Origin: Thermomicrobiales bacterium
GTDB taxonomy: Bacteria > Chloroflexota > Chloroflexia > Thermomicrobiales > UBA6265
Direction: 5' to 3'
Assembly: GCA_045804965.1 (NCBI GenBank)
Contig: JBJMMD010000016.1
Span: forward strand, 293,642 to 357,641
Length of the DNA: 64,000 nucleotides
Shown here one piece after another: positions 1-64,000 of this stretch. How positions within the stretch are numbered: the first letter of the stretch is position 1; each line of letters starts with the position of its first letter. The position numbers were made by a program, and so were the translations under genes. Under the pieces are notes generated by a model, which was given only the letters and a program-made list of their open reading frames with translations, did not search any database and had not been told where the DNA came from.

Positions 1-1
1 C

Positions 2-181
2 GAAGGGGCAACAGGGTCCTCGGGAGAGCTCTTTTTCCACCACTCGGCGGTTGCGGATGGCGGTTTCGACCAGTTGCGAGAAGGTCAACGGGTGAGCTTC
101 GACGAGGAGCCAGATCCTCGCGATAGCAGCCGCCGTCGCGCCGTCAATGTCAAGCCCGCTGCTGAAGGCGAAGAAGAGTAG
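2..181 (+). CDS. cold-shock (CspA-like) domain protein, C-terminal fragment; 5-prime end outside the window
   Basis: Frame +2 reads ..GELFFHHSAVADGGFDQLREGQRVSFDEEPDP..AVNVKPAAEGEEE, then TAG at 179-181. This fits the CspA pattern DVFVHFSAI..G(F/Y)..L.EGQ.V.F. It is absent from the ORF track because it has no start in the window. Confidence 0.6.
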   Translation, partial: EGATGSSGELFFHHSAVADGGFDQLREGQRVSFDEEPDPRDSSRRRAVNVKPAAEGEEE

Positions 182-211
182 CCCTCAAGATAGGCAATCT
201 GTCCGACTCAT

Positions 212-243
212 GCCCTCTCCTGCGCTTGCGCGCAGGAGAGGGC
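212..243. repeat. GC-rich perfect hairpin (14-bp stem, 4-nt loop), related to repeat family B
   Basis: gccctctcctgcgc ttgc gcgcaggagagggc. It has the same ccctctcc..ggagaggg hairpin theme as the elements at 4452-4607 and 48152-48279. Confidence 0.7.
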
Positions 244-381
244 GACCCCTTAAGGCCAGGCAAGTAGTCTTCCAGACCTTAGGTTAATCTCCACTCATGA
301 TCCAAATCGGATGCATCCCCTCGCCGATCTTCTTCGGCGTGCCGCCCGCGGGTATCCGCACGCGGCGAGGATCCTGGAGAA

Positions 382-1581
382 CTACCTACTTGATCGGTCC
401 TCGCTAAGCGCGACCGCCAGAGCTGAAATTAATTCGTCAACTTGTTCTTCTTGCCAAACCAGCGGCGGGAGCAAGCGGAGAGCCAGGTTCCCCGCCGGCA
501 ATGCGAGGACGCCGTTTTCTTGCAGGCCCCGCAGTGTTGGCGTCACGCGCTCTTTGAGCTCAATCCCGATCATCAAGCCCCGGCCGCGAACTTGACGGAC
601 CTTTTGGCTGTTGAGGGTTTCAATCCGGCCGATGATCTGGGCCCCGAGTACCTCTGATCGCGTGCAAAGATTGCGCTCTCGGAGCGCGGTCAGCGTTGTT
701 ACAGCCGCCCGGCAGGCGAGCGGATTGCCGCCGAAGGTCGTGCCGTGCGCGCCGCTCGGCATGGCACTGCTGACGGCGTCTGTGACGAGGGTGAGACCGA
801 TGGGGAATCCGTTCGCCAGCGCCTTGGCTGTGGCCAGGATATCGGGCGTGACGCCGGAGCGGGAGATCGCGAATGGGACGCCGGTCCTGAATGCCGTTTG
901 AACTTCGTCGGCAATCAAGAGCGCGCCGTGGCGCGTTGTCAGATCGCGGGCGGCCTGAAGGTAGGCGTCGTCGGCCGGATAGATGCCCGCTTCGCCCTGG
1001 ATCGGCTCGATGATGACGGCGGCGGTTTCGCCGTCGACCGCCGCTTCGAGCGCCGCGACATCGTTGAAGGCAACATGCGTGGCCGGCAATGGCAGAGGCT
1101 CGAACGGCGTCCGGTATTTCGGGTCGGCGGTCGCGGAGAGTGCGCCGAGGGTTCGGCCGTGGTAGGCGCGGCGGGCGGCGACAATGTTGGGCCGACCGGT
1201 AGCCGCGCGGGCGAACTTGAGCGCGGCTTCGATCGCTTCCGCGCCCGAGTTGCTCAGGAACGCGCGCGGCAATCCAGCGGGCGCGATCTTGGCGATTTCG
1301 GCCAGCAGCTCGGCCCGCACGTCGCTGTAGAAGCTCTGGTGGCAGGTTGATAGCGTCGCGAGCTGTTCGGCGAGGGCAGCAGTAAACTCTGGGTCGGCAT
1401 GACCGAGAACCGCAACCCCGTAATTGCTCATCGCGTCGAGGTAGCGGCGGCCCTCGCTGTCAAACAGGTAGGGACCTTCGCCGCGGAGCAGGGCGATTTC
1501 CCGCTTGGCGTAGAGCGGGAGTTGATGATCGTGCTCGATCCGCTGAATCTCGTCGAGCGCCATCGTGGCGGTCGTGGTCAT
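382..1581 (-). CDS. lysJ: class-III PLP aminotransferase, [LysW]-aminoadipate semialdehyde / acetylornithine aminotransferase type
   Basis: 399-aa ORF with SNSGAEAIEAALKFAR, LLIADEVQTAF and TTFGGNPLA motifs. It is the last gene of the LysW operon. Its ATG overlaps the stop of the upstream gene (ATGA at 1578-1581). Confidence 0.85.
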   Translation of the reverse strand: MTTTATMALDEIQRIEHDHQLPLYAKREIALLRGEGPYLFDSEGRRYLDAMSNYGVAVLGHADPEFTAALAEQLATLSTCHQSFYSDVRAELLAEIAKIAPAGLPRAFLSNSGAEAIEAALKFARAATGRPNIVAARRAYHGRTLGALSATADPKYRTPFEPLPLPATHVAFNDVAALEAAVDGETAAVIIEPIQGEAGIYPADDAYLQAARDLTTRHGALLIADEVQTAFRTGVPFAISRSGVTPDILATAKALANGFPIGLTLVTDAVSSAMPSGAHGTTFGGNPLACRAAVTTLTALRERNLCTRSEVLGAQIIGRIETLNSQKVRQVRGRGLMIGIELKERVTPTLRGLQENGVLALPAGNLALRLLPPLVWQEEQVDELISALAVALSEDRSSR

Positions 1582-2108
1582 ATGGACTCCTTGGTCATGA
1601 GCGGTCGGATAATCTGTTCAATCCAATCTTGGATCGGCTCACCCGAGTGATATATCACTTCACCTTCATCGGCTGACGGAGGTTGCATCTCGCCAGAAAC
1701 CAGGGCGAAATCCTCGTCTCGCACGTGCGGCCGCGCGTTCGTCGTTCGGTTTTCGTCGCGCCGTTGCTTGGCCTCTGCCTCCGAGACGTCGACATAGACG
1801 ATCGTCGCCGGCACGCCCTGTCGGGCCGCGATCCGCGTCAAGCGCTGGCGGTGAATCTTCCGATAGCTCGTCGCGTCGAACACGGCTGAGTTTCCCGCCG
1901 CCAACACCTCGTCCAGTTTCTGAAATGACGCGCGATACGCCTCGATCCAGTCTTCGCGAGTGGGTGCCTCTGCATTCAAATCCAATCCGCGCTCGCCATG
2001 GACCGAATCGAGCTCAACATGCGCGAGATCAAGCTGTTCCGCCATCGCCTTCGCCAGCGTCGATTTACCGGAGAACGGCAGACCGCAAAGGATGAAGAGC
2101 CGTTGCAC
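1578..2108 (-). CDS. P-loop ATPase/kinase-like protein (AAA_33-like)
   Basis: Walker A motif GLPFSGKST. I chose GTG at 2108 because the ORF-track N-terminus (to 2213) runs into the palindromic repeat at 2148-2277. It is translationally coupled to lysJ. Confidence 0.65.
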   Translation of the reverse strand: MQRLFILCGLPFSGKSTLAKAMAEQLDLAHVELDSVHGERGLDLNAEAPTREDWIEAYRASFQKLDEVLAAGNSAVFDATSYRKIHRQRLTRIAARQGVPATIVYVDVSEAEAKQRRDENRTTNARPHVRDEDFALVSGEMQPPSADEGEVIYHSGEPIQDWIEQIIRPLMTKESI

Positions 2109-2147
2109 GCAATGAAATTCCTGTCCATATTCGCCCGGGGCTGAAAT

Positions 2148-2277
2148 CACCCAGAGGGTACCCGGGGCTACAAATGACGAAGCCCTTCCAGGGCTGAACA
2201 CGACGCTTTCCACACGGGCCGTCGTCAGCCGGTCTTGAGCCGGCTTCGTAGGTTGAGCCCCGGGTACCCTTCGGGTG
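2148..2277. repeat. 130-bp palindromic MITE/REP-like element (family C)
   Basis: The 21-bp terminal arms cacccagagggtacccggggc (2148-2168) and gccccgggtacccttcgggtg (2257-2277) are inverted repeats with 2 mismatches. Internal segments also pair (acgaagcc/ggcttcgt, ggctga..cgacg/cgtcgtcagcc). Confidence 0.75.
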
Positions 2278-2329
2278 CTTGAGGCCCGCGCACGCGGCCC
2301 AGGCGCTCAGGCTCTATGCGTTTCCGCGT

Positions 2330-3157
2330 CTACTCTCTTTGGGCCACTACTGCCCGCCGCACGACTGTCCCCTCGCCCGCCAGCGCTCTTTGCACCGGAT
2401 GTTCAACCCGCGCGTCCGCAAATTGGACGCGCTCGACACCGCGCTCGACCGCGCCGACCGCGGCTTCGACTTTGACTTTCATGCGGCCGGCCGCGGCTGC
2501 GAGCGCCGTATGCGGCGAAGCGGCATCGATTTCGTGAATCAGCGTCGATTCATCCACTTTGTCGGCGAGGAGACCTGGCGTGTCGGAGAAGAAGATGAGC
2601 GTCTCGGCCCCGAGCGCGATTGCCAATTCGAGCGCCAATTTGTCGCCGTCGACGTTGATGGGAATCCCGCCCTCACTCAGTGCCGGAGGGGTCAATACCG
2701 GCAGGTAGCCGCCGTCGAGCACGAGCCGAACCAGGCGGGTATCGATCGCTTCCAAGGTACCGGCGTGATCGTCGCGGAGCACTTTCGGTTTGCCGTCTTC
2801 CGCGCCACGAATGACGGCCTTGCGGCGGCCGAAGGCAATGCGACCGTCGAGACCGGCCAGGCCGACGGCATTGACACCGGCCGCTTGCAGCTTGCCGACG
2901 AAGGTCTTGTTGACCTTGCCGCAGTAAGCCATCAACATAGCATCCATCGTTTCGCGATCGGTGTAGCGGGTGACGCGCCCCTTGTCATTCGTGATCATCC
3001 GCGGCGGCATCCCGAGCGCGGCGCTGAGGCGACTGAACTCAGTGTTGCCGCCGTGGACGAGCACGATCGGTTCGCTGATGGCCGCCAGGTCGGCCGCGAA
3101 CCGTTCATAGACGGTCTCATCGATTGCGGCTCCGCCGCCGATCTTGAGCACGAGCAT
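2330..3157 (-). CDS. lysZ: amino-acid kinase family: [LysW]-aminoadipate kinase / acetylglutamate kinase
   Basis: MLVLKIGGG.., VLVHGGN and INVDGDKLA motifs. ATG at 3157 is preceded by GGAGAAGGAAA. The ORF-track extension to 3292 covers an inverted repeat. Confidence 0.85.
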   Translation of the reverse strand: MLVLKIGGGAAIDETVYERFAADLAAISEPIVLVHGGNTEFSRLSAALGMPPRMITNDKGRVTRYTDRETMDAMLMAYCGKVNKTFVGKLQAAGVNAVGLAGLDGRIAFGRRKAVIRGAEDGKPKVLRDDHAGTLEAIDTRLVRLVLDGGYLPVLTPPALSEGGIPINVDGDKLALELAIALGAETLIFFSDTPGLLADKVDESTLIHEIDAASPHTALAAAAGRMKVKVEAAVGAVERGVERVQFADARVEHPVQRALAGEGTVVRRAVVAQRE

Positions 3158-3247
3158 CGAGTAAGTTTCCTTCTCCTTGTCATTCCGAAGGTCTTCCACC
3201 GTCGTCCTGAGCGCAGATCCCCCATCAATCCGTGCGTATACCCCCTC

Positions 3248-3330
3248 GTCATGCCGAGCGAAGTCGAGGAATCTAGTCGTTTTTAAGGCCAAAGAAGAAC
3301 ACTAGATGCCTCGACATCGCTCGGCATGAC
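3248..3330. repeat. inverted-repeat element, family A (30-bp arms, 23-nt spacer)
   Basis: gtcatgccgagcgaagtcgaggaatctagt (3248-3277) versus the reverse complement of actagatgcctcgacatcgctcggcatgac (3301-3330): 28 of 30 positions match. It lies between lysY and lysZ. Confidence 0.8.
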
Positions 3331-3354
3331 GAAGACGGTCAAAGTCGAACCTGA

Positions 3355-4401
3355 TCAAATAGGATGCAATCCCGCGAAATCGATACCGCACGTTTCTTCG
3401 TAGCCGCAGCGGATGTTGAACGCCTGCACCGCTTGACCCGCCGCGCCTTTCATCAGGTTGTCGAGAGCCGCGATCACGACGACGCGATGGGAATGCGGAT
3501 CGCGCTCGAAGCCGACATCGCAATAATTGCTGCCCGAGAGGATCTTTGGTTCCGGATAGCGATGAATTCCCGACGACTCCTTGACGATCCGCATGAACGG
3601 CTCGTCCTTGTACGCCGCGCGGTAGATCAGCCAGAGGTCTTTCTCGGTCAGCGGCTCGCTCAGGAAGACGTGCGATGTGGCGACGATCCCTCGCACCGCT
3701 TCGATCGATGTCGCCGTAAACGCGATTTCCGGCTTGACGCCGTTGAAGGTCAACTCCTGGATGATCTCGGCGCTGTGCCGGTGGCCGGTCGGCTTAAACG
3801 AGCGAATCACGCCGCTGCGCTCAGGGTGATGGGAAGCCAAGCCCGGTCCGCCGCCTGAACCGGACGACCCCGTCTTCGCCTCGATCGTCGTTGGAATCCG
3901 GCGATCGACCACGCCCGCCCGGTAGAGCGGATAGAGCCCGAGGATCGATGTCGTGGCCATGCAACCGGCGCTCGAGATCAGGTCGGCGGAGCGGATCTCT
4001 TCCCGGTGCAGCTCCGGAATGCCGTAGACGAAGTTGCGGAGTTCACCAGCGAGCGTGTGTTCGTGGCCGTACCATGTCGGATAGGCGTCCGGGTTGTTGA
4101 GGCGGAAGTCGGCGCTGAGGTCGATGATGATTCTCGCCTTTTCCCGGAGCTCGGTCATTTTGTTCATCGACACCCCATGCGGGAGGGCGATGAAGAGGAC
4201 ATCGACCGGCGCCAGCGTTTCGACGCTCGTAAACTTCAGGTCGGTGCGCTTGCGCAGATTTGGGTGGATCGAGCGGACAAATTTACCGGCGCTTCGCTCC
4301 GACGTGACTTGGGTGAGACTCGCGCCAGGATGGTCGAGCAGGAGCCGCACCAACTCCCCTCCCGCGTACCCCGACCCCCCAACGACGGCGACATTGAACA
4401 T
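3355..4401 (-). CDS. lysY: [LysW]-aminoadipyl-phosphate / N-acetyl-gamma-glutamyl-phosphate reductase
   Basis: MFNVAVVGGSGYAGGEL Rossmann N-terminus, SSAGCMATT Cys motif, 348 aa. AAGGAG lies 10 nt upstream of the ATG. Confidence 0.85.
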   Translation of the reverse strand: MFNVAVVGGSGYAGGELVRLLLDHPGASLTQVTSERSAGKFVRSIHPNLRKRTDLKFTSVETLAPVDVLFIALPHGVSMNKMTELREKARIIIDLSADFRLNNPDAYPTWYGHEHTLAGELRNFVYGIPELHREEIRSADLISSAGCMATTSILGLYPLYRAGVVDRRIPTTIEAKTGSSGSGGGPGLASHHPERSGVIRSFKPTGHRHSAEIIQELTFNGVKPEIAFTATSIEAVRGIVATSHVFLSEPLTEKDLWLIYRAAYKDEPFMRIVKESSGIHRYPEPKILSGSNYCDVGFERDPHSHRVVVIAALDNLMKGAAGQAVQAFNIRCGYEETCGIDFAGLHPI

Positions 4402-4451
4402 TGAACCTGAACTCCTTAGTTTTCATCGACCGAGCTGTTGGCCAGCCCGGA

Positions 4452-4607
4452 TATTCCCTCAACCTCTGACCCCTTCTCCCTCGCGAGGGAGAAGGGGCAC
4501 CCTCGTAGCGGCTGGTATAAGACGAGGAGGACTATTCTTTATGCCTCATTAGCCGTCCCTCTCCCTTGCGAGGGAGAGGGTGGCGCGAAGCGCCGAGTGA
4601 GGAAGTT
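4452..4607. repeat. palindromic element, family B (degenerate copy)
   Basis: Hairpins ccccttctccctcgcgagggagaagggg (4470-4497) and ccctctcccttgcgagggagaggg (4557-4580), followed by tggcgcgaagcgccgagtgagg. It is collinear with the element at 48152-48279 and fills the lysX-lysY gap. Confidence 0.7.
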
Positions 4608-4610
4608 CCC

Positions 4611-5507
4611 CTAATCCGCAGCCGCCGCGGCCCCAACCTCGACCCGCCTCTCCCGACCCGCGCGGCCGACTTCGAGCACATAGTCGATGATGCGCGCGGG
4701 AATGTTGACACCGGTCGTGTCGATGCTATTGCGGAACTCCATCGTGTAATTCACTTCGTTGACGAGCAAGCCCCGATCGCTTTCGAGGAGGTCGACCGCG
4801 ACGACTCCGCCCCCAACCGCGCAGGCGGCTGCTCGCGACAACTGGTCGAGTTCGGGCGTGACCGGGCAATTACTGGCCAGTCCACCACGTGCGGTGTTCG
4901 TGATCCAGTGCGGTGAGTCGCGGTAGATCGCGCAGATCGTCTCGTCGCCGACGACGAATGAGCGGATGTCGCGACCTGGCTTGTGGACGTACTCCTGGAT
5001 GTAGAACGCGCCATGGTGGAACGAGCCGAGCGTCACTTTGTGTTCCAAAATCGCCTCCGCGGCGTCCCGGTCATTGACCCGTGAGAGCAGCCGGCCCCAG
5101 GAACCGATGGCTGGCTTCAAGACGACCGGATAACCAATCTCCTCGATTGCCTCCAACGCCGCTTCCGGCGTGAAAGCGATGATCGTGCGCGGGCTAGGCA
5201 CACCGCCGCGGACAAGCGCGGTTGTCGTCAGCAGCTTGTCGCCGCAGGTGTTGGCGACGTCGTAGGTGTTGACCGTCGGCACACCCCAGTCGTTCAACAC
5301 TTTCAGTGAATAGAGCGCGCGCAAATGGTTGATGCAACGTTCGATCACGACGTCGCAGGCGATCGATGGCCGGAGCAGATCGAGCTTCAATGCACGGTCG
5401 TCGAAGCGGACGACGTGCACACCCCTGCGCTCGAACTCGGTCAGGAGCAGCTTTTCTTCGACCCGGACCCGCGAGAGCAGGATGCCGACAGTTACCTGAT
5501 CGTCCAC
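4611..5507 (-). CDS. lysX: RimK/LysX-family ATP-grasp ligase (alpha-aminoadipate--LysW ligase type), paralog 1
   Basis: [25 protein letters not shown] and [15 protein letters not shown] motifs. GTG at 5507 has GGAGG 5 nt upstream. The ORF-track extension to 5657 covers the T-box leader. Confidence 0.8.
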
Positions 5508-5846
5508 GGATGCCTCCACGTTGCGCCGAGTGGCTGGTGAGCCTGATTCGTCTGTTCGACGCGCTTGCAACAATGCACAAAGCCCCCGTCCAAAGGACGG
5601 AGGGCTTCGCTCCGTGGTACCACCTTTGTTCGCCGGCCCTCGCGGGAACGGCCTCACCGGGCGCCAACACGCCCTGGCTCGGTAACGGGAGCACCCGGCC
5701 GGTTCTAATCCGGTGAGCTACTAGCTCATCGTTTCTTCCGGCGGCTCGGGGGTCTTCTTCAGAATCGGATCTCTCCGCGGACCTTGCACCAATCGTCCGC
5801 TCGCTGGGGCGCTTCCCCGTTCCTAGTCTGTCCCCGTCATTGCCTC
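5508..5846 (-). promoter_or_regulatory. T-box riboswitch leader (candidate Lys specifier AAG at 5754-5756)
   Basis: Read on the minus strand. K-turn GGC-AAU-GA-C-GGGG pairs with CCCC-C-GA-GCC. AG bulge AGCGA is followed by stem GCGGAC/GUCCGC with distal loop GAUUGGUGCAAG. T-box core AAAGGUGGUACCACGG lies at 5612-5627. The antiterminator is CAAAGG[UGGUACC]ACGGAG..CUCCGUCCUUUG. Confidence 0.85.
5568..5604 (-). terminator. intrinsic terminator of the T-box leader
   Basis: CCCUCCGUCC-UUU-GGACGGGGG stem followed by CUUUGUGCAUUGUUG. It competes with the antiterminator because both use the CUCCGUCC segment. Confidence 0.7.
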
Positions 5847-5855
5847 GTTGGTTCG

Positions 5856-5884
5856 ATTATCGCTACCGAGCCGCTCAGACGCAA
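5856..5884 (-). promoter_or_regulatory. candidate sigma70-type promoter for the T-box/lysX unit
   Basis: Minus strand reads TTGCGT (5879-5884), 17 nt, GATAAT (5856-5861). The predicted start falls a few nt before Stem I (about 5844). The -35 overlaps the stop codon of the upstream gene. Confidence 0.4.
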
Positions 5885-6792
5885 GGTGCGGCTGGTTGCA
5901 GATGGTTCACTTCCGCGATGTGCAGTGCCTCGCTCACGATCTCCGCAGCGATATCGATCTCAGTCGTCGACATCAGTCCTTTGAACTCGCCGCCCGTGTT
6001 GACTTCGACGATTTCCAGTCCTTCCTGTGTTTCGACGATGTCGACTCCGGCCAATCGAGCGCCGACCGCGGCGCACGCCCTGAGCGCGATCTCTTCGATC
6101 TCAGGCGTGATTTCGCAGGCGACCGAGATCGCCCCGCGGGCGGCGTTGGTGATCCAATGCTCGGAGGTTCGGTACGACGCCGCGAGCACGCGATCGCCGA
6201 CGACATAGGCGCGGATGTCGCGATCCGGTTTCTGGATGAACTCTTGAACGTAATAGATATGGTGATGAAACGAACCGAGCTCCGCCTTTTGGTCGAGAAT
6301 CGCTTTGGCCTGCTCGGGCCCGTTCGCCTTTGCCAGCAACCTGCCCCAGGACCCAGTCACCGGCTTGAGCACGACTGGATATCCGAGTTGCCCACACGCC
6401 TTCATCGCCGATTCGACCGAGAACGCAAGCAAAGTGCGCGGCGTGGCGATGCCGGCGGCTTCGAGGGCGAGCGAGCAGGCCGCCTTGTCGTCGCACGTCG
6501 TGGTCGCGGCCGAGTGATTGAGCGTGGGCACGCCCCAGCGCTCGATCGTGCGCAAGGTGTACTCCGCGCGGCTGTGGACGACACAGCGGTCGAGGACGAC
6601 GTCGACGCCCAGCCCAGCGGAATCGGCGGACCGAGCCGAGAGATCGAGCACGAGCTCGCGGTCGAAGAGCGGCTTCACTTCGATGCCGCGGTGGCGCGCC
6701 GCGTTCAAAATCAGTTTTTCTTCGTCCCGCAAATGGGAGACAAGAACCCCGAGGCGGACACTTGCCCGGCCGTTGGAGGCGTGGGTGCTCAT
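5875..6792 (-). CDS. RimK/LysX/ArgX-family ATP-grasp ligase, paralog 2
   Basis: [24 protein letters not shown] and GVDIVET..EIVEVN motifs. ATG at 6792 overlaps the lysK stop (ATGA). Whether the substrate is Glu or aminoadipate cannot be told from sequence. Confidence 0.8.
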
Positions 6793-7871
6793 AGCGCCGC
6801 CAGTACCTCCGTCAACACCCGTACGCCCCTCAGGTATTCGTCGAGCACGATGTGCTCGTCGGGCGTATGGTCGAGCGTCGCATCGCCCGGACCATAGGCG
6901 ACGATAGGGCAGCGCCATACCGGACCCACGACCGTCATGTCGGACGTGCCGAGCTTGACGGTGAATCGCGGCTCGCCGCCGGCGGCGCGAATTGCACGCA
7001 GGAACGGCGGGACAAGCCGCGAACGCTTGTCGGAGCGGTAACCTTCTTGCACACCGTCAAAGGTGAGCACAGCGTCACCCGCCAGCTCTAATATTTCGGA
7101 TTGCAATTCCCGAGTGTCCACATCGGGCGGCAGTCGCAAACCAATCGCCATTCGCGCTTCGTCGTAGAGCCCATCGCTCTCGGTCCACATGCCGCGAACC
7201 GACGGCGTGACGGCGTTGAACAGACCGCTCACGCCTTCGTTTCTGGCGGCGCAGGCAGCGGCGAAGGCGTTCCAAAATGCTATCGCCCGCTCGCCGACCG
7301 ATGCGCCGGGACCAGCCGCGTGGCGGCATGCCTGGCGTAACCTGTAGGCGATCGGCATGGAGCCGCGGTAGCCGAGGCAAACGGCGTCCCAGCCACTCGG
7401 CTCGCCGATGATGCAGAAGTCAGGCGCGGGCCAGGTCGCGACCGCGGACGCCCCGGGCGAATTCAACGATTCCTCGCCGACCGCACCGACGACCGTGACC
7501 GTCGCGTTCAATCGTTCGGCCGCCATCGCCGCGGCCGCGACGAAGGTGGCCAGCGGACCCTTGGCATCGACCGCGCCGCGACCGTGAAGCACGCCGTTTT
7601 CGATCCGGACGGGGATGTTGCCCGGCACGGTGTCGATATGCCCGAGGAGCACGACCGATTTCGGCCCTTCGCCGATTACGCCAACAGCGTTGCCGGCTTC
7701 GTCCCGGTAAGCGCGGAATCCGCGCGCGTCCATGTGCCGGCAGAGGTACGAGACCGCTTCGGCCTCGCCGCCGCTCAGGCTCGGAATGGCAACCATACCG
7801 CGCAAGAGATCGACATGGTCTTGGTCGGTCAACGTGGCGCCGGCGACTTCAAGCGGAGAGAGCGACGTCAT
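6789..7871 (-). CDS. lysK: M20 metallopeptidase, [LysW]-lysine/[LysW]-ornithine hydrolase type
   Basis: [10 protein letters not shown] and [11 protein letters not shown] motifs, about 360 aa. ATG at 7871 has GGGAGG 6 nt upstream. The ORF-track start at 8000 overlaps the upstream gene too far. Confidence 0.8.
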
Positions 7872-8760
7872 CTGGCACCTCCCGCCCGAGGGCTCCGCCC
7901 TGCCCGTCGTCGAGCAGTTCGACCGCAATCGCGTCAGGTCGCAATGAGCCTGCCCATTCGACGGCCAATTTCGCAATCGCCTCGGCGACCGTCGTCTCAC
8001 CGAGTGCGATGGCGTCCCGGAAATCGGGAATCGGATTGACGTTCCAAACGACGGCTCCGGCGGCCATGTGCGCCACCTCGATCCCGATCAGCGACGCGCC
8101 GAGCGCCTTCGCGGCCAGCTCGGCTAAACCGTAGGCCGCCTTGGGTACATCATGGTCATGGCTGTCGACAGCCACGGCGACTCCATCGACGACGATAACG
8201 GTGACCCGGTCCGAACCGAGCGCGATCCCGGTCTGCACGAGCCCAATCAGATCCGCCTTGGCGCCGAGCACGTGGCGGTGCTCGAACACGGCCTCAGCTG
8301 TGTCTTCATCGATCAGCACGATCTCTTTCGATCCGGGTGCCAGCGGCAAGAACGTCGCCGGATAGCCACAGCGGTCGAGCGCGAGCAAGGCCGCATCTTC
8401 GGCGCAGACCAAATCGGTCAAGGGCCGAGGGATGCCGGCGGCGGCAAGCGCCATCGCGGTCGCGAGGCGGTCAGATATCGCCGCCACGCCGGCGTCGATT
8501 ACGCGGACGCCTTTCGCCCGCCAGACCGGGAGCAGGGCCGCTGCGACAGCGCGGTTCTGGCAACGATCGATCATCACCTCGGCCACAGTGCCGTCGTTCG
8601 CCGGGGCGAAGAACGGCTTCGGCGGGCCCGGACAAATGGGGAGTGGCAAGCTAGTAGGGGCGAGCGGAAGCGCCGGAACGCCGGCGTCCGCCAGCGTCTT
8701 GATCAGCTGCTTCTCTTCGACTCGCACGCGCGTGCAGAGCACGCCTACCTTCGCTATCAC
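7849..8760 (-). CDS. divergent RimK/LysX-like ATP-grasp paralog 3, catalytic motifs apparently degenerate
   Basis: The N-terminus [15 protein letters not shown] parallels Lys[16 protein letters not shown]. However, it has [15 protein letters not shown] in place of [15 protein letters not shown], VVWNVNP in place of LVNEVN, and no HWITN. GTG at 8760 has GAGGAG 6 nt upstream; an alternative ATG is at 8793. Confidence 0.6.
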
Positions 8761-8814
8761 CGTTGTCTCCTCAATCCTAACGTTCATCCTCATTCGTTCG
8801 CGTTCGATCGATTC

Positions 8815-8948
8815 CGCCGGACTGAAGTCCGGCGCTGAAACGACGAAGTCCCATTCGGGACTGAAATCGTCATTCCGAGCCTGCCGAGGAATCTCGTGCT
8901 CCTACTACTGTAGAACGAACAAGATTCCTCGACTTCGCTCGGAATAAC
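8815..8948. repeat. cluster of three palindromic units, including a family A inverted repeat
   Basis: Hairpins cgccggact-ga-agtccggcg (8815-8834) and agtccc-attc-gggact (8847-8862). Family A arms gtcattccgagcctgccgaggaatct (8869-8894) and agattcctcgacttcgctcggaataac (8922-8948). It fills the lysW to RimK-paralog gap. Confidence 0.75.
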
Positions 8949-8950
8949 GG

Positions 8951-9114
8951 TTACTCACCCCAGTCCTCGCCTTCTTCCGGCGCCAATCCGAGCGTTAACG
9001 GACTCGTCCCGATGACTTCCAGCTCCGCGCCGCAGTCTGGGCAGGGCACGATTTCGCCCTGCTCGACCCCGCTCAATTCGATTTCCGCCCCGCATTCAGG
9101 ACATGCCGCCATTT
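8951..9114 (-). pseudogene. lysW: LysW amino-group carrier protein, reading frame broken by an apparent 2-nt insertion
   Basis: ATG at 9114 (GGAGAGGAA upstream) gives [18 protein letters not shown]. The frame then shifts at CTCT (about 9059-9062). The next frame reads [35 protein letters not shown]-stop, with the hallmark C-terminal EDWGE. The span is 164 nt, which is 162 plus 2. Confidence 0.75.
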
Positions 9115-9152
9115 ACTCGTTCCTCTCCGCTCGTTTAGATCGAATCGACCCC

Positions 9153-10196
9153 TCAGCACAACGTATGCAGCAGCAACGCTTTATGGACATGTAGGCGGTT
9201 TTCCGCCTGGTCGAAAATGATCGACTGCGGGCCGTCTGCGACCTCGGCCTCGACTTCTTCTCCCCGTCGCATCGGCAGACAGTGCATGAAGACCGCGGTC
9301 GGTTTCGCCATTGCCATCACGCCGGTCGTCACCCGGTAGGCTGCCAGCCTGGTCGCCTTCTGCGTGCTCTCGTTCTGGCCCATGCTCTGGTGGACATCGG
9401 TGTAGACGGCGTCGGCTCCGGTCACGGCCTCCTCGAGGCGCTCAGTGACGGTAATCTTCGCCCCGCTCGTCGCGGCCAGTCCCTGAGCGATGCGGACAAT
9501 TTCTTCCACGGGATGGTAGTCAGCGGGGGCGGCCACGTTGACGTTCACGCCCATCGCCGAGCAGGCGAGGAGCAACGAGTTGCACATGTTGTTGCCATCG
9601 CCGAGGTAGGCAAAGGTCTGGCCCTTGAGATCGCCGAACCGTTCTTGGAGCGTAAACAGATCGCCCAGCGCTTCGATCGGGTGAGACTTCTCGGTCAGAC
9701 CGTTGAACACGGGCACCGATGCGCCCGCCGCAAAATCGAGCAGGTCCTGGTGCCTCGCGATGCGGCAGGCAACGGCATCGAGATACAAGCTCATGATCTC
9801 GGCGGTATCCTCGATCGTCTCGCCCCGGCGCAGTTGCAAATCGTCGGTACCGAGGAAGATCGTGTGCCCGCCGAGTTGCTCCATTCCGACCTGGAACGCC
9901 GTCCGGGTGCGCGTGCTCGGGTGCTGGAAAACGAGGCCGAGCGTCTTGCCGGTCAGAAAAGTGTGCGGCAGACCACTCCGCCGCATCCCTTTCAGCCGAG
10001 CCGCGGTGCCGAGCAGCTCGTCGATCTCGTCCGGCGCCAGGTCGGTGTCGAAGAGGACGCTGCGGCCGCGCAGACGCAGGCTGATCCCCGTCGGACCGTA
10101 CTCGCCCCGCGTGAAGCGATCGTCCGGCAATGCCTCGCCATCCCACCCTTGACTATCGTGTTGTGTCGTCGCGTCTACCACATCGGTCCCTAACAC
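9153..10196 (-). CDS. ornithine carbamoyltransferase-family protein, paralog 1
   Basis: FQHPSTRTR, DVHQSMG, HCLPMRRGEEV and FDQAENRLH motifs. It has HPIE where the family has HPxQ. The start (GTG at 10196) is uncertain. There is a roughly 40-aa N-terminal extension before LRGRSVLFDTDL. Confidence 0.75.
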   Translation of the reverse strand: MLGTDVVDATTQHDSQGWDGEALPDDRFTRGEYGPTGISLRLRGRSVLFDTDLAPDEIDELLGTAARLKGMRRSGLPHTFLTGKTLGLVFQHPSTRTRTAFQVGMEQLGGHTIFLGTDDLQLRRGETIEDTAEIMSLYLDAVACRIARHQDLLDFAAGASVPVFNGLTEKSHPIEALGDLFTLQERFGDLKGQTFAYLGDGNNMCNSLLLACSAMGVNVNVAAPADYHPVEEIVRIAQGLAATSGAKITVTERLEEAVTGADAVYTDVHQSMGQNESTQKATRLAAYRVTTGVMAMAKPTAVFMHCLPMRRGEEVEAEVADGPQSIIFDQAENRLHVHKALLLHTLC

Positions 10197-11278
10197 ATCG
10201 TGTGGAGCAGGAGCGCCTTCGACAGATGCAGCCGGTTTTCAGCTTGCTCCCAAATGATCGATTGCGAGCCGTCGGCAACCTCCGCCGTGACTTCTTCTTC
10301 CCGGTGCATCGGCAGGCAGTGCATGAAGATCGCACTTGGCTGCGCCGTCGCCATGATCTCTTGGGTCACTTTGTACGGAGCGAGCGCGACCGCGCGGGCT
10401 GCGCCATCGGTTTGGCCCATGCTGACGTGAACGTCGGTATAGACTGCGTCCGCATCCTTCGCCGCGACGTAGGGATCGTCAGAAACGGCGATCTTCGCGC
10501 CCGAGGCGCTGCCGAGCCACGTCGCGTGCTTCACCACGTCCGGAGCGGGCTGGAATTTCTCAGGCGCCGCCACCGAGACGCTGATCCCCATCGCCGCACA
10601 CGACAGCAGCAACGAACACACGACGTTGTTGCCGTCGCCGAGATAGGCGAGCTTCAGCCCTGCCAGCGTGCCGAACTGCTCTTGCAGGGTCAGCAGATCG
10701 GCCAGCGCCTGCAACGGGTGGCTCGTGTCGGAGAGCCCGTTCAGCACTGGAATCGAGGCCGATGCATGCAACGTCTTCAGATCGTTGTGGTCGGCTACGC
10801 GGGCGACAATCGCATCAACGTACCGGCTCAAGATCTGCGCCGTGTCGCCAATCGTTTCGCCCCGCTTCATTTGCAGGTCGTTGACGCCGAGAAAGATCGC
10901 CTGACCGCCAAGCTGGGCCATGCCGGCTTCCAAGGCAACCCGCGTTCGCGTGCTGGGATGTTGGAAGAGCATGCCGAGCGTTTTACCCGGCAAGTACGGG
11001 TGCGGCTCGCTCTTTTTGTGCAATCGCTTCAGCCGGGCCGCGGTTTCCAGCAGCTCGTGAATCTCGTCGGGCGTCAGATCGGTGTCGACCAGCACACTTC
11101 GCCCGCGGAGGCGGGTCGAGAGACTAAACGTCGCGATCTTGGACGTGGTCTGACCGCCGAGGGACACGGTGCGCGCGGCCGCCGGCATATCCGGCGTGAC
11201 CACCGGCGCGGTCGGCATCGTATGCAGGGCAGGACTATCAACAATAGGGGGCTGTTTGGCAGTCGAGAAGTCTTCCAT
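10190..11278 (-). CDS. ornithine carbamoyltransferase-family protein, paralog 2
   Basis: FQHPSTRTR, HPLQALADL, DVHVSMG and HCLPMHREEEV motifs. ATG at 11278 has GGAGGG 8 nt upstream. The ORF-track extension to 11641 is the T-box leader. Confidence 0.8.
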   Translation of the reverse strand: MEDFSTAKQPPIVDSPALHTMPTAPVVTPDMPAAARTVSLGGQTTSKIATFSLSTRLRGRSVLVDTDLTPDEIHELLETAARLKRLHKKSEPHPYLPGKTLGMLFQHPSTRTRVALEAGMAQLGGQAIFLGVNDLQMKRGETIGDTAQILSRYVDAIVARVADHNDLKTLHASASIPVLNGLSDTSHPLQALADLLTLQEQFGTLAGLKLAYLGDGNNVVCSLLLSCAAMGISVSVAAPEKFQPAPDVVKHATWLGSASGAKIAVSDDPYVAAKDADAVYTDVHVSMGQTDGAARAVALAPYKVTQEIMATAQPSAIFMHCLPMHREEEVTAEVADGSQSIIWEQAENRLHLSKALLLHTMC

Positions 11279-11625
11279 GGTGGTTTCCCTCCGGCTCTCG
11301 TCCGAGACGAGACGCTTCGCGCCTGCAACGTCCATTCGTCGCGGGCCGAAGGGGCGAGAGGCGTCAACTCCCGCGGTACCACCCTTCTTGCGCTGGGTTG
11401 ACCGAAGATCGGTCTGAGCGGCAAAACCCTGCGCATCTCTCGGTTGTTGCTCGCTTGGGAACCACCCAACCGGACCTACTTGCCATCCATCACCGACGTG
11501 CAGGACGCTTTCTTCGGCCGGCCGCTCAGGGGCGCGTTCCGGGTTCGGGCGCAGTTCCTGGACTTCCACCGTCTCCAGGTCGCTTCGGCGCGCGAGCCCC
11601 GTACTCCTCCCCGTCAATGCGGGCT
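11279..11625 (-). promoter_or_regulatory. T-box riboswitch leader (candidate Arg specifier CGC at 11534-11536)
   Basis: Read on the minus strand. K-turn CCGC-AUU-GA-C-GGGG pairs with CCCC-U-GA-GCGG. The 5-prime specifier-loop strand is AGGAGUA. AG bulge AGCGA is followed by stem CCUGGA/UCCAGG with distal loop GACGGUGGAAG. T-box core GGGUGGUACCGCG lies at 11372-11384. The antiterminator is GAAGGG[UGGUACC]GCGGGAG..CUCUCGCCCCUUC. Confidence 0.85.
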
Positions 11626-11785
11626 GGATGAGCGACAACACTGCCGCCCGTCCGTGAATACCTAAAAATTCAACTGTCAGGCTGTGGGTGAGCGCTGGCG
11701 GGCGACCGTCAGCGCGCGGTACGGAACCGTCGCGTCGGTCGCCCGAGCGGAGAGCGGGAGAGGCTCTCCGGGTGTGTTGTCAGCC

Positions 11786-13045
11786 TCATCGCATGACCTC
11801 CGCGTCCTGATGCAACCGCCGGTCCCGCTGCGCGGCGACCTTCTGTCCGAGTCCGAAGAGCCGGATAAAGCCCTCCGCGTCCGCCTGCCGGTAGACGTCA
11901 TCGGCTCCGAACGTCGCCAGGTCCTCTTCGTAGAGGCCGAATGGCGATTTTCGCCCGACCGCGACGCACGTGCCTTTGTAGAGTTTCAGCCGAACATCAC
12001 CGCTAACTGGTTCTTGCGTCTTCTCCACGAAGGCATCAAGCGCGGCTTTGATCGGCGTGAACCAGAGGCCATTGTAAACCAGATCGGCATAGTTAATTGC
12101 AAGCTGATCTTTTTGTCGCATGGTGAGCTTGTCGAGCGTCAAGTGCTCAAGCTCGCGATGGGCGGTCGCCAAGATCGTCCCACCCGGCGTTTCGTAGATG
12201 CCCCGGCTCTTCATGCCGACAAGTCTGTTCTCGAGCAGATCGACCCGGCCGACACCGTGCTTGCCGCCGAGCTCGTTCAGCAGCGCGAGCAGTTCCAGCG
12301 GTTGCAGCGGCTGCCCATTAACCGCCACCGGCCAACCTTGGTCGAACGCCACGGTGACGTATTCGGCCTCATCCGGCGCGGCTTCGGGCGCCACGGTCAG
12401 TTCGTAGGCATCGCCCGGCGGCTCGTTCCACGGGTCCTCGATTGCGCCCCCTTCATGTGAGAGGTGCCAGAGATTGCCGTCGATTGAATAGATCTTTGCC
12501 TTCGTCGCCGAAACCGGCACGCCGTGCGCTTCCGCATAGGCGATCGCGTCTTCTCGCGATTTGATTTCCCAGTGCCGCCAAGGGGCGATGACCTTCAGCT
12601 GCGGGGCGAGCGCCTGATACGTCAGCTCGAAGCGAACCTGATCGTTCCCCTTGCCGGTGCAGCCGTGAGCGACGGCGTCCGCGCCTTCGAGCATGGCGAT
12701 CTCGACCTGATGCTTCGCAATCAGCGGCCGCGCCATCGAGGTCCCGAGCAGGTACTTGCGCTCGTAGATCGCGCCCGCCCGCAGCGTCGGGAAGGCGTAT
12801 TCCTTGAGGAACTCCTCGCGCGCGTCGACAACGTAGGCCTTCGATGCGCCACTCGCGAGCGCCTTCGCCTCGATGCTAGAGAGATCGTCCGGCTGGCCAA
12901 CGTTGACCGCGGTCGCGATCACTTCGCAGTCGAAGTGTTCTTTCAACCAGGGAATGATGCAGGACGTATCGAGCCCGCCGGAATAGGCGAGAACGACTTT
13001 ACCGAGTGTTTGTTTATCAGTGGAAAAAGCGACCGGCGCGCTCAC
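11786..13045 (-). CDS. argG: argininosuccinate synthase
   Basis: [13 protein letters not shown]-type ATP-PPase motif, 419 aa. GTG at 13045 has GGGAGG 6 nt upstream. Confidence 0.9.
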
Positions 13046-13087
13046 GTGGACCTCCCGAGGTGCGGTTCAACCAAACACGAAACGAGG

Positions 13088-13180
13088 CGCCCGCAGAGCG
13101 GGCGGATCCGATCATGCCGAACGGGGTTCGCCCGTCCGGCTGGTACGTGTACGGCTGATTCGCTTCGGAAGCGGCGCCAT
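13088..13180 (-). promoter_or_regulatory. candidate argG leader: 22-codon Arg-rich ORF plus a terminator-like hairpin
   Basis: The minus-strand ATG at 13180 gives MAPLPKRISRTRTSRTGEPRSA, with TGA at 13112-13114; 5 of 22 codons are Arg (CGA, CGT, CGT, CGG, CGT). Hairpin CGCCCGC-UCU-GCGGGCG (13088-13104) is followed by CCUCGUUUCGUGUUUGGUUG and sits 42 nt before the argG start. Confidence 0.3.
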
Positions 13181-13316
13181 GGATCAGTCCAAGAAATGCA
13201 CAACAAAACACGTGACCGACGTCACAATCTGCTGAGAGGGTAGAGGTTCTTGCCGAGGATTGTCAAGAGGAAGCGTCGAATGCGGACCGCTGCCGAACCA
13301 GATGTCCGCCAGTGAT

Positions 13317-13405
13317 ACGACGAAGTCCTTCCCAGACTAGGGGAGCGCGCTTGGGGTTCAGTGTCGAAGAGACTTCGTCGTGTTAGCCTGGACTTCTAGT
13401 CCGGG
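13317..13405. repeat. palindromic element, family C-related
   Basis: Perfect 11-bp arms acgacgaagtc (13317-13327) and gacttcgtcgt (13371-13381), then hairpin cctggact-tct-agtccggg (13387-13405). The same acgacgaagtc and ggact..agtcc modules occur at 8815-8862 and 22837-22853. Confidence 0.65.
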
Positions 13406-13555
13406 ATGCCACTGCCAACATCGCGCGCAAAATGAGTCACGACCTCCCACAAGAGGCCAGAATTCCCAACTCCAACAGCGCTGCTCTCGTATCTAAGTAA
13501 TTCCTGTGGCAAACTACCGCGCGATTTCGCAATGCTTTGCGAGGGCCACACCCAA

Positions 13556-15344
13556 ATGCTCCGGCTTGTTCGTTACCTTAAGCCCTATTGGATCCCGCTT
13601 CTCGCGATGTTGGTTCTGTTGTTTGGCCAGACAACGGCCAACCTCGCACTACCCGACTACATGGCAAAAATCGTGAACGACGGGATTGCGAAACGGGACA
13701 CGAGTGTGGTCTGGCACACCGGACTCAAGATGCTCCTCGTGACGCTGATCGGCGGATCATGCGCAATCGGTGTCGGGTTCATGGCGTCCCGCGTTGCAAC
13801 TGGGGCCATCCGCAACCTCCGAGATGATCTCTTCTCAACAGTTGAAAATTTTTCGTTGCTCGAGTCAGTTCTCGACGGCATCGTTGATCACTCGCTGCAC
13901 AAACGACATGCAACAGATCCAGATGGTGCTGGTGTTGCTTCTCCGTCTTGGGCTGTTGGCGCCGTTCATGGGCATAGGCGCGGTGTTCAAGGCGTATCAA
14001 CTCGCGCCGTCAATGACGTGGATCATGGCGATCGCAATCGGTATTCTCTTCATCATCATCGTCACGCTCTTTACAATCACGATCCCAAGGTTCACGCGAC
14101 TGCAACTCCTTGTCGACAACTTGAGCCTCGTGACTCGCGAAACCCTCAGCGGCGTGCGAGTGATCCGCGCCTTCAATCGGGAGAATTACGAAGAAGCGAA
14201 GTTTGAGCGCGCAAATGAGGACCTGACTCACCTCAATCTCGTTGTCAATCGACTGACGGCGGTGATGCAACCGGTGATGTTACTGGTACTCAACTTCACC
14301 TCGATCACGGTGATATGGGTCAGCGCGCACAAGATTGAGGAAGGCACGCTCCAGATCGGCGATATGATCGCTTTCTTGCAATACGCGACGCAGGCGATCT
14401 TCTCGTTTCTCATGATTTCGATGATTTTCATCATGGTTCCGCGCGCCGCGGTTTCCACGAAACGCGCTGGCGAAGTGCTTGATACGCTATCAAGCATCCG
14501 CGATCCCGACCGGCCGCAGACAGTTCCGAACCATGGCGGGATCGTCGAGTTTCGTGACGTCTCATTTGCCTATCCCGGCGCCGAAGAGCCTGTCCTGCAC
14601 AACGTCTCCTTTGCTGCCCTGCCAGGCCAAACGACAGCGATCGTTGGTCCGACCGGAAGTGGTAAATCCACGCTGATCGGTCTCATCGAGCGCTTCTATG
14701 ACGTAACAGAAGGGCAGGTTCTCGTTGACGGCGTCGATGTCCGTAAGATGCAGCAACAAGAACTGCGCGCAAGAATCGGCTATCTCTCTCAGCGAGCCGT
14801 GCTCTTCTCCGGCACGATCGAAAGCAACATCCGCTACGGAGGTGGGACCTCGCCTGTCGAGCAAATCGAACGTTCAGCAGAGATCTCGCAGGCCACCGAG
14901 TTTGTTGAAAAGCTCGAGCAGCGGTATGGACACGCGATTGCTCAGGGTGGCGCTAACGTGTCAGGTGGGCAAAAGCAACGCTTGGCGATCGCCCGTGCAG
15001 TCGCACGCCAGCCCGAGATCTACATCTTTGACGACAGCTTCTCCGCTCTCGACTTCCGGACCGACTCGATCCTGCGCGCGGAGCTCGCTAACGAGACAAA
15101 GCATCGTACAGTGCTGATCGTGGCACAGCGCATCAGCACAGTCATGCGTGCGGAAAAGATCATCGTTCTCGACGCCGGAAAGGTCGTCGGGGAAGGAACG
15201 CACGAGGGATTGCTGCGGACTAGTCCGATCTACCGCGAGATCGCCGCTTCTCAGCTCTCTGAAGCCGAACTTGCAGTTTCTGGGGTCAGCAAGAACGGCG
15301 GTTCGGCGATCGAGTCTGACGGTCATGGGGAGGGAATTACTTGA
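13556..15344 (+). pseudogene. ABC exporter (fused permease/ATPase, YheI/LmrC-like), frameshifted near 13865-13868
   Basis: The frame from ATG 13556 gives MLRLVRYLKPYW..RDDLFSTVENFSLLE (TM1-2). The family sequence then continues in another frame (ORF 13770-15344) as ..QFSTASLITRCTNDMQQIQ.., with Walker A GPTGSGKST and signature SGGQKQR. Confidence 0.75.
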
Positions 15345-17362
15345 GTTCCCAACGGCCTTCAGCGCAGTCGAATGGACCTGCCCGGCCGACGTTCTTCGGA
15401 CGCGGTCCTGTCGCGATGATGGGAGGTCCGGCGGAAAAACCAATGAACTTCGGACGAACGATCCAGCGTCTCGTTTCCTACCTGCGACCCTTCTGGTTCA
15501 CGCTCATAGTGGTGCTGATTTTCGCAATCGCGAGCACGGTCTTTGCCATTCTCAGCCCTCGCATACTCGGCAATATCACCAACACGATTGTCAGCGGCTA
15601 TACCCAGGAATGAGTCTACGACCAGGTCAAGGCAAGACTACCCCCCGGCACTCAGATCCCTCCAGGAACGACCGGCGCCGATTTCCTGGCCAATCTGCCG
15701 CCAGAAGTTCTCAAGCAGATTCCAGAATCGGAGCAAGCTGATATCGCGACGATGGATCTTTCGCACCGTCCCGGTATCGATTTCGCAGCCATCCGCATGT
15801 CGATCGAGCTCCTGATCGGTCTCTTCTTGCTCAGCGCGCTCTTCAACTACGTTCAAGCGTGGCTGATGACAGGCGTCTCGCAACGAGTGACATTCGATCT
15901 CCGTCGAGGAATCTCGGAGAAGATCGACCGCTTGCCCCTGCGCTACTTCGACACCCGAACTCATGGCGAAGTACTGAGCCGGGTCACCAATGATGTTGAG
16001 ACCATCAACCAAACGCTGAATCAGTCGCTCGCGCAGATTGTGACGTCGGTGACTACGATAATCGGCGTTCTCATTCTGATGATCTCGATCAGCTGGCAAC
16101 TGACGATTGTCGCGTTGCTCGTGCTATCGCTCAGTTTCTTCTTTATGCGCCTGATCATTGGACGGTCACAGGGCTACTTTGTTCAGCAACAGGTTTCTCT
16201 CGGCCAGATTCATGGCCATGTCGAGGAGATATTCTCCGGTCACACGATCATAAAAGCGTTCGGCGGCGAGAAGCAGTCCATCGACACATTCCGAGGTCTC
16301 AACGCGAGCCTCTACGACTTCGTCAACAACCTCGGCTATGTCGCGGTAGCGGTCTTCGGCGGTTGGCCCGCCATCCAAGGCAAGGTGCGCATTGGCGATA
16401 TTCAGGCATTCATCCAGTACATGAACCAGTTCACTCAGTCGATCACGCAAACCGCTAACGTGGCGAACGTGATGCAGTCGACTGCGGCGGCAGCGGAGCG
16501 CGTCTTCGAATTCCTCGACGAACCAGAAGAACGCGCGGATCCGGTAGCACCGGTGCGGCTGACCGACGTCCAGGGCGAGGTCGCGTTTGACCACGTCGTC
16601 TTCGGTTACGACCTCGAGCGGACGATCATCAAAGATTTCTCCGCCCATGTCCAACCCGGACAGCGAGTTGCAATCGTCGGTCCGACCGGCGCGGGCAAGA
16701 CCACAATGGTGAACCTGCTGATGCGCTTCTATGATCCCGATCAGGGGGAAATCCGGATCGATAGGACGTCGACAAAGGAGATGACGCGCGCCGACGTGCG
16801 CCGGCTCTTCGGCATGGTGCTCCAGGACACCTGGCTCTTCACCGGAACGATCGAAGACAACATCGCTTATGGAAGTGACACCGCGACGCCAGAAGCGGTC
16901 CGTGCAGCCGCCGAAGCGGCGCACGCCGACCACTTCATCCGCGCGCTCCCAGGCGGCTACCAGATGGAGCTGAATGAGGAGGCGGACAACGTCTCGGCGG
17001 GTGAAAAGCAGTTACTGACGATTGCCCGCGCCATGCTCGGCAACGCACCGATGTTGATCCTCGACGAGGCGACGAGCTCGGTCGACACGCGAACGGAAGC
17101 GGTGATCCAGCAGGCGATGGACCGCCTAATGATGGGCAGGACAAGTTTTGTGATCGCGCACCGCCTATCGACAATCCGGAACGCCGATCTCATCCTGGTG
17201 ATGTGTGACGGCAACATCGTCGAGCAAAGCACGCACGACAATCTGCTCGCCCAAGGCGGTTTCTACGCTGCGATCTACAACAGCCAATTCACCCCGCCTC
17301 TAATTTCAAATGAGGAACAAGCGACTGTTCCCGCCGAAGCCGCAGCCCAAGCGAGCGATTGA
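15341..17362 (+). pseudogene. ABC exporter partner (YheH/LmrD-like) interrupted by an in-frame TGA at 15611-15613
   Basis: TTG start at 15341 (GGAGGG 6 nt upstream, TTGA overlap with the upstream stop). ORFs 15341-15613 and 15752-17362 are in the same frame, and the stretch between them reads through cleanly (..GYTQE*VYDQVKARLPPG..). Walker A GPTGAGKTT and signature SAGEKQ are present. Confidence 0.75.
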
Positions 17363-17640
17363 GGTTGGGACCCGACCCCTGTTCGTTGTAGGCGTGAACG
17401 GCGTCCGCCCTGGGTCGAAAGCAAACCCGGTACACACGTTGGAACGGCCCTTGTCAGTACGAGGGCGGATGTCCTCCAGCGTAACGAACCATGCAATTCG
17501 CGAATGCGCTTGGTTCCCGGGCGTTCGGGCGATCCAATCCGACATTGCCTGAGGATGCGACAGGTCCGCAATCCGGAATTGACGGTGCGGTAGGCGTTAT
17601 CACTTTCTGAAGAGAAGTTGGCACGCCTTTTGCAAACTGT

Positions 17641-17671
17641 CGATCCAGTCCGAATCGATCGGACTGGATCG
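17641..17671. repeat. perfect 13-bp inverted repeat with a 5-nt spacer
   Basis: cgatccagtccga atcga tcggactggatcg. It lies 130 nt upstream of the sugar-binding protein gene and has no U-tract. Confidence 0.7.
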
Positions 17672-17799
17672 CGCTTCGCGCATGCGTTGGGGCCAATCCC
17701 TATGTCGGCATCTGTAACCGGCGTGCGTTAGACCGCTCGGGGCGGCCCGGGGCCGAGTGTTGCGTTGCGTTCTTTGACGTCCCAAGAAAGGATCCAGCG

Positions 17800-19224
17800 A
17801 TGACCAAGTCATTCAACGCCGAATCGACGTCGCTTGGCGCCAGGATTTCCCGGCGCGAACTGCTGCGGGGCGCCGGGACTGCGGGCGCAATCGCTCTCGC
17901 CGGGCGAGGAACGAGCAGGGCGTTCGCCCAAAACGCAACGCCGTCGCCGAGTGCTCCACCCCTCCCTTCATTCAGTGGCAATGCCAAGATCACCTCCTGG
18001 GGATTCGGCGTCGAGGAAACGAATCCCATGGCCTTTTCCCGGGTCGATGCCTTCAAAAAGCAATATCCAAACATCGAAATCGAAATCGTTCCCCAGTTCG
18101 ATTCGCAGAAACTGCTCACCGGCGCCGCATCCGGCAATGTCCCGGATGTGCTCTGGCTGGACCGGTTTTCAGTGGCCAGTTGGGCGGCGCGAGGAGTGCT
18201 TACATCGATCGACGATTTGAACGCGAACGGCGCGATCGACTTCAGCCAGTTTTATGACGCCGCAGTCACTGAAGCCAAATACAACGGCAAACTGTATGCC
18301 GTGCCCCAGTTCATGGACGTCCGCGCGCTCTACGTGAACAACGATGCGCTCAGCGCAGCTGGAATCGATCCGGAATCACTCGATACCAGCAATTGGGATC
18401 AGCTCAGCCAGTTCGGCGGCAAGCTCGTGAAGAAGAACGGCGACAAGGTTGATGTCTGGGGATTCGACCACAAGATGGAAGCCCGCAACATCTGGATGTG
18501 GGGCTTCGGCGACGGCGGCAAGTTCATTAGCGATGACGGCAAAACGTTGTCGTACAACGATCCGAAAGTAGTTGAAGTCCTCGACTGGGGCGCGAAGGCA
18601 TATGACGCGCAGGGCGGAATGAAACTGCTTGAGGCGGTGGCGACGACCTGGCAAGGCGACGAGCAATTCGCTCGTGGACAGGTCGCGATGACGATCTACG
18701 AAAGTTGGATGCTCGGGATCGTTGCGCGAGTCGCTCCCGATCTGAATTTTTCGGTCGTACCAGTGAAGGTCAAAGGCGGAAAGGACGACGTCAGTTTCAC
18801 TGGTGGACCGGCCTGGGCAATTCCAGCGAAGGCCAAGAACCCGGACGCCGCCTGGGTCTTCATCCAGTTCATGAACCATCCAAACACCTGGATGATCGGC
18901 GCAAATGCCGTCAAGGAAGCGCGGAAGCAAGCCAATCAGCCATATATCCCATCGCTCACCGGCAACAAGCAGGCCGATCAAATGCAGATCGATCAGGTCT
19001 ACGAGTCGATCGATCCGAAGTTTGACAAGGCGGTGAAGCTCTTCCCGCAGTTGCTGAACTACAGCTACAACCGCCCGATATCGGTGTCACCGGTCGGTCA
19101 AGAACTCGACGACATCCTCGACGCCAGTGTGAAATCGGCGCTGCGTGGAGAGAAGTCGGCCAAAGACGCGATGGACGACGCCAACAACAAAGGACAGCAA
19201 GCGATCAACGATTTTCAGCCGTAG
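17800..19224 (+). CDS. ABC sugar transporter substrate-binding protein (family 1) with a Tat signal
   Basis: 474 aa. ISRRELLRGAGTAGAIALAG twin-arginine signal. It is followed by two MalF/MalG-type permease genes. Confidence 0.8.
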   Translation: MTKSFNAESTSLGARISRRELLRGAGTAGAIALAGRGTSRAFAQNATPSPSAPPLPSFSGNAKITSWGFGVEETNPMAFSRVDAFKKQYPNIEIEIVPQFDSQKLLTGAASGNVPDVLWLDRFSVASWAARGVLTSIDDLNANGAIDFSQFYDAAVTEAKYNGKLYAVPQFMDVRALYVNNDALSAAGIDPESLDTSNWDQLSQFGGKLVKKNGDKVDVWGFDHKMEARNIWMWGFGDGGKFISDDGKTLSYNDPKVVEVLDWGAKAYDAQGGMKLLEAVATTWQGDEQFARGQVAMTIYESWMLGIVARVAPDLNFSVVPVKVKGGKDDVSFTGGPAWAIPAKAKNPDAAWVFIQFMNHPNTWMIGANAVKEARKQANQPYIPSLTGNKQADQMQIDQVYESIDPKFDKAVKLFPQLLNYSYNRPISVSPVGQELDDILDASVKSALRGEKSAKDAMDDANNKGQQAINDFQP

Positions 19225-19234
19225 CTGTAGCGGC

Positions 19235-19269
19235 GCGCGGGCCGGCACTGCGCCGGCCCGCGCAATTTT
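19235..19269 (+). terminator. GC-rich stem-loop with a short T-run after the binding-protein gene (partial terminator or mRNA stabiliser)
   Basis: gcgcgggccggc actgc gccggcccgcgc, then aatttt. Confidence 0.55.
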
Positions 19270-19281
19270 GGCGCCGCGTCG

Positions 19282-20232
19282 ATGAAAGGTTTAGCGATGG
19301 CGCAGGCAACCCTTTCAGCAGGTTCCACGCAGACCATTCGGCGCCGTCGATTTTCGGAAGAAACGGTCGCGGGCTGGCTCTGCATTAGTCCATGGATCAT
19401 CGGCTTCTTCATCTTTACGGCCGGTCCGATCGCCGCCTCGGTCTATTTCAGTTTTACCGATTACGACGTGCTGACGCCGGCGCGATGGGTTGGGTTCGAA
19501 AACTACCGCCGGCTGTTCACGAACGACGACCTCTTCCCGAAGTCGTTATGGAACTCATTTGTCTATACGATGCTGTATGTGCCGCTGCACGTGGTAACGG
19601 CGCTCGGGATCGCGTTGCTGCTGAACGAGGCCAGAAAATTTACCGGCGTGTTCCGCACGCTTTTTTATCTCCCGTCGATCACGCCCCTTGTTGCCACGGC
19701 CTACCTCTGGATTTCGATCATGAACCCCAACGACGGTTTGGTGAACCGCACGTTGCGGGCGCTGAATTTGCCCGCCCCGGCCTGGACCGTCGATCCCTTC
19801 TGGACCAAACCGACCATCGTGATCTCCCAACTCTGGCTCCTTGGCGGCGCCATGATCATCCTCCTTGCCGGTCTGAAGGATGTCCCCGAGGATTTGTACG
19901 ACGCGGCACGGCTCGACGGCGCGAATGCCTGGAATCGGCTGCTCAACGTGACGCTGCCAATGTTGTCGAGCGTGCTCTTTTTTGTCGCCACGGTCGCCCT
20001 GATCAACGCCCTCCAAGTCTTCACTCAAGGTTATGTCATGTACGATCGTGACGGCGGGCCGAGCAATTCCGCGCTCTTCGTCATGATGTACCTCTTCAAG
20101 CAGGCATTCGAGTATTTCCGCATGGGCTACGCCTCGGCTATTGCCTGGCTCTTGTTCCTCTGCATCGTGATTGTGACCGTCATTCAATTCCGGCTTTCAC
20201 GGCGCTGGGTCTACTATGAGTCCGGAACATAA
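19282..20232 (+). CDS. ABC sugar transporter permease (MalF-like)
   Basis: 316 aa, multi-TM. EAA-like loop DAARLDGANAWNRLLNVTLP. An alternative ATG at 19297 has GAAAGG upstream. Confidence 0.8.
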   Translation: MKGLAMAQATLSAGSTQTIRRRRFSEETVAGWLCISPWIIGFFIFTAGPIAASVYFSFTDYDVLTPARWVGFENYRRLFTNDDLFPKSLWNSFVYTMLYVPLHVVTALGIALLLNEARKFTGVFRTLFYLPSITPLVATAYLWISIMNPNDGLVNRTLRALNLPAPAWTVDPFWTKPTIVISQLWLLGGAMIILLAGLKDVPEDLYDAARLDGANAWNRLLNVTLPMLSSVLFFVATVALINALQVFTQGYVMYDRDGGPSNSALFVMMYLFKQAFEYFRMGYASAIAWLLFLCIVIVTVIQFRLSRRWVYYESGT

Positions 20233-20243
20233 GGGGGGAGATC

Positions 20244-21125
20244 ATGGCGTTGACCGCGCGCTCAATTGCGCTTTCCCGCCCGCTCACACGTCCACAACAG
20301 AAGAAACATCGACTCGACGTCGGCCGGATCGCCGTTTACCTTGCCTTGATCGGGCTTTCGATCCTTTTCTGCATTCCCTTCCTCTGGCTCGTCGCGACAT
20401 CGCTCAAACCGCCGGACGAAGTCTTTTCCAACGGTTGGATCGGCTCTGATATCCACACCAAAAACTACACTGATGTTTTCCGCTACGCCCCGGTCTGGAC
20501 GTGGCTCCGGAACAGCCTGTTTGTCGCCGCGCTGTCGGTGATCACGGTCGTGTTTTCGAGCGCCCTCATAGCCTACGGCTTCGCCCGGTTGCGCTTCCGC
20601 GGGCGCAATCAGCTCTTTGCCTTCGTGATTGCCACGTACATGGTGCCGTCGGCCGCGACGATGGTGCCGACGTTCCTGATTTGGAACCACTTTCACCTCG
20701 TCGGCACCTTTTATCCGTTGTGGGCCACCAACATCTTTGGCTCCGCCTTCTACATCTTTCTCCTTCGCCAGTTCCTGATGGGTATCCCGCAGGACCTCGT
20801 CGACGCAGCCCGGGTCGACGGCGCCAGCTATCTGCGCATCTTTTGGTCGATCACCTTGCCGTTGATTCGGCCCGCGCTGATCGCGGTGGCGATCTTCGAG
20901 TTCCAAGCCAAATGGAACGACTTCATGACCCCGCTGATTTATTTGAACAAGCCATCGATGTACACCATGTCACTCGGTCTCGGCCTCTTCAAATCTGATT
21001 ATGAAACCCAATGGGCGCTCTGGATGGCCGCTTCTGTCATCTTCACACTGCCGATGGTCGCCCTCTTCTTTGTTGCCCAGCGATTCTTCATTCAAGGCGT
21101 CTCGAGAACCGGCCTGAAAGGATAA
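20244..21125 (+). CDS. ABC sugar transporter permease (MalG-like)
   Basis: 293 aa. EAA loop DAARVDGASYLRIFWSITLP. Confidence 0.8.
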   Translation: MALTARSIALSRPLTRPQQKKHRLDVGRIAVYLALIGLSILFCIPFLWLVATSLKPPDEVFSNGWIGSDIHTKNYTDVFRYAPVWTWLRNSLFVAALSVITVVFSSALIAYGFARLRFRGRNQLFAFVIATYMVPSAATMVPTFLIWNHFHLVGTFYPLWATNIFGSAFYIFLLRQFLMGIPQDLVDAARVDGASYLRIFWSITLPLIRPALIAVAIFEFQAKWNDFMTPLIYLNKPSMYTMSLGLGLFKSDYETQWALWMAASVIFTLPMVALFFVAQRFFIQGVSRTGLKG

Positions 21126-21417
21126 ACCCGCTCGCCGGCGGTCTCCGCCGCTGGTCGCCGCGCCGGTGTCAGGCCATGCCGAGTGGCGTATAGTTGCACC
21201 ATGGCGACTTCCTTGGCGGCGTCGATCGGCGCTGCACGCCGCATCGATTGTGACTGGCGGCGTGCGGCCGCGAATGCGGCGGTCTGCTCCCACGTCTGGC
21301 ATCCGTGAGTCCGCTCGGCGATCTTGACAACGGCATCGTCCGGCCGGTGCAACCGCCTATCTCGTCGGTCCGCCGCCGGGCAAGGGCAGAAGCTTTCGGT
21401 CGCGTTCAACAGGCATC

Positions 21418-22722
21418 GTGGGCACGTTGTTTCAGGGCCAGGCGGTTGAGTTGAAGACCGCGGATGAGTTTGGTTCCCAGGGCGAAGCGATTGCAGTCGG
21501 CGATTTTCGGCGCTATATCCGAGATCTCTCGGCCGTGCTCGCGTTGCCCGCGCGGTGGAGTGGGATGTCCCCACGCGAGATCGGCGAGGGACTGCTCAGC
21601 GCGTTGCTTGATATCCTCCGTCTCGATATCACCTTCGCGCGGTTCGAAGATCCAGGCGGTCAAAACGCATTCGAAGCCTGGAGGCCGGCCAGCGATACGA
21701 TGCCCGTCGCAGTCTCCGTACTGTTTACCGCGAATCACGATCCAACGCTCGCGCTGGCGACGCGATCGATGCCAGTGGCGCCACCAGACCAGCAAGCTCG
21801 CATGATGACCTGTTATCCGGCGTTGGTCGGCGAACGGTCGCTCGTCATCGTGGGTTGCACTCGCCCTGATTTCCCAACTGACTTCGAATCGACCCTGGTG
21901 CAGGCCGCGGTCGACCAGGCAGCCGTCGCGATTCGCGCGGCGCGCCAACTCGAAGCAGTTAAGGCCGATCGGGAACTGGCGGAAGCTGGCGTCACCGAGG
22001 GCCAGGACTTTATCGCGACCGTGTCGCACGACCTCAAGAACCCGCTCGGCGCGATCAAGGCTCAGGCTCAGCTCTTGCACCGTCATGTACAACGCGCAAA
22101 CCCACCTGACACCGAACGATTGCTCGGTGGTCTCGAACAGATCGACGCCACGGCGACGCGGATGACGGCGCAAATCGACGAGCTGCTCGACCAAACGCGC
22201 TTGCAAGCGGGAAAAGATCTCGACTTGCAGCGGCAAGCGGTCGATCTCGTGATGCTGACGCGCCAGGCCGTAGAAGAGGCCCAGCAGACGAGCGACCTCC
22301 ATCTGATTCGAATTGCGAGTCCGGTGAGCACCCTGGTCGGATATTGGGACCCGATTCGACTGCACCGCGTCCTTGCAAATCTGCTCTCGAACGCGATCAA
22401 GTACAGTCCGCGCGGCGGGACGATCAGAGTCACGATTGCGCTGGGGCGGGACGAGCGTCCGGGTAGTCATTGGGCGTCAATTGCTGTGACCGACGAAGGG
22501 ATTGGCATTCCCGAAGCGGACTTGCCCGAGATTTTCGAGCGTTATCGCCGGGGCGGCAATGTGGCCGGTCTCATCGCCGGCAGCGGCGTCGGTCTCGCGG
22601 GTTCGCTCGAAATCGTCGAAGAACACGGCGGCTCGATCACGGTCGAGAGTAGTGAAGGCGCCGGCAGCACGTTCAAGGTGATCCTCCCCCTCGTTCCCCC
22701 ACGCCGGGACTCGGCCGAGTAA
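21418..22722 (+). CDS. cytoplasmic sensor histidine kinase (GAF-like N-terminal region)
   Basis: H-box ATVSHDLKNPL, N-box LLSNAIKYSP, G-boxes DEGIGIP and GSGVGLA. GTG start. No response regulator is adjacent. Confidence 0.8.
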   Translation: MGTLFQGQAVELKTADEFGSQGEAIAVGDFRRYIRDLSAVLALPARWSGMSPREIGEGLLSALLDILRLDITFARFEDPGGQNAFEAWRPASDTMPVAVSVLFTANHDPTLALATRSMPVAPPDQQARMMTCYPALVGERSLVIVGCTRPDFPTDFESTLVQAAVDQAAVAIRAARQLEAVKADRELAEAGVTEGQDFIATVSHDLKNPLGAIKAQAQLLHRHVQRANPPDTERLLGGLEQIDATATRMTAQIDELLDQTRLQAGKDLDLQRQAVDLVMLTRQAVEEAQQTSDLHLIRIASPVSTLVGYWDPIRLHRVLANLLSNAIKYSPRGGTIRVTIALGRDERPGSHWASIAVTDEGIGIPEADLPEIFERYRRGGNVAGLIAGSGVGLAGSLEIVEEHGGSITVESSEGAGSTFKVILPLVPPRRDSAE

Positions 22723-22836
22723 GACCGAGCGTTGCCACAGTGCCTAGGTTTTCAATTTCGAAGTCATCGCGCTGCCGCCGCTTTCAGGCTGCGTAGAATC
22801 ACGTGCAATAGTCGTTTCCGTCCTTAGCCTCGGAGA

Positions 22837-22960
22837 GGCTTCGTCGTTTCAGCGGGGTACTCTCCGGGTCACTTTCAGCCCGGCGTCGCGGCGCAACTCC
22901 GTACGTGCGGGCAACGCACCGGACTCTATAGAGTCGCGGTGTCGCCGCGGGGGTACGGAG
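22837..22960. repeat. palindrome-rich intergenic block with a family C module
   Basis: ggcttcgtcgtttcagc (22837-22853) is the reverse complement of gctgaaacgacgaag at 8835-8849. ctccgtac (22897-22904) pairs with gtacggag (22953-22960). There is a perfect 14-bp palindrome gactctatagagtc (22922-22935). Confidence 0.6.
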
Positions 22961-23008
22961 AACGTTGGGTCTCTCTCAAATCCACCATCTCGCACTAACG
23001 CTGGCCCA

Positions 23009-23037
23009 TTGACATGGGCAGAACGCACCGCTAGACT
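23009..23037 (+). promoter_or_regulatory. candidate sigma70-type promoter of the LacI-sugar ABC operon
   Basis: TTGACA (23009-23014), 17 nt, TAGACT (23032-23037). Confidence 0.5.
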
Positions 23038-23045
23038 GCCGGTCA

Positions 23046-23059
23046 TCGAAACGCTTCGA
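23046..23059 (+). promoter_or_regulatory. candidate LacI-family operator
   Basis: tcgaaacgcttcga is an imperfect palindrome with a central CG. It resembles the TGnAAnCGnTTnCA class and sits just downstream of the -10. Confidence 0.4.
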
Positions 23060-23105
23060 CAATTCGCTCGCGCCCCTTCGTTACTCGCGCTTGTGAGGAC
23101 ATGCT

Positions 23106-24143
23106 GTGGCGACGATGGACGACATCGCCAGGCGCGCAGGCGTCTCCTTGAGCACCGTCTCCTATGTGCTCAGCGGCAAACGACCCATCTCCGAAGCAAC
23201 CAAGCAACGCGTTCGCTCCGCGATCGCGGAGCTCGACTTCCACCCGCACGAAATCGGCCGCGCCCTCGCCCGTAAGCGCAGCAACACGATCGCCTTGCTC
23301 TACCCGACCGGCTCCTATGGGCTCGCCGAGACAACCCTCGAAATCATCCTCGCCGCCGTCGACGAGGCGTCCAGCCGCGGGTATTCGACGCTGATTTCGA
23401 CTTCCCCGCCGGAGGAAGTCGAGGTGCTTCGCCTCATCCGCAACGGGCTCATCGACGGGCTCGTTCTGATGGAGGTTCGGCTGCGCGACGCCCGTGTTGG
23501 GCTCCTCCGCGCGCGCAAGTTTCCATTCACGATGATGGGGCACTGTGACCACAACGATGGCCTGAGCTTCGTCGACGTCGACTTCGAGCAGGCTGCGGCC
23601 ACCGCCGTCCATCACCTCTATGACCTCGGGCATCGACGCATCGCCTGTCTCACACGCCGGCAATTAATGGCGGACGTCGATTACGGTCCATCGATTCGCA
23701 CCGCGTGGGGCTTTGAAGCGGCGATCGCGGACCGTGGAATTGAGGGTGATATTTTGTCCTGCGACCCCTCGCCGGAGGGAGGCTATGACGTCGTCGACGC
23801 GCTGCTCAGAGCAGATCCTGAGGTGACGGCGATCGTCACCGTCAATTCGGAAGCGCTGGGCGCGATTTCCCGCGCAGTCCAAGACCACGGTCTGCGCATT
23901 CCCGAAGATGTGTCGCTCGTGGCCATTACCTCGTCCCGCACCGCGGAGTTCCTCACCCCGCCACTGACATCTCTCGACTTCCCGGCCGCGGAAATGGGCC
24001 GGGTTGGCACCCGCATGCTTATTGATCAGCTCGAGAAGGGAGGTGACTTCGAGCCGACGCAACACTTGTTGCAGGCACCGCTTTCGATCCGTCGCAGTTC
24101 GGGACCGGCCCGAACACGACATTGCGTGCCGGAAGGACGCTGA
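23106..24143 (+). CDS. LacI-family transcriptional regulator
   Basis: HTH MDDIARRAGVSLSTVSYVLSG plus a periplasmic-binding-fold C-terminus. Start is GTG 23106 or ATG 23115. Confidence 0.85.
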   Translation: MATMDDIARRAGVSLSTVSYVLSGKRPISEATKQRVRSAIAELDFHPHEIGRALARKRSNTIALLYPTGSYGLAETTLEIILAAVDEASSRGYSTLISTSPPEEVEVLRLIRNGLIDGLVLMEVRLRDARVGLLRARKFPFTMMGHCDHNDGLSFVDVDFEQAAATAVHHLYDLGHRRIACLTRRQLMADVDYGPSIRTAWGFEAAIADRGIEGDILSCDPSPEGGYDVVDALLRADPEVTAIVTVNSEALGAISRAVQDHGLRIPEDVSLVAITSSRTAEFLTPPLTSLDFPAAEMGRVGTRMLIDQLEKGGDFEPTQHLLQAPLSIRRSSGPARTRHCVPEGR

Positions 24144-24165
24144 TCGTTCGTTCTTCTGAGCAAGG

Positions 24166-25437
24166 ATGCGAGGAGACGAAACTATGCAGGCCAAAATCAC
24201 GCGCCGAGACGTTTTGAAAACCACCGCTGCTGGGGCCGCAGGGGTCGCGCTGACATCAACCATGGCGCGCCGCTCGTTCGCCAAGCAAGACGCGCCGGTC
24301 AAAATCACATGGTGGGACTACTACAACGTCGATGATGCCAACGGCAAGGCCACCGACGCGAACCATAAGAAATATATGGCGGCCCATCCAAACGTCACCA
24401 TCGAACGTACGCCGATCCCGTTCGCCGATCTCAAGCAGAAGCTGCTCCAGGGCGCGGCGGCCGGGCAATTACCTGACATCGCGGTCATCGACAATCCCGA
24501 TCATCAAGCCTTTGCCGCCCTCGGCGTACTCGAAGACTTGACCGACCGTGTAACTACTTGGGGCCAGGCAAAAAGTTACTTCGAAGGTCCCTGGTCATCA
24601 ACCGTTTTCCAGGGTAAAAACTACGGCATCCCTGACAACAGCAACTGCCTCGTGCTCTGGTACAACACCGATCTCGCGACCGCTGCGAATGTGAAACCGC
24701 CGACGAATTGGGACGAATTGAAAGCGGCCGCCGCGTCGCTCACCTCCGGCAATACCTTTGGCCTCGCCGTCTCGGGCGTCAAGAGCGAGGAAGGCACATT
24801 CCAGTGGCTTCCCTTCCTGTGGGAAACGGGCGAAGATATCCCGACCATCGACAGCGACGGCGGTCACCGCGCGCTACAGTTGTGGGTCGACCTGGTGAAT
24901 GAAGGCAATATGTCGAAAGGCATCCTCAACTGGACGCAAGGTGACGCGAAGGATCAATTTGTCAACAAGCAAGCGGCAATGATGATCAACGGCCCGTGGC
25001 AAATCCCGGTCATCAAGCAAAACAATCCCGACTTGAAGTGGGACGTAGTCACGCTGCCGAAGGACAAGCAGGCCGCCTCGATTCTCGGCGGCGAGAACTA
25101 CAGCATCATCAAGGGCGGCAAGAACGTCGACACCTGCTGGGACTACTTGACGTGGACCCAAGAGCCGGACAACCTGCTGCCATACCTCACGGCGGCTGGC
25201 AAATTGCCGAGCCGGCAGGACTTAGCGGACGATTCGGCCTTTACGAGCGACCCAGTGATCAAGGTCTTTGTTGAACAGCTCAAGGTCGCCAAGGCGCGCG
25301 CTTACGGCGACAAGTACCCCGAGATCTCGACCGCGATTCAAGAGGCGATCCAGGCCGCGGTGAGCGGACAGAGCGATGCCGCATCTGCCCTGAAGAAAGC
25401 ACAATTGACCATAACACCCCTCCTTCCGCAGAGCTAG
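24166..25437 (+). CDS. ABC sugar transporter substrate-binding protein (family 1) with a Tat signal
   Basis: 423 aa. ITRRDVLKTTAAGAAGVAL signal. Confidence 0.8.
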   Translation: MRGDETMQAKITRRDVLKTTAAGAAGVALTSTMARRSFAKQDAPVKITWWDYYNVDDANGKATDANHKKYMAAHPNVTIERTPIPFADLKQKLLQGAAAGQLPDIAVIDNPDHQAFAALGVLEDLTDRVTTWGQAKSYFEGPWSSTVFQGKNYGIPDNSNCLVLWYNTDLATAANVKPPTNWDELKAAAASLTSGNTFGLAVSGVKSEEGTFQWLPFLWETGEDIPTIDSDGGHRALQLWVDLVNEGNMSKGILNWTQGDAKDQFVNKQAAMMINGPWQIPVIKQNNPDLKWDVVTLPKDKQAASILGGENYSIIKGGKNVDTCWDYLTWTQEPDNLLPYLTAAGKLPSRQDLADDSAFTSDPVIKVFVEQLKVAKARAYGDKYPEISTAIQEAIQAAVSGQSDAASALKKAQLTITPLLPQS

Positions 25438-25460
25438 GAAGGCGAGGCAGCGGGACAGCA

Positions 25461-25490
25461 TCAGGCCGGATTAGTCACGATCCGGCCTGA
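25461..25490 (+). promoter_or_regulatory. intercistronic stem-loop after the binding-protein gene
   Basis: tcaggccgga (25461-25470) and tccggcctga (25481-25490) form a perfect 10-bp stem. There is no U-tract. Confidence 0.45.
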
Positions 25491-25523
25491 CAGCCGCCGG
25501 CCGGCAGGGTTCGGAGCACAGCG

Positions 25524-26465
25524 ATGGCAATCACCGCCACTGGAACCGAGCAGGTTTACGCTAAGACGCGTGCCGGCACGCGGGTGCGCCGTCGGCTTGT
25601 TCCCTATCTCTTCCTCTTGCCCGCGATCGCGTACATGTCAGTGACCATGCTCTATCCGGTCTATTCCAATATCCGGATGAGCCTGCACGATGTGACGGTC
25701 GGGACGTTCTTGGCGAACAACGCGCCGTGGAGCGGTCTCGACAACTATCGGACCTTGTTCAATGATCCCGCGTTCTGGAAAGCGGCGCGCCTCTCCCTCG
25801 AATTTACCGCCGGTTCGATCGTGTTTCAGTTCACGATTGGCTTTTTGCTGGCGCAATTGTTTAACCAGCCGTTTCCAGGCGCCAACGTCTTTCGTTCGCT
25901 CTTCCTCCTCGGCTGGATGATTCCAACCGTCGTCAGCGGCAGCATCTTTCGCTGGTTGCTCGATGGCGATTACGGCGTGCTCAATTGGATGTTACTCAAG
26001 GCCGGCGTCATCGACGAAACGCGCTATTGGTTGATCGACCCTGCCACCGCGCTTACAGGCACCATCATCGCCAATATCTGGGTGGGCATCCCGTTCAACA
26101 TGTTGCTGATCCTCGCCGGTTTGCAGCATATCGATCCCACCCTCTACGAGGCGGCCGCAATCGACGGCGCCGGCGCATGGCGGCGATTTTGGTCGATCAC
26201 GCTGCCGCTGATGCGCCCAGTTTCGCTGAGCATCATCGTGCTCGGCTTCATCTACACCTTCCGCGTGTTTGACCTGATCTATGTGATGACCAAGGGCGGA
26301 CCGGTCGACGCCACGACCGTGCTCCCGATCTTCACCTATCAGCTCACGTTCCAATTCTTCCGGTTCGGGCAGGGCGCGGCCGGGGCAACCCTGCTGCTGA
26401 TTGGCTTGCTTGGGGTCGCGCTTGCGTATCTCTGGCTGAGCCGGCGCGAGGAGGTAGGTGGATGA
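25524..26465 (+). CDS. ABC sugar transporter permease
   Basis: 313 aa. EAA loop EAAAIDGAGAWRRFWSITLP. Confidence 0.8.
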   Translation: MAITATGTEQVYAKTRAGTRVRRRLVPYLFLLPAIAYMSVTMLYPVYSNIRMSLHDVTVGTFLANNAPWSGLDNYRTLFNDPAFWKAARLSLEFTAGSIVFQFTIGFLLAQLFNQPFPGANVFRSLFLLGWMIPTVVSGSIFRWLLDGDYGVLNWMLLKAGVIDETRYWLIDPATALTGTIIANIWVGIPFNMLLILAGLQHIDPTLYEAAAIDGAGAWRRFWSITLPLMRPVSLSIIVLGFIYTFRVFDLIYVMTKGGPVDATTVLPIFTYQLTFQFFRFGQGAAGATLLLIGLLGVALAYLWLSRREEVGG

Positions 26466-27304
26466 ACCGAGTACGCAGTCTCCAGCGCCGAGGTTATGGG
26501 CGAACCGTCATTGCCGCGGTCATCGTCATCATCTACCTCTTTCCCGTTTATTGGATGGTCGCTTCTTCCTTGAAGACACAGACCGATATTTTCGCCAAAC
26601 CGCCGCAATTCGTCCCCACCCACCCGACCTTGCAGGCATATCGCGACGCGGTCCTCAACAACCATGTGGCCTTGCGGTCCATCGGCAACAGCGTGATTAT
26701 CGCCCTCGGAACCATGCTACTGACGCTGATCCTAGCCCCGCCCGCAGCCTATGCGCTCGCTCGGCTTCGCTTGCCCGGAGCGGGCATATTCTTGCTCGCC
26801 CTCCTGATCAGTCAATTGTTGCCGGCGGTGGTCGTCGCTGGCCCATTGTTCGTGATGTTCAGTCGCATCCATCTCATCAACTCGTATCAGGCGATGATTG
26901 TGGCCGACGTTACGAGCACTTTGCCCTTCGCCGTCATCATCCTCCGGCCCTACTTCTTGGGAATTCCGCGAGAGCTTGAATCAGCCTCGCTCGTCGACGG
27001 CAGCACTCAATTTGGCGCCTATTTCAAGATTGTTCTGCCTCTCATCCGGCCGGGGCTGGTCACGGTCGCGGCCTTCTCGTTCTTGATCGCTTGGGGCGAA
27101 TTCATTTTCGCCCTTTCCCTCAATCTGAACACGAAGATCGAACCGATTACGGTCGCGATCAACCAATTCATCGGTCAATACGGCACGCAGTGGAACAACC
27201 TGATGGCGGTCTCGACCGCGGTCGCCATCCCGATCGTAATCGTCTTCCTCGCGCTCCAGCGGTACATCGTCGGCGGCTTGATTACCGGGGCAACCAAAGA
27301 GTAG
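26462..27304 (+). CDS. ABC sugar transporter permease
   Basis: 280 aa. EAA loop ESASLVDGSTQFGAYFKIVLP. It overlaps the upstream gene by 4 nt. Confidence 0.8.
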   Translation: MNRVRSLQRRGYGRTVIAAVIVIIYLFPVYWMVASSLKTQTDIFAKPPQFVPTHPTLQAYRDAVLNNHVALRSIGNSVIIALGTMLLTLILAPPAAYALARLRLPGAGIFLLALLISQLLPAVVVAGPLFVMFSRIHLINSYQAMIVADVTSTLPFAVIILRPYFLGIPRELESASLVDGSTQFGAYFKIVLPLIRPGLVTVAAFSFLIAWGEFIFALSLNLNTKIEPITVAINQFIGQYGTQWNNLMAVSTAVAIPIVIVFLALQRYIVGGLITGATKE

Positions 27305-27346
27305 CGCGTCAACCGATCCGCGCGTTGCCCAAGAGGACTGCATCCC

Positions 27347-28408
27347 ATGGGACAAACGTTGAAGGTAATCCAAGTCGGCGCGGGGTCTTTTGGCCGAAGT
27401 TGGGCCGGAATCGTTGCCGCGGCGCCGGGCATCGCACTGGTCGCGATCGTGGAACCGTTCGCCCCGGCACGCGACCAGGTCCGCGCCGCGCTGAATGGCT
27501 GGAGCGGTCCGCTCGTCGCTTCACTCGACGAAGCGCTCGGCCAGGTGGACGCCGACGCAGTTCTCGTGATCACGCCGCCTGATTCTCACCACGCCGTCGT
27601 CACGAACGCATTGCGGGCGGGCAAACACGTGCTCGTCGAGAAACCCTTGGCGACGACCATTGCCGATGCAGCCGACCTGATCGCAACCGCCGACGCCACA
27701 AGGCGGACCCTAATGGTTAGCCAGAACTACCGCTTCCGGCGCTATGCGCGGACGATCCAGCAGCTGATCGCCGAAGGTCGACTGGGCGATCTTATCAGCG
27801 TCCGGATTGCCTTCCAACGCGACACACGCATGCTTTTCGGCGACGGCAACTTCCGCTATACGATGCGGCACCCGCTTGTGCTCGACATGTCGATCCATCA
27901 CATGGACCTGCTCAGGGCGTTCACCGGACAAGACGTCGCTCATATTGACGCCCGCAGCTGGCGCATCCCCGCCAGCAACTATCTCCACGATCCGGCCGCG
28001 GTCGCGCTGATCGAGCTCGAGTCGAGCATCTCCGTTGTCTACGAAGGCACTTGGGCGTCGTTCGGCCCTGAGACCTCGTGGAACGGCGACTGGGAATTCA
28101 TCGGCGAGGACGGTCGTCTCACCTGGACCGGCGGCGCCTCCGAAGGCGCGGTGGTCGATCTCGTGCTGACCAGATGGGGCGAAGAACCGGTCAGGCTCGA
28201 ACCGATCGAACTAGACCTCGTGGACCGTGCCGGTTCGCTCGACCATTTCCGGCAATCCATCGCCTCGGGAACCGAACCGGAGACTACCGCCCGCGACAAC
28301 ATCCGCAGTCTTGCCGCCGTTCTCGGCATCGTCGAATCGATCGACAGCCGACAGGCCGTCAACGTCGGAACCGAGTTCGAGCCCGCGCCAGTTTCGACTC
28401 AACCCTAA
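27347..28408 (+). CDS. Gfo/Idh/MocA-family oxidoreductase
   Basis: N-terminal Rossmann IQVGAGSFGRSWA and the EKP motif VLVEKPLA, 353 aa. Confidence 0.75.
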   Translation: MGQTLKVIQVGAGSFGRSWAGIVAAAPGIALVAIVEPFAPARDQVRAALNGWSGPLVASLDEALGQVDADAVLVITPPDSHHAVVTNALRAGKHVLVEKPLATTIADAADLIATADATRRTLMVSQNYRFRRYARTIQQLIAEGRLGDLISVRIAFQRDTRMLFGDGNFRYTMRHPLVLDMSIHHMDLLRAFTGQDVAHIDARSWRIPASNYLHDPAAVALIELESSISVVYEGTWASFGPETSWNGDWEFIGEDGRLTWTGGASEGAVVDLVLTRWGEEPVRLEPIELDLVDRAGSLDHFRQSIASGTEPETTARDNIRSLAAVLGIVESIDSRQAVNVGTEFEPAPVSTQP

Positions 28409-29997
28409 GGCCGACGTTTGGCTGTGGTCGCCTGGAAGGCGGCGTAGGACGGATAGACGATAAGACGCGCGCCGCCGATGGCGATCTCACGCGGGAGGCC
28501 ATCGGCCGGCGGGCGGATCTGCAGAGCGTCGGTCGTCAAGCGGCTAAACAGCGAGGCAAGCGGGTTGGCGTCGGTGGACCGGAACGCCTGCCCATCGAGC
28601 AGACGCAAAACCTGCGGCCAGGTTCCCCAGGCGGCGCGACGGTCTGGCTCGGGGCCATCGTTGAAGTGGACGAGGTAGCGACCAAGCACGAAGGGGAAGA
28701 CTTTCTGCACCCGAAAATTCTTGGCGGTCCGGGTGTCGACGCGATTGAGGAGATCGTCAGCGCCATGACGATTCAGCCAATCAAGCACTCCGGAGACCTG
28801 GCGGTTGGCGTAGAGGACGTTGTCGCGCTGGCGCGCGAGTTCGATAGGTGATCGGGCAAACGGGTCCTGCGATTTCAGCTCGAACACACCGAGGGTGCCC
28901 GTCTTGCGATCGAAGACGACCGCGTCAATGTCCGTACGAACGTCACCATCAGCTCGCCGCAGCGCGATCCTGCCGGCGCTGGTCACGAACCGCTTATCTG
29001 CAAAGAGCCCGTAGAGATCTTGGCGGAAGACATCCTCACGGAGATAGCCCGTGTTGTGATACTCCGGCCCGGCGCGTCGCCTGAGCTCGCGCGTCAAGAA
29101 GAATAGCGGCTCCGATGTCAGCCCGCGGACCGACCACACGAGCCGGGTTGGGTCGATTCGAACAACGGGCGCGGCCGCGACGCCGGGCACGGCCGCATGA
29201 TAGGACGCATTCTCAAAATCGAGGGTGAAGGCGGCGACGGCCCGGCCGATCCTCGCTGGATCGGCGGCGAGGGCGGAGGCGATCGCGGTAACGAGTGCTT
29301 GCTCAGATTGCGGTTCCTCAACCTCACCGCGGTCGCGTGCTTCAAGTGCCCGCGCGATGAGTTGCCGCAGGACCTTGCAGTAGGTCTGGATCGTGCAGCC
29401 GTCGAGCATTGCCTGGGGCGGATAGCCGAGTTGATACGCCATCATCGTCAGGTAGACACCGGCTTCCCGGAAGTAATCTGCCGGGCGGTGTGGCTCGCCG
29501 TGCTCAGAGCGCAAGGTACGTAGTTCAGGCTCGTGTTGCTTGGCCAGCGTGGCGGCCCACCAACTTATGTCCGCGCGCTCTCGCCAGCTCGTTGGCGTCC
29601 GCTTCGTCGCGATCCAGACCTCGAACGTGCCTTCGTCGCCTTCGACCATCCGCATGAAGCCGGTCTCACAGTGAGCCAAGACCAACTCAGCCTCGGTCAG
29701 ATGTCCGCAGTCTTCGAGAAACTGCTCCGCCCACCGGTTCCACGCAACAGCAGTCGAAGCCGAGTCTGACGCGGCGGATGCTTCGAAGCAGAGCTGAAGC
29801 GCCATGTTCCCGCCCAGGTCGGCGACGCGACGACCGGTCACGAGGTCGGGCGGCGACTTGTTTTCGGAGGCGGACGTCTGTCGCTCCCGGGCGCGGAGCA
29901 GGGCAAGGATGGCCGCCTCCCGGGCGGGCGGAACGCTCATGCGAAGGCGGCCCTGCTGGCGGCCGATCAGTTCGCGAAATCGTTCGTGGACGTTCAT
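28405..29997 (-). CDS. hypothetical protein with a C-terminal PD-(D/E)xK nuclease-like motif
   Basis: TDIDAVVFDRKTGTLGVFELKS fits D..(D/E)xK. I recognise no other family. ATG at 29997 is preferred over 30057, which overlaps the DinB gene. Confidence 0.5.
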   Translation of the reverse strand: MNVHERFRELIGRQQGRLRMSVPPAREAAILALLRARERQTSASENKSPPDLVTGRRVADLGGNMALQLCFEASAASDSASTAVAWNRWAEQFLEDCGHLTEAELVLAHCETGFMRMVEGDEGTFEVWIATKRTPTSWRERADISWWAATLAKQHEPELRTLRSEHGEPHRPADYFREAGVYLTMMAYQLGYPPQAMLDGCTIQTYCKVLRQLIARALEARDRGEVEEPQSEQALVTAIASALAADPARIGRAVAAFTLDFENASYHAAVPGVAAAPVVRIDPTRLVWSVRGLTSEPLFFLTRELRRRAGPEYHNTGYLREDVFRQDLYGLFADKRFVTSAGRIALRRADGDVRTDIDAVVFDRKTGTLGVFELKSQDPFARSPIELARQRDNVLYANRQVSGVLDWLNRHGADDLLNRVDTRTAKNFRVQKVFPFVLGRYLVHFNDGPEPDRRAAWGTWPQVLRLLDGQAFRSTDANPLASLFSRLTTDALQIRPPADGLPREIAIGGARLIVYPSYAAFQATTAKRRP

Positions 29998-30034
29998 ACG
30001 CTGGCGCCGCTCCGTACAGGCTTGACGGTCGGCG

Positions 30035-30559
30035 TTAGCTCCTAGCCTCCACGTCATGGGCAGCGAACTCGGGCCGCCACACGCTCGTACCGGGAATGAA
30101 GGCCTGCATCAACGCCTCTTCCGCCTGCATCGTATGCTGAAGGTCATGCGCGGCCCACAGGTTAAGCAAGTTATCGAGCGTGATCTCCACGCCATACTGA
30201 GGATGAACGCTCGAGCGGTCCAAATCCTCAGGCTTGAAACCAGCAAGAACCGCTCCGTTCTCCCCGCGGAGTTTCACAAACTCCGCCAGCAACTCTTTCG
30301 ACGAGCGATCGGATCTCGGATTCGCGAACGCATCGTCGGCAAACGGGACCAACTCGGATCGGCCTTCGAGGATGTGACGGAGCCGTACACTGAACAAGTC
30401 TCGCTCAACCGTGAGAAGATGCAGCAGGCAATCAACCGCAGACCATTCGCCGGATGTCGACGGCCGCTGCAGCAAACCCTCCGGCACGGTCTCGATCAAA
30501 CTCGTCCATCGTTGCGGTGTCGTTGCCAGGATCGCCCGGGTCATCTCCAGTTCCATCAA
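30035..30559 (-). CDS. DinB-family protein
   Basis: 174 aa. Spaced His residues (LLHLL.., ..AAHDLQH) typical of the DinB four-helix bundle. Confidence 0.65.
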   Translation of the reverse strand: MMELEMTRAILATTPQRWTSLIETVPEGLLQRPSTSGEWSAVDCLLHLLTVERDLFSVRLRHILEGRSELVPFADDAFANPRSDRSSKELLAEFVKLRGENGAVLAGFKPEDLDRSSVHPQYGVEITLDNLLNLWAAHDLQHTMQAEEALMQAFIPGTSVWRPEFAAHDVEARS

Positions 30560-30682
30560 CGTCTCCCTTCAGAAGTGCGAGCAGCGGTCGAGTTAAATGC
30601 CGTAATGATGCGTCGCTTTCCAGGTTCTTGACATCCTAGCCACGTGTTCTGTAGATTCTTGGTCAACAACTGAAATGAACTG

Positions 30683-30782
30683 CCTTATCACGAGAGGTGG
30701 AGGGAAACGGCCCTGTGAAGCCCGGCAGCCTGCGCGACGAGCGCAAGGTGCCAATTCCGGCAGAGTGATCTGCGAGATAAGG
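30683..30782 (+). promoter_or_regulatory. SAM-I (S-box) riboswitch
   Basis: CCUUAUCACGAGAGGUGGAGGGAAACGGCCCUGUGAAGCCCGGCAGCC...AAGGUGCCAAUUCCGGCAG...GCGAGAUAAGG matches the S-box consensus blocks. It lies upstream of metX and metY. Confidence 0.9.
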
Positions 30783-30804
30783 GTTAGGCGTTGCTACCCC
30801 GGCG

Positions 30805-30830
30805 CCCCCTGCTCAGGCAGGGGGTTTTTC
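30805..30830 (+). terminator. riboswitch intrinsic terminator
   Basis: CCCCCUGC-UCAG-GCAGGGGG followed by UUUUUC. Confidence 0.85.
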
Positions 30831-30899
30831 ATTGAGTTCTTGTGCCACGGTTCGCCGTAACTCACAGTGCTCGTCCTCCACGTCACCATCCTAGCTGCA

Positions 30900-32123
30900 A
30901 TGCCCGAGTCGAGGATAGAACGAGTGAAAAAGCACACCGCGCGCCAGATGGAACATTTCGTTCCTTCCCCCGCTGAACAGGAGGGAAAAGGAAAACGCCT
31001 CCGTGTGGTCCCGTCCGCGGACGAGATCGAGGACGGCGCTCTGCGCTCGTTCGCCATCGGAGGTCTCGATCTCGAGCTCGGCGGCCGGCTCGAGACCGTG
31101 ACCGTGGCCTTCCGCACCTGGGGCAAGCTCAACGAAGCCGGTGACAACGCCGTGCTCGTCGTCCACGCCTTGACCGGCGATTCGCTAGCCGGTGGTCCCG
31201 ATGGCTGGTGGGAGCCACTGATCGGTTCTGGCCGCGCGCTCAATAGCGATACCCAGTTCATCATTTGCTCGAATATTGTCGGCGGCTGCCAAGGAACGAC
31301 AGGGCCGTCCTCAATTGATCCGCTTACCGGTCGGTCCTATGCGATGCGCTTCCCGCTCATCACCATTGGCGATATGGTCGCCGCCCAACGCCGAGTGGTC
31401 GAGCGCCTCGGCGTCACAAAGACCGTCGTCATCGGCGGTTCGATCGGCGGCTTCCAAGCGCTCGATTGGGCAACGCGCCACCCTGATCTCGTGTCGGCTG
31501 CCGTGCCGATCGCGGCGACGGGCGCGCTCGGTGCTCAAGGCATCGCGATTCATAGCGAGCTCGGGCGGCGCGCGATCATGGCCGATCCCGAATGGCGCGG
31601 CGGCGAATATGCGAGCGAGGGCGTTTTTCCCGCCAACGGGCTCTCGATCGCGCGGATGGCGGCGATGACCGCGTACCAGAGCCGGGAGAGCATGGCGATG
31701 CGATTTGGGCGCAATCCCGCGACCCGTCCCGGTCTCTTCCCAAGCTTCGGCGGCACGTTCGATATCGAGGGCTATCTTCATTACCAGGGCGCCAAGCTCG
31801 TGCGCCGCTTCGACGCCAACTCCTACCTCTATTTGACGCGGGCAATGGACCTCTACGATGTCGGTCGCGACGGCGGCGAGGATTACTGGCTGGATAACAT
31901 CTCTTCCCCGCTGCTCTTCATCGGGATTCGCAGTGACTGGCTCTTTCCACCGAACGAGGTTCGTGACCTTGCCAAGCGTTTGACAACCATGGGCAAGGAT
32001 GCAAGCTACGCCGAACTCGACTCTCCGCACGGACACGACGCGTTCCTCAAAGAATGGGATCAACTCGAGGCCATTATCGGACCGTTCCTCGCACGGGCGA
32101 CTGCCGGGCAGCGCGGGTGGTGA
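30900..32123 (+). CDS. metX: homoserine O-acetyltransferase
   Basis: AVLVVHALTGDS and GGSIGGFQALDW (nucleophile elbow) motifs in an alpha/beta hydrolase. The start is uncertain (30867 GTG, 30900 or 30948 ATG). Confidence 0.8.
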   Translation: MPESRIERVKKHTARQMEHFVPSPAEQEGKGKRLRVVPSADEIEDGALRSFAIGGLDLELGGRLETVTVAFRTWGKLNEAGDNAVLVVHALTGDSLAGGPDGWWEPLIGSGRALNSDTQFIICSNIVGGCQGTTGPSSIDPLTGRSYAMRFPLITIGDMVAAQRRVVERLGVTKTVVIGGSIGGFQALDWATRHPDLVSAAVPIAATGALGAQGIAIHSELGRRAIMADPEWRGGEYASEGVFPANGLSIARMAAMTAYQSRESMAMRFGRNPATRPGLFPSFGGTFDIEGYLHYQGAKLVRRFDANSYLYLTRAMDLYDVGRDGGEDYWLDNISSPLLFIGIRSDWLFPPNEVRDLAKRLTTMGKDASYAELDSPHGHDAFLKEWDQLEAIIGPFLARATAGQRGW

Positions 32124-32269
32124 TTTCCGGGTACGAGCTGCGGCCTCCCCGGGGACCGAAGGACGGCACACCTAAGGCGACCGCGAGCCGGTCGCCATGT
32201 GCAAACGCATGAGCTACAAATCGTAATCTTTCGTCACCAATTGCATTGTCGACACGAGAGAGAGGATGA

Positions 32270-33580
<1,311 letters not shown>

Positions 33581-33819
33581 GCATGTCGGTTAGCGCTAAC
33601 CTCTCCAGCTTGGACCTCCGCGAGTTGACGAACGCGCCAACGCGCGGCCGGAACTAAGGAGGCGCGTCGGCATAACGGCGGTCGTGGTGCTGACCAGCGG
33701 CGAGCGGCACGAGCAGACGATCCTGCCCGCATCGACGGAGCGCGGGCAGGAACGCCGATCATCGGCCATGGCGCGGTGCACGGCAACGACCCACGTGAGT
33801 ACTTGCCAAGGAGAGCTGG

Positions 33820-34689
33820 ATGGATCGTGGTCAGCGGCAGGGCATCGTCGCAGCTTTGTTGGCCGGCGACCACGCCGACGCCGAGCGGCTCCTCGAAACG
33901 TGCAATCGGTACGAGGGGCTTGACCTTCCGATCTTTCTCGGCCTGACGGCCGGGCTGGGAGATGCCGTCACCGAGTTTTGCTTCTACGACAACGGAGCCC
34001 TGGTCGGGTTCGCCTGGCTCCCGGACGACCCGGAGCCCGAGGCGTGCCTCATGGTTGACCCCGGCCACCGCCGCCAGGGGATCGGGCGGGCCCTCGTGGC
34101 CGCCGTACGGATCGAGTGCCAGCGGCGCGGCCTGCCCGGCTGCTTGCTCGTCTGCGACGATTCCGCCCGATCGGGCCCGATATTCGCCACAGCGGTCGGA
34201 GGTCGTTACCTCTCTTCGGAGTACCGGCTGGAGCTCGATCCCGAAGCCATCGACCGCTCCCGACCGCGTCAAGCGGTGGCGCTGCGACCTGCCCGCGTGG
34301 ACAACGCGGCGACCTTGGCCCGCATCCAGGCAGCTTCATTCGGGTTGTCGGAGGAAGAAGCGCGGGAGCAGGTGGGCCGGGGGCTCGACAAGCCGAAACG
34401 GCGCTGTTACCTGGCCACTGTGGGCGGGGAGCCGGTTGGTATGCTGCAGGCCGGCGAGTGGGAAGGAGAGGGAGCCGCTGGCATCAACGCGTTCGTTGTG
34501 CTACCCGAGTACCGCGGGCGCGGGATCGGGCGTCAGATGCTGGTCGACGCGGTCGATGCGCTGTTGGCCGACGGATGGGCGCGCGTCTTGATCGAGGTGG
34601 CGACCGACAACAAGGGGGCGCTGGCGCTCTACCGGTCCTGCGGCTTCAGGGAGGTGACGGCCTATGTCTTCTACGACCTTGCGGTGTGA
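33820..34689 (+). CDS. tandem GNAT N-acetyltransferase (MshD-like architecture)
   Basis: Two acetyl-CoA motifs, HRRQGIGRAL and YRGRGIGRQM. AAGGAG lies upstream. Confidence 0.7.
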   Translation: MDRGQRQGIVAALLAGDHADAERLLETCNRYEGLDLPIFLGLTAGLGDAVTEFCFYDNGALVGFAWLPDDPEPEACLMVDPGHRRQGIGRALVAAVRIECQRRGLPGCLLVCDDSARSGPIFATAVGGRYLSSEYRLELDPEAIDRSRPRQAVALRPARVDNAATLARIQAASFGLSEEEAREQVGRGLDKPKRRCYLATVGGEPVGMLQAGEWEGEGAAGINAFVVLPEYRGRGIGRQMLVDAVDALLADGWARVLIEVATDNKGALALYRSCGFREVTAYVFYDLAV

Positions 34690-34775
34690 GCTGGACGGCG
34701 ATCGGCGCAAGACAGGCGAATGAGGTCAGCCCGACTTTGCCGAGACGCTCGAGTCTGCCTGAACGAAGCAACCTG

Positions 34776-34821
34776 AAAACAACGGCCTCGCCAAGTTGAA
34801 ACTTGGCGAGGCCGTTGTTTT
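34776..34821. terminator. bidirectional intrinsic terminator
   Basis: Perfect 21-bp stem aaaacaacggcctcgccaagt / acttggcgaggccgttgtttt with loop tgaa. The A-run and T-run lie between convergent genes. Confidence 0.8.
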
Positions 34822-34845
34822 CGCCTAAGGTCGTCTGAAGTCGAT

Positions 34846-35196
34846 TTAGGAGGAGACGCCGGTTGATGTGGCGGCTTGCCCAGATGGGGCCTCGCGTTCG
34901 CCACGAGCTGGTTTCTCGGCGCCGGTCGGTCTGTCTGAGGTCGTCAGCCACTCTTCACGGAACCATTGGGCTTGCCAGGGGATGGCAACGCGATTGTCTT
35001 GACCGCGGAAATCGACGAGGAACTGCGGGATGGCGTTTGGTCCGCGGGGGTTGATATCGCTGATTTTGCCGATCGCGCCATCAAAGCGCGCCTCCGGCCA
35101 GGTGGTGTACATCACACTGATGCCGGGTACGCCACGTTTGCTGAATCCCTTGGGCATTGCCACCCGTACGACGTCGCCCACTTGGAACTGCGCCAT
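34846..35196 (-). CDS. hypothetical protein
   Basis: MAQFQVGDVVRVAMPKG.. with a basic, low-complexity C-terminus. No family recognised. An alternative start is at 35223. Confidence 0.4.
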   Translation of the reverse strand: MAQFQVGDVVRVAMPKGFSKRGVPGISVMYTTWPEARFDGAIGKISDINPRGPNAIPQFLVDFRGQDNRVAIPWQAQWFREEWLTTSDRPTGAEKPARGEREAPSGQAATSTGVSS

Positions 35197-35317
35197 GTTC
35201 GGTCCTCGTCTCGTCCGGCTCACTTGTGGCCAATTACCGTCCGTTTAGTACGTTTGAAGTATAGCGGAGCGCTGGACTCCCCGGCCCCAGCGCGTAGGCT
35301 TGCGAGAATCGCACGCC

Positions 35318-35365
35318 ATTGCACTGAGATACAATTTTATTGCACAAGAGTTGACATTAATTGCA
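35318..35365 (+). promoter_or_regulatory. three phased ATTGCA direct repeats (candidate operator array)
   Basis: ATTGCA at 35318, 35339 and 35360, each exactly 21 bp apart. The third lies inside the promoter spacer. Confidence 0.4.
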
Positions 35366-35379
35366 TTTAGGTGTAATCT
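35351..35379 (+). promoter_or_regulatory. candidate sigma70-type promoter of the DUF2089 cassette
   Basis: TTGACA (35351-35356), 17 nt, TAATCT (35374-35379), in the most AT-rich patch of the window. Confidence 0.55.
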
Positions 35380-35431
35380 CCTTGCCGTCAGGGCCGGTGA
35401 TGACCAGTCCCGGGTGGTAAGGAGACTCAGT

Positions 35432-35848
35432 GTGGCACTCCCGAATGTAATTGGCCGGTGTCCGGTTTGCGCAAATGAATTAACGATTACTCGTCTCCAC
35501 TGCCCAGCATGCGACACGACGATTGAAGGGCACTTTCTGCTTGGGCGCTATGCCAGCCTCCCCAATGAGCAGCTCGCCTTTCTCGATACCTTCGTCCGCA
35601 ACCGCGGCATCATCAAAGACGTCGAGGCCGAGCTCGGTATCTCGTACCGAACCGTCGTTTCCCGGCTCGACGATCTGCTCCGCGCGCTCGGCTATCCCGC
35701 CGGTGACGACAGTCTGCGCCCGCGCCAGGTTCGCGAGATCGCGCGGGAAGAGCGCCGGCAGATCCTGGAAGATTTGCGGGAGAAGCGGATTTCCGCCGAT
35801 GAGGCGGCTCGCCGCATGGCCGGCAGCGCGAGGGAGCTTGAATCGTAA
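35432..35848 (+). CDS. DUF2089-family Zn-ribbon/HTH protein
   Basis: CPVCANELTITRLHCPACDTTIEGHF, then LPNEQLAFLDTFVRNRGIIKDVEAELGISYRTVVSRLDDL. GTG at 35432 has AAGGAG 7 nt upstream. Confidence 0.7.
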   Translation: MALPNVIGRCPVCANELTITRLHCPACDTTIEGHFLLGRYASLPNEQLAFLDTFVRNRGIIKDVEAELGISYRTVVSRLDDLLRALGYPAGDDSLRPRQVREIAREERRQILEDLREKRISADEAARRMAGSARELES

Positions 35849-36261
35849 TGAACGAACAACCAACCCGTCCCATCCGGCGCGGCTCCTCCGTTGAGGACGA
35901 TCGGATCGAGATTCTGAAGATGGTCGAAGCGGGCACGATCACCGCAAACGAGGCATCGACACTGCTCGATGCGCTCGACCAGGCGGAGCGCTCGTTCGGC
36001 CCGGCCGAGCCTGCGCACCGCACGACCTCGGCGGTCAGCCATGTACGGATTCGCGTCAGTGATGCCAAATCCGGCCGACCGCGAGTCAATGTCGTCGTCC
36101 CGATCGGGCTGGTCGATGCGGGGCTGAGTGTCGTTCGTCGCTTCGTGCCAAACGCGGAAAACAACATGGGCGCCGTGCGTGACGCGCTCTTGTCTGGGAT
36201 ACGCGGTCCGCTCGTTGACGTGGCTCAAGACGATGAGCGGGTCGAAATCATCGCCGAATAA
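35848..36261 (+). CDS. hypothetical protein with a YvlB/LiaX-like N-terminal helical motif
   Basis: ILKMVEAGTITANEASTLLDAL motif. TAATG overlap with the upstream gene. Confidence 0.5.
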   Translation: MNEQPTRPIRRGSSVEDDRIEILKMVEAGTITANEASTLLDALDQAERSFGPAEPAHRTTSAVSHVRIRVSDAKSGRPRVNVVVPIGLVDAGLSVVRRFVPNAENNMGAVRDALLSGIRGPLVDVAQDDERVEIIAE

Positions 36262-36287
36262 CGGGTCGTTGGAGGGAGCGAGTTCAA

Positions 36288-37481
36288 ATGGCAAACGAGT
36301 ATCAGCATCAGAAGATCCGACACGCGGGCGAGCAGGACGAAACCGAGTTCCAACTCCAGTCCGGCGCGCCGGTGTCGCTGATAGTATCGAATTCGAACGG
36401 CGACTTGCGCGTCTTCGCCAGCGATCGCGCGAACGCCGTCGTGCGCACGACCAAGCAAGGTTCCGGATCCGGGCGACCTTTCCAAGAGTCTTTTGCTTGG
36501 ATCGATCAACACGGCAATTCGCTGACGGTCGGCGTCGAAAACGTTCATTGGACGAACATCGGCGATCTCGGCCGCTCGATTGTCGATCTCGTCAAAGGGC
36601 AAGGATCGTTCGACGATTTCGGCGATGTCGCGATTGACGTCGAGGTCGAGCTACCGCGTGATCTCGCCGCGCAAACGACCAACAAGGCAAAACTGAACTC
36701 GGCCAGCGGCAACATCGACGTGGTGGGGCTGAGCGGAAAAGTGGATGTCAACTCCGCCTCAGGCGATGTCAGCATGGCAAACGGGGCGGTAGACCTCACC
36801 GTCAACACCGCCAGCGGCCAAGTCGACATCAAGGACGCCGAAGGCCGGGTGACGGTGCGAAGCGCGAGCGGTGACACCGATGTTCATGGCGGACGATTGA
36901 GCCGCATCTCCGTCAATACCGCCAGCGGCGATGTCAATGTCGAGTCGGCAGTAACTGGTAGCGAGACCTCAAGTATCAACACCGCGAGTGGCGATGTGCG
37001 CTTGCGCTTGGCGTTGCCGGCGGCGCGCTTGACACTGAAGACCGTTTCCGGTGACGCCAAAGTCAAATCGCCGTTTGAGCGAGAAGGGCGCGGCGAGTGG
37101 CGGTTGGGTCCGGCCGGAGCGTCCTCGCCAACGTTCAACGTCAAAACCGTCAGCGGGGATCTCGAAGTCACTGGGACGGTTACCGAGATCGTCGCCGAGA
37201 GCCAAGACGAGCGTTCGACATGGACATCGCAGCCGGCTACACCGCCGACGCCGCCCACCCCCCCGACGCCGTCGACACCGCCGACACCGCCGACGCCATT
37301 CATGCAGCCTGTCGGCGAGGCCGCGAACGCCGAGGCGCCAACCGACCGCGTGATCGAAGAATCCGACCCGGCGACTGATGCTGAACGCTTGAATGTGCTG
37401 CAAGCGCTCGAGCGCGGAGAGATCGATATCGACGAGGCCATGACCAGGCTCGACGCCCTCGAAGGGCCGCCTGCCGACTGA
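36288..37481 (+). CDS. DUF4097-like beta-helical repeat protein with a Pro/Thr linker
   Basis: Repeated N(S/T)ASGDV units, a PTPPTPPTPPTPSTPPTPPTP linker (about 37240-37300), and a C-terminal LNVLQALERGEIDIDEAMTRLDAL motif. Confidence 0.65.
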   Translation: MANEYQHQKIRHAGEQDETEFQLQSGAPVSLIVSNSNGDLRVFASDRANAVVRTTKQGSGSGRPFQESFAWIDQHGNSLTVGVENVHWTNIGDLGRSIVDLVKGQGSFDDFGDVAIDVEVELPRDLAAQTTNKAKLNSASGNIDVVGLSGKVDVNSASGDVSMANGAVDLTVNTASGQVDIKDAEGRVTVRSASGDTDVHGGRLSRISVNTASGDVNVESAVTGSETSSINTASGDVRLRLALPAARLTLKTVSGDAKVKSPFEREGRGEWRLGPAGASSPTFNVKTVSGDLEVTGTVTEIVAESQDERSTWTSQPATPPTPPTPPTPSTPPTPPTPFMQPVGEAANAEAPTDRVIEESDPATDAERLNVLQALERGEIDIDEAMTRLDALEGPPAD

Positions 37482-37549
37482 GTATCCGAGACAGCTGATT
37501 CGATCGTGGACTAGCCGCCCGGCGATATGCCTGGCAGGAGGGGAAAGCT

Positions 37550-37789
37550 ATGTTCCGTCTTCCCTTGGAAATCGAGATCTTCGCCGATGCGCGCAGACAG
37601 GAAGTCGAGTGGATGTTTCGACAGTCACAGAAGCACTCGCCAGGGCCGAATGATGGCGGTATCCTCGGGCGGGCCCGGCATTTGATCGGCGTGGCGTTGA
37701 TCGTCATCGGCGACCACATCGCCGGCGACAGCTCCCTCGTCGACCGGGCACAGGCCCGGGACCAAACGTCGCCCGCGATCTCGGCATAA
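37550..37789 (+). CDS. small hypothetical protein (one predicted TM helix)
   Basis: GGAGGGG 6 nt upstream of the ATG. LIGVALIVIG hydrophobic segment. It ends 5 nt before the MFS gene. Confidence 0.4.
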   Translation: MFRLPLEIEIFADARRQEVEWMFRQSQKHSPGPNDGGILGRARHLIGVALIVIGDHIAGDSSLVDRAQARDQTSPAISA

Positions 37790-37794
37790 GGACG

Positions 37795-39077
37795 ATGGAA
37801 CTCAACGTGACCGAAAGCACGTTTCCGACGGCACAGAGCGCTTCCGCATCGCGACAACGACTTCCCGTCGTCGGGCTCCTGACGGCGCAGGCAATCTCCG
37901 ACATTGGAAACCGGATCACCGCCTTGGCGATCCCCTGGTTCGTCTTCGTGACGACCGGGAGCGCCGTGAAAACCGGCGTCATCGCCTTCGCCGGTCTCGT
38001 TCCGGTCATCATTTCCGCGATCCTTGGCGGTGCCCTCGTCGATCGCGTCGGCAACAAGCGGATGAGCGTGATCGCCGATGTCATGAGCGGGATTACCGTC
38101 GCGGTCGTGCCACTGCTCTATCTGACGATTGGTCTCGAATTCTGGGAGCTGTTTGTCCTGGCCTTCCTCGGGGGATTCTCGATTCGCCGGGCAGTACCGC
38201 GCGAATGGCGCTGGGTCCCAATCTCGCTGAGCTTGCTGGCTGGCCGCTTGAACGCCTCAACAGCGCGTCCCAAGCAATCACCAGTTCGTCATTGCTCGTG
38301 GGACCGGCGATCGCCGGTGGACTGATCGCACTCATCGGCCCAAGCAAAGTGCTCTGGGTCGATGCTGCCTCGTTCGCGTTCTCCGCCGTCATGGTGGCGG
38401 CCCTCGTGCCGAGCACAAAGACGGTCGCGAGCGAGCACGGTAACTATTTCGAGGATGTGCTCGCCGGTCTCCGATTCTTGAAAAACGACCGGTTGATGCG
38501 GACGATCTTGATCGCCGCGGCTTGCACAAACTTTCTCGACACGCCCCTCTTTTCGGTCGTGCTTCCTGTCTTTGCGAATGAGCAATACGGCCACGCCAGC
38601 GATCTCGGGTTGATGTTGGCCGGCATGGGAGCCGGTTCCGTCGCCGGCGCGCTCCTCTTCGGCTCCGTGGGCGCGCGGTTTCCGAAACGGCCGCAGTTGA
38701 TTGCCTTTTTCGTTCTGTTCGGACTCCCGCTCTTCATCCTCGCTTTCTCGCCGCCGCTGCTCGTTTCGGTTGGCGCGATGGCGCTCGTCGGACTCGCCAC
38801 GGGCGGCATCAATCCGCTGGCGATTACGGCGATCCAAGAGCGGACACCGGCAGAGATGCTCGCTCGCGTCTTTGGCAGCGTCATTGCCGCCGCGTTGATC
38901 GCCGCCCCGCTGGGCGCGCTCCTCGGCGGAGTTGCGGTCGACGCCTTCGGCGTGACGAAAGTGATCGTGCTGATCGGCGCCTTGATCTTCGCTGCTGGAG
39001 TCTGGCTCGGATTCCAACCGGCATTGGCCGAACTTGACGAACCAAAACTCAATCAACCCTCGGAAGAGCTGGTCTAG
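37795..39077 (+). pseudogene. MFS transporter (EntS/MFS_3-like), frameshifted near 38179-38180
   Basis: The frame of ORF 37795 reads ..WELFVLAFLGGF. The family sequence continues in the frame of ORF 38205 as DSPGSTARMALGPNLAELAG.., which is consistent with a 1-nt deletion. Confidence 0.7.
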
Positions 39078-39166
39078 GATCGATTTCTCACGAGATGAGC
39101 TATCGTATGTCCAAGCCGACCGTGTCGACGCATCCGGCGCAGCTGAAAACGGCAGTGGGCAAGGAC

Positions 39167-39193
39167 AGATTCTTCGACTTCGCTCAGAATGAC
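39167..39193. repeat. solo half-site of repeat family A
   Basis: agattcttcgacttcgctcagaatgac compared with agattcctcgacttcgctcggaataac at 8922-8948. Confidence 0.6.
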
Positions 39194-39223
39194 GGGGTGG
39201 TGCGCAGAGTGAGCGGTGGGGGT

Positions 39224-40453
39224 CTAGACCGTCCGTTCCTGACCGCGCAGGAATGCCGAAACCGCCCGTCCTAACCGGCGGACGCCTTCAACTAATTCGT
39301 CGTCTCTCAGGCAGGAATAGCTCAAGCGCAACGATGAATGCTCTTCCTGGTTTGGGTAGAACCACGCTCCGGGCAAATAGACAACCCCGTGATCGGCCGC
39401 CAATTCGAGCATGTGTTCCGCCGCCAGGCAATCGGGCAGCGTCACCCAAACGAAAAAACCGCCGCGGGGAACGGACCAGGTCACGCTGGGCGGCATGTGC
39501 TCCTCGAGTTGCCCCAACATCAGATCGCGGCGCCGGCGGTAGAACGCGCGGACGGCGACGAGATGTTCGTCGAGGAAATCCTTGGCCGCGTGATAGACGG
39601 TCCGCGTCAGAATCCGGTCCCCGTGAATGTCCGACGCTTCCCGCGCCATGAGTGATAAGGCGACGATGTCTCTAGGCGCGGCCATCCAGCCGACGCGCAA
39701 TCCAGGCGCGATCGTCTTCGAAAAGGTGCCGAGGTAAACCACGCCCGGATCGAGCGCGCGCAACGGCGGCTCCGGCAGCGTCTCGTCAAAGAAGATTTCG
39801 CCGTATGGATCGTCCTCGAGCACGAGCATGTCGTACTCGCGCGCGAACTCGAGAAGCGCTTCCCGGCGAGCGCGCGTCATCGTGTACCCAGTCGGATTCT
39901 GAAAGGTCGGAATCGTGTAGATCACCTTGGGCGGACGTGCTATCTCCGCGACAGCCGATTTCAGCGCCTCAACTCGCATCCCCTCGTCATCAACCGGAAT
40001 CGCCAGATAGTTCACCTCAAAGGGATTGATCGCTTGCAAGGCGCCGAGGTAGGTTGGGCCTTCGACTACCACCGTGTCGCCCGGTTGAAGGAAGAGCCGG
40101 GAGATGATGTCGATCCCCTGCTGGCTCCCGTTCGTGATCACGATCTCATCCGCCGGCACAACCATCCCCATGGCGGCCATGCGCGCGCTGATCAGTTCGC
40201 GGAGCGGCGCGTATCCGGCAAGTTCACCGTAATCGAGGGCATCGCGCGCGTTCGCCCAGGCGATCTGGGACGCTTCTTGCAGCCGCTCGTACGGCATCAT
40301 TTCTCGATTTGGAGCCCCGCCTCCAAAATAAATGGCATCCGGATGGGCATCGAGGATCGCGGCCACCTCGTCCCAAAAGAATGGTTTGTAGACAGCGGCC
40401 CGCTTCGCAAACCGCCTCGACTTCATCTCACCGGCAGTCTTCCCTGTTGTCAT
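39224..40453 (-). CDS. class-I/II PLP aminotransferase (LysN / 2-aminoadipate transaminase-like, no HTH domain)
   Basis: 409 aa. TFQNPTG and the PLP-Lys motif TFSKTIAPGLRVGW. Confidence 0.7.
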   Translation of the reverse strand: MTTGKTAGEMKSRRFAKRAAVYKPFFWDEVAAILDAHPDAIYFGGGAPNREMMPYERLQEASQIAWANARDALDYGELAGYAPLRELISARMAAMGMVVPADEIVITNGSQQGIDIISRLFLQPGDTVVVEGPTYLGALQAINPFEVNYLAIPVDDEGMRVEALKSAVAEIARPPKVIYTIPTFQNPTGYTMTRARREALLEFAREYDMLVLEDDPYGEIFFDETLPEPPLRALDPGVVYLGTFSKTIAPGLRVGWMAAPRDIVALSLMAREASDIHGDRILTRTVYHAAKDFLDEHLVAVRAFYRRRRDLMLGQLEEHMPPSVTWSVPRGGFFVWVTLPDCLAAEHMLELAADHGVVYLPGAWFYPNQEEHSSLRLSYSCLRDDELVEGVRRLGRAVSAFLRGQERTV

Positions 40454-40574
40454 CTGCTCAAGATCATTCCCGCTAACTTCAATATTCCGTCATCCTACGC
40501 AGCTATCCTACGCGGCCGCACCCCATCTTTTCTGCGCGCGCCCCATCCCATCATGCCGAGCGCTCTCCCCCTCC

Positions 40575-40659
40575 GTCATTCTGCGCGAAAGCGAAGAATC
40601 TCGCCCTGCCCACCACCGTCTTCGTCTAAACTAGATGCCTCGACTCAGCTCGGCTTGAC
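40575..40659. repeat. repeat family A inverted-repeat copy, with further degenerate half-sites upstream
   Basis: gtcattctgcgcgaaagcgaagaatctc (40575-40602) and actagatgcctcgactcagctcggcttgac (40630-40659). Upstream half-sites are gtcatcctacgcagctatcctacgc and atcatgccgagcgc (40484-40563). Confidence 0.65.
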
Positions 40660-40727
40660 CGGGCTAGCGGGCTCGGCAGGACAACATGCGCTCTCGCCTT
40701 AGACCGAGACAACAAAACCTGAACGGA

Positions 40728-41504
40728 CTAGCGAGCGAACACATCTGGCAGCGCCGGATCCCCTTCACCACCTGTCAACACGATTTCCAGGCGCTTGTTG
40801 CTCTTCCCCTTGGACCGTGTGCCCACGACCCGCAACCCGCCGACTTCGCGCGTGTTCGCCACGTGCGTCCCACCGTCGGCCTGCAAATCAAGCCCGACGA
40901 TCTCAACGGTCCGCACTTTTGTGATGCCTGCCGGCAGTAAGTTGATCTTGGTCCGGATCAGATCGGGAATCTGAAACGCCTCGGCCCGCGGCAGGATTTG
41001 CACGCGCACATCTCGTCCCTTCGCGATCTCGTCGTTCGCGCGACGTTCGATTTCGGCGACCCGCTCCGGCGTGAACTCCTCCATCTCGAAATCCATCCGC
41101 GCCTTGTCCGGCCCCATGTTGCCGCCGGTGACGAGTGCCCCGTAGTCGCGGAAGACAACACCACACAGCACGTGCAGCGCGGTGTGCGTGCGCATGAGCC
41201 GGTACCTGTGCTCCCAATCGATTTCACCCCGCACTACATCACCAGGCATAGGGAGCCGGTCGCGTGATTCGACTGCGTGCACGACCGTTCCGCCGTCCTT
41301 GCGGACCGCGGTCAGCGCCCAGGTCTGACCGTCCATAGTCCGAGTCAGCGTGCCTACGTCATGGGGCTGACCACCGCCGCCCGGGTAAAAGGCTGTGCGA
41401 TCGAGTGTGATTTCGCCCGTCGCGTCGGCGACAGCGGTCACGACCGCCTCGAACTCGCGCACGTATGCATCGCGCTGGAAAAGCAACTCAGTCATCACCG
41501 CCAT
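40728..41504 (-). CDS. alanyl-tRNA editing protein AlaX-like (SAD domain)
   Basis: TAFYPGGGGQPHD and the HxxxH motif MRTHTALH. The second zinc motif reads ADGGTH rather than CGGTH. Start is ATG 41504 or 41495. Confidence 0.7.
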   Translation of the reverse strand: MAVMTELLFQRDAYVREFEAVVTAVADATGEITLDRTAFYPGGGGQPHDVGTLTRTMDGQTWALTAVRKDGGTVVHAVESRDRLPMPGDVVRGEIDWEHRYRLMRTHTALHVLCGVVFRDYGALVTGGNMGPDKARMDFEMEEFTPERVAEIERRANDEIAKGRDVRVQILPRAEAFQIPDLIRTKINLLPAGITKVRTVEIVGLDLQADGGTHVANTREVGGLRVVGTRSKGKSNKRLEIVLTGGEGDPALPDVFAR

Positions 41505-41746
41505 GGCTCCTTCGACACGACGGCAGACCCGCCGCGCCGATCGGCCCGCTTCCATACTCGTCCGCTTGGGCAGCGATGATAGAAGGGTGCGAATCGCCCG
41601 TCAAACCAAGCCTTCTTCATGCCCAATTTAGAGAATTTCAGTCAAAGCCACTTGCGACGCAGAGTCACAGTTGCTATGCTAGCGTTGAGTGTACGTACAC
41701 CGCCGTTGACTGCCGTGTCCTTTCGCCCCGCGCTGGCGAAGAGCAC

Positions 41747-43249
41747 ATGACCGAACAACACTCGCCGAAAGCTCCTGCTGTCGCATCGAACGGGCGGCGG
41801 ACGCTGCTTATTGCGCAGTCGTTCGCGACAACCGAACCGAATCGTGAAAGCGAATGGGCAGATGGGGCGCGAGTAGGCCACCGCGACCTCGTCGCGCTCT
41901 ACGCTCGCCGGCTGGCGCTGCTGTCGACTAGTCAGGATCCGCAAAGTCAACTTCGCTATCAAGCGCGAGTCCTCACCAAGTGGACGACAATCGAGCCCGT
42001 GCAATTCGGCAAGACAAGCGCAGAACGTGCGCGCCCCGCCGTTGAACCGGAGGCGCTGGCGCCGGTCGCCGCCTCGACACCGGCGTACATCCTACCTCGT
42101 CGCCATCGGCAGTTTCGGTTTCCGGCCCGGGTCTATCGGCTGGTCACCGCCGCGTTCATCGCCACGCTGCTGCTCGGCGGCGCTTTCGGGCAGTCGCTCG
42201 CGCAACAACGTTATCGCGTACGCGACGGGGACACGCTTGCCAGTATCGCGGCTGAGTTCAACGTCGATCCAGATGCAATCCTACGTTCGAGCTGGATGGC
42301 GAATCCGCCCAATCCCGCGGCCGGCGATGTTCTCGTCATCCCTGATCCCGAGCAATCGCCGAGCGACGCGGCCGATGAAGCGGCCCAACTCGAAGGAACA
42401 AGCCCGTGGGTCAGCGAGGCTTACTACGTAGAAGCGGGCGACTCAATCGAGGCAGTCGCCAACGCCTACGGCGTCGATCCCGATGCCCTCCTGAGCATCA
42501 ACAATCTGACCTGGGCGTCAGAACTCGAGGTCGGGCAGCGGATCCTGATTCCGGCGTCACGGGAAGCGGTCAGTGGCGAGGACATCACTAACGACGCAGC
42601 AGGCGGCGAATCTGCCACCAATTCAACGCTTGCCGACGATACAGCCGCCAGCGAATCCACCACGAATTCGACGGTTGCCGACGATTCGGCGGCGGCCGTT
42701 GAAAATGGGGCGAACATCTGGGTGCCGGCATACGTCCAGCAGCGGAACCTGAGCTGCGAGTACGCCTCAACCTATATCGCGACCGCGGCGTTCGGCGACG
42801 GCATCCCCGAGTGGGCGTTCTGGGATAGCATTCCCGAGACGCTGAACCCCCACTATGGCTACCGAGGCAACATCGACGGCTGGTGGGGCAACTATGACGA
42901 CTACGGCATTTACCCCGAACCGCTCGTCCCGATCCTCAACAACTACGGCTTCAACGGCGATGTCTTCTACAGCGAAGGCGATACGTCTCAACTCACCGCC
43001 GAGCTCGATGCCGGTCACCCGGTCATCGTTTGGCTGGCGCTCTGGGGCGACACCGGCGTCGTGTATGCCGACGAAGGAACATATCGGGTCTTCGCCGGCG
43101 AACACGTGATGACCGCCTACGGCTATGACAACAACGGGGTCTCTCTCTCGGACCCGGCGACCGGCGGCTACGTCTTCTACGATTGGGGCACCTTCATCAG
43201 CATGTGGTCTACCAGCGACGGCATGTCGCTCGCTGTTTACCCTGCCTGA
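41747..43249 (+). CDS. membrane-anchored LysM (x2) protein with a C39-like cysteine peptidase domain
   Basis: TM segment LVTAAFIATLLLGGAF. Two LysM units (YRVRDGDTLASIA.., YVEAGDSIEAVA..). C-terminal QQRNLSCEYAS (Cys) and GEHVMTAYGYD (His). The ORF-track start at 41465 overlaps alaX. Confidence 0.65.
   Translation: MTEQHSPKAPAVASNGRRTLLIAQSFATTEPNRESEWADGARVGHRDLVALYARRLALLSTSQDPQSQLRYQARVLTKWTTIEPVQFGKTSAERARPAVEPEALAPVAASTPAYILPRRHRQFRFPARVYRLVTAAFIATLLLGGAFGQSLAQQRYRVRDGDTLASIAAEFNVDPDAILRSSWMANPPNPAAGDVLVIPDPEQSPSDAADEAAQLEGTSPWVSEAYYVEAGDSIEAVANAYGVDPDALLSINNLTWASELEVGQRILIPASREAVSGEDITNDAAGGESATNSTLADDTAASESTTNSTVADDSAAAVENGANIWVPAYVQQRNLSCEYASTYIATAAFGDGIPEWAFWDSIPETLNPHYGYRGNIDGWWGNYDDYGIYPEPLVPILNNYGFNGDVFYSEGDTSQLTAELDAGHPVIVWLALWGDTGVVYADEGTYRVFAGEHVMTAYGYDNNGVSLSDPATGGYVFYDWGTFISMWSTSDGMSLAVYPA
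42605..42694 (+). repeat. 2 x 45-nt imperfect tandem repeat inside the coding region
   Basis: ggcgaatctgccaccaattcaacgcttgccgacgatacagccgcc / agcgaatccaccacgaattcgacggttgccgacgattcggcggcg, encoding (G/S)ES(A/T)TNST(L/V)ADD(T/S)AA. Confidence 0.7.
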
Positions 43250-43536
43250 ATTTAGAAGTGCCGCTCATACTCTAGCTCCGAGCACGCGCCCGGCCCTCAT
43301 TGCCCAATTCCGCTTGGGATGTCCACCTACCTGGTCGGGCAGGAAACTCGCGCCCAAAATCTGCCCGGATTGGGGGACACGCAGTCGTTCGGCTTGGCTA
43401 TACTTTCCTCGTATGGTACGAGCATTAGGATAATCGATCGGGGTTTCATCGCCACGCTGACAGCCACTGACCAACAACGCCATTCCACGTCGCCTCGCTC
43501 TCGACTATCCAACGATTTTCCAGCCGGAGTAAGCCG

Positions 43537-45525
43537 ATGATGGCTCGCGGCGGCGGGTTCCACGGCCGGCAGTTAACACCTCGGCCGGGTGACGACCAGC
43601 CGATCAATCCGAAAACACTGCGCCGTGTCGCAGGATTCTTCAAACCGTATCGACGCCAAGTCGGGATCACGGTTTTCGCGATCCTGGTCACGGCGGTCTT
43701 GGGTCTGATCAATCCTTATCTGCTCAAGCTCCTCATCGACGACGCCATCCCCAATCGCGATCTCGACAAGCTCTATCTCTACGTCGGGTTGATGATCGCG
43801 ATCCCGATCGTCACCGGTCTGATCGGGGTCGGCCAGACGTACTTGAACACGGTGATCGGCCAGCGCGTGATGCGCGACCTGCGCGACGCGCTCTATCGGC
43901 ATCTGCAACGTCTTCCGCTCCGTTTTTTCACGGCGACTCGAACCGGCGAAATTCAATCTCGTCTTTCCAATGACGTCGGCGGTGTGCAACAGGTCGTCAC
44001 CGACACCGCCACGAGCATCGTCAACAACGTCGCGGTTGCGCTCTCGACGATCGTGGCAATGTGGTTGTTGAACTGGCAGCTCGCACTGCTGTCGCTGGGC
44101 TTGCTCCCGTTTTTTCTCATTCTGACCTACAAGGTCGGCGCCGTCCGCCGGGAACTCGCGGGCACGACGCAGCGCACGATTGCCGATATGACCGCGCTCA
44201 TCGAAGAGACGCTCTCCGTCAGCGGCGTGCTGCTCACCAAGGTATTTGGGCGCCAGGACTACCAGGCCGCCCGCTTCCAAGACGAAAACACGAGGCTTGC
44301 CGGACTTCAGGTCCGCCAGCAGATGGTGGGACGATGGTTTTTCATGATCATCGGCACGTTCTTTTCGATCACCCCTGCCTTTGTCTATCTCCTCGCCGGC
44401 TCCAAGATTATTCATGGCGACAACGGGCTGACCATCGGCGATATCGTCGCGTTCACGACCCTACAAAGCCGCCTCTTCTTCCCAGTCGGGCAATTGCTTG
44501 GCGTGCAAGTCGAAATTCAAGGCGCGCTCGCGCTCTTTGACCGCATTTTTGAGTACCTCGATCTTCCGACCGAAATCAGCGATCGGCCCAACGCCCTGAC
44601 CCTCGATCCCGCCACGGTTCGCGGCAAGATCCGGTTCGACGACGTCTCGTTCCACTATGACGAGCTGGCCCCAGTGGCGCTCGCCGCCGTGCCTTCGGCC
44701 AACGGGCGCGACAAATCGCCCGATGTTCTTGACGGGCTCGAAAGTAGCGAGACGCAAGCGATCAACCCAATCGAGGTCAAGCCGTTCACGCTGAACGGCA
44801 TCGACTTCGAGCTCCAACCTGGTCAACTGGCGGCGCTGGTGGGGCCGAGCGGATCGGGCAAAACGACTATCTCGCTCCTCGTGCCCCGGCTCTACGACGT
44901 GACCTCAGGCGTCGTCAGCATCGACGATATCGATGTCCGCGACATCTCCCTGGCCAGCCTCGGCGAAATCATCGGCATGGTCACGCAGGAGACGTATCTC
45001 TTCCACGCCACGATTCGCGAAAATATCGCGTATGGCCGGCTCGGCGCCTCGGAGGAGGACATCATCGCCGCGACCAAAGCCGCCGCGCTCCATGATCGAA
45101 TCATGCAGCTTCCAGATGGGTACGACACGGTCGTCGGCGAGCGCGGATACCGTCTCTCGGGCGGGGAAAAGCAGCGGATCGCCATCGCCCGCGTCATCCT
45201 CAAGGACCCGCGCATCCTGATCTTGGATGAAGCAACGAGCGCGCTCGATACCCACTCCGAGCGCTTGATCCAGTCGGCGTTAGAGCCCTTGATGGCTGGC
45301 AGGACGACGATCGCGATTGCCCACCGGCTGAGCACGATCCTCGCCGCCGACCAAATCTTAGTCATCGAACGCGGGCACATCGTCGAACGCGGCACCCACC
45401 GCCAATTGCTGGCGCTGAACGGCCTCTACGCTCGCCTCTTCCGCGAGCAGTTCGCCGCAGGCATGATCGAATCTTCCGGCGCCGTGGAAACCATCGAGGA
45501 AGCCGAGATCGCTTCGCCATCGTAA
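43537..45525 (+). CDS. ABC exporter, fused permease/ATPase (MsbA/MdlB-like), intact
   Basis: 662 aa. Walker A GPSGSGKTT, signature LSGGEKQRIA, Walker B ILILDEATS. Confidence 0.85.
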   Translation: MMARGGGFHGRQLTPRPGDDQPINPKTLRRVAGFFKPYRRQVGITVFAILVTAVLGLINPYLLKLLIDDAIPNRDLDKLYLYVGLMIAIPIVTGLIGVGQTYLNTVIGQRVMRDLRDALYRHLQRLPLRFFTATRTGEIQSRLSNDVGGVQQVVTDTATSIVNNVAVALSTIVAMWLLNWQLALLSLGLLPFFLILTYKVGAVRRELAGTTQRTIADMTALIEETLSVSGVLLTKVFGRQDYQAARFQDENTRLAGLQVRQQMVGRWFFMIIGTFFSITPAFVYLLAGSKIIHGDNGLTIGDIVAFTTLQSRLFFPVGQLLGVQVEIQGALALFDRIFEYLDLPTEISDRPNALTLDPATVRGKIRFDDVSFHYDELAPVALAAVPSANGRDKSPDVLDGLESSETQAINPIEVKPFTLNGIDFELQPGQLAALVGPSGSGKTTISLLVPRLYDVTSGVVSIDDIDVRDISLASLGEIIGMVTQETYLFHATIRENIAYGRLGASEEDIIAATKAAALHDRIMQLPDGYDTVVGERGYRLSGGEKQRIAIARVILKDPRILILDEATSALDTHSERLIQSALEPLMAGRTTIAIAHRLSTILAADQILVIERGHIVERGTHRQLLALNGLYARLFREQFAAGMIESSGAVETIEEAEIASPS

Positions 45526-45590
45526 CTAGCGCCCGTCGGAGGGCTGGCTTGAGAACCGGGCCCGCGGCTGCGCCGCGGAGAGTCGTGCCT

Positions 45591-46127
45591 TCAATACACG
45601 ATCAAACTTCGCACGTCGTATTCGGCGAGGCGGGTGCGGCCGCCGAGATCGGCCAGTTCCGCAAGCACACTGATACCCGCGACCGTTGCGCCGAGGCGTT
45701 CGACGAGATTCACCGCGGCCCGAACCGTGCCGCCGGTCGCGAGCAGATCGTCGACGATCAACACGCGCTCTCCAGGGACGATCGCATCGCTGTGAATCTC
45801 CACCGCGTTGGCGCCGTATTCGAGCGCGTACTCTTCGCGAAGCGTGGTGAACGGCAACCGGCCAATCTTCCGCACCGGGGTGAGCCCAGCCTTCAGTACA
45901 TAGGCGACGGGAGCGCCGAGGATGAAACCGCGGCTTTCAATCGCCACCACCTCGTTGACTCCACGAAATGGAGCCGCCATCGCATCGACCGATTGCCGAA
46001 AAGCCTCATGGTCCGCCAACAGGGGCGTGATGTCGCGAAAAAGAATGCCGGGAGTGGGAAAGTCTGGAATATCGCGGACAAACCGCTTCAGCGCCTCGAC
46101 GTCGACTTGACTGCCGCGCTCCGCCAT
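45591..46127 (-). CDS. apt: adenine phosphoribosyltransferase
   Basis: DFPTPGILFRDITP and the PRPP motif VLIVDDLLATGGT. ATG at 46127 has GGGGGAG 6 nt upstream. Confidence 0.85.
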   Translation of the reverse strand: MAERGSQVDVEALKRFVRDIPDFPTPGILFRDITPLLADHEAFRQSVDAMAAPFRGVNEVVAIESRGFILGAPVAYVLKAGLTPVRKIGRLPFTTLREEYALEYGANAVEIHSDAIVPGERVLIVDDLLATGGTVRAAVNLVERLGATVAGISVLAELADLGGRTRLAEYDVRSLIVY

Positions 46128-46336
46128 CGCTGCTCCCCCACTGGCTTCATCACGTCGTAAAACCACTACTGCTCCTCGCGCCGTTGAGTGTACCGCGCCG
46201 GTCATCGTGACCGGTTCCGCCTGCTTATTGACACTTAGGCATCAGTTACAATAGATCGGTAGAGAAGATCATCTGGCCCCGCCGGCTGGCCATGGAGTCC
46301 GTTGGCTTCCCGCGAGCGGCATAGGAGCATGCGCGC

Positions 46337-48151
46337 ATGTCATCGGGGCGGTTTCGGTTGGCCAAGCCGATTCGGTTGTTCATGGTTTTCGCTATCTTCG
46401 TCAGCGCCGGCAGTCTTTCAGTCAAAGGCCAAGATGCAGCCGGAGCGCCGCTTTACCCCGATATCAGAACCGCAAAACCATCGGGTCTCTACATCCAGGC
46501 ACCCAACGCCGAACATCCGCATTGGGTGCTCCGCTTCGACAATACGATCGGGAATTGGGGCAGTGGGCGCCTCGAGCTCGAAGCGATCGCGAACTCCGAC
46601 AACTCGAAAACGATCTATCAAAATGTCTACGATGCGCCAACCGGCGGCAACCTGGTCACACACATAAAGGTAAACGCAGACTTCATCTACCACCCAACCC
46701 ACAATCATTTCCACTTCACCGATTTTGCCAGTTACGACCTCCTCATCCGAGATTCCAAGGGCGCCTATCGACCAACCGTGAAGAAGGGCAACAAGACGAG
46801 TTTTTGTATCATCGACTCGATTCCCGTTTCCTTTCTTGGTTCGAGCTACAGCGGTTTTCACGGCAGCTACGACTTCTGCGACGCTCACATGCAAGGCCTG
46901 TCGGCCGGATGGGCGGACGTCTACACGGCGGTGCTTCCCGACCAATGGATCGATCTCGGCTCGACATCGCTCGCCAACGGTCAGTACGCGATCCTCACCG
47001 TCGCCGATCCCATGAATCACCTGCGAGAGTCAAACGATCAGAACAACGCGAATGAAACCTTTTTTACGGTCGCCAGCGGCCACATCACCATCACCACCGC
47101 CCCGCCGACCTGCATAGTGACGCCGGCAATTGCCACGGTCGATCAAACGCTCGTGCTCAATTGCAGCGGGTTCGCCAATGGTGAGCAAGTGAATCTCTAC
47201 TGGGGCAGCGTGAACACAACGCCAAAGCAAATCGTGACGGCAACCTCGACCGGCGCCGTGACCGGTTCGTTCAAAATACCCGAAGCAGGCTCCGGGATTC
47301 ATTACGTCATCGCCACTGGTCAGACCAGCCACTCAGCGGCCTATGGCGCGATGCAAGTGATCCCGCGCATCTCCATTACGCCAACGCTCGGCAAAGTCGG
47401 ATCGACCCTGACCGTCTCCGCTCATGGTTACGCCTCGGGCGAAACGGTCCGCTTCAGCTTCTGCAAAGTGCCGGGAGTGTCAACGCTGATGGCGACCGCA
47501 CCGGCCGACAAATATGGCCGGGCCGAGGTGTCCTTCACGGTGCCTGCCAGCCAACTCGGCAGCCACCTCATTGCCGTCAAGGGCGCGAGCAGCGGCCTGT
47601 CCTCAGCGCGCACGTATACCGTGCAACCGAGCGTCCAGCTCTTCCCATCTGCGGGCGTTCCGGGCGCGGCCATCGAATTGTCACTGCGAGGATTCCAAGC
47701 CGGGGAAGTGGTCGCGATCAAGCTCGAAGGCCGCAGCACCCCGGTGAAGATGATCACGGTCTCGTCAACCGGCAGCGCCGTCGCGAGCTCGGCGACGTCG
47801 TTCAAGATCCCAGCGTCATATGGCGGCGGAGATTACCAAGTCACGGCCATGGGCCAAACGAGCAACGTCAACGCCTTCCGAACGCTTACCGTCCTCGCGA
47901 AGAGCGGGGCCAATGCGCCGTCGCCAACGCTCACCGCGACCTTGACGACCACAGCCACGCCAACCGAAGTCGCGTCCCCCGGAGCGACGGGACCCGTCAT
48001 TCCGGTTGCGACCGCAACGGAAGGACCGACTGACACGCCAACCGGAACTTCGACCGCTGCTCCCACGGAAACTCAATCCTTGGCGCCGACTTCAACGCCG
48101 ATCGACACCCCGACCGAGGTGCCAACGGAGACCTCAACGGTGTCACCGTAA
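46337..48151 (+). CDS. secreted lysyl-oxidase-like (LOX catalytic domain) protein with Ig-like repeats and a Thr/Pro-rich tail
   Basis: Signal peptide. HPTHNHFHF (His-x-His-x-His), KTSFCIIDS, QGLSAGWADVY, DQWIDLGS and GQYAILTV parallel animal LOX HKASFCLED / QGLSPGCYDTY / CQWIDITD / GNYILKV. Confidence 0.65.
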   Translation: MSSGRFRLAKPIRLFMVFAIFVSAGSLSVKGQDAAGAPLYPDIRTAKPSGLYIQAPNAEHPHWVLRFDNTIGNWGSGRLELEAIANSDNSKTIYQNVYDAPTGGNLVTHIKVNADFIYHPTHNHFHFTDFASYDLLIRDSKGAYRPTVKKGNKTSFCIIDSIPVSFLGSSYSGFHGSYDFCDAHMQGLSAGWADVYTAVLPDQWIDLGSTSLANGQYAILTVADPMNHLRESNDQNNANETFFTVASGHITITTAPPTCIVTPAIATVDQTLVLNCSGFANGEQVNLYWGSVNTTPKQIVTATSTGAVTGSFKIPEAGSGIHYVIATGQTSHSAAYGAMQVIPRISITPTLGKVGSTLTVSAHGYASGETVRFSFCKVPGVSTLMATAPADKYGRAEVSFTVPASQLGSHLIAVKGASSGLSSARTYTVQPSVQLFPSAGVPGAAIELSLRGFQAGEVVAIKLEGRSTPVKMITVSSTGSAVASSATSFKIPASYGGGDYQVTAMGQTSNVNAFRTLTVLAKSGANAPSPTLTATLTTTATPTEVASPGATGPVIPVATATEGPTDTPTGTSTAAPTETQSLAPTSTPIDTPTEVPTETSTVSP

Positions 48152-48279
48152 GAGTTCCCTCACCCCCAGCCCCTCGCCCTTGCGAGGGCGAGGGGAGACG
48201 CTCGTCTGAGTTTGTGCATCCATCCTTCCTTCTCTCACGCATGGGAGAGGGTGACGCGAAGCGCCGGGTGAGGGAACTC
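48152..48279. repeat. 128-bp MITE-like element, family B, with perfect 14-bp terminal inverted repeats
   Basis: gagttccctcaccc (48152-48165) and gggtgagggaactc (48266-48279). Internal hairpin cccctcgcccttgcgagggcgagggg (48170-48195), then ggtgacgcgaagcgccgggtgaggg. Confidence 0.8.
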
Positions 48280-48288
48280 CCTACCGAT

Positions 48289-49266
48289 TTACGGCTTATC
48301 CCGGTACATCTCGGTCAGCAAACGCACTGACTCGGCCATCCGTTGCCGAAGCTCGCGCGGAGCAATTACTTCCGCTTCCTTCCCGAATTTGAACAACGCG
48401 TGTTCGCTGACGTGGATCGACTCGATCGGGATCGTTACTTCAGTCCAGCCTGTTTTGTCTGCGGCACGGGCGCTGGCCAGCGCGGCCTCTGAGACGAATG
48501 GCTCGAAGAAAATCGGCAACAACTCGAGACCGTGCGGCGAAAGACGCACGATCGCTTCCCGGTTAAATAACCGCGATTGGAAATGTCCGAGCCACGACTG
48601 CCAGTAGGTTCCGAGGTCGAAATCTTTGGGCCGTTCAAAGTGCTCGCCAAGCACCTTAATGTCAAACACGCGGGAAATGCGGTAGGTTCGGGGCTGGTCA
48701 TTGGCGGCAGCCACGAGGTACCAGACGCCGGCCTTGAGCACTAACCCGAGTGGATTGAGCGTCCGCGTGACATGCTGCCGGCCCCATCGTTCGTAACCGA
48801 TTGCTAACGACCGCTGGTTCCAGACCGCGTCCGCGATCTCAGCGAGGTATTCAGGACGCTCTTGTTCGTGGAACCAGCCCGGAGCATCGAGGTGAAAACG
48901 CTCGCGGATTCGACCGGCGCGCGTACGCAATTCCGGCGGGAGCGCGGCAAGCAGCTTCAACTGCGCCGCCGCAAGCACTTCGCCCAGACCAAGCTCGGCT
49001 GCCGGACCAGGCACGCCGGCCAGAAACAGGGTATCCGCCTCGTCAGCGGTTAGACCGGTCAACCGCGTGCGGTAACCGTCGATTAACTGGTAGCCGCCGG
49101 CGGGCCCCCGATCGCCGTAAAGCGGGATGCCCGCGGCGCTGAGCGAATCGACGTCGCGGTAAACCGTTCGCAGCGAAACTTCGAGCTCATCCGCGAGTTC
49201 TTGCGCGGTCATCCGTCCGCGGGTTTGGAGCAGGAGAAGCATCGAAAGTAGCCGGCTTGCTCGCAT
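48289..49266 (-). CDS. YafY-family (HTH plus WYL domain) transcriptional regulator
   Basis: MRASRLLSMLLLLQTRGRMTAQELADELEVSLRTVYRDVDSL, 325 aa. Confidence 0.8.
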   Translation of the reverse strand: MRASRLLSMLLLLQTRGRMTAQELADELEVSLRTVYRDVDSLSAAGIPLYGDRGPAGGYQLIDGYRTRLTGLTADEADTLFLAGVPGPAAELGLGEVLAAAQLKLLAALPPELRTRAGRIRERFHLDAPGWFHEQERPEYLAEIADAVWNQRSLAIGYERWGRQHVTRTLNPLGLVLKAGVWYLVAAANDQPRTYRISRVFDIKVLGEHFERPKDFDLGTYWQSWLGHFQSRLFNREAIVRLSPHGLELLPIFFEPFVSEAALASARAADKTGWTEVTIPIESIHVSEHALFKFGKEAEVIAPRELRQRMAESVRLLTEMYRDKP

Positions 49267-49286
49267 AAAGGTAGTGTCTCACATTT

Positions 49287-49317
49287 CTTGTCAATTTCTG
49301 TCAGGAATAGCTGTCAG
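49287..49317. promoter_or_regulatory. TGTCA repeats in the divergent yafY/DUF3224 intergenic region (candidate operator)
   Basis: cttgtca (49287-49293), ctgtcag (49298-49304), ctgtcag (49311-49317). Confidence 0.3.
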
Positions 49318-49389
49318 CATGGACCGAGTGCGGGATGTCGATGCGACCTGCGGCTCGGAATTTGAAATTTCCTTGAAGGAGCACGCGCG

Positions 49390-49785
49390 ATGAGATCACA
49401 CGCGACTGGTACGTTCGCTGGCAAGAGCTGGGATGAAGAGACGTACGATGAAGCAGAGGGCCGGCCGAAGCTCTCCCGCGCCTCCGTGACCAACGCCTAC
49501 TCAGGCGACCTTGAAGGTGAAGGCAAGTTGGAATACCTCCTCGCCTATCAACATGATGACGCGGCCAGCTTCGTCGGCATCGAACGCGTTGTCGGACGCA
49601 TCGGCGACAAGTCTGGCAGTTTCGTCTTGCAGCAGAGCGGGACCTACGAAAACGGCGTTGCCAAAGGCGAATGGTTCGTCGTGCCCGGCACTGGAACCGA
49701 GGAGCTGACTGGATTACGCGGGGAAGGTGATTTCGAAGCAAGCCATGAGAGCGCGGCGTTTACCCTCGATTATGAGATAGGTTAG
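49390..49785 (+). CDS. DUF3224-family protein
   Basis: 131 aa. GDLEGEG..EYL and VPGTGTEELTGLRGEG motifs. AAGGAG lies upstream. Confidence 0.6.
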   Translation: MRSHATGTFAGKSWDEETYDEAEGRPKLSRASVTNAYSGDLEGEGKLEYLLAYQHDDAASFVGIERVVGRIGDKSGSFVLQQSGTYENGVAKGEWFVVPGTGTEELTGLRGEGDFEASHESAAFTLDYEIG

Positions 49786-49791
49786 GGTCAT

Positions 49792-50484
49792 ATGACGCTG
49801 TACAAGCTCTATCTGCAATCCGGCCCCAAGTTCATGAAAACGGAAGTGCGGGTGCTCGAACTCCTCGGCTGCACCACCAACGGGCCGACGACCGAAGAGG
49901 CGCTCGCCATGACGCCCGAAGCGATTCGCGATTACCTCCGTTTTCTGGAGCGCCACGGCGAAGCGGTCGATGTCAATCAGACGATCGAAACGGAAGTCGC
50001 CCTTCACAACACCGAAGGTCTAATGAATCCCGCGCTGATATTCGAACCGGATCGCGAACCGGTCAGCAAAGCCGACGTCGAGATCTACATCGAACGTCTG
50101 ATCTGGATGCGATCGGACACGCTCGACCTGATCGAGGGCCTCAGCGAGCGCCAGCTCACTGAAAAACCGGAGCCTGGACGGTCGATCCGCCGCATCCTCG
50201 AACATATCTATGGCGCCGAGTACAACTATGTGCGCCGATTCGGAAAGATCGACGGCGTGGCAGGACCGGGCAACGTCGAAGACCTTGCCCTGCCTGAGCT
50301 CTTGGACTTGATGGACTACGTGCAGGAAAAAGAGATCGTCCACCTGCGTTCGCTGAGCGACGCGAAGCGTTCCGAACCCATCATCCACAAGAGCTACAAC
50401 AACACGCCGCGCCAGTATTTCCGTTTCATGGTCGAACATCACTGGGAGCACATGAACGAAATCAGGGACCGGCTTGGGGCTTGA
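49792..50484 (+). CDS. HicB-like N-terminal domain fused to a DinB-family domain
   Basis: LELLGCTTNGPTTEEALAMTPEAIRDYLRFL (UPF0150/HicB-like), then RRILEHIYGAEYNY .. HHWEHMNEI. Confidence 0.55.
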   Translation: MTLYKLYLQSGPKFMKTEVRVLELLGCTTNGPTTEEALAMTPEAIRDYLRFLERHGEAVDVNQTIETEVALHNTEGLMNPALIFEPDREPVSKADVEIYIERLIWMRSDTLDLIEGLSERQLTEKPEPGRSIRRILEHIYGAEYNYVRRFGKIDGVAGPGNVEDLALPELLDLMDYVQEKEIVHLRSLSDAKRSEPIIHKSYNNTPRQYFRFMVEHHWEHMNEIRDRLGA

Positions 50485-50553
50485 GCCGAGGTCCATCTCG
50501 CCGCGGAACGCACCTTCTGCGATCATGTGTAGTGCCAATTCCTCGCCAGCCTT

Positions 50554-50584
50554 GCGCAATGTGGCACGGCAAGGGCGCAATGTG
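50554..50584 (+). promoter_or_regulatory. direct repeat GCGCAATGTG x2 at 21-bp spacing immediately upstream of the aminotransferase start
   Basis: Copies at 50554-50563 and 50575-50584. The second abuts the GAAGGGAG ribosome-binding site. Confidence 0.3.
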
Positions 50585-50597
50585 AAGGGAGTTCGCG

Positions 50598-51920
50598 ATG
50601 CCCAGCGAGGCCGTCATCACTGCCACGCATGACCAGACCATCGCCAAGTACAAGGAATTCGTCACTACGAGTTTCGTGGCGTCGATCGAGCCGGTTGTCG
50701 TCGACCGGGCGGAGGGCGCGAAGGTCTGGGATGCGGACGGCACGGAATACATCGACTGTTTCGCGGGGATCGCGGTCGTCAACGCCGGCCATCGCCATCC
50801 GCGCGTCGTCGCCGCGGTGCGCGAACAACTCGACAAGGTCATTCACGCCGCGACCTACATCTATTACCTCCCCATCGTCGCGGAATACGCGGAGAAGATC
50901 GCCGAGATCGCGCCCGGCAGTCTCAGCAAGACCTTTTTCGGCAATTCCGGCGCGGAAGGCATCGAAACCGCGCTGCGCCTCGCCAAGGCCTACACCGGTC
51001 GCAGCGAGTTCATCACCCTCACCCATTCCTTCCACGGCCGGACCAACGCAACGCTCTCCATCACCGGTAATAAGGCCCGCAAAACGCGGGGTGGACCCTA
51101 TCTCCCCGGCGTCGCCTTCGCGCCCGCGCCGTATATCTACCGCAACCCATTCGGCACGGACGATCCCGAAACCGTGGCCGAACGTTGCGCGGAGATGGTC
51201 GAATGGGCGATCAATTATCAATCAAGCGGCGACATCGCCGCCTTCATTGCCGAACCAGTCATGGGCGAAGGTGGCATTCTCGTCCCGCCTGCCAAGTACT
51301 TCCGCCGCGTGAAGGAGATCCTTGACCGCCATGACATCCTCTTTATCGCCGACGAGGTTCAGAGCGGCTTCGGTCGCACCGGCAAGATGTTCGCGATCGA
51401 GCATTTCGGGGTAGAACCGGACATCATGGTCATGGCGAAGGGTATCGCGGACGGCTTCCCGCTCAGCGCGACCGTTTCCCGGCCCGAAATCGCCGATTCG
51501 CTGAAACCGGGCGAACACCTCTCAACCTTCGGCGGGAACCCAATCTCTTGCGCCGCCGCTATCGCCAACATCGACGTCGTGCGCGACGAACGCCTGCCCG
51601 AGGAATCCGCGCGCAAGGGCGCGCGAGCGATGGAACGGCTCAGCGAGTTGCAATCACGCCACGCCTTGATCGGCGAGGTCCGCGGTCTGGGCCTCATGAT
51701 CGGCGTCGAATTGGTCACTGACCGCGCCACCAAGCAACCCGCGACAAAACAAGCAGGCCAGGTTCGCCGCCTTTGTCGCGAAGCAGGCGTCCTCGTCGGC
51801 GTCGGCGGTCAAGCTGGAAACGTCGTCCGTGTCCAACCGCCCCTCGTCATCGCCGATGCGGACCTCGATCGTGCGATAGATGTCCTCGATCGCGCGTTGG
51901 CTGAGGTTGAGGCGGAATAA
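50598..51920 (+). CDS. class-III PLP aminotransferase (GABA/omega-amino-acid type)
   Basis: 440 aa. GNSGAEGIETALRLAK, ILFIADEVQSGFGRTG and STFGGNP motifs. Confidence 0.8.
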   Translation: MPSEAVITATHDQTIAKYKEFVTTSFVASIEPVVVDRAEGAKVWDADGTEYIDCFAGIAVVNAGHRHPRVVAAVREQLDKVIHAATYIYYLPIVAEYAEKIAEIAPGSLSKTFFGNSGAEGIETALRLAKAYTGRSEFITLTHSFHGRTNATLSITGNKARKTRGGPYLPGVAFAPAPYIYRNPFGTDDPETVAERCAEMVEWAINYQSSGDIAAFIAEPVMGEGGILVPPAKYFRRVKEILDRHDILFIADEVQSGFGRTGKMFAIEHFGVEPDIMVMAKGIADGFPLSATVSRPEIADSLKPGEHLSTFGGNPISCAAAIANIDVVRDERLPEESARKGARAMERLSELQSRHALIGEVRGLGLMIGVELVTDRATKQPATKQAGQVRRLCREAGVLVGVGGQAGNVVRVQPPLVIADADLDRAIDVLDRALAEVEAE

Positions 51921-51946
51921 GCGCGCCTCAGCCTCTGAAGCCAAGC

Positions 51947-52017
51947 ATTCCCTGAATCCCTGACCGCTTTTCCCGCGCACGGGAAGGGACGGTGCGGACC
52001 GCCGGGTGAAGAAACTC
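51947..52017. repeat. short variant of repeat family B
   Basis: attccctgaatccctgacc ... ttcccgcgcacgggaagggacggtgcggaccgccgggtgaagaaactc is collinear with the right half of 48152-48279. Confidence 0.55.
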
Positions 52018-52064
52018 TTGGCGGGTCTGTACATACTATTTCCCACCACCTGCCATAACCCGCT

Positions 52065-54683
52065 ATGATGGGGGCGCCACGGCTTCTCGAAGAAGCTAGA
52101 AAGTTTTGGGACAGGATGTCAAGGGTGGCGACCGCCGCTCGTCCAGATGTGGAACGCACGCCAATCGTGCCGTTTTCGCGGCCGCGGCACGACCGCCGCG
52201 CCTTGCCCGAGCTTCCCGTTCCCCTCACCCAACTCATCGGCCGCGAGCACGAAGTCATCTCGGTCATCGAACTGCTGCGGAAGCAAGACGTGCGCCTCGT
52301 CACCATCACCGGTCCCGGTGGTGTCGGCAAGACTCGCTTGGCCATCGAGGTCGCGAATGGGCTGGCGCCCGACTTCAACGACGGCGTTGGCTTCATCTCC
52401 TTGGCGTTGTTGCGCGAGCCGGAGCTCGTTGGCGCCGTTCTTATTCAGGCGCTCGAATTGCCAGACGCCGGCGGCCGTACGCCACTCGACCGTCTCATCG
52501 ATGAGCTGCACGATCGCAACGTGCTTCTCGTGCTCGACAATTTCGAACAGATCACGCCCGCGGCGCCGCTGATCACGTCGCTGCTCGCCGCCTGCGCGAG
52601 TCTGAAGTTTCTTGTCACCAGCCGCGCCCGCTTGCACGTCCGCGGCGAGCAGGAAGTGCCGATCAATCCCTTGCCCCTGCCCGCCGCGAATGTGCGGTTA
52701 ACTGCGGAAGCACTCAAAGACTACCCCGCCTTAGCGCTGTTTCTGAAGCGCTCGACTGAGGTCTACCCAAATCTGAACGTCACCGAGGCGAATATCGCCG
52801 CAATTGCCGAAATCTGCCGCCGACTCGACGGCCTGCCGCTCGCCATCGAGCTCGCCGCCGCCCGCTCGAAACTCCTCACCCCGACTTCGATGCTCTCTCG
52901 CATCGAACGGCGGTTGCCGCTCCTCACCGGAGGCGCGCGCGATCTGCCGGTGCGCCAGCAAACGATGCGCGATGCCATCGCCTGGACTCATGATCTCCTC
53001 CGTCCGGAGGAGCGCACCCTCTTTCATCGCCTCACCGTCTTCGCGGGCGGCTTTTCGCTTTCCGCGGCCGAGGCCGTGTGTGGCGATTGGCCAATCGATG
53101 GCAAGACCGGCGCCTGCGATGTTCTCAACGGGGTCGAATCATTGGTCGACAAGAACCTCTTGCGGCCGGTCGACAGCACGCTGCAACGAAGCGAAGAACC
53201 GCGGTTTGCATTCCTCGAAACGATCCGCGAATACGGCATCGAACAGCTTGCGGAATCGGGGGAACAGGACGAGGCGAGGCAACGGCACGCCATGTGGGCG
53301 CTTGCGCTCGCGGAGCAAATCGATGCCGTGTTCATCGGTCCGAACCAATCGCTCTTTCTCGATCAGCTCGACGACGAACTCGAAAACATGACTGACGCGT
53401 TACGCTGGGCACACGAGCAGCAAAACGCCGAAATCTGCATGGGGCTTGCCAACGCGCTCTGGCGCTACTGGTACATTCGAGGGTATCAGCGGCAAGGGCG
53501 GGATTGGCTCGATCGTGCCCAGAGTATCCCCGGCGCGGACAAGGTCGAGCCCATAGTCCGCGCTCGGACCTACAACAATCGCGCCAATTTCGCCCTTGAC
53601 ATGAGCGATTTCCCGGCGGCGCGAGATTTGTACGAGCAAGCGCTCGCGATTCGCCGCGAGATTGGCGACGACGGCGGCGCGGCAGATTGCCTCAACAACC
53701 TCGGCATTCTTGCCGCTTGCCAGGGCGACTTCAAGCGCGAATGTGCTTTGATGAGCGAAGCAGTCAGCATCTACCGTACCGCTCAGAGCCCGGACAAGCT
53801 TTCGAACGGTCTCTGCAACTACGGCGCGACACTCAACAGCAACGGTAAGTATGAGGAAGCGATCGCCCGCCTGAACGAAGCGATCGAGATTCAACGCGTG
53901 CGTGGCGATCATCTCGGCGAGGCGTATTCCCTGCTCCATCTCGCGGAAGTTGCGCGCGACACTGGAAACCTCCCGAGCGCGATTGCCCAATTCGAGCAAG
54001 CCCTGGCCCAGATGCGGCGCTTGGGCGACAAGCGCGGCATGGGCGTGGTGTGCAGCAGCCTCGGCCGCATCGCGGGTTCGTCCGATCCCCGCCGCTCCGC
54101 TGCCTACCATGGCGAAGCGCTCGGCTACCGGTGGGACATCGGCGACCGTCGTGGCATTGCCGAGGATCTCGAAGGGCTGGCCGCGATTGCCGTGACGAAG
54201 GGCCGCGCCACCCGGGCCGCCGAGCTGATCGCCATCGCCACCGCAATTCGCGACGAGATCGGATCGCCGGTCGCGGAGCCGCATCGCGACGCGCTCGAAC
54301 AAACTTTATCGGCCGCGCGCGAGGCGCTTGGGGCGAACGCCTTCGCGGCGGCCATGTCCGCCGGGAGACTGATGTCGCTCGAACGCGCGGTCTCAGAAGG
54401 CATGCTTGAAGCAGCCGAAATCGACAGCACTTCCCCGATGCAGGTCGACGTCGCTCCGCCTCCCATGCCGGTTCGCGTTCCCGATGCCGCCGGGCGCTTG
54501 ACCCCGCGCGAACGCGAGGTCTTGAAACTGCTGGCAGAGGGCAGCACCGACCGCGAAGTCGCCGACCGCCTATTCATTAGCCACCGCACCGCAATGCAGC
54601 ACGTGGCCAACATCCTCGGCAAGCTTGAAGTTAGTTCTCGCACTGCCGCCGCCGCCTTTGCCCTCCGCCACGGGCTCGCTTAA
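52065..54683 (+). CDS. large ATP-binding LuxR-family (LAL/MalT-like) regulator with TPR repeats
   Basis: Walker A GPGGVGKTRLA, a central TPR-like region, and the C-terminal HTH LTPREREVLKLLAEGSTDREVADRLFISHRTAMQHVANILGKL. Confidence 0.8.
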   Translation: MMGAPRLLEEARKFWDRMSRVATAARPDVERTPIVPFSRPRHDRRALPELPVPLTQLIGREHEVISVIELLRKQDVRLVTITGPGGVGKTRLAIEVANGLAPDFNDGVGFISLALLREPELVGAVLIQALELPDAGGRTPLDRLIDELHDRNVLLVLDNFEQITPAAPLITSLLAACASLKFLVTSRARLHVRGEQEVPINPLPLPAANVRLTAEALKDYPALALFLKRSTEVYPNLNVTEANIAAIAEICRRLDGLPLAIELAAARSKLLTPTSMLSRIERRLPLLTGGARDLPVRQQTMRDAIAWTHDLLRPEERTLFHRLTVFAGGFSLSAAEAVCGDWPIDGKTGACDVLNGVESLVDKNLLRPVDSTLQRSEEPRFAFLETIREYGIEQLAESGEQDEARQRHAMWALALAEQIDAVFIGPNQSLFLDQLDDELENMTDALRWAHEQQNAEICMGLANALWRYWYIRGYQRQGRDWLDRAQSIPGADKVEPIVRARTYNNRANFALDMSDFPAARDLYEQALAIRREIGDDGGAADCLNNLGILAACQGDFKRECALMSEAVSIYRTAQSPDKLSNGLCNYGATLNSNGKYEEAIARLNEAIEIQRVRGDHLGEAYSLLHLAEVARDTGNLPSAIAQFEQALAQMRRLGDKRGMGVVCSSLGRIAGSSDPRRSAAYHGEALGYRWDIGDRRGIAEDLEGLAAIAVTKGRATRAAELIAIATAIRDEIGSPVAEPHRDALEQTLSAAREALGANAFAAAMSAGRLMSLERAVSEGMLEAAEIDSTSPMQVDVAPPPMPVRVPDAAGRLTPREREVLKLLAEGSTDREVADRLFISHRTAMQHVANILGKLEVSSRTAAAAFALRHGLA

Positions 54684-54729
54684 CGGCGCCTCCTCCTTTT
54701 TGCGTACACGGCTACGTGAAATTGCCTAT

Positions 54730-54754
54730 CGGGCCTACGTACGGCCCGTTTTTT
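54730..54754 (+). terminator. intrinsic terminator after the LAL regulator
   Basis: CGGGCC-UACGUAC-GGCCCG followed by UUUUUU. Confidence 0.7.
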
Positions 54755-55230
54755 GAAATCAGTAATTTGGAGGATGCCCGACCATCAGCGACCGGGCATC
54801 ATGGCATTGTGCTCGGTAATGGTTCCGGGCTCGTAAGTGGAACCTCGGCGCCGGGGATAGCGATGGCGCGATAAGGAGCAGAGAAACGGTGGAGAGCAAC
54901 GTTGTGGATACGCGCGTATTTGGCAGTCCGACCGCGATCGCGGGACATGAGACCCGCCTGCTGGATCGAATGAGCGGTCTCGTGATTCGGATGAAATCGC
55001 TGCGATTGCCGAATTTCGCGGCATCGAGTTGGTTTCGCCTAGCGGCTGAGGGCGCGACGGACAAGGAATTGGAAGCGATGCCGGCGCACTCGGCAAATCG
55101 AGCGCTGGAAACAGCCAAAGCAAATGCTTACAAGTACGCAGGTTTCGGACTCAACTAAGTGGAGTTTTGGTTTTCGAGCAGACTGGGTCGGCCGCAGACC
55201 TGAATTGCGAGCGGCGATAAGGAGCCTGCG

Positions 55231-55398
55231 ATGTTGTGGATTGAAATGCTGATGGCGCTCATGGCGATCGTCGCGCTGGACCTGGCGAATTCTGCCCGTC
55301 CAGTCGTGGTTCGCCGCCGCGCCAGCGCCCAGGCGAAAGACGCGCGTGGACGACGAGGAGCGAGCGATGATCGCATTCGATCGGCCAGAAATTCTTGA
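55231..55398 (+). CDS. candidate small ORF (55 aa, hydrophobic N-terminus, Arg-rich tail)
   Basis: AAGGAG 6 nt upstream of the ATG. MLWIEMLMALMAIVALDLA.. It is below the ORF-track length cut-off and competes with an antisense ORF at 55259-55591. Confidence 0.3.
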   Translation: MLWIEMLMALMAIVALDLANSARPVVVRRRASAQAKDARGRRGASDDRIRSARNS

Positions 55399-55672
55399 GC
55401 CTGAAGTCGAGGAAACCGGAAGCGGGGCAGGGCAAGATGCGCCAGACGAAGGCGCTCCCGCCCCGGATGATGAAGACAGCGACGACTAGAACGGCAGCCG
55501 CCACGGAAGCTCGGGATTTCTGTCGATCTCTTTGGGACTTGCCACCCTCCTCGATTTGCCCATAGTGTTTCAGCGCCACGGCTAGCGCCATTCCACGCCG
55601 TTATTTTCCGCGGCGCTCGGCGCTCGGTGGTACTATCGCTCTCCAGACTTTGACGCCAGTGGAGGATCGGCG

Positions 55673-56203
55673 ATGGCCAAGTCGAACAATGCAGCATCGC
55701 AGGACGACCAGCACCGTCCTTTACTCACCCATTTCGACGAATCCGGCCGCGCCCGCATGGTCGACGTCGGCGCCAAACCCTCGACCCAGCGTGTTGCCGT
55801 CGCCAGCGGCCGCATCGTCATGCAGCCCGATACAATCACCGTGATTCGCGAGGGCCGCGCGGCCAAGGGCGATGTCCTTGCCGTCGCCCAGGTGGCCGCG
55901 ATCATGGCCGCTAAGAAAACCCATGACATCATCCCCATGTGCCACCCGTTGCTGTTGACCAAGATCGCGGTCAACTTCGAACTCGACGACATCGGCGTGA
56001 ATATCACCGCTCAAGTCGAGACCCGCGGCCAAACCGGCGTCGAAATGGAAGCGCTCACCGCCGTTTCCGCCGCCGCCCTCACGATCTACGACATGGTCAA
56101 AGCCATCGACCGCGGTATGACGATCGAATCGATTCGCCTCGAACATAAATCTGGCGGCAAGAGCGGGAATTGGGAGCGAGGAGAGAACGGACCGTCATCC
56201 TGA
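55673..56203 (+). CDS. moaC: cyclic pyranopterin monophosphate synthase
   Basis: [40 protein letters not shown] and GVEMEALTA motifs. Confidence 0.85.
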
Positions 56204-56294
56204 AGAACCCTTCTCGCGCTCACTTCGACGGAGCACCTTCTGGGATGTGAGGTCTGTTGCGCACCGCGGTTTCTGTAGGGTCGCGCGGTCGGAA

Positions 56295-56939
56295 TTATCC
56301 GCGGGGTAAACCGAAATGTCTCTCGACTAACCCGACCGTGTCGTCAATCGATCGCATTCCGTCAGTCGTCATGACCTTCAATCCTAAGGCCGTCGCTTCC
56401 GCCACAACTGCCTTCGCAAACGCCGCGTCTCGTGCCATCCAGTTTTCCCAGGCTTGTTCAGGATCAGAACAGTCTTTGACCACGTCATGGCGCCACGGAC
56501 GCTTTGCGTACTGCTCGCGCTGAAACGCCTCAGTCGGCACGATCCAAACAGCGCGATCTCTCGGGGTTCCAGCTTTGGCGAGCGAGGCTGGCAGGAGCGC
56601 CGCGCCCTCAGCGATGACCGCCGGAGCTGCGGGCAGGGATTGCACGTCGTTGACGATGAGCGGGAATTCCTCCCGGTAGAGTGTCAGCTCATCCGCAACT
56701 TGTTGCTCGACGCTCCGGAGCAGCCACACCTCTTCGGGCGTCGCGCGGCCGGCGCGATAAAGGCGTGGAAATTGGTCGGGAGAAGCTACCTCAAGGTGGC
56801 GAAAATAGGCTTCATCGCAGTTGTAGAGCGTGAACGCGTACTTCGCCGCAATTGTCTCGGCGACCGTACTCTTTCCCGAGCACGGCGATCCGCCGATCCA
56901 GTACACGGGAAGGCGCCCATTAGCCTGCGAGTCGTTCAT
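56295..56939 (-). CDS. P-loop NTPase/kinase-like hypothetical protein
   Basis: Walker A GGSPCSGKST, 214 aa. Confidence 0.55.
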   Translation of the reverse strand: MNDSQANGRLPVYWIGGSPCSGKSTVAETIAAKYAFTLYNCDEAYFRHLEVASPDQFPRLYRAGRATPEEVWLLRSVEQQVADELTLYREEFPLIVNDVQSLPAAPAVIAEGAALLPASLAKAGTPRDRAVWIVPTEAFQREQYAKRPWRHDVVKDCSDPEQAWENWMARDAAFAKAVVAEATALGLKVMTTDGMRSIDDTVGLVERHFGLPRG

Positions 56940-57147
56940 CGTCGGCGATCATAACCTGGATGATGCGGCGAGGGCTTGCAATCTCAGCCGAGCATTCGAC
57001 TTCGAGGCTGCGAGAATCGGGCTTGCTTCTCGTGGGCGAACGCGCGCAAACCTTGGTACCATCCGTTTGTCCTCTGGATCCGAATCATGGCCGCCGATGG
57101 CCGGCGGCACCAACGCGGCCGTTTGACCTGAACAAGGGAGGGAGCGA

Positions 57148-58236
57148 ATGGACATGGATCAGATTGCGCGAGCGCGGATGAATCGTCGCCGGCTCGTCGG
57201 CACCTCACTTGCCATTCCGGCGCTGGCGGTGCTTCCGCTCAGCGTTCGCCGCGCACTTGCGCAAGACAAGATTTCCGTGACGATGGTCACCGACACCGCG
57301 GGTCTCGGCGACCAGAACTTCAACGACCTCGCGGACTCAGCCGGCAAGAAGGCAGCCGCTGACTTCGGCATCACCTGGAAAGTCATTGAGTCGCAGAATG
57401 CAGCGGATTATGTACCTAATCTGACCGCTGCCGCTGAGCAAAGTGGGCTGTCGATCGGGGTCGGTTACCTGCTGACCGACGCGATAGCTGCCGTCGCTAC
57501 GCAGTTCTCCGACAACAAATTCCTGCTCATTGATTCAGTAGTAGAGCCGACAAACGTCCGCTCCGTAACCTTCAAAGAGCAAGAAGGCGCCTTCCTTGCC
57601 GGGGTCGCCGCCGCACTTACCACCAAGACCAACAAGCTTGGCGTCGTCGGCGGTGAGAAGATTCCGCCAGTCATTCGGTATCAAGTCGGCTTCCAGGCTG
57701 GCGTGAAGTCGATCAATGAAGACGCTGAGGTCACCGTCAGCTACGTGAACTCCTTCGACGATGTACAGCTCGGGAAGGAACTTGCGCTTGCGCAATTCAA
57801 TCAAGGCGCGGACATCGTCTTCCCAGTCGCGGGCAGGAGTGGCATCGGGGGATATGAAGCGGTCAAGGAGAAGGGTCAGGGCTTCTGGGTGATCGGCGCC
57901 GATGTCGATCAGGATCACCTCGCGCCCGGATTCCAACTCTGCGTTTCTCGGAAGGGCGTCGATACCGCGGTCTATGACACGATCAAATCGGTGGTGGACG
58001 ACGAGTTCGCGGGTGGCCCGGCGAACCTCGGCATCAAGGAGGGATACATTTCGCTGCAGACACCGGGCAATCGAGTCGATTCCGAGACGCTCGCGCTCGC
58101 CGGTGGCTATCAAAAGGCGATCGTCGAAGGAACGATCGTCGTGCCGACGACTGAAGACGAGCTGGCTTCGTTCCAGGTGCCTCCGCAGCCGTCTCCGGTG
58201 CCGGTCGCCTCACCAGAAGGCACGCCAACATCCTGA
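57148..58236 (+). CDS. BMP-family (PnrA/Med-like) ABC substrate-binding protein with a Tat signal
   Basis: MNRRRLVGTSLAIPALA signal. TDTAGLGDQNFND and GVGYLL motifs. Confidence 0.8.
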   Translation: MDMDQIARARMNRRRLVGTSLAIPALAVLPLSVRRALAQDKISVTMVTDTAGLGDQNFNDLADSAGKKAAADFGITWKVIESQNAADYVPNLTAAAEQSGLSIGVGYLLTDAIAAVATQFSDNKFLLIDSVVEPTNVRSVTFKEQEGAFLAGVAAALTTKTNKLGVVGGEKIPPVIRYQVGFQAGVKSINEDAEVTVSYVNSFDDVQLGKELALAQFNQGADIVFPVAGRSGIGGYEAVKEKGQGFWVIGADVDQDHLAPGFQLCVSRKGVDTAVYDTIKSVVDDEFAGGPANLGIKEGYISLQTPGNRVDSETLALAGGYQKAIVEGTIVVPTTEDELASFQVPPQPSPVPVASPEGTPTS

Positions 58237-58343
58237 TCGCTTAATCAATGCGAGGAGGCGGGAAGCGAACCATGAGCGTAGTATCTTGAGACTGCGCCCG
58301 TGACCAATCTTCTCGCCTCTACGCGTTTGTTTGAGGTTGTGGT

Positions 58344-59891
58344 ATGAGCCAGGCGCCAACGTCGCCGCCAGCCGTCGAGATGCGGGGAATCGTCAAGCGC
58401 TTCCCCGGCGTCGTTGCCAATGACGGCGTTGAGCTGAGCATCAGCAAGGGCGAAATTCACGCGCTACTTGGCGAAAATGGCGCCGGCAAATCGACGCTGA
58501 TGAACATCCTCTTCGGCCTGTATCACCCCGATGAAGGCGAGATCTTCATCGATGGCCGTCCGGTCAGATTTCATGGACCGCGTGACGCGGTCAATGCCGG
58601 TCTCGGCATGGTCCATCAGCACTTCATGCTCATCCCGCGCTTTACGGTGACCGAAAACGTCATCCTCGGCTCGGAAGGCGACGCGGTCCGCCTCGATCGC
58701 GACGCGGCCGCAACACGAGTCAACCGCATCGCGGAGGATTATGGCCTCCGCGTCGATCCCGATGCGGTCTTGGGCGATTTGCCGGTTGGGATGCAGCAGC
58801 GAGTTGAAATCCTGCGCACGCTCTATCAGGGCGCGCGCACACTCATCCTCGACGAGCCCACCGCCCTGCTCACGCCCCAGGAGGTCGACGAGCTCTATGG
58901 AATCCTCGGTCGCTTGCGTGAGGGTGGTGGGACGATCATTTTCATTACTCATAAACTCCGCGAAGTCGCCGCGATCAGCGATCGGGTCACGGTAATTCGC
59001 CGCGGCAAAACCGTCGGTACCCGCATCACACGCGACACGACCGCGCCCGAACTCGCCGAGATGATGGTCGGGCGCGAAGTTTTGCTTCGCGTCTCACGTC
59101 CTCCTGCCGTGCCGGGCGAGCCGATCTTGGTCGCCCGCGAGCTGACGCTGCGCCGGGATGGCGGAGTGAATGCGCTCGATGGGCTCAGCCTCGAGGTTCG
59201 CCGCCGCGAGATCGTCGGCATCTGCGGCGTCGAGGGGAATGGGCAAACCGAACTTGTGGAAACCCTCGCTGGTCTCCGCCGTCCGGATTCCGGCATGGTC
59301 CACCTCAACGGAGTCGACGTTACCGGCTTGGGACCCCACGAGTTGCGCCTTGCTGGACTCGCGTACATCCCGGAGGACCGGCATCATCGCGGTCTGGTGT
59401 TGCCGTTTTCGCTGACCGAAAACGTGCTCCTCGGCAACGCCGAAGACGAGCCGTTCAGCAAGGGTGGGCGTATCGACTACAACACGAGTGAGAAGATTAC
59501 GACTCAATTGATGTCCGAGTACGACGTCCGCGCGCCGTCGGCCAAGGTCACGGCAGCGACGCTTTCAGGCGGGAATCAACAGAAACTGATTATTGCCCGC
59601 GAGCTTCATCGCGAACCGGACGTGTTGCTGGCCGTGCAACCAACGCGCGGTCTCGATGTCGGCGCGATCGAATTTGTCCACAAGCAGCTAGTCAGCGAAC
59701 GCGATAAGGGCCGCGGCGTGTTGCTCATTTCGTTCGATCTGGATGAAATCTTGGATCTGAGCGACCGTCTGTTGGTGCTCTTCCAGGGGAAGATCGTGGG
59801 CGATTTCGTCAGCGGCGGCGTCTCGCGCACCGAGCTAGGCCTGCGGATGGGAGGCCGGAGCAGCGATGAGCATGCGGCCGTCGAGGTCTAG
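58344..59891 (+). CDS. ABC transporter ATPase with duplicated nucleotide-binding domains (nucleoside/simple-sugar type)
   Basis: 515 aa. GENGAGKST, then a second NBD with GVEGNGQ, and LSGGNQQK. Confidence 0.85.
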   Translation: MSQAPTSPPAVEMRGIVKRFPGVVANDGVELSISKGEIHALLGENGAGKSTLMNILFGLYHPDEGEIFIDGRPVRFHGPRDAVNAGLGMVHQHFMLIPRFTVTENVILGSEGDAVRLDRDAAATRVNRIAEDYGLRVDPDAVLGDLPVGMQQRVEILRTLYQGARTLILDEPTALLTPQEVDELYGILGRLREGGGTIIFITHKLREVAAISDRVTVIRRGKTVGTRITRDTTAPELAEMMVGREVLLRVSRPPAVPGEPILVARELTLRRDGGVNALDGLSLEVRRREIVGICGVEGNGQTELVETLAGLRRPDSGMVHLNGVDVTGLGPHELRLAGLAYIPEDRHHRGLVLPFSLTENVLLGNAEDEPFSKGGRIDYNTSEKITTQLMSEYDVRAPSAKVTAATLSGGNQQKLIIARELHREPDVLLAVQPTRGLDVGAIEFVHKQLVSERDKGRGVLLISFDLDEILDLSDRLLVLFQGKIVGDFVSGGVSRTELGLRMGGRSSDEHAAVEV

Positions 59892-61008
59892 TTTCGGTCA
59901 TTTCCTCCGCGGGACCGCGCTCGGCGCGATCCTCAGCTCGTTGGCGGCAGTAGTCGTCGCCCTCCTGATCGGCTTTCTCATCATTCTCATTTCCGGCGAC
60001 GATCCGGTCGAGGCCTATCGCGCGCTCTTCCACGGCGCCGTCGGCGACAAGCGGGGTATTGGCGAAACGCTCGTGCTCTCGACGCCTCTGCTCTTGGCGG
60101 GACTTGCCTTCGCGATCCCGTTCCGCGCCGGGATGTTCAACATCGGCGCGGAAGGACAGCTTGTGATTGGCGGCCTGGCCGCGGGACTCGTGGGCGCGGT
60201 CGATCTTGGCCTACCCATATATCTCCACCTACCGCTGGCGTTGCTCGCGGCTGCCGTGGCGGGCGGACTTTGGGGGGCGATTCCTGGCGCCTTGAAGGCC
60301 TGGTCCGGCGCGCACGAAGTCATCACCACGATCATGCTCAATTACATCGCGTTCCGCGTGGTCGCGTACACGTTGAATGAGGCAGATAGCTGGTTGCCGG
60401 TCAACCCGATGTTGCAAGCGTCCGATCCCGTCGAAAAGTCCGCCAAGTTGCCGATTATCTTGCACGGCACGCGTTTGCACGCCGGCTTCTTGCTTGCGCT
60501 CGCCGCGGCCGCGGTGCTCTGGTATCTGCTCTTCCGGACAATATTTGGTTATCGGATTCGCACCGTCGGCTCTAGCCGAGGAGCCGCCGACTACGCCGGT
60601 TTCTCCTGGAAGCGCACGATCATCGTCGCGATGTTCACCGGCGGGCTGATGGCCGGTCTCGGCGGGGCCGCCGAAAACCTCGGCTTGCAAGGGCGCGTCT
60701 ACAACATTTCACCCGGCTATGGATTCACCGCGATTGCCGTCGGTCTCGTCGGCCGCAATCATCCCCTTGGGATCGTGCTCGCCGCGTTGCTCTTTGGCGC
60801 ATTGCGATCGGGCGCGACTGAGATGCAAAACACCGCCGGAACTTCGAAAGAGCTCGTTCAAATCCTACAAGGACTGGTGATTTTGTCCGTGTCGGGATTC
60901 TCGTCGATCGGGTACTTGATGCGAAGACGAACGACGCGGCGGCGGGCCGAACCCGCGGTCACGACGACCGTCGGCGTCGAGCCTGGATATGAAAATCCGG
61001 CGATCTAG
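59866..61008 (+). CDS. ABC transporter permease (BPD_transp_2 type)
   Basis: 380 aa, multi-TM. It overlaps the end of the ATPase gene. Confidence 0.75.
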   Translation: MSMRPSRSSFGHFLRGTALGAILSSLAAVVVALLIGFLIILISGDDPVEAYRALFHGAVGDKRGIGETLVLSTPLLLAGLAFAIPFRAGMFNIGAEGQLVIGGLAAGLVGAVDLGLPIYLHLPLALLAAAVAGGLWGAIPGALKAWSGAHEVITTIMLNYIAFRVVAYTLNEADSWLPVNPMLQASDPVEKSAKLPIILHGTRLHAGFLLALAAAAVLWYLLFRTIFGYRIRTVGSSRGAADYAGFSWKRTIIVAMFTGGLMAGLGGAAENLGLQGRVYNISPGYGFTAIAVGLVGRNHPLGIVLAALLFGALRSGATEMQNTAGTSKELVQILQGLVILSVSGFSSIGYLMRRRTTRRRAEPAVTTTVGVEPGYENPAI

Positions 61009-61038
61009 CGCTCGCGAGCGGATGAACGGGAGTCGACG

Positions 61039-61920
61039 TTGGGGGATTTCTTTACTGTAGCTCTGCTCACCGCGACGTTGCGGTTCACGACGCCGCTGCT
61101 CTTCGCGGCGATGGGCGGGTTGCTCTCCGAACGCTCGGGCGTGATGAATATCGCGCTCGAAGGCTTCATGCTCGTCGGCGCGTTCTCGTCAGTCATTGGC
61201 ACGTATTACCTGCATAGCCCCTGGCTCGGATTAGTGTGCGGACTGCTCGCCGCAGGCGCCTCCGCCGGGATCCATGCCTTTTGGTGCATTACGCTGCGGG
61301 CCGATCAGATCGTGGCGGGCACTGCCATCAATCTCCTCGGCGCGGGCGTTCCGGCTTTTCTCTTGCAGCGCCTGTTTGGCGTCTCCGGGCGCTCACCGCA
61401 AGTCGAGAAGCTGCCGAACTTCGCAAATGGCGTCAACGTGCTCGTGCCCGTGGCCTTCATCCTTGTCCCGGTCATTCACTACCTGCTCTTCTCGACCAAA
61501 CCTGGTCTCCGAATCATGGCCTCGGGCGAGCACCCCCAGGCGGCCGAAGCGGTCGGCATCAACGTGACCATCTTCCGCTACACCTGCGTGATCGCGAGCG
61601 GTGTGCTCGCCGGCGCCGGCGGCGCGTTTCTCTCGATCGGAGATGTCCCGATCTACACAACCGGGATGACCCAGGGCCGCGGCTTTATCGCCCTGGCGGC
61701 GGTGATTTTTGGCAACTGGACCCCCATCGGCACGTTAGGCGCGTCGTTTCTCTTCGGCGCTTCGCAGGCGTTCCAGGTTCAGGCGCAAGCGGCCGGGTTG
61801 CCGATCTCGAAGGACCTGCTAGTGGTGCTGCCGTACGTCTTGACCCTCGTTGCCATCACCGGGCTCGTCCGCCATTCACGGCCGCCCGCCGGTCTCGGCC
61901 AACACGCGACCGCGGAATAA
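61039..61920 (+). CDS. ABC transporter permease (BPD_transp_2 type)
   Basis: 293 aa. TTG start with GGGAG 6 nt upstream. Confidence 0.75.
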   Translation: MGDFFTVALLTATLRFTTPLLFAAMGGLLSERSGVMNIALEGFMLVGAFSSVIGTYYLHSPWLGLVCGLLAAGASAGIHAFWCITLRADQIVAGTAINLLGAGVPAFLLQRLFGVSGRSPQVEKLPNFANGVNVLVPVAFILVPVIHYLLFSTKPGLRIMASGEHPQAAEAVGINVTIFRYTCVIASGVLAGAGGAFLSIGDVPIYTTGMTQGRGFIALAAVIFGNWTPIGTLGASFLFGASQAFQVQAQAAGLPISKDLLVVLPYVLTLVAITGLVRHSRPPAGLGQHATAE

Positions 61921-62067
61921 TCAAGCGACGTAAGCCCTGTCATACCCAGCACCCGCGCCATCAGCGCCCGCTCGTCATCGTTGGTTGAGAAACATTGGCG
62001 TCACGCATGCCCGCCCTCCGCGAACGCCTCGGTGCACTCCGGCGAAAAGTGCGACGCAGACGCAAGC

Positions 62068-62095
62068 TAGACCGTTCCGCTCCGAATGCTAGAAT
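62068..62095 (+). promoter_or_regulatory. candidate promoter upstream of the alcohol dehydrogenase
   Basis: TAGACC (62068-62073), 16 nt, TAGAAT (62090-62095). Confidence 0.3.
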
Positions 62096-62152
62096 CGGCC
62101 AATTCTGCCAGTGTCTCGATGCGGCCGGGCTTAGACAGAGACGGAGCGGCGC

Positions 62153-63424
62153 ATGACGGAAACTCTCCTCAATTTGGTCTCCCGCGATCTCTTGCTCGAC
62201 ATTCCGCCCATGCCGCGCGCTTTGATCGGCGCCGGGCTTTATCAACGCGCCGGCATCGAAGCAAAAGAGATGGGCTTCAAGCGGGCGTTGATCGCGACAA
62301 CGGGGCTGCGCGGCACGGGCATCGTCGAGGAAATCGCGGCGCTGCTCAAGACCGAAGGTGTCGAGCCAATTATCTACGACCAGATTGAGTCGAACCCTAA
62401 AGACACGAACGTGATGGACCTGTACCAGCTCTACACCAGCGAGCGCTGCGATGGCTACGTTTCGATCGGCGGGGGCAGCGCGCACGATGCGACGAAGGGT
62501 GCGCGCTTCGTCGGCGCGCACGACGGCCGGGCAATCAACGAGTTCCGCGGCGCCCCGCATGCCCAGCGCGCGCCAACCCCGCCCCATATCGCGATCAACA
62601 CCACGTCCGGCACCGGCTCCGAGACGACCAAGATGTCAGTTCTGACTGATACAACCTCCGACGATGCGCCGCGCAAGTGGGTCATACGCTCGGATGCAAC
62701 CGTGCCCACCATCGGAATCAACGACCCCGTGCTGCACATGACCATGCCAGAAGATCTCACCGCGTTCTGTGGCTACGACGTGATCGCGCATGCCAGCGAA
62801 ACCTTCTTCTCGCCACACGCAAATCCTCATTCGCGCGCTCTGGCCACGGAATCGCTGCGGCTCGTCGCGACCAACTTGCGCGAATCCGTTGCCAATCCGA
62901 ACAACTACGAGGCGCGGACGAACGTGATGTGGGCGCAGTGGATGGCAGCGATGAGCTTCATGAGTGGCAAACTCGGAATCGTCCACGGTATCTCGCACGC
63001 TGTCAGCGCCTACTATGACACGCACCACGGGCTGAACTGCGGCATCATCTTGCCGCGTGCGTTGGCGGATGCGGCGGCAGTGGCGCCGCGGGCGGTTGCG
63101 GAAATCGCGCGCTGCATGGGCGAGGAAACGACCGGGCTTTCGCCGTCGCGCGCAGCCGATAAGGCGGTCGAGGCGATGGCCAGATTACTGACCGATCTCG
63201 AAACGCCGCAGAATTTCACATCGATCCGCAAGTACACGAATTCGCGCATGGGCATGGGCCCGTATGTCGACTGGGGGGGCGAGCAGATCACGGGCGATGC
63301 GACGGACATCGAGCGCGTGACGAGGCACATCATCGAGGAGGGCCCATTTCAATTCAGCGCTCGCCCGATGACGCCGGAACGGATCCGCGCGATGGTGACC
63401 GAGACGATGACCGAAACGCTCTAG
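62153..63424 (+). CDS. group-III (iron-type) alcohol dehydrogenase, resembling nicotinoprotein NDMA-dependent methanol/alcohol dehydrogenases (Mno/ThcE type)
   Basis: 423 aa. FPRALIGAG.., FKRALIATTGLRGTGI, ESNPKD, SIGGGSAHDATKGAR, AHDGRAINEF, PPHIAINTTSGTGSETT and GIVHGISHAVSAYYDTHHGLN. The subclass call rests on recalled similarity and protein length. Confidence 0.7.
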   Translation: MTETLLNLVSRDLLLDIPPMPRALIGAGLYQRAGIEAKEMGFKRALIATTGLRGTGIVEEIAALLKTEGVEPIIYDQIESNPKDTNVMDLYQLYTSERCDGYVSIGGGSAHDATKGARFVGAHDGRAINEFRGAPHAQRAPTPPHIAINTTSGTGSETTKMSVLTDTTSDDAPRKWVIRSDATVPTIGINDPVLHMTMPEDLTAFCGYDVIAHASETFFSPHANPHSRALATESLRLVATNLRESVANPNNYEARTNVMWAQWMAAMSFMSGKLGIVHGISHAVSAYYDTHHGLNCGIILPRALADAAAVAPRAVAEIARCMGEETTGLSPSRAADKAVEAMARLLTDLETPQNFTSIRKYTNSRMGMGPYVDWGGEQITGDATDIERVTRHIIEEGPFQFSARPMTPERIRAMVTETMTETL

Positions 63425-63438
63425 AGGCACGTGCTCGG

Positions 63439-64000
63439 ATGACGACCCAATTCGATCGCCCGGAAGACGTCCAACATGCCCTGCTGGCGCAGGGGTATCT
63501 CGCTGATCTCGCAACCGCGACCGTCGTTCTCCTTGGTCTGAAGCTCGACAAGCCATTGCTCGTCGAAGGCCCGGCCGGTGTTGGCAAAACCGCGCTCGCG
63601 ACCTCATGGGCGCAGGCGACGGCTCGCGACTTGATTCGGCTCCAATGCTATGACGGACTGGACGAAGCCCGAGCACTGTATGAGTGGTCCTACGGCAAGC
63701 AGTTGCTGGCAACCCAACTCGTGCGCGAACGCTTAAGCAAGGACCTTGCGGAAGCCGTGTCGCTGACCGACGCGCTCGCTCATCTCGAAGAAGGCGGCGC
63801 GGTCGACGCGTTCTTCTCCGAGCGCTTTCTCGTTCCCCGGCCGCTCTTGCAAGCGATCCGCTCGCCCACGCCCGTGCTGCTTCTGATCGACGAGGTCGAC
63901 CGCGCGGACGAAGCGTTCGAAGCGCTTCTGCTGGAAACGCTCAGCGATTATCAGGTCTCGGTGCCCGAACTCGGTCCCTTGCGCGCGACCCATGTGCCGG
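63439..64000 (+). CDS. MoxR-like AAA+ ATPase, N-terminal part (3-prime end outside the window)
   Basis: ATG at 63439 gives MTTQFDRPEDVQHALLAQGYLADL..LLVEGPAGVGKTALA (Walker A) and ..VLLLIDEVDRA (Walker B). It is absent from the ORF track because no stop lies in the window. Confidence 0.75.
   Translation, partial: MTTQFDRPEDVQHALLAQGYLADLATATVVLLGLKLDKPLLVEGPAGVGKTALATSWAQATARDLIRLQCYDGLDEARALYEWSYGKQLLATQLVRERLSKDLAEAVSLTDALAHLEEGGAVDAFFSERFLVPRPLLQAIRSPTPVLLLIDEVDRADEAFEALLLETLSDYQVSVPELGPLRATHVP

Follow-up and report, generated by a model that had tools for sequence, protein, structure and literature searches.

A putative shared lysine/arginine LysW pathway with two ligases and two predicted T-box leaders in a Thermomicrobiales bacterium

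In Thermus, the LysW amino-group carrier pathway makes lysine only, arginine is made by a separate acetyl pathway, and the lys cluster is regulated by leader-peptide attenuation. In Sulfolobus, one LysW and a shared set of LysZ, LysY, LysJ, and LysK work together with two distinct ligases, LysX and ArgX (Ouchi et al. 2013, as described in PMC12998189). Haloarchaea have an arginine-only pathway with a single ligase and make lysine via DAP; in Natrinema gari, which has an ArgW/ArgX pair, ArgX carries Ala-Leu at positions 258/259 and Ala at 203 and is glutamate specific in vitro (PMC10433800). Among T-box leaders, the translational set in TBDB is essentially Ile and actinobacterial.

Here we describe a 12.7-kb supercluster in a member of the Thermomicrobiales (Chloroflexota), at positions 382-13045 of the window (the whole 64,000-nucleotide stretch of DNA analysed). 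Like Sulfolobus, the locus has one LysW, one LysZ/LysY/LysJ/LysK set, and two ligases that differ at the same five pocket positions, with Asn-Ser/Thr replaced by Gly-hydrophobic at the last two motif positions of the second ligase. Unlike Sulfolobus, the host is bacterial, there is an additional, apparently dead ligase paralog as well as two ornithine carbamoyltransferase (OTC) paralogs, and T-boxes would exert control in place of the protein regulator LysM. The lysXA, lysY, lysZ, lysJ, lysK, and lysW genes are orthologous in kind to the lysWXYZJK genes of Thermus thermophilus and Deinococcus, and lysXA has the same FITNS motif as Thermus LysX, with 55% identity; here, in contrast, a second ligase, OTC, and argG join the cluster, and T-boxes are used. 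The two ligases also distinguish the locus from haloarchaea. The best reading, which we consider probable from the sequence comparisons, is a Sulfolobus-like shared lysine/arginine carrier pathway with two T-boxes and an independent bacterial origin. Our literature searches found no paper describing such a bacterial two-ligase, two-T-box LysW cluster and none joining a T-box with LysW or lysX.

Gene content and conservation of the cluster

All genes lie on the minus strand, in the order argG, Arg T-box, OTC1, OTC2, lysW, degX, lysK, lysXB, promoter plus Lys T-box, lysXA, lysY, lysZ, AAA_33 kinase, and lysJ (Table 1). Profile searches recovered every gene of the first-pass annotation in the order and on the strand it had given. 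Two longer open reading frames were rejected: that of OTC1 (10190-11641) runs into a T-box, placing the true start at ATG 11278, and that of lysXA (4611-5657) enters the other, placing the true start at GTG 5507.

Table 1. Features of the cluster in window coordinates, listed in transcriptional order
Feature	Position	Strand	Profile match or sequence elements
argG, argininosuccinate synthase	11786-13045	-	NF001770 619 bits, cutoff 334
Arg T-box leader, predicted translational type	11279-11626	-	RF00230 match 11347-11626(-), 52.2 bits, E 4e-9, full model
OTC1 (argF), ornithine carbamoyltransferase	10190-11278	-	TIGR00658 370 bits
OTC2, diverged OTC paralog, 342 aa gene call	9153-10181	-	TIGR00658 355 bits
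lysW, amino-group carrier protein	8951-9112	-	TIGR01206 77 bits, cutoff 53
degX, dead LysX paralog (predicted pseudoenzyme)	7849-8760	-	TIGR02144 only 72 bits, residues 17-206
lysK, [LysW]-lysine/ornithine hydrolase, 360 aa gene call	6789-7871	-	NF003367 412 bits, cutoff 363
lysXB, second LysW ligase, predicted glutamate-specific (ArgX-like)	5875-6792	-	TIGR02144 304 bits, above cutoff
Sigma-70-like promoter, Lys unit	5856-5884	-	-35 TTGCGT 5884-5879, 17 nt, -10 GATAAT 5861-5856
Lys T-box leader, predicted transcription-terminating type	5568-5849	-	RF00230 match 5590-5849(-), 75.2 bits, E 4e-15, full model
lysXA, alpha-aminoadipate--LysW ligase	4611-5507	-	TIGR02144 342 bits
lysY, LysW-aminoadipyl/glutamyl-phosphate reductase (ArgC family)	3355-4401	-	TIGR01850 380 bits
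lysZ, LysW-aminoadipate/glutamate kinase	2330-3157	-	NF010659 ([LysW]-aminoadipate kinase) 353 bits, cutoff 223
AAA_33 P-loop kinase-like protein	1578-2213	-	PF13671 77.6 bits
lysJ, LysW-semialdehyde aminotransferase (ArgD family, class-III aminotransferase)	382-1581	-	TIGR00707 404 bits

The argG gene (start GTG 13045, Shine-Dalgarno [SD] sequence GGGAGG ahead) is located upstream of the Arg T-box and outside its control. OTC1 has an N-terminal extension of ~53 aa and the STRTR, HPLQ, DVHVSMG, and HCLP motifs, and its ATG after the SD is kept in 21/21 relatives. OTC2, found in about two thirds of relatives, is 61% identical to OTC1 and has HPIE in place of HPxQ (37/37 orthologs carry HP[IL]E); 8 nt separate its start from the OTC1 stop, so that it is probably translationally coupled to OTC1. 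The sole lysW copy in the cluster encodes a CPEC...CPDC zinc ribbon and a C-terminal EDWGE and has its own SD, GGAGAGGA. The lysK gene shares 23 nt with degX and 4 nt with lysXB, lysZ starts at ATG 3157 behind the SD AAGGAGAAGGA, and LysJ scores 401 bits against the LysJ_Th_th model, under its cutoff of 700. The AAA_33 kinase, whose stop overlaps the lysJ start and whose assigned start is uncertain, is limited to a subset of relatives, with 72% identity in L086 and 30 to 43% in a minority of loci.

Because the cluster order recurs in ~60 independent Thermomicrobiales contigs, it does not reflect chance; across these loci lysW, lysZ, lysY, lysJ, and lysK are each single copy within 10 kb on either side. 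The Arg T-box is universal, with lysW, lysK, and lysXB lying together with OTC behind it in 59/59 loci. The Lys T-box is present at 28 of 52 junctions, and in the 24 relatives that lack it the entire cluster to lysJ forms one unit behind the Arg T-box alone; the split into Lys and Arg units is lineage specific.

Two LysW ligases and a degenerate paralog

Our mapping of the ligase pocket motif reproduces the published motifs of Thermus LysX, T. kodakarensis LysX/ArgX, and S. tokodaii ArgX. LysXA, with the aminoadipate-specific F-I-T-N-S in 81/81 sequences and ~70% identity to the LysX encoded in lysWXYZJK clusters of other phyla, is the ortholog of the single LysX of other bacteria. LysXB retains intact ATP-grasp and GSWGR elements and reads Y-S-A-G-L in the window; all 27 orthologs have Y/F-S-A/T/S-G-L (x-S-x-G-L), have lost the Asn-Ser pair, and form a separate clade with 90 to 96% bootstrap support. 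Of the two ligase paralogs first described as canonical, lysXA is of the LysX type, but lysXB, with its own motif and clade, is not canonical. The phylogenetic comparison that the first-pass annotation proposed indicates that the ligases are not both lysine type (FITNS against a Gly-Leu motif).

At positions 258/259, Asn-Ser/Thr corresponds to aminoadipate, and Gly-Phe (Sulfolobus ArgX) or Ala-Leu (the glutamate-specific haloarchaeal ArgX) to glutamate (PMC12998189, PMC10433800). The Gly-hydrophobic end of the LysXB motif matches this glutamate-specific trait of archaeal ArgX, and Ala203 and Leu259 are common to LysXB and haloarchaeal ArgX. Sequence identity of LysXB is 47% to Halarchaeum ArgX versus 43% to LysXA, and in our tree LysXB is a weak sister of haloarchaeal ArgX (support 47%). 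Orthology with Sulfolobus ArgX was rejected (0% bootstrap grouping with S. tokodaii ArgX); since LysXB never groups with that enzyme and its Y-S-A-G-L differs from I-Y-V-G-F, it appears to be an ArgX-like lineage of independent origin. The motif hints at specificity but does not settle it, because it is identical to neither of the published ArgX motifs (I-Y-V-GF, V-M-A-AL) and motif swaps in haloarchaeal ArgX failed to transfer specificity (PMC10433800). We infer that LysXB is glutamate specific.

The cluster could alternatively serve lysine only, with lysXB encoding a second aminoadipate ligase, redundant or specialised, or a ligase for another amino acid, a classical acetyl-glutamate arginine pathway elsewhere, and OTC and argG brought alongside by operon shuffling. 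Annotation pipelines do call lysXB orthologs aminoadipate ligase or LysX, the protein scores above the TIGR02144 cutoff, and in sister Ktedonobacteria an Arg T-box of the same family precedes classical argC-argB. We nonetheless regard this as quite unlikely, given that the aminoadipate-linked Asn-Ser is lost in every LysXB yet kept in every LysXA, that lysW, lysK, and lysXB invariably accompany OTC behind the Arg T-box, and that in the Chloroflexia MAG L138 an Arg T-box heads argG-argH-ligase-lysK-LysXB-type ligase (FSTGL). Among the matches listed, moreover, no Thermomicrobiales Arg T-box precedes argC or argB.

The gene first annotated as a degenerate RimK paralog, degX, proved to be a LysX paralog without catalytic residues. 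It has lost Lys129, the GSWGR loop, Glu170, GRDIR, Asp237, and Glu249, with a 16-aa deletion in the substrate loop, and is predicted to be catalytically dead; its N-terminal pre-ATP-grasp domain is conserved, and degX is present in all relatives.

Lys and Arg T-box leaders

Both leaders score below the RF00230 gathering score of 93 and were detected by an E-value scan. At Rfam gathering scores, a scan of the window listed nothing but a SAM riboswitch at another location.

The Lys leader has the specifier AAG at 5756-5754, followed by A at 5753, and its T-box core at ~5625-5613; AAG is found in 21/21 relatives, in which the base ahead of it varies. Its predicted terminator hairpin (5610-5577, with a weak U-rich tail) has an energy of -26.1 kcal/mol, versus -13.6 kcal/mol for the antiterminator. 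Stem I, the GAA-N-AAG-A specifier loop, the UGGU bulge, and alternative helices of typical energies resemble classical, Bacillus-type transcriptional T-boxes, whereas control of a LysW (aminoadipate) lysine pathway, the high GC content, the long insertions, and the score below the Rfam cutoff do not. The promoter and Lys T-box that had been proposed ahead of lysX were both located; the promoter overlaps the stop codon of lysXB, and its window copy is weak (8/12 matches, under the promoter-scan threshold) but better kept in relatives (TTGACA-17-TAATCT). No internal promoter was found for lysZ, lysY, or lysJ (0/54 lysXA-lysY gaps).

In the Arg leader, GAA (11539-11537) precedes the specifier CGC (11536-11534) and a purine, G, at 11533, with the core GGGUGGUACCGCG at ~11384-11372. 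Relatives have CGC (n = 52) or CGG (n = 3), a synonymous third-position change that keeps Arg, followed by G or A. The two specifiers therefore differ, AAG (Lys) against CGC/CGG (Arg), which bears out the earlier assignment of one leader to each amino acid. The anti-SD CCCCUUCGGC (11354-11345) pairs with the OTC1 SD GGAGGG (11292-11287), and CCCCUUCGG is paired with CCGAAGGG in every minimum-free-energy fold. In this sequestrator 87.6% of cells pair (slid controls, 31 to 70%) and 7 cells are compensatory; the antisequestrator, which has 6 columns in common with it, reaches 97.2% pairing. A U-tract terminator was sought in this leader and not found. The Arg leader is thus predicted to be an SD-sequestering translational T-box that directly gates only OTC1 and probably also the coupled OTC2. 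It resembles actinobacterial ileS T-boxes in that an SD sequestrator competes with a T-box antisequestrator helix without an intrinsic terminator, but it differs in having a full-length Stem I (internal specifier loop, AG bulge, distal loop), in reading an Arg codon, and in heading a six-gene operon. In other Chloroflexota, members of this T-box family precede carAB, argC-argB, argH-argG, and argG.

The scores of 75.2 and 52.2 bits might suggest degenerate, nonfunctional T-box relics in a cluster regulated by something else. We find this hardly credible: dozens of species, with compensatory changes, preserve the core, the specifier, the motifs of Stem I, and the two alternative helices; variation in the specifier is synonymous only; and the low scores are accounted for by large GC-rich insertions in Stems II and III. 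Both T-boxes are real, as judged from these conserved elements.

Proposed pathway and its regulation

In the shared pathway that we favor, one LysW and one set of LysZ kinase, LysY reductase, LysJ aminotransferase, and LysK hydrolase would be common to both branches. LysXA would load alpha-aminoadipate on LysW toward lysine and LysXB would load glutamate toward ornithine, which OTC1/OTC2 and ArgG would take toward arginine. Such sharing gains plausibility from Thermus, whose LysZ and LysY accept LysW-Glu intermediates as they are (PMC12998189). The differing specifiers and ligases support the bifunctional lysine/arginine interpretation first offered for this locus.

With charged tRNA-Arg, the 3' strand of the T-box helix would pair with the OTC1 SD and block translation; uncharged tRNA-Arg would stabilise the competing helix and free the SD. 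The Arg T-box would in this way gate OTC1 together with the coupled OTC2, and with them the step that commits ornithine to arginine. On the same transcript, strong SDs serve lysW and degX after 40- and 190-nt gaps, lysK and lysXB also have their own SDs, and translation of these genes from lysW to lysXB may be independent of arginine. The murein of Sphaerobacter contains ornithine (PMC3035262); ornithine would be needed for such murein in the order as well, so that only the OTC step may need arginine control. The Lys T-box, with its own promoter and terminator/antiterminator, would gate transcription of lysXA-lysY-lysZ-(kinase)-lysJ.

Within the same bifunctional pathway, the Arg T-box might instead control everything from OTC1 through lysXB by translational coupling, Rho-dependent polarity, or mRNA decay, in which case LysW and LysK would be arginine regulated and lysine and arginine would cross-regulate each other's synthesis, the puzzle raised by the first-pass annotation. 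The tight or overlapping packing of OTC1-OTC2 and degX-lysK-lysXB, the lack of any promoter-like site found between OTC1 and lysXB, and the 24 relatives organised as a single unit are in its favor. It is unlikely in our judgment, since the strong SDs of lysW and degX follow gaps, the Arg switch sequesters one SD without a terminator, and lysine synthesis would hinge on arginine starvation, which is hard to square with growth. Under gating restricted to the OTC genes, the LysW/LysK half of the puzzle largely dissolves, because the switch would directly act only on OTC1 and the downstream genes have their own SDs. The other half stands: LysZ, LysY, and LysJ would be needed for ornithine yet lie behind the Lys terminator with no internal promoter, so the model needs leaky termination or another input. 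Ribosome-free OTC1 mRNA could also exert polarity on lysW-lysXB, widening Arg T-box action beyond the OTC genes.

The two-ligase lysine/ornithine LysW design has so far been described only in archaea, and it is proposed here for a bacterium.

The LysW cluster and its conservation

All genes of the cluster lie on the minus strand, and profile searches recovered them exactly in the series that the first-pass annotation had read from sequence alone for positions 382 to 13045 (table below). Gene starts were fixed by Shine-Dalgarno (SD) sequences, by gene calls on identical metagenomic contigs, and by conservation; the LysW-encoding metagenomic contigs that we found were all 4.2 kb or shorter. LysW carries a zinc ribbon (CPEC...CPDC) and a C terminus (...GEDWGE) whose final residue is glutamate, and it scored above the cutoffs of TIGR01206 and PF21344. 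A GGAGG-type SD precedes each of lysW, degX, lysK, lysXB, lysXA, lysY, lysZ, and lysJ; OTC2 begins 8 nt past the OTC1 stop codon and has a weak SD, for which reason its translation is probably coupled to that of OTC1.

Genes of the LysW cluster, in window coordinates
Feature	Position	Strand	Assignment
lysJ	382-1581	-	profile search
AAA_33 P-loop kinase-like ORF	1578-2213	-	profile search
lysZ	2330-3157	-	[LysW]-aminoadipate kinase model, above cutoff
lysY	3355-4401	-	profile search
lysXA, LysX ligase	4611-5507	-	profile search
lysXB, second LysX ligase	5875-6792	-	profile search
lysK	6789-7871	-	[LysW]-lysine hydrolase model, above cutoff
degX, LysX-like ORF, weak match	7849-8760	-	profile search
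lysW	8951-9112	-	profile search; protein ends EDWGE
OTC2	9153-10181	-	ornithine carbamoyltransferase, profile search
OTC1	10190-11278	-	ornithine carbamoyltransferase, profile search
argG	11786-13045	-	profile search

The window has a G+C content of 62%, and its nearest relatives are Thermomicrobiales MAGs with 85 to 92% protein identity. About 60 Thermomicrobiales contigs share the order argG, Arg T-box, OTC1-(OTC2)-lysW-degX-lysK-lysXB, lysXA-lysY-lysZ-(kinase)-lysJ. All 59 loci whose sequence covers the upstream region carry the Arg T-box. Of 52 lysXB/lysXA junctions, 28 contain the Lys T-box, and in the remaining 24 the ligase genes lie 9 to 304 nt apart with no leader. Flanking genes in seven relatives are unrelated (ProRS, fumarase, and transporters), and in these seven none of hcs, argH, argJ, and carAB adjoins the cluster. 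No further arginine or lysine biosynthesis genes and no tRNA genes were found in the rest of the 64-kb window, and searches for argJ/A, argB, argC, and argD besides the cluster recovered none there or within 10 kb on either side of about 60 related loci.

In other Chloroflexota, in Acidobacteriota, and in NC10 the cluster is a plain lysW-lysX-lysY-lysZ-lysJ-lysK series, and its single ligase shares about 70% identity with lysXA. In one Chloroflexia MAG (L138), an Arg T-box precedes argG, argH, a less degenerate degX relative, lysK, and a LysXB-type ligase (FSTGL), and this locus gives the strongest link between the ligase type and arginine. KSB1, Calditrichota (Calditrichaceae), Cytophagia, and unclassified MAGs (loci L114 to L120; e.g., L116, 7857-15930) carry lysW-lysX-lysY-lysX'-(213-amino-acid ORF)-lysZ-lysJ-argG-argH, where lysX' is a separate duplication with changed pocket motifs such as I-A-A-S-C. 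LysW clusters that have two ligases and are linked to arginine genes seem to be widespread in Bacteria.

The kinase-like gene between lysZ and lysJ (AAA_33/KTI12-like) has a stop codon that overlaps the lysJ start; its product shares 72% identity with that of the closest relative, and in others the identity is 30 to 43% or the gene is absent. REP-like palindromes occupy several intergenic gaps of the cluster (3246-3332, 8880-8949, 4472-4495, and 4557-4580) and are not conserved in relatives; among them are a 32-nt inverted repeat (GCCGAGCGAAGTCGAGGAATCT...) in the lysY/lysZ gap, to which a copy in the lysW/degX gap is related, and CCCTCTCCCTCGCGAGGGAGAGGG, which occurs twice between lysXA and lysY. 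An Rfam "mir-61" match at 3245-3333 is the lysY/lysZ REP-like hairpin. Elsewhere in the window, a SAM riboswitch (30682-30783, plus strand; 77 bits, above the Rfam cutoff) is followed by an alpha/beta-hydrolase (MetX-like) ORF at 30867-32123 and a Cys/Met PLP enzyme (MetY-like) ORF at 32276-33580, together a predicted methionine biosynthesis operon. Two overlapping plus-strand ORFs (13532-14206 and 13770-15344) between them encode an MsbA-like ABC exporter whose N-terminal 100 residues are in a separate frame, a putative frameshift, pseudogene, or sequencing error, and its intact partner gene lies at 15752-17362. A 604-amino-acid protein (46337-48151, plus strand) carries a lysyl-oxidase domain (PF01186, 57 bits), which is unusual in bacteria.

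Two T-box leaders with different specifiers and expression platforms

At the Rfam gathering threshold, RF00230 reported no T-box in the cluster. By E-value, it matched 5590-5849 (minus strand; 75.2 bits, E = 4e-15) before lysXA and 11347-11626 (minus strand; 52.2 bits, E = 4e-9) before OTC1, both short of the 93-bit gathering threshold, which is a curation device and not a biological feature. Both leaders align end to end with the model (positions 1 to 219), their scores being lowered by long GC-rich insertions. The AG bulge and distal loop of Stem I (AGAGA...GGUGNAA) read AGCGAGCGGACGAUUGGUGCAAG in the Lys leader, with a specifier loop of GAA-G-AAG-A, and AGCGACCUGGAGACGGUGGAAG in the Arg leader, with a specifier loop of GAA-CGC-G; these features are kept in relatives. 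The T-box sequence with its UGGN bulge, which forms the antiterminator, is present in the leaders as AGGGUGGUACCGCG and AAGGUGGUACCACG.

The AAG specifier is invariant in 21 homologous Lys leaders, 2 of which precede lysW-lysX in other Chloroflexota, while the base before it varies. Of the distinct relatives, 52 have CGC and 3 have CGG as the Arg leader codon, followed by G or A; these counts include loci fetched by a pattern that requires a CGS specifier, and the 22 loci fetched independently of it gave CGC 20 times and CGG twice. Such variation between CGC and CGG is to be expected of a triplet that functions as an arginine codon. A genome scan with the exact Arg-leader Stem I pattern found, among the matches listed, the same T-box family before carAB, argC-argB, argH-argG, and argG, mostly in Ktedonobacteria and other Chloroflexota, and this association with other arginine genes confirms the arginine specificity. 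The corresponding scan of all genomes with the Lys T-box pattern matched at the lysXB/lysXA junction only. The earlier suspicion that the two leaders are T-boxes of different amino acid specificity is therefore borne out as read from the sequence, AAG (Lys) versus CGC/CGG (Arg), and each is predicted to bind its cognate uncharged tRNA. In two Ktedonobacteria loci (L154 and L162) the Arg T-box family heads classical argC-argB operons, and in Thermomicrobiales it heads the OTC-lysW operon; the acetyl pathway may possibly have been replaced by a carrier pathway under the same Arg sensor.

In the Lys leader (5568-5849, minus strand) an antiterminator of -13.6 kcal/mol competes with a terminator hairpin of -26.1 kcal/mol that is followed by a U-rich tail, the U-tract being interrupted in the window. 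The promoter of the Lys unit is sigma-70-like, with TTGACA-17-TAATCT in relatives and a weak form (TTGCGT-17-GATAAT) in the window; a sigma-70 scan of positions 1 to 13600 found nothing, and the assignment rests on conservation in relatives. No internal promoter for lysYZJ was supported, as 0 of 54 lysXA-lysY gaps reached a score of 9/12, fewer than in shuffles, and the same scoring against shuffles supported none in the gaps before lysW and degX. The 900-nt lysXA-lysY gap of relatives without the Lys T-box contains no regulator but a SAM-dependent methyltransferase gene (LDVGCGTGNYA), an insertion that marks a sublineage without the Lys T-box (L004, L008, L011, L014, and L029).

The Arg leader (11279-11626, minus strand) has no terminator. 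Its T-box helix has a 3' strand, CCCCUUCGGC (11354-11345), that can pair with the OTC1 SD, GGAGGG (11292-11287), and this sequestering pairing appears in every minimum-energy fold of 11 relatives. In 21 aligned leaders, 87.6% of the sequestrator cells are paired, versus 31 to 70% when the partner is slid, with seven compensatory cells; the competing T-box helix (antisequestrator) is 97.2% paired in 21 sequences, also with 7 compensatory cells, and overlaps the sequestrator in six columns. The OTC1 start codon 3' of the gated SD is kept in 21 of 21 leaders. That both leaders are nonfunctional relics seems to us barely credible, as it is contradicted by their conservation and covariation, and the Arg leader is a predicted translational T-box. 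Translational T-boxes in TBDB are essentially Ile T-boxes of Actinobacteria; the Arg leader shares its mechanism with those actinobacterial ileS leaders but belongs to another subfamily, having a full-length RF00230 Stem I where the ileS type has a truncated Stem I with the specifier in the terminal loop. In the interval 11279-11391, ACCACC directly 5' of the OTC1 start codon is complementary to GGUGGU of the T-box, in the window as in several relatives, so that the OFF fold could cover the spacer besides the SD; this pairing is only partly conserved.

Divergent ligase, degX, and OTC paralogs

Five pocket positions (182, 192, 203, 258, and 259 in Thermus LysX numbering) track substrate choice in characterized ligases, reading F-I-T-N-S in LysX (aminoadipate), Y-I-T-N-A in the bifunctional Thermococcus enzyme, and I-Y-V-G-F in Sulfolobus ArgX (glutamate), and ending in Ala-Leu in haloarchaeal ArgX, which uses glutamate in vitro; an Asn-Thr to Gly-Phe swap moves the preference of Sulfolobus LysX towards glutamate (PMC12998189, PMC10433800). 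A homology search with the lysXB protein returned close orthologs only, all automatically named LysX, and no characterized references, and we used reference sequences rebuilt from PDB alignments; the mapping recovered the three published motifs from the PDB sequences and is thereby validated. LysXA has intact ATP-grasp catalytic residues and GSWGR, and F-I-T-N-S is found in it and in all 80 orthologs. LysXB departs from this motif, reading Y-S-A-G-L with variants F-S-T-G-L and Y-S-S-G-L; Ser192, Gly258, and Leu259 are present in 27 of 27 orthologs, in all of which Asn258-Ser/Thr259 has been replaced by Gly-Leu. In the same alignment Halarchaeum ArgX reads V-M-A-A-L, so that LysXB has Ala203 and Leu259 in common with a glutamate-specific enzyme; with Sulfolobus ArgX it shares only the Gly-hydrophobic pair.

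Neighbor-joining trees, rooted on Escherichia coli RimK and containing few characterized references, placed lysXA inside bacterial LysX and lysXB in a separate clade (90 to 96% bootstrap), weakly sister to haloarchaeal ArgX (47%) and grouped with Sulfolobus tokodaii ArgX in 0% of bootstraps. Among the matches listed, lysXB-type genes at 65% identity or above occur in Thermomicrobiales only. LysXB is thus predicted to ligate glutamate and to work like ArgX, yet it falls outside the crenarchaeal ArgX orthologous group. It is quite unlikely that the cluster serves lysine alone with a redundant ligase and that classical arginine genes lie elsewhere in the genome, since this would leave both the conserved pocket change in lysXB and the Arg-T-box operons unexplained.

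DegX, the third paralog, no longer has the ATP-binding lysine, Glu170, GRDIR, the Mg-binding Asp/Glu, or GSWGR, the loop that grips the LysW tail, and 16 residues are missing from its substrate loop. Its N-terminal domain is retained, and the gene is present in every relative. In the tree, degX groups with the less degenerate ligase-like gene of the Chloroflexia MAG L138 (oriented 4491-5528), which keeps the catalytic Lys, Glu, and Asp and has GTGGQ in place of GSWGR; judged by these residues, it appears to be at an intermediate point of the decay seen in degX.

OTC1 has four of four ornithine carbamoyltransferase motifs (STRTR, HPxQ, DxxxSMG, and HCLP). OTC2 has three of four: HPxQ, the universally conserved carbamoyl-phosphate motif, is HP[IL]E in 37 of 37 orthologs, and DVHESMG is usual. 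This suggests that the chemistry or regulation of OTC2 is altered. OTC2 occurs in only about two thirds of the clusters (e.g., L004 and L008 to L011). Both proteins have N-terminal extensions before the usual LRGRS fold start (about 53 amino acids in OTC1 and about 33 in OTC2), which are of low complexity and poorly conserved.

A putative shared pathway to lysine and arginine

Taking as established the components, both sensors with their specificities, both expression platforms, and the divergence of the ligase pockets, we infer that LysXB would load glutamate and LysXA aminoadipate onto LysW, that LysZ, LysY, LysJ, and LysK would process both loaded substrates, and that OTC and ArgG would carry on to arginine. 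Such sharing is biochemically plausible because the lysine-dedicated LysZ and LysY of Thermus also act on LysW-Glu intermediates (PMC12998189). The Arg T-box would gate only the committed step from ornithine to citrulline, which fits the ornithine-containing murein of this order (Sphaerobacter; PMC3035262), as ornithine would be needed even when arginine is plentiful.

The first-pass annotation had posed a regulatory puzzle, with LysW and LysK under arginine control and LysZYJ behind a lysine attenuator. The first half largely falls away, as the Arg T-box appears to gate the OTC step and lysW and lysK have their own SDs; the second half stands, no internal promoter for lysYZJ, which would remove it, having been found. 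Control of the whole upstream unit by the Arg T-box through polarity, which would leave the original puzzle intact, is in our judgment unlikely. Ornithine synthesis would need LysZ, LysY, and LysJ, whose genes lie behind the Lys terminator. A candidate answer is leaky termination, possible because the U-tract is interrupted in the window; others are read-through from two promoters or regulation that is invisible in the sequence. Half of the Thermomicrobiales order is without the Lys T-box.

Recent work, including the latest evolutionary model, takes bacterial LysW pathways to be lysine only and assigns the bifunctional Lys/Arg state to archaea or to a hypothetical ancestor (PMC12998189, 2025). 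Our literature search turned up neither a bacterial LysW pathway with two ligases nor a T-box on LysW genes; the "lysW" of a lysine-riboswitch paper is an unrelated transporter. The arrangement works like LysX/ArgX in Sulfolobus, but this cluster is bacterial, its second ligase is no ortholog of crenarchaeal ArgX, and it adds a dead third paralog, a diverged OTC2, and T-box control. An extant bacterial lineage in which two ligases feed one carrier and one enzyme set would offer a natural test of the partitioning of promiscuous pathways, and lysXB would represent a second, independent solution to a glutamate-specific ligase. A single transcript with a translational Arg T-box on the OTC step only, followed by a transcriptional Lys T-box, would provide a compact case of amino-acid-specific control of shared enzymes, and the Arg leader would extend translational T-boxes past actinobacterial ileS. 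Because lysXB orthologs are currently annotated automatically as aminoadipate ligases, the arginine pathway is probably mispredicted in these soil Chloroflexota, which are abundant. The value for the fields of amino acid pathway evolution and T-boxes is real, on a basis of inference pending a ligase assay.

Taken together, the observations allow a tentative joint reading, possible rather than probable, in which Thermomicrobiales lack the acetyl-glutamate pathway and a single LysW pool would yield both lysine and the ornithine for arginine and ornithine-type murein. The second ligase would have evolved independently of archaeal ArgX, degX would be a noncatalytic partner or regulator that divides LysW between the two ligases, and OTC2, with its invariant HPxE, would catalyze a reaction other than standard ornithine carbamoylation. 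If this reading is true, then together with the KSB1, Calditrichota, and Cytophagia clusters it would make carrier-protein arginine synthesis a widespread trait of Bacteria with several origins.

Follow-up and report, generated by a model that had tools for sequence, protein, structure and literature searches.

The lysX gene and those following it (lysY, lysZ, a kinase-like ORF and lysJ), which represent the branch leading from α-aminoadipate to lysine in the LysW-carrier pathway of a Thermomicrobiales bacterium, are very probably controlled by a class-I (transcriptional) T-box leader that responds to tRNA-Lys. Judged by its sequence, the element at positions 5508-5846 of the window (the whole 64-kb stretch of DNA that was analysed) is a tRNA-sensing T-box leader with an ordinary class-I mechanism. 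All the canonical parts of such leaders were found in it: the K-turn, the specifier loop, the AG bulge and distal loop, Stem II, Stem IIA/B, Stem III and the T-box sequence (Table 1).

Identification and conservation of the leader

An Rfam search of 16 kb in E-value mode matched the T-box family RF00230 to positions 5849..5590 of the minus strand (75.2 bits, E = 4.5e-15, model positions 1-219). The gathering score of the family is 93; at this threshold Rfam omits the Lys leader, and the E-value mode is needed for RF00230 to be reported. The default scan, run at the gathering threshold, returned a SAM riboswitch as its sole match and no T-box. The leaders related to this one scored 38-66 bits.

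Thirteen orthologous leaders from Thermomicrobiales genomes were aligned (alignment A1, ∼310 columns wide). RNAalifold recovered from it Stem I, Stem II, Stem IIA/B, Stem III and the antiterminator, and pair statistics were computed on a lightly corrected version of this structure (n = 13 leaders). Standard pairs occupied 90.5% of the cells, compared with 74.0% in shuffled alignments and 35-47% when the partners were slid, while compensatory changes were present at 41 of the 64 pairs (24.6 expected). The observed pairing and compensatory values were reached by none of 500 shuffles which, together with the RF00230 E-value, places the T-box match beyond chance. Compensatory changes occurred in every helix, those of the terminator and antiterminator included; this requires ongoing selection, and the comparison indicates that the leader structure is under selection.

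Conservation in A1 was high throughout the leader. The distal helix of Stem I was 98.7% paired, with compensatory change at all six of its pairs, and the sequence of the AG bulge and distal loop (CAGCGAGCG...UGGUG.AAG) was nearly invariant. Of the basal pairs of the K-turn stem, 24-127 was kept in 13 of the 13 leaders and 25-126 in 12, helix 2 being 94% paired. Compensatory changes affected 8 of the 12 pairs of Stem II (helices 7-8) and 14 of the 16 pairs of the Stem III region (helices 10-11); for helices 7-11 together the figure was 24 of 32. The CCGTTA of Stem IIA/B, in the predicted IIA/B pseudoknot region, was invariant, as were GGTGG.ACCACGG and the motifs AAG and UGGNACC, and antiterminator helices 12-13 were 91-98% paired. 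Most leaders have U as the N of UGGN, but L002, L003 and L020 have C. For the tRNA predicted to bind, A73 as the sole discriminator does not account for this variation, while G73 would suit both bases. An ARAGORN search of the window and 27 related loci found no tRNA gene.

The RF00230 match, the RNAalifold fold and the covariation among the 13 orthologs all bear out the preliminary description of this element as a T-box leader. Every sequence element quoted in that description was found on the minus strand, each in its place, and the limits of the range 5508-5846 coincide with Stem I and the base preceding the lysX GTG. The 5′ S-turn motif did not turn out to be AGUA; the window has ACUA.

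Table 1. Coordinates of the Lys T-box leader, its parts and the genes of the cluster in the window.
Feature	Position	Strand	Basis
argG	13045-11786	(-)	
First T-box leader	11626-11347	(-)	Rfam
Ornithine carbamoyltransferase (first)	to 10190	(-)	
Ornithine carbamoyltransferase (second)	10196-9153	(-)	
lysW	9112-8951	(-)	
Divergent ATP-grasp	8793-7849	(-)	
lysK	8000-6789	(-)	
Upstream LysX paralog, putative glutamate--LysW ligase (ArgX-like)	~6762-5875, start approximate	(-)	TIGR02144, 304 bits
Candidate sigma-70-like promoter	5856..5884	(-)	sequence; ortholog position
Promoter elements: -35 TTGCGT; 17-nt spacer; -10 GATAAT	5884-5879 (-35); 5861-5856 (-10)	(-)	
Lys T-box leader	5849-5569	(-)	
Stem I	5743..5844	(-)	Rfam alignment; covariation in helices 1-6
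K-turn 5′ side	GGC 5844-5842, AAUGA 5841-5837, CGGGG 5836-5832	(-)	sequence
AG bulge AGCGA	5805-5801	(-)	sequence, Rfam alignment
Distal hairpin of Stem I, loop GAUUGGUGCAAG	5800-5777	(-)	sequence, Rfam alignment
Specifier loop 3′ strand GAAGAAGA	5760-5753	(-)	Rfam alignment register
Parts of this strand	GAA S-turn 5760-5758, G 5757, AAG specifier 5756-5754, purine A 5753	(-)	
K-turn 3′ side	CCCC 5752-5749, C-GA 5748-5746, GCC 5745-5743	(-)	sequence
Stem II, GAAGAA / AGUAGAA-type internal loop	5696..5743	(-)	RNAalifold, pair counts
Stem IIA/B region incl. conserved CCCGUUA	5677..5697	(-)	Rfam alignment, helix 9
Stem III region, two hairpins	5674-5659 and 5652-5632	(-)	helices 10-11
T-box core AAAGGUGGUACCACGG	5627-5612	(-)	sequence
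T-box sequence and antiterminator	5593..5627	(-)	Rfam alignment, helices 12-13
Antiterminator pairs	AAGG 5626-5623 with CCUU 5596-5593; ACGGAG 5615-5610 with CUCCGU 5602-5597	(-)	
Antiterminator bulge, 7-nt UGGUACC, its UGGU predicted to pair with the 3′ ACCA of the tRNA	5622-5616	(-)	
Intrinsic terminator and tail	5569..5610	(-)	folding, ortholog conservation, arm compensation
Terminator hairpin GCGAAGCCCUCCGUCC-UUU-GGACGGGGGCUUUGU	5610-5577	(-)	
U-rich tail UUUGUGCAUUGUU, overlapping the hairpin end	5581-5569	(-)	
lysX, α-aminoadipate--LysW ligase	5507-4611; SD GGAGG 5517-5513, GTG 5507-5505	(-)	TIGR02144
lysY/argC-type reductase	4401-3355	(-)	NCBIfam
lysZ kinase	3292-2330	(-)	NCBIfam
Kinase-like ORF	2213-1578	(-)	NCBIfam
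lysJ aminotransferase	1581-382	(-)	NCBIfam

Specifier codon

The alignment to RF00230 placed the 3′ strand of the specifier loop in the register GAA / G / AAG / A / CCCC. The lysine specificity proposed earlier was upheld by this alignment, which had been set beforehand as a possible refutation and gave AAG, neither AGA nor GAA. The comparison of orthologous leaders agreed: all 18 leaders compared, 13 of them in A1 and five outside it, have AAG in this register. The five are those of L020 (Thermomicrobiales), L023 (Chloroflexia), L022 (a Chloroflexota MAG), L055 (a Chloroflexi bacterium MAG) and L081 (the Thermomicrobium roseum DSM 5159 megaplasmid, NC_011961.1). The base preceding AAG varied among orthologs (G, A or C). 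It is followed by A in 11 of the A1 leaders; L001 has C here and L021 has G. Of the 18 leaders, 17 have a purine (A or G) at this place, G in the case of T. roseum, and the remaining one has C. These observations indicate that the specifier reads the lysine codon AAG. In the genes of the window AAG is the major lysine codon (253 AAG against 125 AAA).

In TBDB, lysine is one of the least frequent T-box specificities (PMC7778990). Since the 3′-A codon is preferred in >85% of the TBDB entries for two-codon families (PMC7778990), AAG would represent a minority codon form among T-boxes, as expected in a G+C-rich genome.

Expression platform

The 5′ arm of the terminator hairpin and the 3′ half of the antiterminator have the sequence CUCCGUCC in common, and the two helices are therefore mutually exclusive. 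A 61-nt segment containing the terminator hairpin folded with -30.3 kcal/mol (z = -3.5). The U tract that follows it in the window is interrupted (UUUGUGCAUUGUU); with only four U in the first eight bases of the tail, the terminator was not called by a consensus scan of the minus strand between positions 5300 and 6100. A hairpin of -25 to -39 kcal/mol is conserved at this place in the orthologs, whose tails are U-rich and better than that of the window (UUUUUG, UUUUUU, UUUUUUGUGUUUUU). In T. roseum the terminator reads CCGCUCGCCC...GGGCGAGCGG and is followed by the U run UUUUCGUUUG. The outer arm AAGCCC/GGGCUU is replaced by GGAGUC/GACUCC in L013, L017, L019 and L020, five of the six pairs being compensatory. 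The end of the hairpin at position 5577 lies 60 nt from the lysX Shine-Dalgarno (SD) sequence, which is outside the helix, although in L009 and L011 this distance is ∼10-20 nt.

Because the hairpin lies >50 nt upstream of the SD, the expression platform is best read as one of transcription attenuation, not of SD sequestration. The classification as a transcriptional attenuator made in the preliminary description is in keeping with this distance, with the arm shared with the antiterminator, and with the arm compensation and better U tracts of the orthologs.

Promoter and junction with the preceding gene

The preliminary description had also given the leader a promoter of its own that overlaps the preceding stop codon. 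This codon, the TGA (5877-5875) that ends the LysX paralog upstream, does fall between the -35 and -10 hexamers of TTGCGT-17-GATAAT, the -10 hexamer ending 11 nt upstream of Stem I. This candidate matches the consensus at 8 of 12 positions (3 of 6 in the -35 region), and a consensus scan of the minus strand (5300-6100) did not call it. The -35 hexamer is thus weak in the window, but in seven orthologs (L001, L002, L003, L005, L009, L011 and L012) the equivalent position is taken by a perfect TTGACA, followed after a 17-18 nt spacer by TAATCT, TACCTT or TAAGCT (TAnnnT), which ends 8-11 nt before Stem I. Owing to this conserved TTGACA-17/18-TAnnnT arrangement, it is likely that the leader has a dedicated promoter.

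Only 30 nt separate the preceding stop codon from Stem I, and they contain no hairpin followed by a U tract. This fits the earlier suggestion that transcripts arriving from the upstream genes would also meet the terminator.

Genes of the cluster and the arginine leader

The product of lysX scored 342.3 bits against TIGR02144 (cut-off 275.6) and 315 bits against PDB 3vpd; its relatives assign the bacterium to Thermomicrobiales (phylum Chloroflexota), the best protein identity being 84%. The order lysX-lysY-lysZ-lysJ is conserved across Thermomicrobiales loci, and lysY, lysZ, the kinase-like ORF and lysJ (382..4401) presumably belong to the lysX transcription unit. A five-residue motif distinguishes the ligases of this family, being F-I-T-NS in LysX, I-Y-V-GF in ArgX and Y-I-T-NA in bifunctional enzymes (PMC12998189). 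When read at positions 182, 192, 203 and 258-259 of T. thermophilus LysX, the motif of the lysX product was F-I-T-NS, the aminoadipate type of LysX; the AAG specifier and the regulated pathway are therefore in agreement.

The upstream half of the cluster ends with the gene of a LysX paralog whose motif, Y-S-A-GL, has none of the five residues of the LysX type. It resembles ArgX (GF) at positions 258/259 alone, with G plus a hydrophobic residue, while Y182 is as in bifunctional enzymes. With 122 bits to 3vpb versus 225 bits to Thermus LysX, this paralog is not an ortholog of archaeal ArgX. Its context (an Arg T-box, ornithine carbamoyltransferase genes and argG) suggests a role in arginine synthesis for this putative glutamate ligase. 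The Lys leader thus lies precisely where the gene of a probable glutamate ligase is followed by that of the aminoadipate ligase. The 64-kb window contains no further argB, argC or argJ gene.

The first leader of the cluster matched RF00230 at 11347..11626 (-) with 52.2 bits (E = 3.9e-9). Its specifier is CGC followed by G; since CGC was kept in nine of 10 orthologs and replaced by the synonymous Arg codon CGG in the tenth, the comparison indicates that this leader is Arg-specific. It appears to work by SD sequestration. An nhmmer profile built on A1 recovered Lys but not Arg leaders, which suggests that the cluster did not gain its two leaders by a recent duplication.

Distribution of the Lys leader

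The same nhmmer profile detected the Lys leader in 14 loci of Thermomicrobiales, and in each of them it separates the two ligase genes. Related leaders precede lysW-lysX in L022 and L023, and that of L055 is 5′-truncated. No leader was found between the adjacent ligase genes of L006, L010, L015, L016 and L018, that is, in about one third of the related Thermomicrobiales loci; in these five the whole cluster follows an Arg leader only. This absence indicates that the Lys leader is dispensable in some lineages.

Alternative readings of the leader

The strand GAAGAAGA contains not only AAG but also GAA and AGA, so that the specifier could be taken in a register for tRNA-Glu or tRNA-Arg; the latter would suit a cluster that also makes arginine, with argG, two ornithine carbamoyltransferase genes and an Arg T-box. 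Both registers were rejected. Rfam reads AAG followed by A, and while AAG is fixed in all 18 leaders its neighbours are not conserved: the variable base before it excludes GAA, and the variable base after it excludes AGA. Further, AGA is the rarest Arg codon in the genes of the window (21 occurrences), and the specifier of the cluster's Arg leader and its orthologs is CGC or CGG. A specifier other than AAG is accordingly highly improbable. A translational T-box, in which the alternative helix hides the ribosome-binding site, is also known from other bacteria, the actinobacterial ileS leaders being an example. The imperfect U tract of the window, the apparent SD sequestration in the first leader of the cluster and the short distance between hairpin and SD in L009 and L011 would all be compatible with such a mechanism. 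It was rejected because in the window the SD lies 60 nt past the hairpin and outside its helix, and because clean U runs follow the hairpin in the orthologs and T. roseum (UUUUUG, UUUUUU, UUUUCGUUUG); it is given a slim chance.

The absence of a leader between the ligase genes in five loci, the weak -35 hexamer and the sub-threshold Rfam score of the window could also mean that the element is a decaying relic, with lysX expressed by read-through from the upstream operon. A relic, however, would hardly have kept all of its functional motifs intact, with AAG and UGGNACC invariant in A1 and pairing maintained by compensatory changes as far as the terminator and antiterminator. It was rejected on these grounds and is considered very improbable. 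The reading of the element as a transcriptional tRNA-Lys T-box thus remains the preferred one.

Proposed mechanism

In the mechanism proposed for the tRNA-Lys T-box, RNA polymerase would start at the promoter at 5884-5856 or arrive from the upstream genes (argF...lysW...lysK...argX-like), with no terminator before Stem I. In Stem I the AAG at 5756-5754 would be offered to tRNA-Lys, whose anticodon is presumably CUU, and the AG bulge and distal loop, whose motifs and covariation were observed, would dock the tRNA elbow. If the tRNA were uncharged, its 3′ NCCA would pair with UGGU (5622-5619) and stabilise the antiterminator (5626-5593), so that lysX would be read. If it were charged, the more stable terminator (5610-5577) would form with its U-rich tail. 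That the two helices exclude each other is observed; transcription would be predicted to end at ∼5580-5569, some 60-70 nt before the lysX start codon. Since read-through transcripts from upstream would meet the Lys terminator too, it would act as a lysine-dependent boundary between the Arg- and Lys-controlled halves of the cluster.

Discussion

T-box riboswitches are textbook regulators in Bacillota. The leader described here resembles the class-I T-boxes of that phylum (B. subtilis tyrS, RF00230) in its full architecture, its UGGN bulge and its mutually exclusive antiterminator and terminator. It differs in coming from Chloroflexota (Thermomicrobiales), with a G+C content of 65% and long insertions that would account for an RF00230 score below the cut-off, and in its 5′ S-turn motif, ACUA. 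In contrast to the tyrS type, it would regulate a LysW-carrier lysine operon rather than an aminoacyl-tRNA synthetase, and it lies within a gene cluster, directly 3′ of another gene. The mechanism itself is already known.

Lys T-boxes have been described for the lysK (class I LysRS) leader of Bacillus cereus (PMC2916919) and for Lys-permease leaders in Bacillales (PMC2494555, PMC3766115 supplement). They respond to tRNA-Lys, as is predicted for the Thermomicrobiales leader, but control synthetase or transporter genes in Bacillota, whereas the latter would control biosynthesis. No Lys or Arg T-box was listed for the five Chloroflexi genomes surveyed previously (PMC3766115 supplement). Further, no paper was found that describes a T-box in this bacterial group before the lysX pathway, or that joins a T-box to the LysW/aminoadipate pathway, although the 2008 survey of Vitreschak et al. 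lies outside the literature covered. Standard annotation may overlook leaders of this kind, as they do not reach the gathering score of Rfam.

Other cis-acting RNAs are known to control lysine biosynthesis. The L-box (RF00168) binds free lysine, and the aminoadipate-pathway cluster of Thermus thermophilus is controlled by leader-peptide attenuation, through ribosome stalling at Lys codons. Both are analogous to the Lys T-box in that they are attenuators shutting lysine biosynthesis when lysine is plentiful, but the element described here is predicted to sense the charging of tRNA-Lys directly. Rfam scans found no L-box within the window.

The cluster is reminiscent of the shared LysW pathway of Sulfolobus (PMC12998189), which likewise has one LysW, paralogous LysX and ArgX ligases and arginine genes alongside, the kinase, reductase, aminotransferase and hydrolase each being encoded once in the same cluster. 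In contrast to that of Sulfolobus, the present cluster is bacterial, the motif of its upstream paralog (Y-S-A-GL) is new, and its two branches are flagged by Arg (CGC) and Lys (AAG) T-boxes, an arrangement for which no literature report was found. It may tentatively be proposed, although this is open to considerable doubt, that a translational Arg (CGC) T-box and a transcriptional Lys (AAG) T-box jointly govern a shared carrier-protein pathway. The Arg T-box would head argF, argF′, lysW, the divergent ATP-grasp gene, lysK and the ArgX-like ligase gene, while the Lys T-box, placed with a promoter of its own between the ArgX-like and LysX ligases, would gate lysX-lysY-lysZ-lysJ.

With LysY, LysZ and LysJ behind the Lys terminator, and LysW and LysK behind the Arg leader, such an arrangement would create a cross-dependence if, as in Sulfolobus, these proteins serve both branches: the synthesis of each amino acid would depend on genes controlled by the tRNA of the other. 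In that case the Lys terminator would integrate the Arg and Lys signals, acting as a conditional operon boundary, and the patchy presence of the leader in Thermomicrobiales would record a recent rewiring of the control logic. The specificities of the two T-boxes, which mark both branches of an apparent bacterial shared Arg/Lys carrier-protein pathway, also offer regulatory evidence, independent of the proteins, for the substrate assignment of the two LysX paralogs, and the cluster would represent a compact natural system in which shared enzymes are placed under two amino acid signals. The findings suggest that Chloroflexota use a predicted sensing of tRNA-Lys to control the LysW aminoadipate pathway.

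The Arg leader of the LysW cluster looks like a translational T-box

The leader that heads the arginine half of the cluster carries the specifier CGC in the window and CGG in one ortholog. No hairpin followed by a U tract was found 3′ of it (11268-11626, minus strand). In the minimum free energy fold, CCCUUCGG, which supplies the 3′ strand at the base of the antiterminator, was paired with CCGGAGGG, the Shine-Dalgarno sequence of the first ornithine carbamoyltransferase gene (ATG at about 11277). From this predicted pairing, the first leader looks like a translational T-box that would sequester the Shine-Dalgarno sequence. If the ATG at 11277 is the start codon, this carbamoyltransferase has an N-terminal extension of ∼60 aa. 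Some related loci contain a single copy of the gene.

Variation among the Lys leaders and their clusters

In the UGGN bulge of the Lys leader (5622-5619 in the window), expected to pair with the tRNA 3′ end, N was U in most Lys leaders and C in the related loci L002, L003 and L020, in which the specifier was nevertheless still AAG. A hypothetical G73 discriminator on tRNA-Lys would fit both variants alike.

Besides lysX, the window contains two ATP-grasp paralogs, the positions of which are conserved across Thermomicrobiales loci. The specificity residues of the first (Y-S-A-GL) suggest that it is possibly a bacterial ArgX-like glutamate–LysW ligase. The second gave 5i47 as its top PDB match and only 72 bits with the LysX HMM. 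The kinase-like ORF, which weakly matched L-seryl-tRNA(Sec) kinase (E 2e-7), was absent from most orthologous clusters. The Thermomicrobiales loci without the Lys leader (L004, L006, L010 and L018) have ∼800 nt between lysX and lysY, versus 50-300 nt in most loci with this leader, which suggests the presence of an additional gene there.

Features of the window and of locus L081
Feature	Position	Strand	Remarks
Kinase-like ORF	1578-2213	-	211 aa; inserted between lysZ and lysJ
ATP-grasp paralog	5875-6762	-	Specificity motif Y-S-A-GL
Second ATP-grasp paralog	7849-8793	-	Far more divergent; between lysW and lysK
Two tandem ornithine carbamoyltransferase paralogs	9153-11278	-	3′ of Arg leader
First leader, Arg T-box	11268-11626	-	Specifier CGC
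SAM-I riboswitch	30682-30783	+	77.1 bits; exceeds gathering score
Alpha/beta-hydrolase, metX-like	30867-32123		Downstream of SAM-I riboswitch
Cys/Met PLP enzyme	32276-33580		Downstream of SAM-I riboswitch
Lys T-box, L081	L081 9394-9648 (NC_011961.1 153424-153678)		AAG+G; Thermomicrobium roseum DSM 5159 megaplasmid

Detection of T-boxes in Chloroflexota

All the Chloroflexota T-boxes in this analysis (5849-5590 and 11626-11347 in the window; L001, L020, L023, L055 and L081) scored 38-75 bits. Since the Rfam gathering score for the T-box is 93, gathering-threshold annotation would miss them. Elsewhere in the window, the SAM-I riboswitch and the two genes downstream show the usual methionine-biosynthesis layout.

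The Lys T-box of L081 has a textbook terminator with the tail UUUUCGUUUG, and is followed by two genes, one a short ORF of hypothetical function and the other a lysX that stands alone. Thermomicrobium roseum DSM 5159, a relative that is cultured and has a full genome sequence, would be a handy experimental organism.

Follow-up and report, generated by a model that had tools for sequence, protein, structure and literature searches.

A probable pseudoenzyme derived from LysX/ArgX ligases is encoded between lysW and lysK in Thermomicrobiales

The LysW carrier-protein pathways for lysine and arginine serve as a model for the divergence of both pathways. The window analysed here (the whole stretch of 64,000 nucleotides of contig JBJMMD010000016.1 of a Thermomicrobiales bacterium) carries a LysW gene cluster that encodes, beside two canonical ligases of the LysX/ArgX type, a third paralogue hereafter named psX. 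What could such a protein do between the gene of the carrier (lysW) and the gene of the hydrolase that unloads it (lysK)? The psX gene occupies positions 7849..8760 of the minus strand (as do all features described below) within an open frame spanning 7849-8793. The GTG codon at 8760, preceded by a GGAG ribosome-binding site, is the likely start of its 303-amino-acid product (P0001), which was called identically by gene callers on 7 contigs.

The gene belongs to a transcription unit, otcA-otcB-lysW-psX-lysK-argX, headed by a T-box leader with a CGC (Arg) specifier (11347..11626; full-length match to RF00230, 52 bits, E 1.5e-9); the CGC and a purine after it are conserved across three related loci. 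The two otc genes are tandem ornithine carbamoyltransferase genes (9153..11200; TIGR00658, 370 and 355 bits; synteny), namely otcA (stop at 10190, start near 11200 but not fixed) and otcB (9153-10196). They are followed by lysW (8951..9112), which encodes the 53-residue amino-group carrier protein ending in EDWGE (PF21344, 71.8 bits; TIGR01206, 77.4 bits). Downstream of psX, lysK (6789..7871) encodes a [LysW]-lysine/ornithine hydrolase of the M20 family (360 residues; NF003367, 412 bits), the start of which was inferred by combining the profile alignment with its ribosome-binding site. The unit ends with X1 (5875..6792), a canonical ArgX-like ligase (TIGR02144, 304 bits) with all catalytic residues, the specificity motif of which, Y-S-A-GL, is not of the LysX type in the motif scheme of PMC12998189. 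A second T-box leader (5590..5849; RF00230, 75 bits, E 1.8e-15) carries an AAG (Lys) specifier. Its orthologue in locus L001 exceeds the gathering score, at 97.6 bits, and AAG+A is conserved. This leader precedes X2, i.e. lysX (4611..5507; GTG start; TIGR02144, 342 bits), a canonical LysX of the alpha-aminoadipate type displaying the T. thermophilus LysX motif F-I-T-NS (PMC12998189), then lysY (3355-4401), lysZ (2330-~3160), an AAA_33 P-loop open reading frame (1578-2213) and lysJ (382-1581). Within the LysW cluster, psX belongs to the arginine-responsive half.

The loss of catalytic residues was analysed by comparing 99 canonical LysX/ArgX sequences with 17 psX orthologues. The key residues (K, G-S-W-G-R, Q, DIR, W-T-N, D, E and N) are each conserved in 98-100% of the canonical sequences, the strand Lys and the GSWGR loop reaching 100%. 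The same residues are replaced or deleted in all 17 psX orthologues, and 42 more full-length cluster representatives retain only 0-3 of the 17 key residues. In the psX proteins neither the ATP-binding Lys nor the GSWGR loop remains; the hinge Glu and the DIR arginine are gone too, as are the entire HWITN...ARGG loop and the Mg ligands. Every psX sequence has L, M or F in place of the Lys of the VVLKP strand and an unrecognisable Gly-rich loop, and in 100% of them a deletion of 13-14 residues removes the HWITN...ARGG loop. Among the Mg ligands, the Asp position (VAVD) is variable, with E in 35% of the members; the Glu (NEVN) is replaced by Asp in 88% of them and by Asn in the psX of the window; and the Asn (NEVN) position is variable. 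The initial annotation had noticed three motif changes, i.e. a replaced Lys/Gly-rich loop, a deleted motif and a VVWNVN sequence, and all three hold in the MAFFT alignment with both paralogues of the window, in which LVNEVN stands opposite VVWNVN. Its suggestion that catalysis is lost also stands: neither MAFFT, HMMER against PDB sequences nor structure-based Foldseek alignment to canonical enzymes restored a catalytic Lys, Glu or Asn at a shifted position.

Profile searches gave a similar picture. The TIGR02144 (LysX) profile scores 72.2 bits on psX, as compared with a cut-off of 275.6, and aligns through its positions 2-187 alone. Of the Pfam profiles, the pre-ATP-grasp domain alone matches (27.4 bits; cut-off 27), with no match to the RimK ATP-grasp domain PF08443. 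In LysX/ArgX and RimK, the DIR arginine grips the carboxylate at the C-terminal end of the acidic tail (PMC10375531). From these sequence comparisons, psX is predicted to be no longer able to bind ATP-Mg or to activate the C-terminal carboxylate of LysW.

The fold, by contrast with the active site, appears to be kept. The AlphaFold model of psX (pLDDT 85, pTM 0.82) is predicted to retain the LysX three-domain fold, and its best Foldseek matches are 3VPD (LysX; E 3.6e-19, TM 0.74-0.80), 3VPB (ArgX), 5I47 and 5K2M, with E values of 1e-17 to 1e-19. Similarly to LysX/ArgX (TIGR02144; 3VPD, 3VPB, 5K2M), psX combines this fold with the N-terminal RxRxEEK and (D/E)R motifs and with a gene adjoining lysW in a lysW-X-...-lysK/Y/Z/J cluster. 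Unlike them, it has lost all ligands of ATP, Mg and the acyl-phosphate together with the HWITN...ARGG loop, it carries a Pro-rich insert of 20 residues and a disordered tail of 30 residues, and it has about half the basic residues (17 versus ~30 in the canonical enzymes), for a net charge of about -11. Because every ATP- and magnesium-binding residue is lost while the fold is kept, the proposal that psX is a pseudoenzyme derived from a LysX/ArgX ATP-grasp ligase is well supported by the sequences, and the public annotation of psX proteins as LysW-aminoadipate or LysW-glutamate ligases is almost certainly wrong.

As to the origin of this protein, the 5I47-type, P0135, P0156 and L040/L043 proteins fill the same slot, i.e. 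the lysW-to-lysK interval upstream of an ArgX-type ligase. Neighbour-joining, a distance method applied here to long branches, gave a bootstrap value of 100/100 for the clade grouping psX with the 5I47-type and L040/L043-type proteins, and 77/100 for psX with the 5I47-type. As judged by its motifs, psX is the most degenerate branch of this third-paralogue clade positioned between lysW and lysK. The crystal structure PDB 5I47 is a structural-genomics entry from Sphaerobacter thermophilus DSM 20745 named "RimK domain protein ATP-grasp". Like psX, it is encoded in a lysW-X-lysK-argX slot, falls in the same neighbour-joining clade, shares the K-to-R changes at GDK and EHK that are common to psX and the 5I47-type as well as the DFR motif, and lacks GSWGR and the E-x-N pair. 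Unlike psX, with which it has only 29% identity, it keeps the Lys of the strand, an Arg of the DIR type and a W-containing remnant of the loop, all of which are lost in psX. By these residues, 5I47 represents an intermediate stage of degeneration, and the clade offers a series for the origin of a pseudoenzyme, from the nearly intact L040/L043 through the half-degenerate 5I47 to the fully dead psX. The psX clade also supplies a functional context for the orphan entry 5I47; our literature searches found no paper on it and no description of a dead LysX paralogue. Regarding the tree method itself, long-branch attraction could inflate the neighbour-joining support for the third-paralogue clade.

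The location of psX between lysW and lysK, as first reported for this window, was confirmed by the genes of the window and by the conserved lysW-psX-lysK-argX order, which occurs in 17/17 loci found with the psX alignment and in 49/49 loci found with X1 (those having upstream sequence). The psX 3' end was likewise confirmed to overlap the lysK start by 23 nucleotides (7849..7871): the lysK ATG lies at 7871-7869 and the psX TGA at 7851-7849, 20 nucleotides past this ATG. Among 59 related loci, 54 have a psX-lysK overlap of 8-32 nucleotides, which is exactly 23 nucleotides long in 31 of them, and two Sphaerobacter loci keep a psX orthologue without any lysK overlap. The lysK Shine-Dalgarno sequence GGGAGG (7878..7883) lies inside the R-E-V codons of psX, a GGAGG-like site precedes the embedded lysK start in most orthologous loci, and in nearly all of them the final seven psX codons overlap the start of lysK. 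The conserved psX C-terminus "REV...ALSA" is thus accounted for by the lysK ribosome-binding site and start codon embedded there. We rejected its interpretation as a protein feature ("REV..DVALSA", e.g. as a tail mimic), since the R-E-V codons, CGGGAGGT, are the lysK Shine-Dalgarno sequence. The lysK stop in turn overlaps the X1 start (ATGA). No promoter or terminator consensus was found between lysW and lysK. The structured lysW-psX spacer was also considered as a repeated mobile element and discarded, no second copy occurring within the window.

Is psX a gene in decay? At 50% identity the family falls into ~45 clusters, and down to 40% identity into 65, all of ~300 residues. It occurs with an intact open reading frame in ~60 species-level Thermomicrobiales genomes, and its profile has 71 matches below E 1e-30 among 1.84 billion representatives. 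The dN/dS ratio of psX is ~0.15-0.25, with 0.14-0.23 in the closest pairs (0.18 versus the closest relative), as compared with 0.02-0.16 for the neighbouring genes, and no gene of the cluster evolves faster than psX, which exceeds its neighbours by a factor of 2-3. Twenty columns are invariant and 32 nearly invariant, spread over the three domains. The intact frames, the dN/dS ratios and the invariant columns rule out a pseudogene or decaying gene, and psX is kept by long-term purifying selection.

What might be selected for? As best we can infer, psX would have a non-catalytic partner role with LysK, ArgX or LysW. We moderately favour the view that psX is an ATP-dead, selected descendant of LysX/ArgX that acts by binding proteins rather than by catalysis, as an adaptor in LysW recycling with LysK and ArgX. 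The psX, lysK and argX genes are chained by overlapping stop and start codons, and the three proteins would therefore be made together. Our best guess is that psX would serve as a subunit, structural or adaptor, in a LysW recycling station where LysK would free LysW from ornithine and ArgX would then reload LysW with glutamate. In such a station psX would pair with LysK, and perhaps with ArgX via the old LysX dimer surface. The initial annotation had proposed that psX could be a LysW-binding scaffold, chaperone or specificity factor, and some of the evidence speaks against the simplest form of that idea. A canonical docking of the acidic LysW is unlikely because the DIR Arg is lost, only 17 basic residues are left of ~30, and the protein has a net charge of about -11; judging from the sequences, this loss of the residues holding the LysW tail argues against simple LysW-tail binding by psX. 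The mirror-tree (distance-matrix) co-variation of psX with LysW, ArgX and LysK, calculated to choose among these partners, is weak (partial r 0.19-0.25), and the history that these genes share as one block confounds it.

The remodelled cleft of psX has invariant residues, namely Arg98, Glu160-His161-Arg162, Gln176, Trp239 and Arg248, and either an acidic ligand or some amino-acid effector may bind there. A more elaborate version of the adaptor proposal, which we advance only tentatively, is that psX, a dead ArgX paralogue, forms the non-catalytic core of a LysW recycling complex and bridges LysK and ArgX, and that its cleft would sense an amino-acid effector, so that LysW would be partitioned between the arginine and lysine branches. 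If true, amino-group-carrier-protein pathways would have in this bridging psX their first described pseudoenzyme with a regulatory or scaffolding role. To our knowledge, every component described for LysW pathways is either an enzyme or the carrier. The long, order-wide retention of a dead ligase copy, translationally chained to the enzymes that unload and load LysW, points to a non-catalytic component that has gone unrecognised and may serve in flux partitioning, carrier recycling or feedback.

A rival that we consider rather unlikely, and yet the best of those weighed, is a role directed at ArgX alone: as a dead paralogue with a regulatory function, similar to HisZ and the prozymes, psX would form a hetero-oligomer with ArgX via the inherited LysX dimer/tetramer interface and switch ArgX on or off, e.g. 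by sensing arginine or ornithine in the relic pocket, LysK being uninvolved. HisZ, which works with HisG, is a dead paralogue partnering an active enzyme. Precedents also include the trypanosomatid AdoMetDC prozyme and DHS, the dead paralogues of which activate an active partner (PMC5201418, PMC3663545), and Ser4/Ser5, in which an inactive aminotransferase paralogue forms a hetero-oligomer and is encoded in a carrier-protein gene cluster (PMC11726168). In common with such dead partners, psX is a catalytically dead copy of a pathway enzyme that selection has retained, and its gene adjoins those of the active enzymes of that pathway. Furthermore, psX lies within the Arg-T-box unit and is always accompanied by X1, X2 being dispensable (Sphaerobacter-type loci have only X1), and the N-terminal and central domains, which carry RxRxEEK, (D/E)R and EH(K/R)..LG, are those best conserved between psX and the canonical enzymes. 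Against a role restricted to ArgX, X1 retains every catalytic residue and looks self-sufficient, the partial co-variation of psX with X1 is weak (0.20), and the tightest gene coupling of psX is with lysK, not with X1. The analogy itself also has limits: unlike in the HisZ, prozyme and Ser4/Ser5 systems, the active paralogues of psX look complete alone.

The favoured reading, that of an adaptor working with LysK and ArgX, also has to be weighed against the improbable case of a relic without protein function, the frame of which would be open solely to deliver ribosomes to the embedded lysK start. The presence of the lysK Shine-Dalgarno sequence and start inside psX in more than 90% of the loci, the rank of psX as the fastest-evolving gene of the cluster and the absence of conservation in its 30-residue tail, except for the overlap, would fit such a relic. 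Five observations speak against it. First, in the purifying-selection check the dN/dS ratios of the closest pairs, 0.14-0.23, indicate a constraint at the amino-acid level that goes beyond frame maintenance. Second, the 20 invariant and 32 nearly invariant columns extend over three domains. Third, a confident AlphaFold model was obtained from only 65 sequences. Fourth, two Sphaerobacter loci retain the orthologue without the overlap. Fifth, a leader open reading frame would be expected to shrink, whereas psX stays at ~300 residues.

We regard as highly improbable that psX is still an enzyme with a new chemistry (ATP-independent transfer or hydrolysis on a LysW adduct, or use of another phosphoryl donor at Arg98/Arg162/Arg248), since, in spite of the psX- or clade-specific invariant polar cleft residues (R98, E160, H161, R162, Q176, W239, D/N240 and R248) and of the Mg-binding Glu being turned into Asp in 88% of the members, psX no longer has the large loop that closes the active site, its putative metal ligands differ from member to member, and we know of no working ATP-grasp enzyme devoid of strand Lys, Gly-rich loop and E-x-N pair.

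As regards transcription, contigs of four soil metatranscriptomes cover psX at a depth similar to that of its neighbours, these data being strandless and possibly including DNA carry-over. One identical metatranscriptome contig of 670 nucleotides crosses the psX-lysK junction.

A single amino-acid biosynthesis cluster occupies the minus strand of the window between positions 382 and 13045. It comprises, in gene order, argG (11786-13045), the tandem ornithine carbamoyltransferase genes otcA (stop at 10190) and otcB (9153-10196), lysW (8951-9112), psX (7849-8760), lysK (6789-7871), the canonical LysX-family ligase gene X1 (5875-6792), the second canonical ligase gene X2 (4611-5507) and, at the cluster end, lysY, lysZ, an AAA_33 P-loop ORF and lysJ. 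The psX gene, which encodes the third LysX/ArgX paralogue, begins with a GTG codon preceded by GGAG; its 303 amino-acid product (gene call P0001) is identical on seven public contigs. Both carbamoyltransferase paralogues (9153-11200, minus strand), directly upstream of lysW, have normal SMG and HCLP motifs, and otcA occurs alone, without otcB, in the related loci L005, L006, L008, L010 and L017. The AAA_33/KTI12-like P-loop ORF (211 amino acids; 1578-2213, minus strand), inserted between lysZ and lysJ, has weak to strong homologues at the same place in several relatives, with 72% identity in L088 and 30-42% in L096, L098, L099, L104, L106, L107 and L136.

The initial annotation had proposed that psX lost its ATP-grasp catalytic motifs. 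This was borne out by aligning psX with X1 and X2, and with a set of 99 canonical LysX/ArgX sequences drawn from many phyla, as all the elements for ATP-grasp chemistry are gone. The strand lysine of VVLKP is a leucine in psX; the GSWGR loop is unrecognisable and two residues shorter; the hinge Q-E is Q-T/A; the arginine of the D-I-R motif is missing; the HWITN...ARGG loop has disappeared through a deletion of 13-14 residues; and the three Mg ligands D, E and N are, respectively, E or variable, D in 88% (N in the window) and variable. All these positions are 98-100% conserved in the canonical set. The canonical enzymes have 84 positions with at least 85% conservation; 27 of these are retained by psX, and most of the 27 fall within the N-terminal domain (RxRxEEK, D/E-R) or the helix EH(K>R)xxLG. 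Pfam detected only the pre-ATP-grasp domain, at threshold, and the NCBIfam LysX model gave 72 bits, its cut-off being 275.6. Judged from its sequence, psX is shown to be catalytically dead.

The following lines of evidence show that psX is a maintained gene, clearly constrained and selected. First, a word-indexed search returned 65 psX clusters at 40-80% identity, all of about 300 amino acids, the named members of which come from Thermomicrobiales, and a profile searched against 1.84 billion representatives yielded, at the 50% level, about 45 clusters of full length, each retaining 0-3 of 17 catalytic key residues. Second, the order otcA-(otcB)-lysW-psX-lysK-X1-X2-lysY-lysZ-lysJ was seen in all 17 loci that psX retrieved from GTDB species genomes, and lysW-psX-lysK-X1 in 49/49 Thermomicrobiales loci with sufficient upstream sequence in an independent X1-seeded scan. 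Third, although psX evolves faster than any other gene of the cluster (41-54% identity, compared with 60-85% for its neighbours), its dN/dS ratios (Nei-Gojobori, closest pairs) are 0.14-0.23 versus 0.02-0.16 for the neighbours; against L088, the closest GTDB relative, the values are 0.18 for psX, 0.125 for lysK, 0.069 for X1, 0.045 for X2 and 0.062 for lysW. With dS at 0.7-1.7, all these ratios are approximate. In L088, a long-read metagenome-assembled genome, the otcA and X2 matches are broken into two or three pieces, probably by assembly frameshifts rather than biology, and psX is intact. Contigs covering psX occur in four soil metatranscriptomes, and one of 670 nt, identical to the window, crosses the psX-lysK junction, which suggests that psX is transcribed.

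The 23-nt overlap of the psX stop with the lysK start, also noted initially, was found in the window sequence. Among 59 related loci, 54 have an overlap of 8-32 nt, and in 31 its length is exactly 23 nt; it measures 14 nt in L040 and L043 and 11 nt in L083, and two Sphaerobacter loci lack it. Furthermore, an ATGA sequence (6789-6792, minus strand) contains both the stop codon of lysK and the start codon of X1 (argX), so that psX, lysK and argX are chained in translation. The conserved psX C-terminus, R-E-V-x-x-D-V-A-L-S-A, was rejected as a protein motif, since its codons hold the lysK Shine-Dalgarno sequence (CGG GAG GT) and the overlapped start region. The 190-nt lysW-psX spacer (8761-8950, minus strand) has a very stable fold (-91.5 kcal/mol, z -7.3) made of a hairpin of about 30 bp and two small hairpins; in relatives it spans only 55-100 nt. 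We found no second copy of this element within the window and no terminator consensus in the spacer, which may serve to stabilise or process the mRNA and thereby set the ratio of lysW to the downstream genes.

Two full-length T-box leaders were detected with Rfam (E 1.5e-9 and 1.8e-15, both under the gathering score), each with a canonical GGUGGUACC box. The first, upstream of otcA (11347-11626, minus strand), carries a CGC (Arg) specifier, conserved in three related loci. The second (5590-5849, minus strand), between X1 and X2 and before lysX-lysY-lysZ-lysJ, carries an AAG (Lys) specifier that two related loci share, and in one of these the leader exceeds the gathering score. The two leaders split the LysW cluster in two. 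According to the specificity motif defined in PMC12998189, X2 (F-I-T-NS) matches exactly the aminoadipate-specific LysX of T. thermophilus, and X1 (Y-S-A-GL) is nearer the ArgX type. The upstream CGC T-box and the ArgX-like motif of X1 thus place psX in a unit that responds to arginine and consists of otcA-otcB-lysW-psX-lysK-argX. Two relatives have a SAM riboswitch a few kilobases upstream of the cluster (L001, 4087-4188; L008, 3049-3156; both minus strand); none was reported within window positions 1-14000.

An AlphaFold model computed from the 65-sequence family alignment (pLDDT 85, pTM 0.82) keeps the LysX fold, with disorder limited to a Pro-rich insert (residues 40-60 approximately) and the last 30 residues or so. 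Its top Foldseek matches are LysX 3VPD, ArgX 3VPB, 5I47 and LysX/ArgX 5K2M, and its cleft has the invariant residues R98, E160-H161-R162, Q176, W239 and R248. The PDB entry 5I47, a "RimK domain protein ATP-grasp" of Sphaerobacter thermophilus, is also one of the two best PDB sequence-search matches. Loci encoding 5I47 homologues (68-94% identity) have the order lysW-5I47-lysK-X1-lysY-lysZ-lysJ, i.e. the same slot as psX. Compared with canonical enzymes, 5I47 keeps the strand lysine and the DIR-type arginine, with GSWGR and the E-x-N pair missing; with psX it shares the K-to-R changes at GDK and EHK. In the Chloroflexia/Thermomicrobiales genomes L040 (8541-9494) and L043 (3629-4705), the slot holds a nearly canonical ligase, besides X1 and X2, which keeps K, QE, DIR, D and E, with GSWGR changed to GGDTQ, HWITN to EWVTS and the last Asn to Gly. 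This ligase may still be active, and it could show the original job of the third paralogue. Further degenerate variants, P0156 (L085, 109-930) and P0135 (L087, 2041-2907), lie between lysW and lysK on Logan contigs; P0166, P0172, P0197 and P0209 are additional, independently degenerate LysX-like proteins, slot position having been checked for the P0156 and P0135 loci only. Catalysis seems to have been lost in this slot repeatedly or by degrees, and not in a single event. A neighbour-joining tree groups the slot proteins into one clade, distinct from those of X1 and X2 (100/100 bootstraps, a support that long-branch attraction could inflate); their shared position and derived residues support this clade independently of the tree. 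From this clade and the graded series L040/L043, 5I47 and psX, we therefore regard psX as the extreme case of a third paralogue that has kept its position while losing catalysis by degrees.

Knowing that psX is co-organised with LysW, LysK and ArgX under the Arg T-box, the most economical reading is that it functions in the LysW-dependent ornithine/arginine module as a binding protein without catalytic activity. We propose that psX, made together with LysK and ArgX, would act as an adaptor or structural part linking the unloading of the carrier LysW by LysK to its reloading by ArgX; it may employ the inherited LysX oligomer surface, and its remodelled cleft may serve as a ligand site. Co-variation of distance matrices singled out no partner of psX (partial r 0.25 for LysW, 0.20 for X1, 0.19 for LysK, and about 0 for X2, lysY and otcA). 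By analogy with HisZ or prozymes, psX might instead be a purely regulatory partner of ArgX. A simple LysW binder, akin to the scaffold of the initial annotation, meets two objections: psX is devoid of the arginine which, in RimK and LysX/ArgX, anchors the acidic tail by its C-terminal carboxylate (PMC10375531), and it has 17 basic residues where canonical enzymes have about 30, its net charge being near -11. Alternatively, psX could be a protein-level relic retained only as a translational leader for lysK; its amino-acid-level constraint argues against this. An enzyme with new chemistry is unlikely because the loop is deleted and the metal ligands are variable.

Pseudoenzymes and LysX/ArgX are each already known kinds; our literature search found no description of a dead LysX paralogue, and no paper on 5I47, the one solved relative. 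Public annotation lists the psX family as LysW-aminoadipate or -glutamate ligases, a label at odds with the sequence. The psX finding is well defined and directly testable. Past argG, the plus strand (13770-20232) carries ABC transporter genes unrelated to psX, encoding two fused permease-ATPase exporters, one solute-binding protein and one permease.
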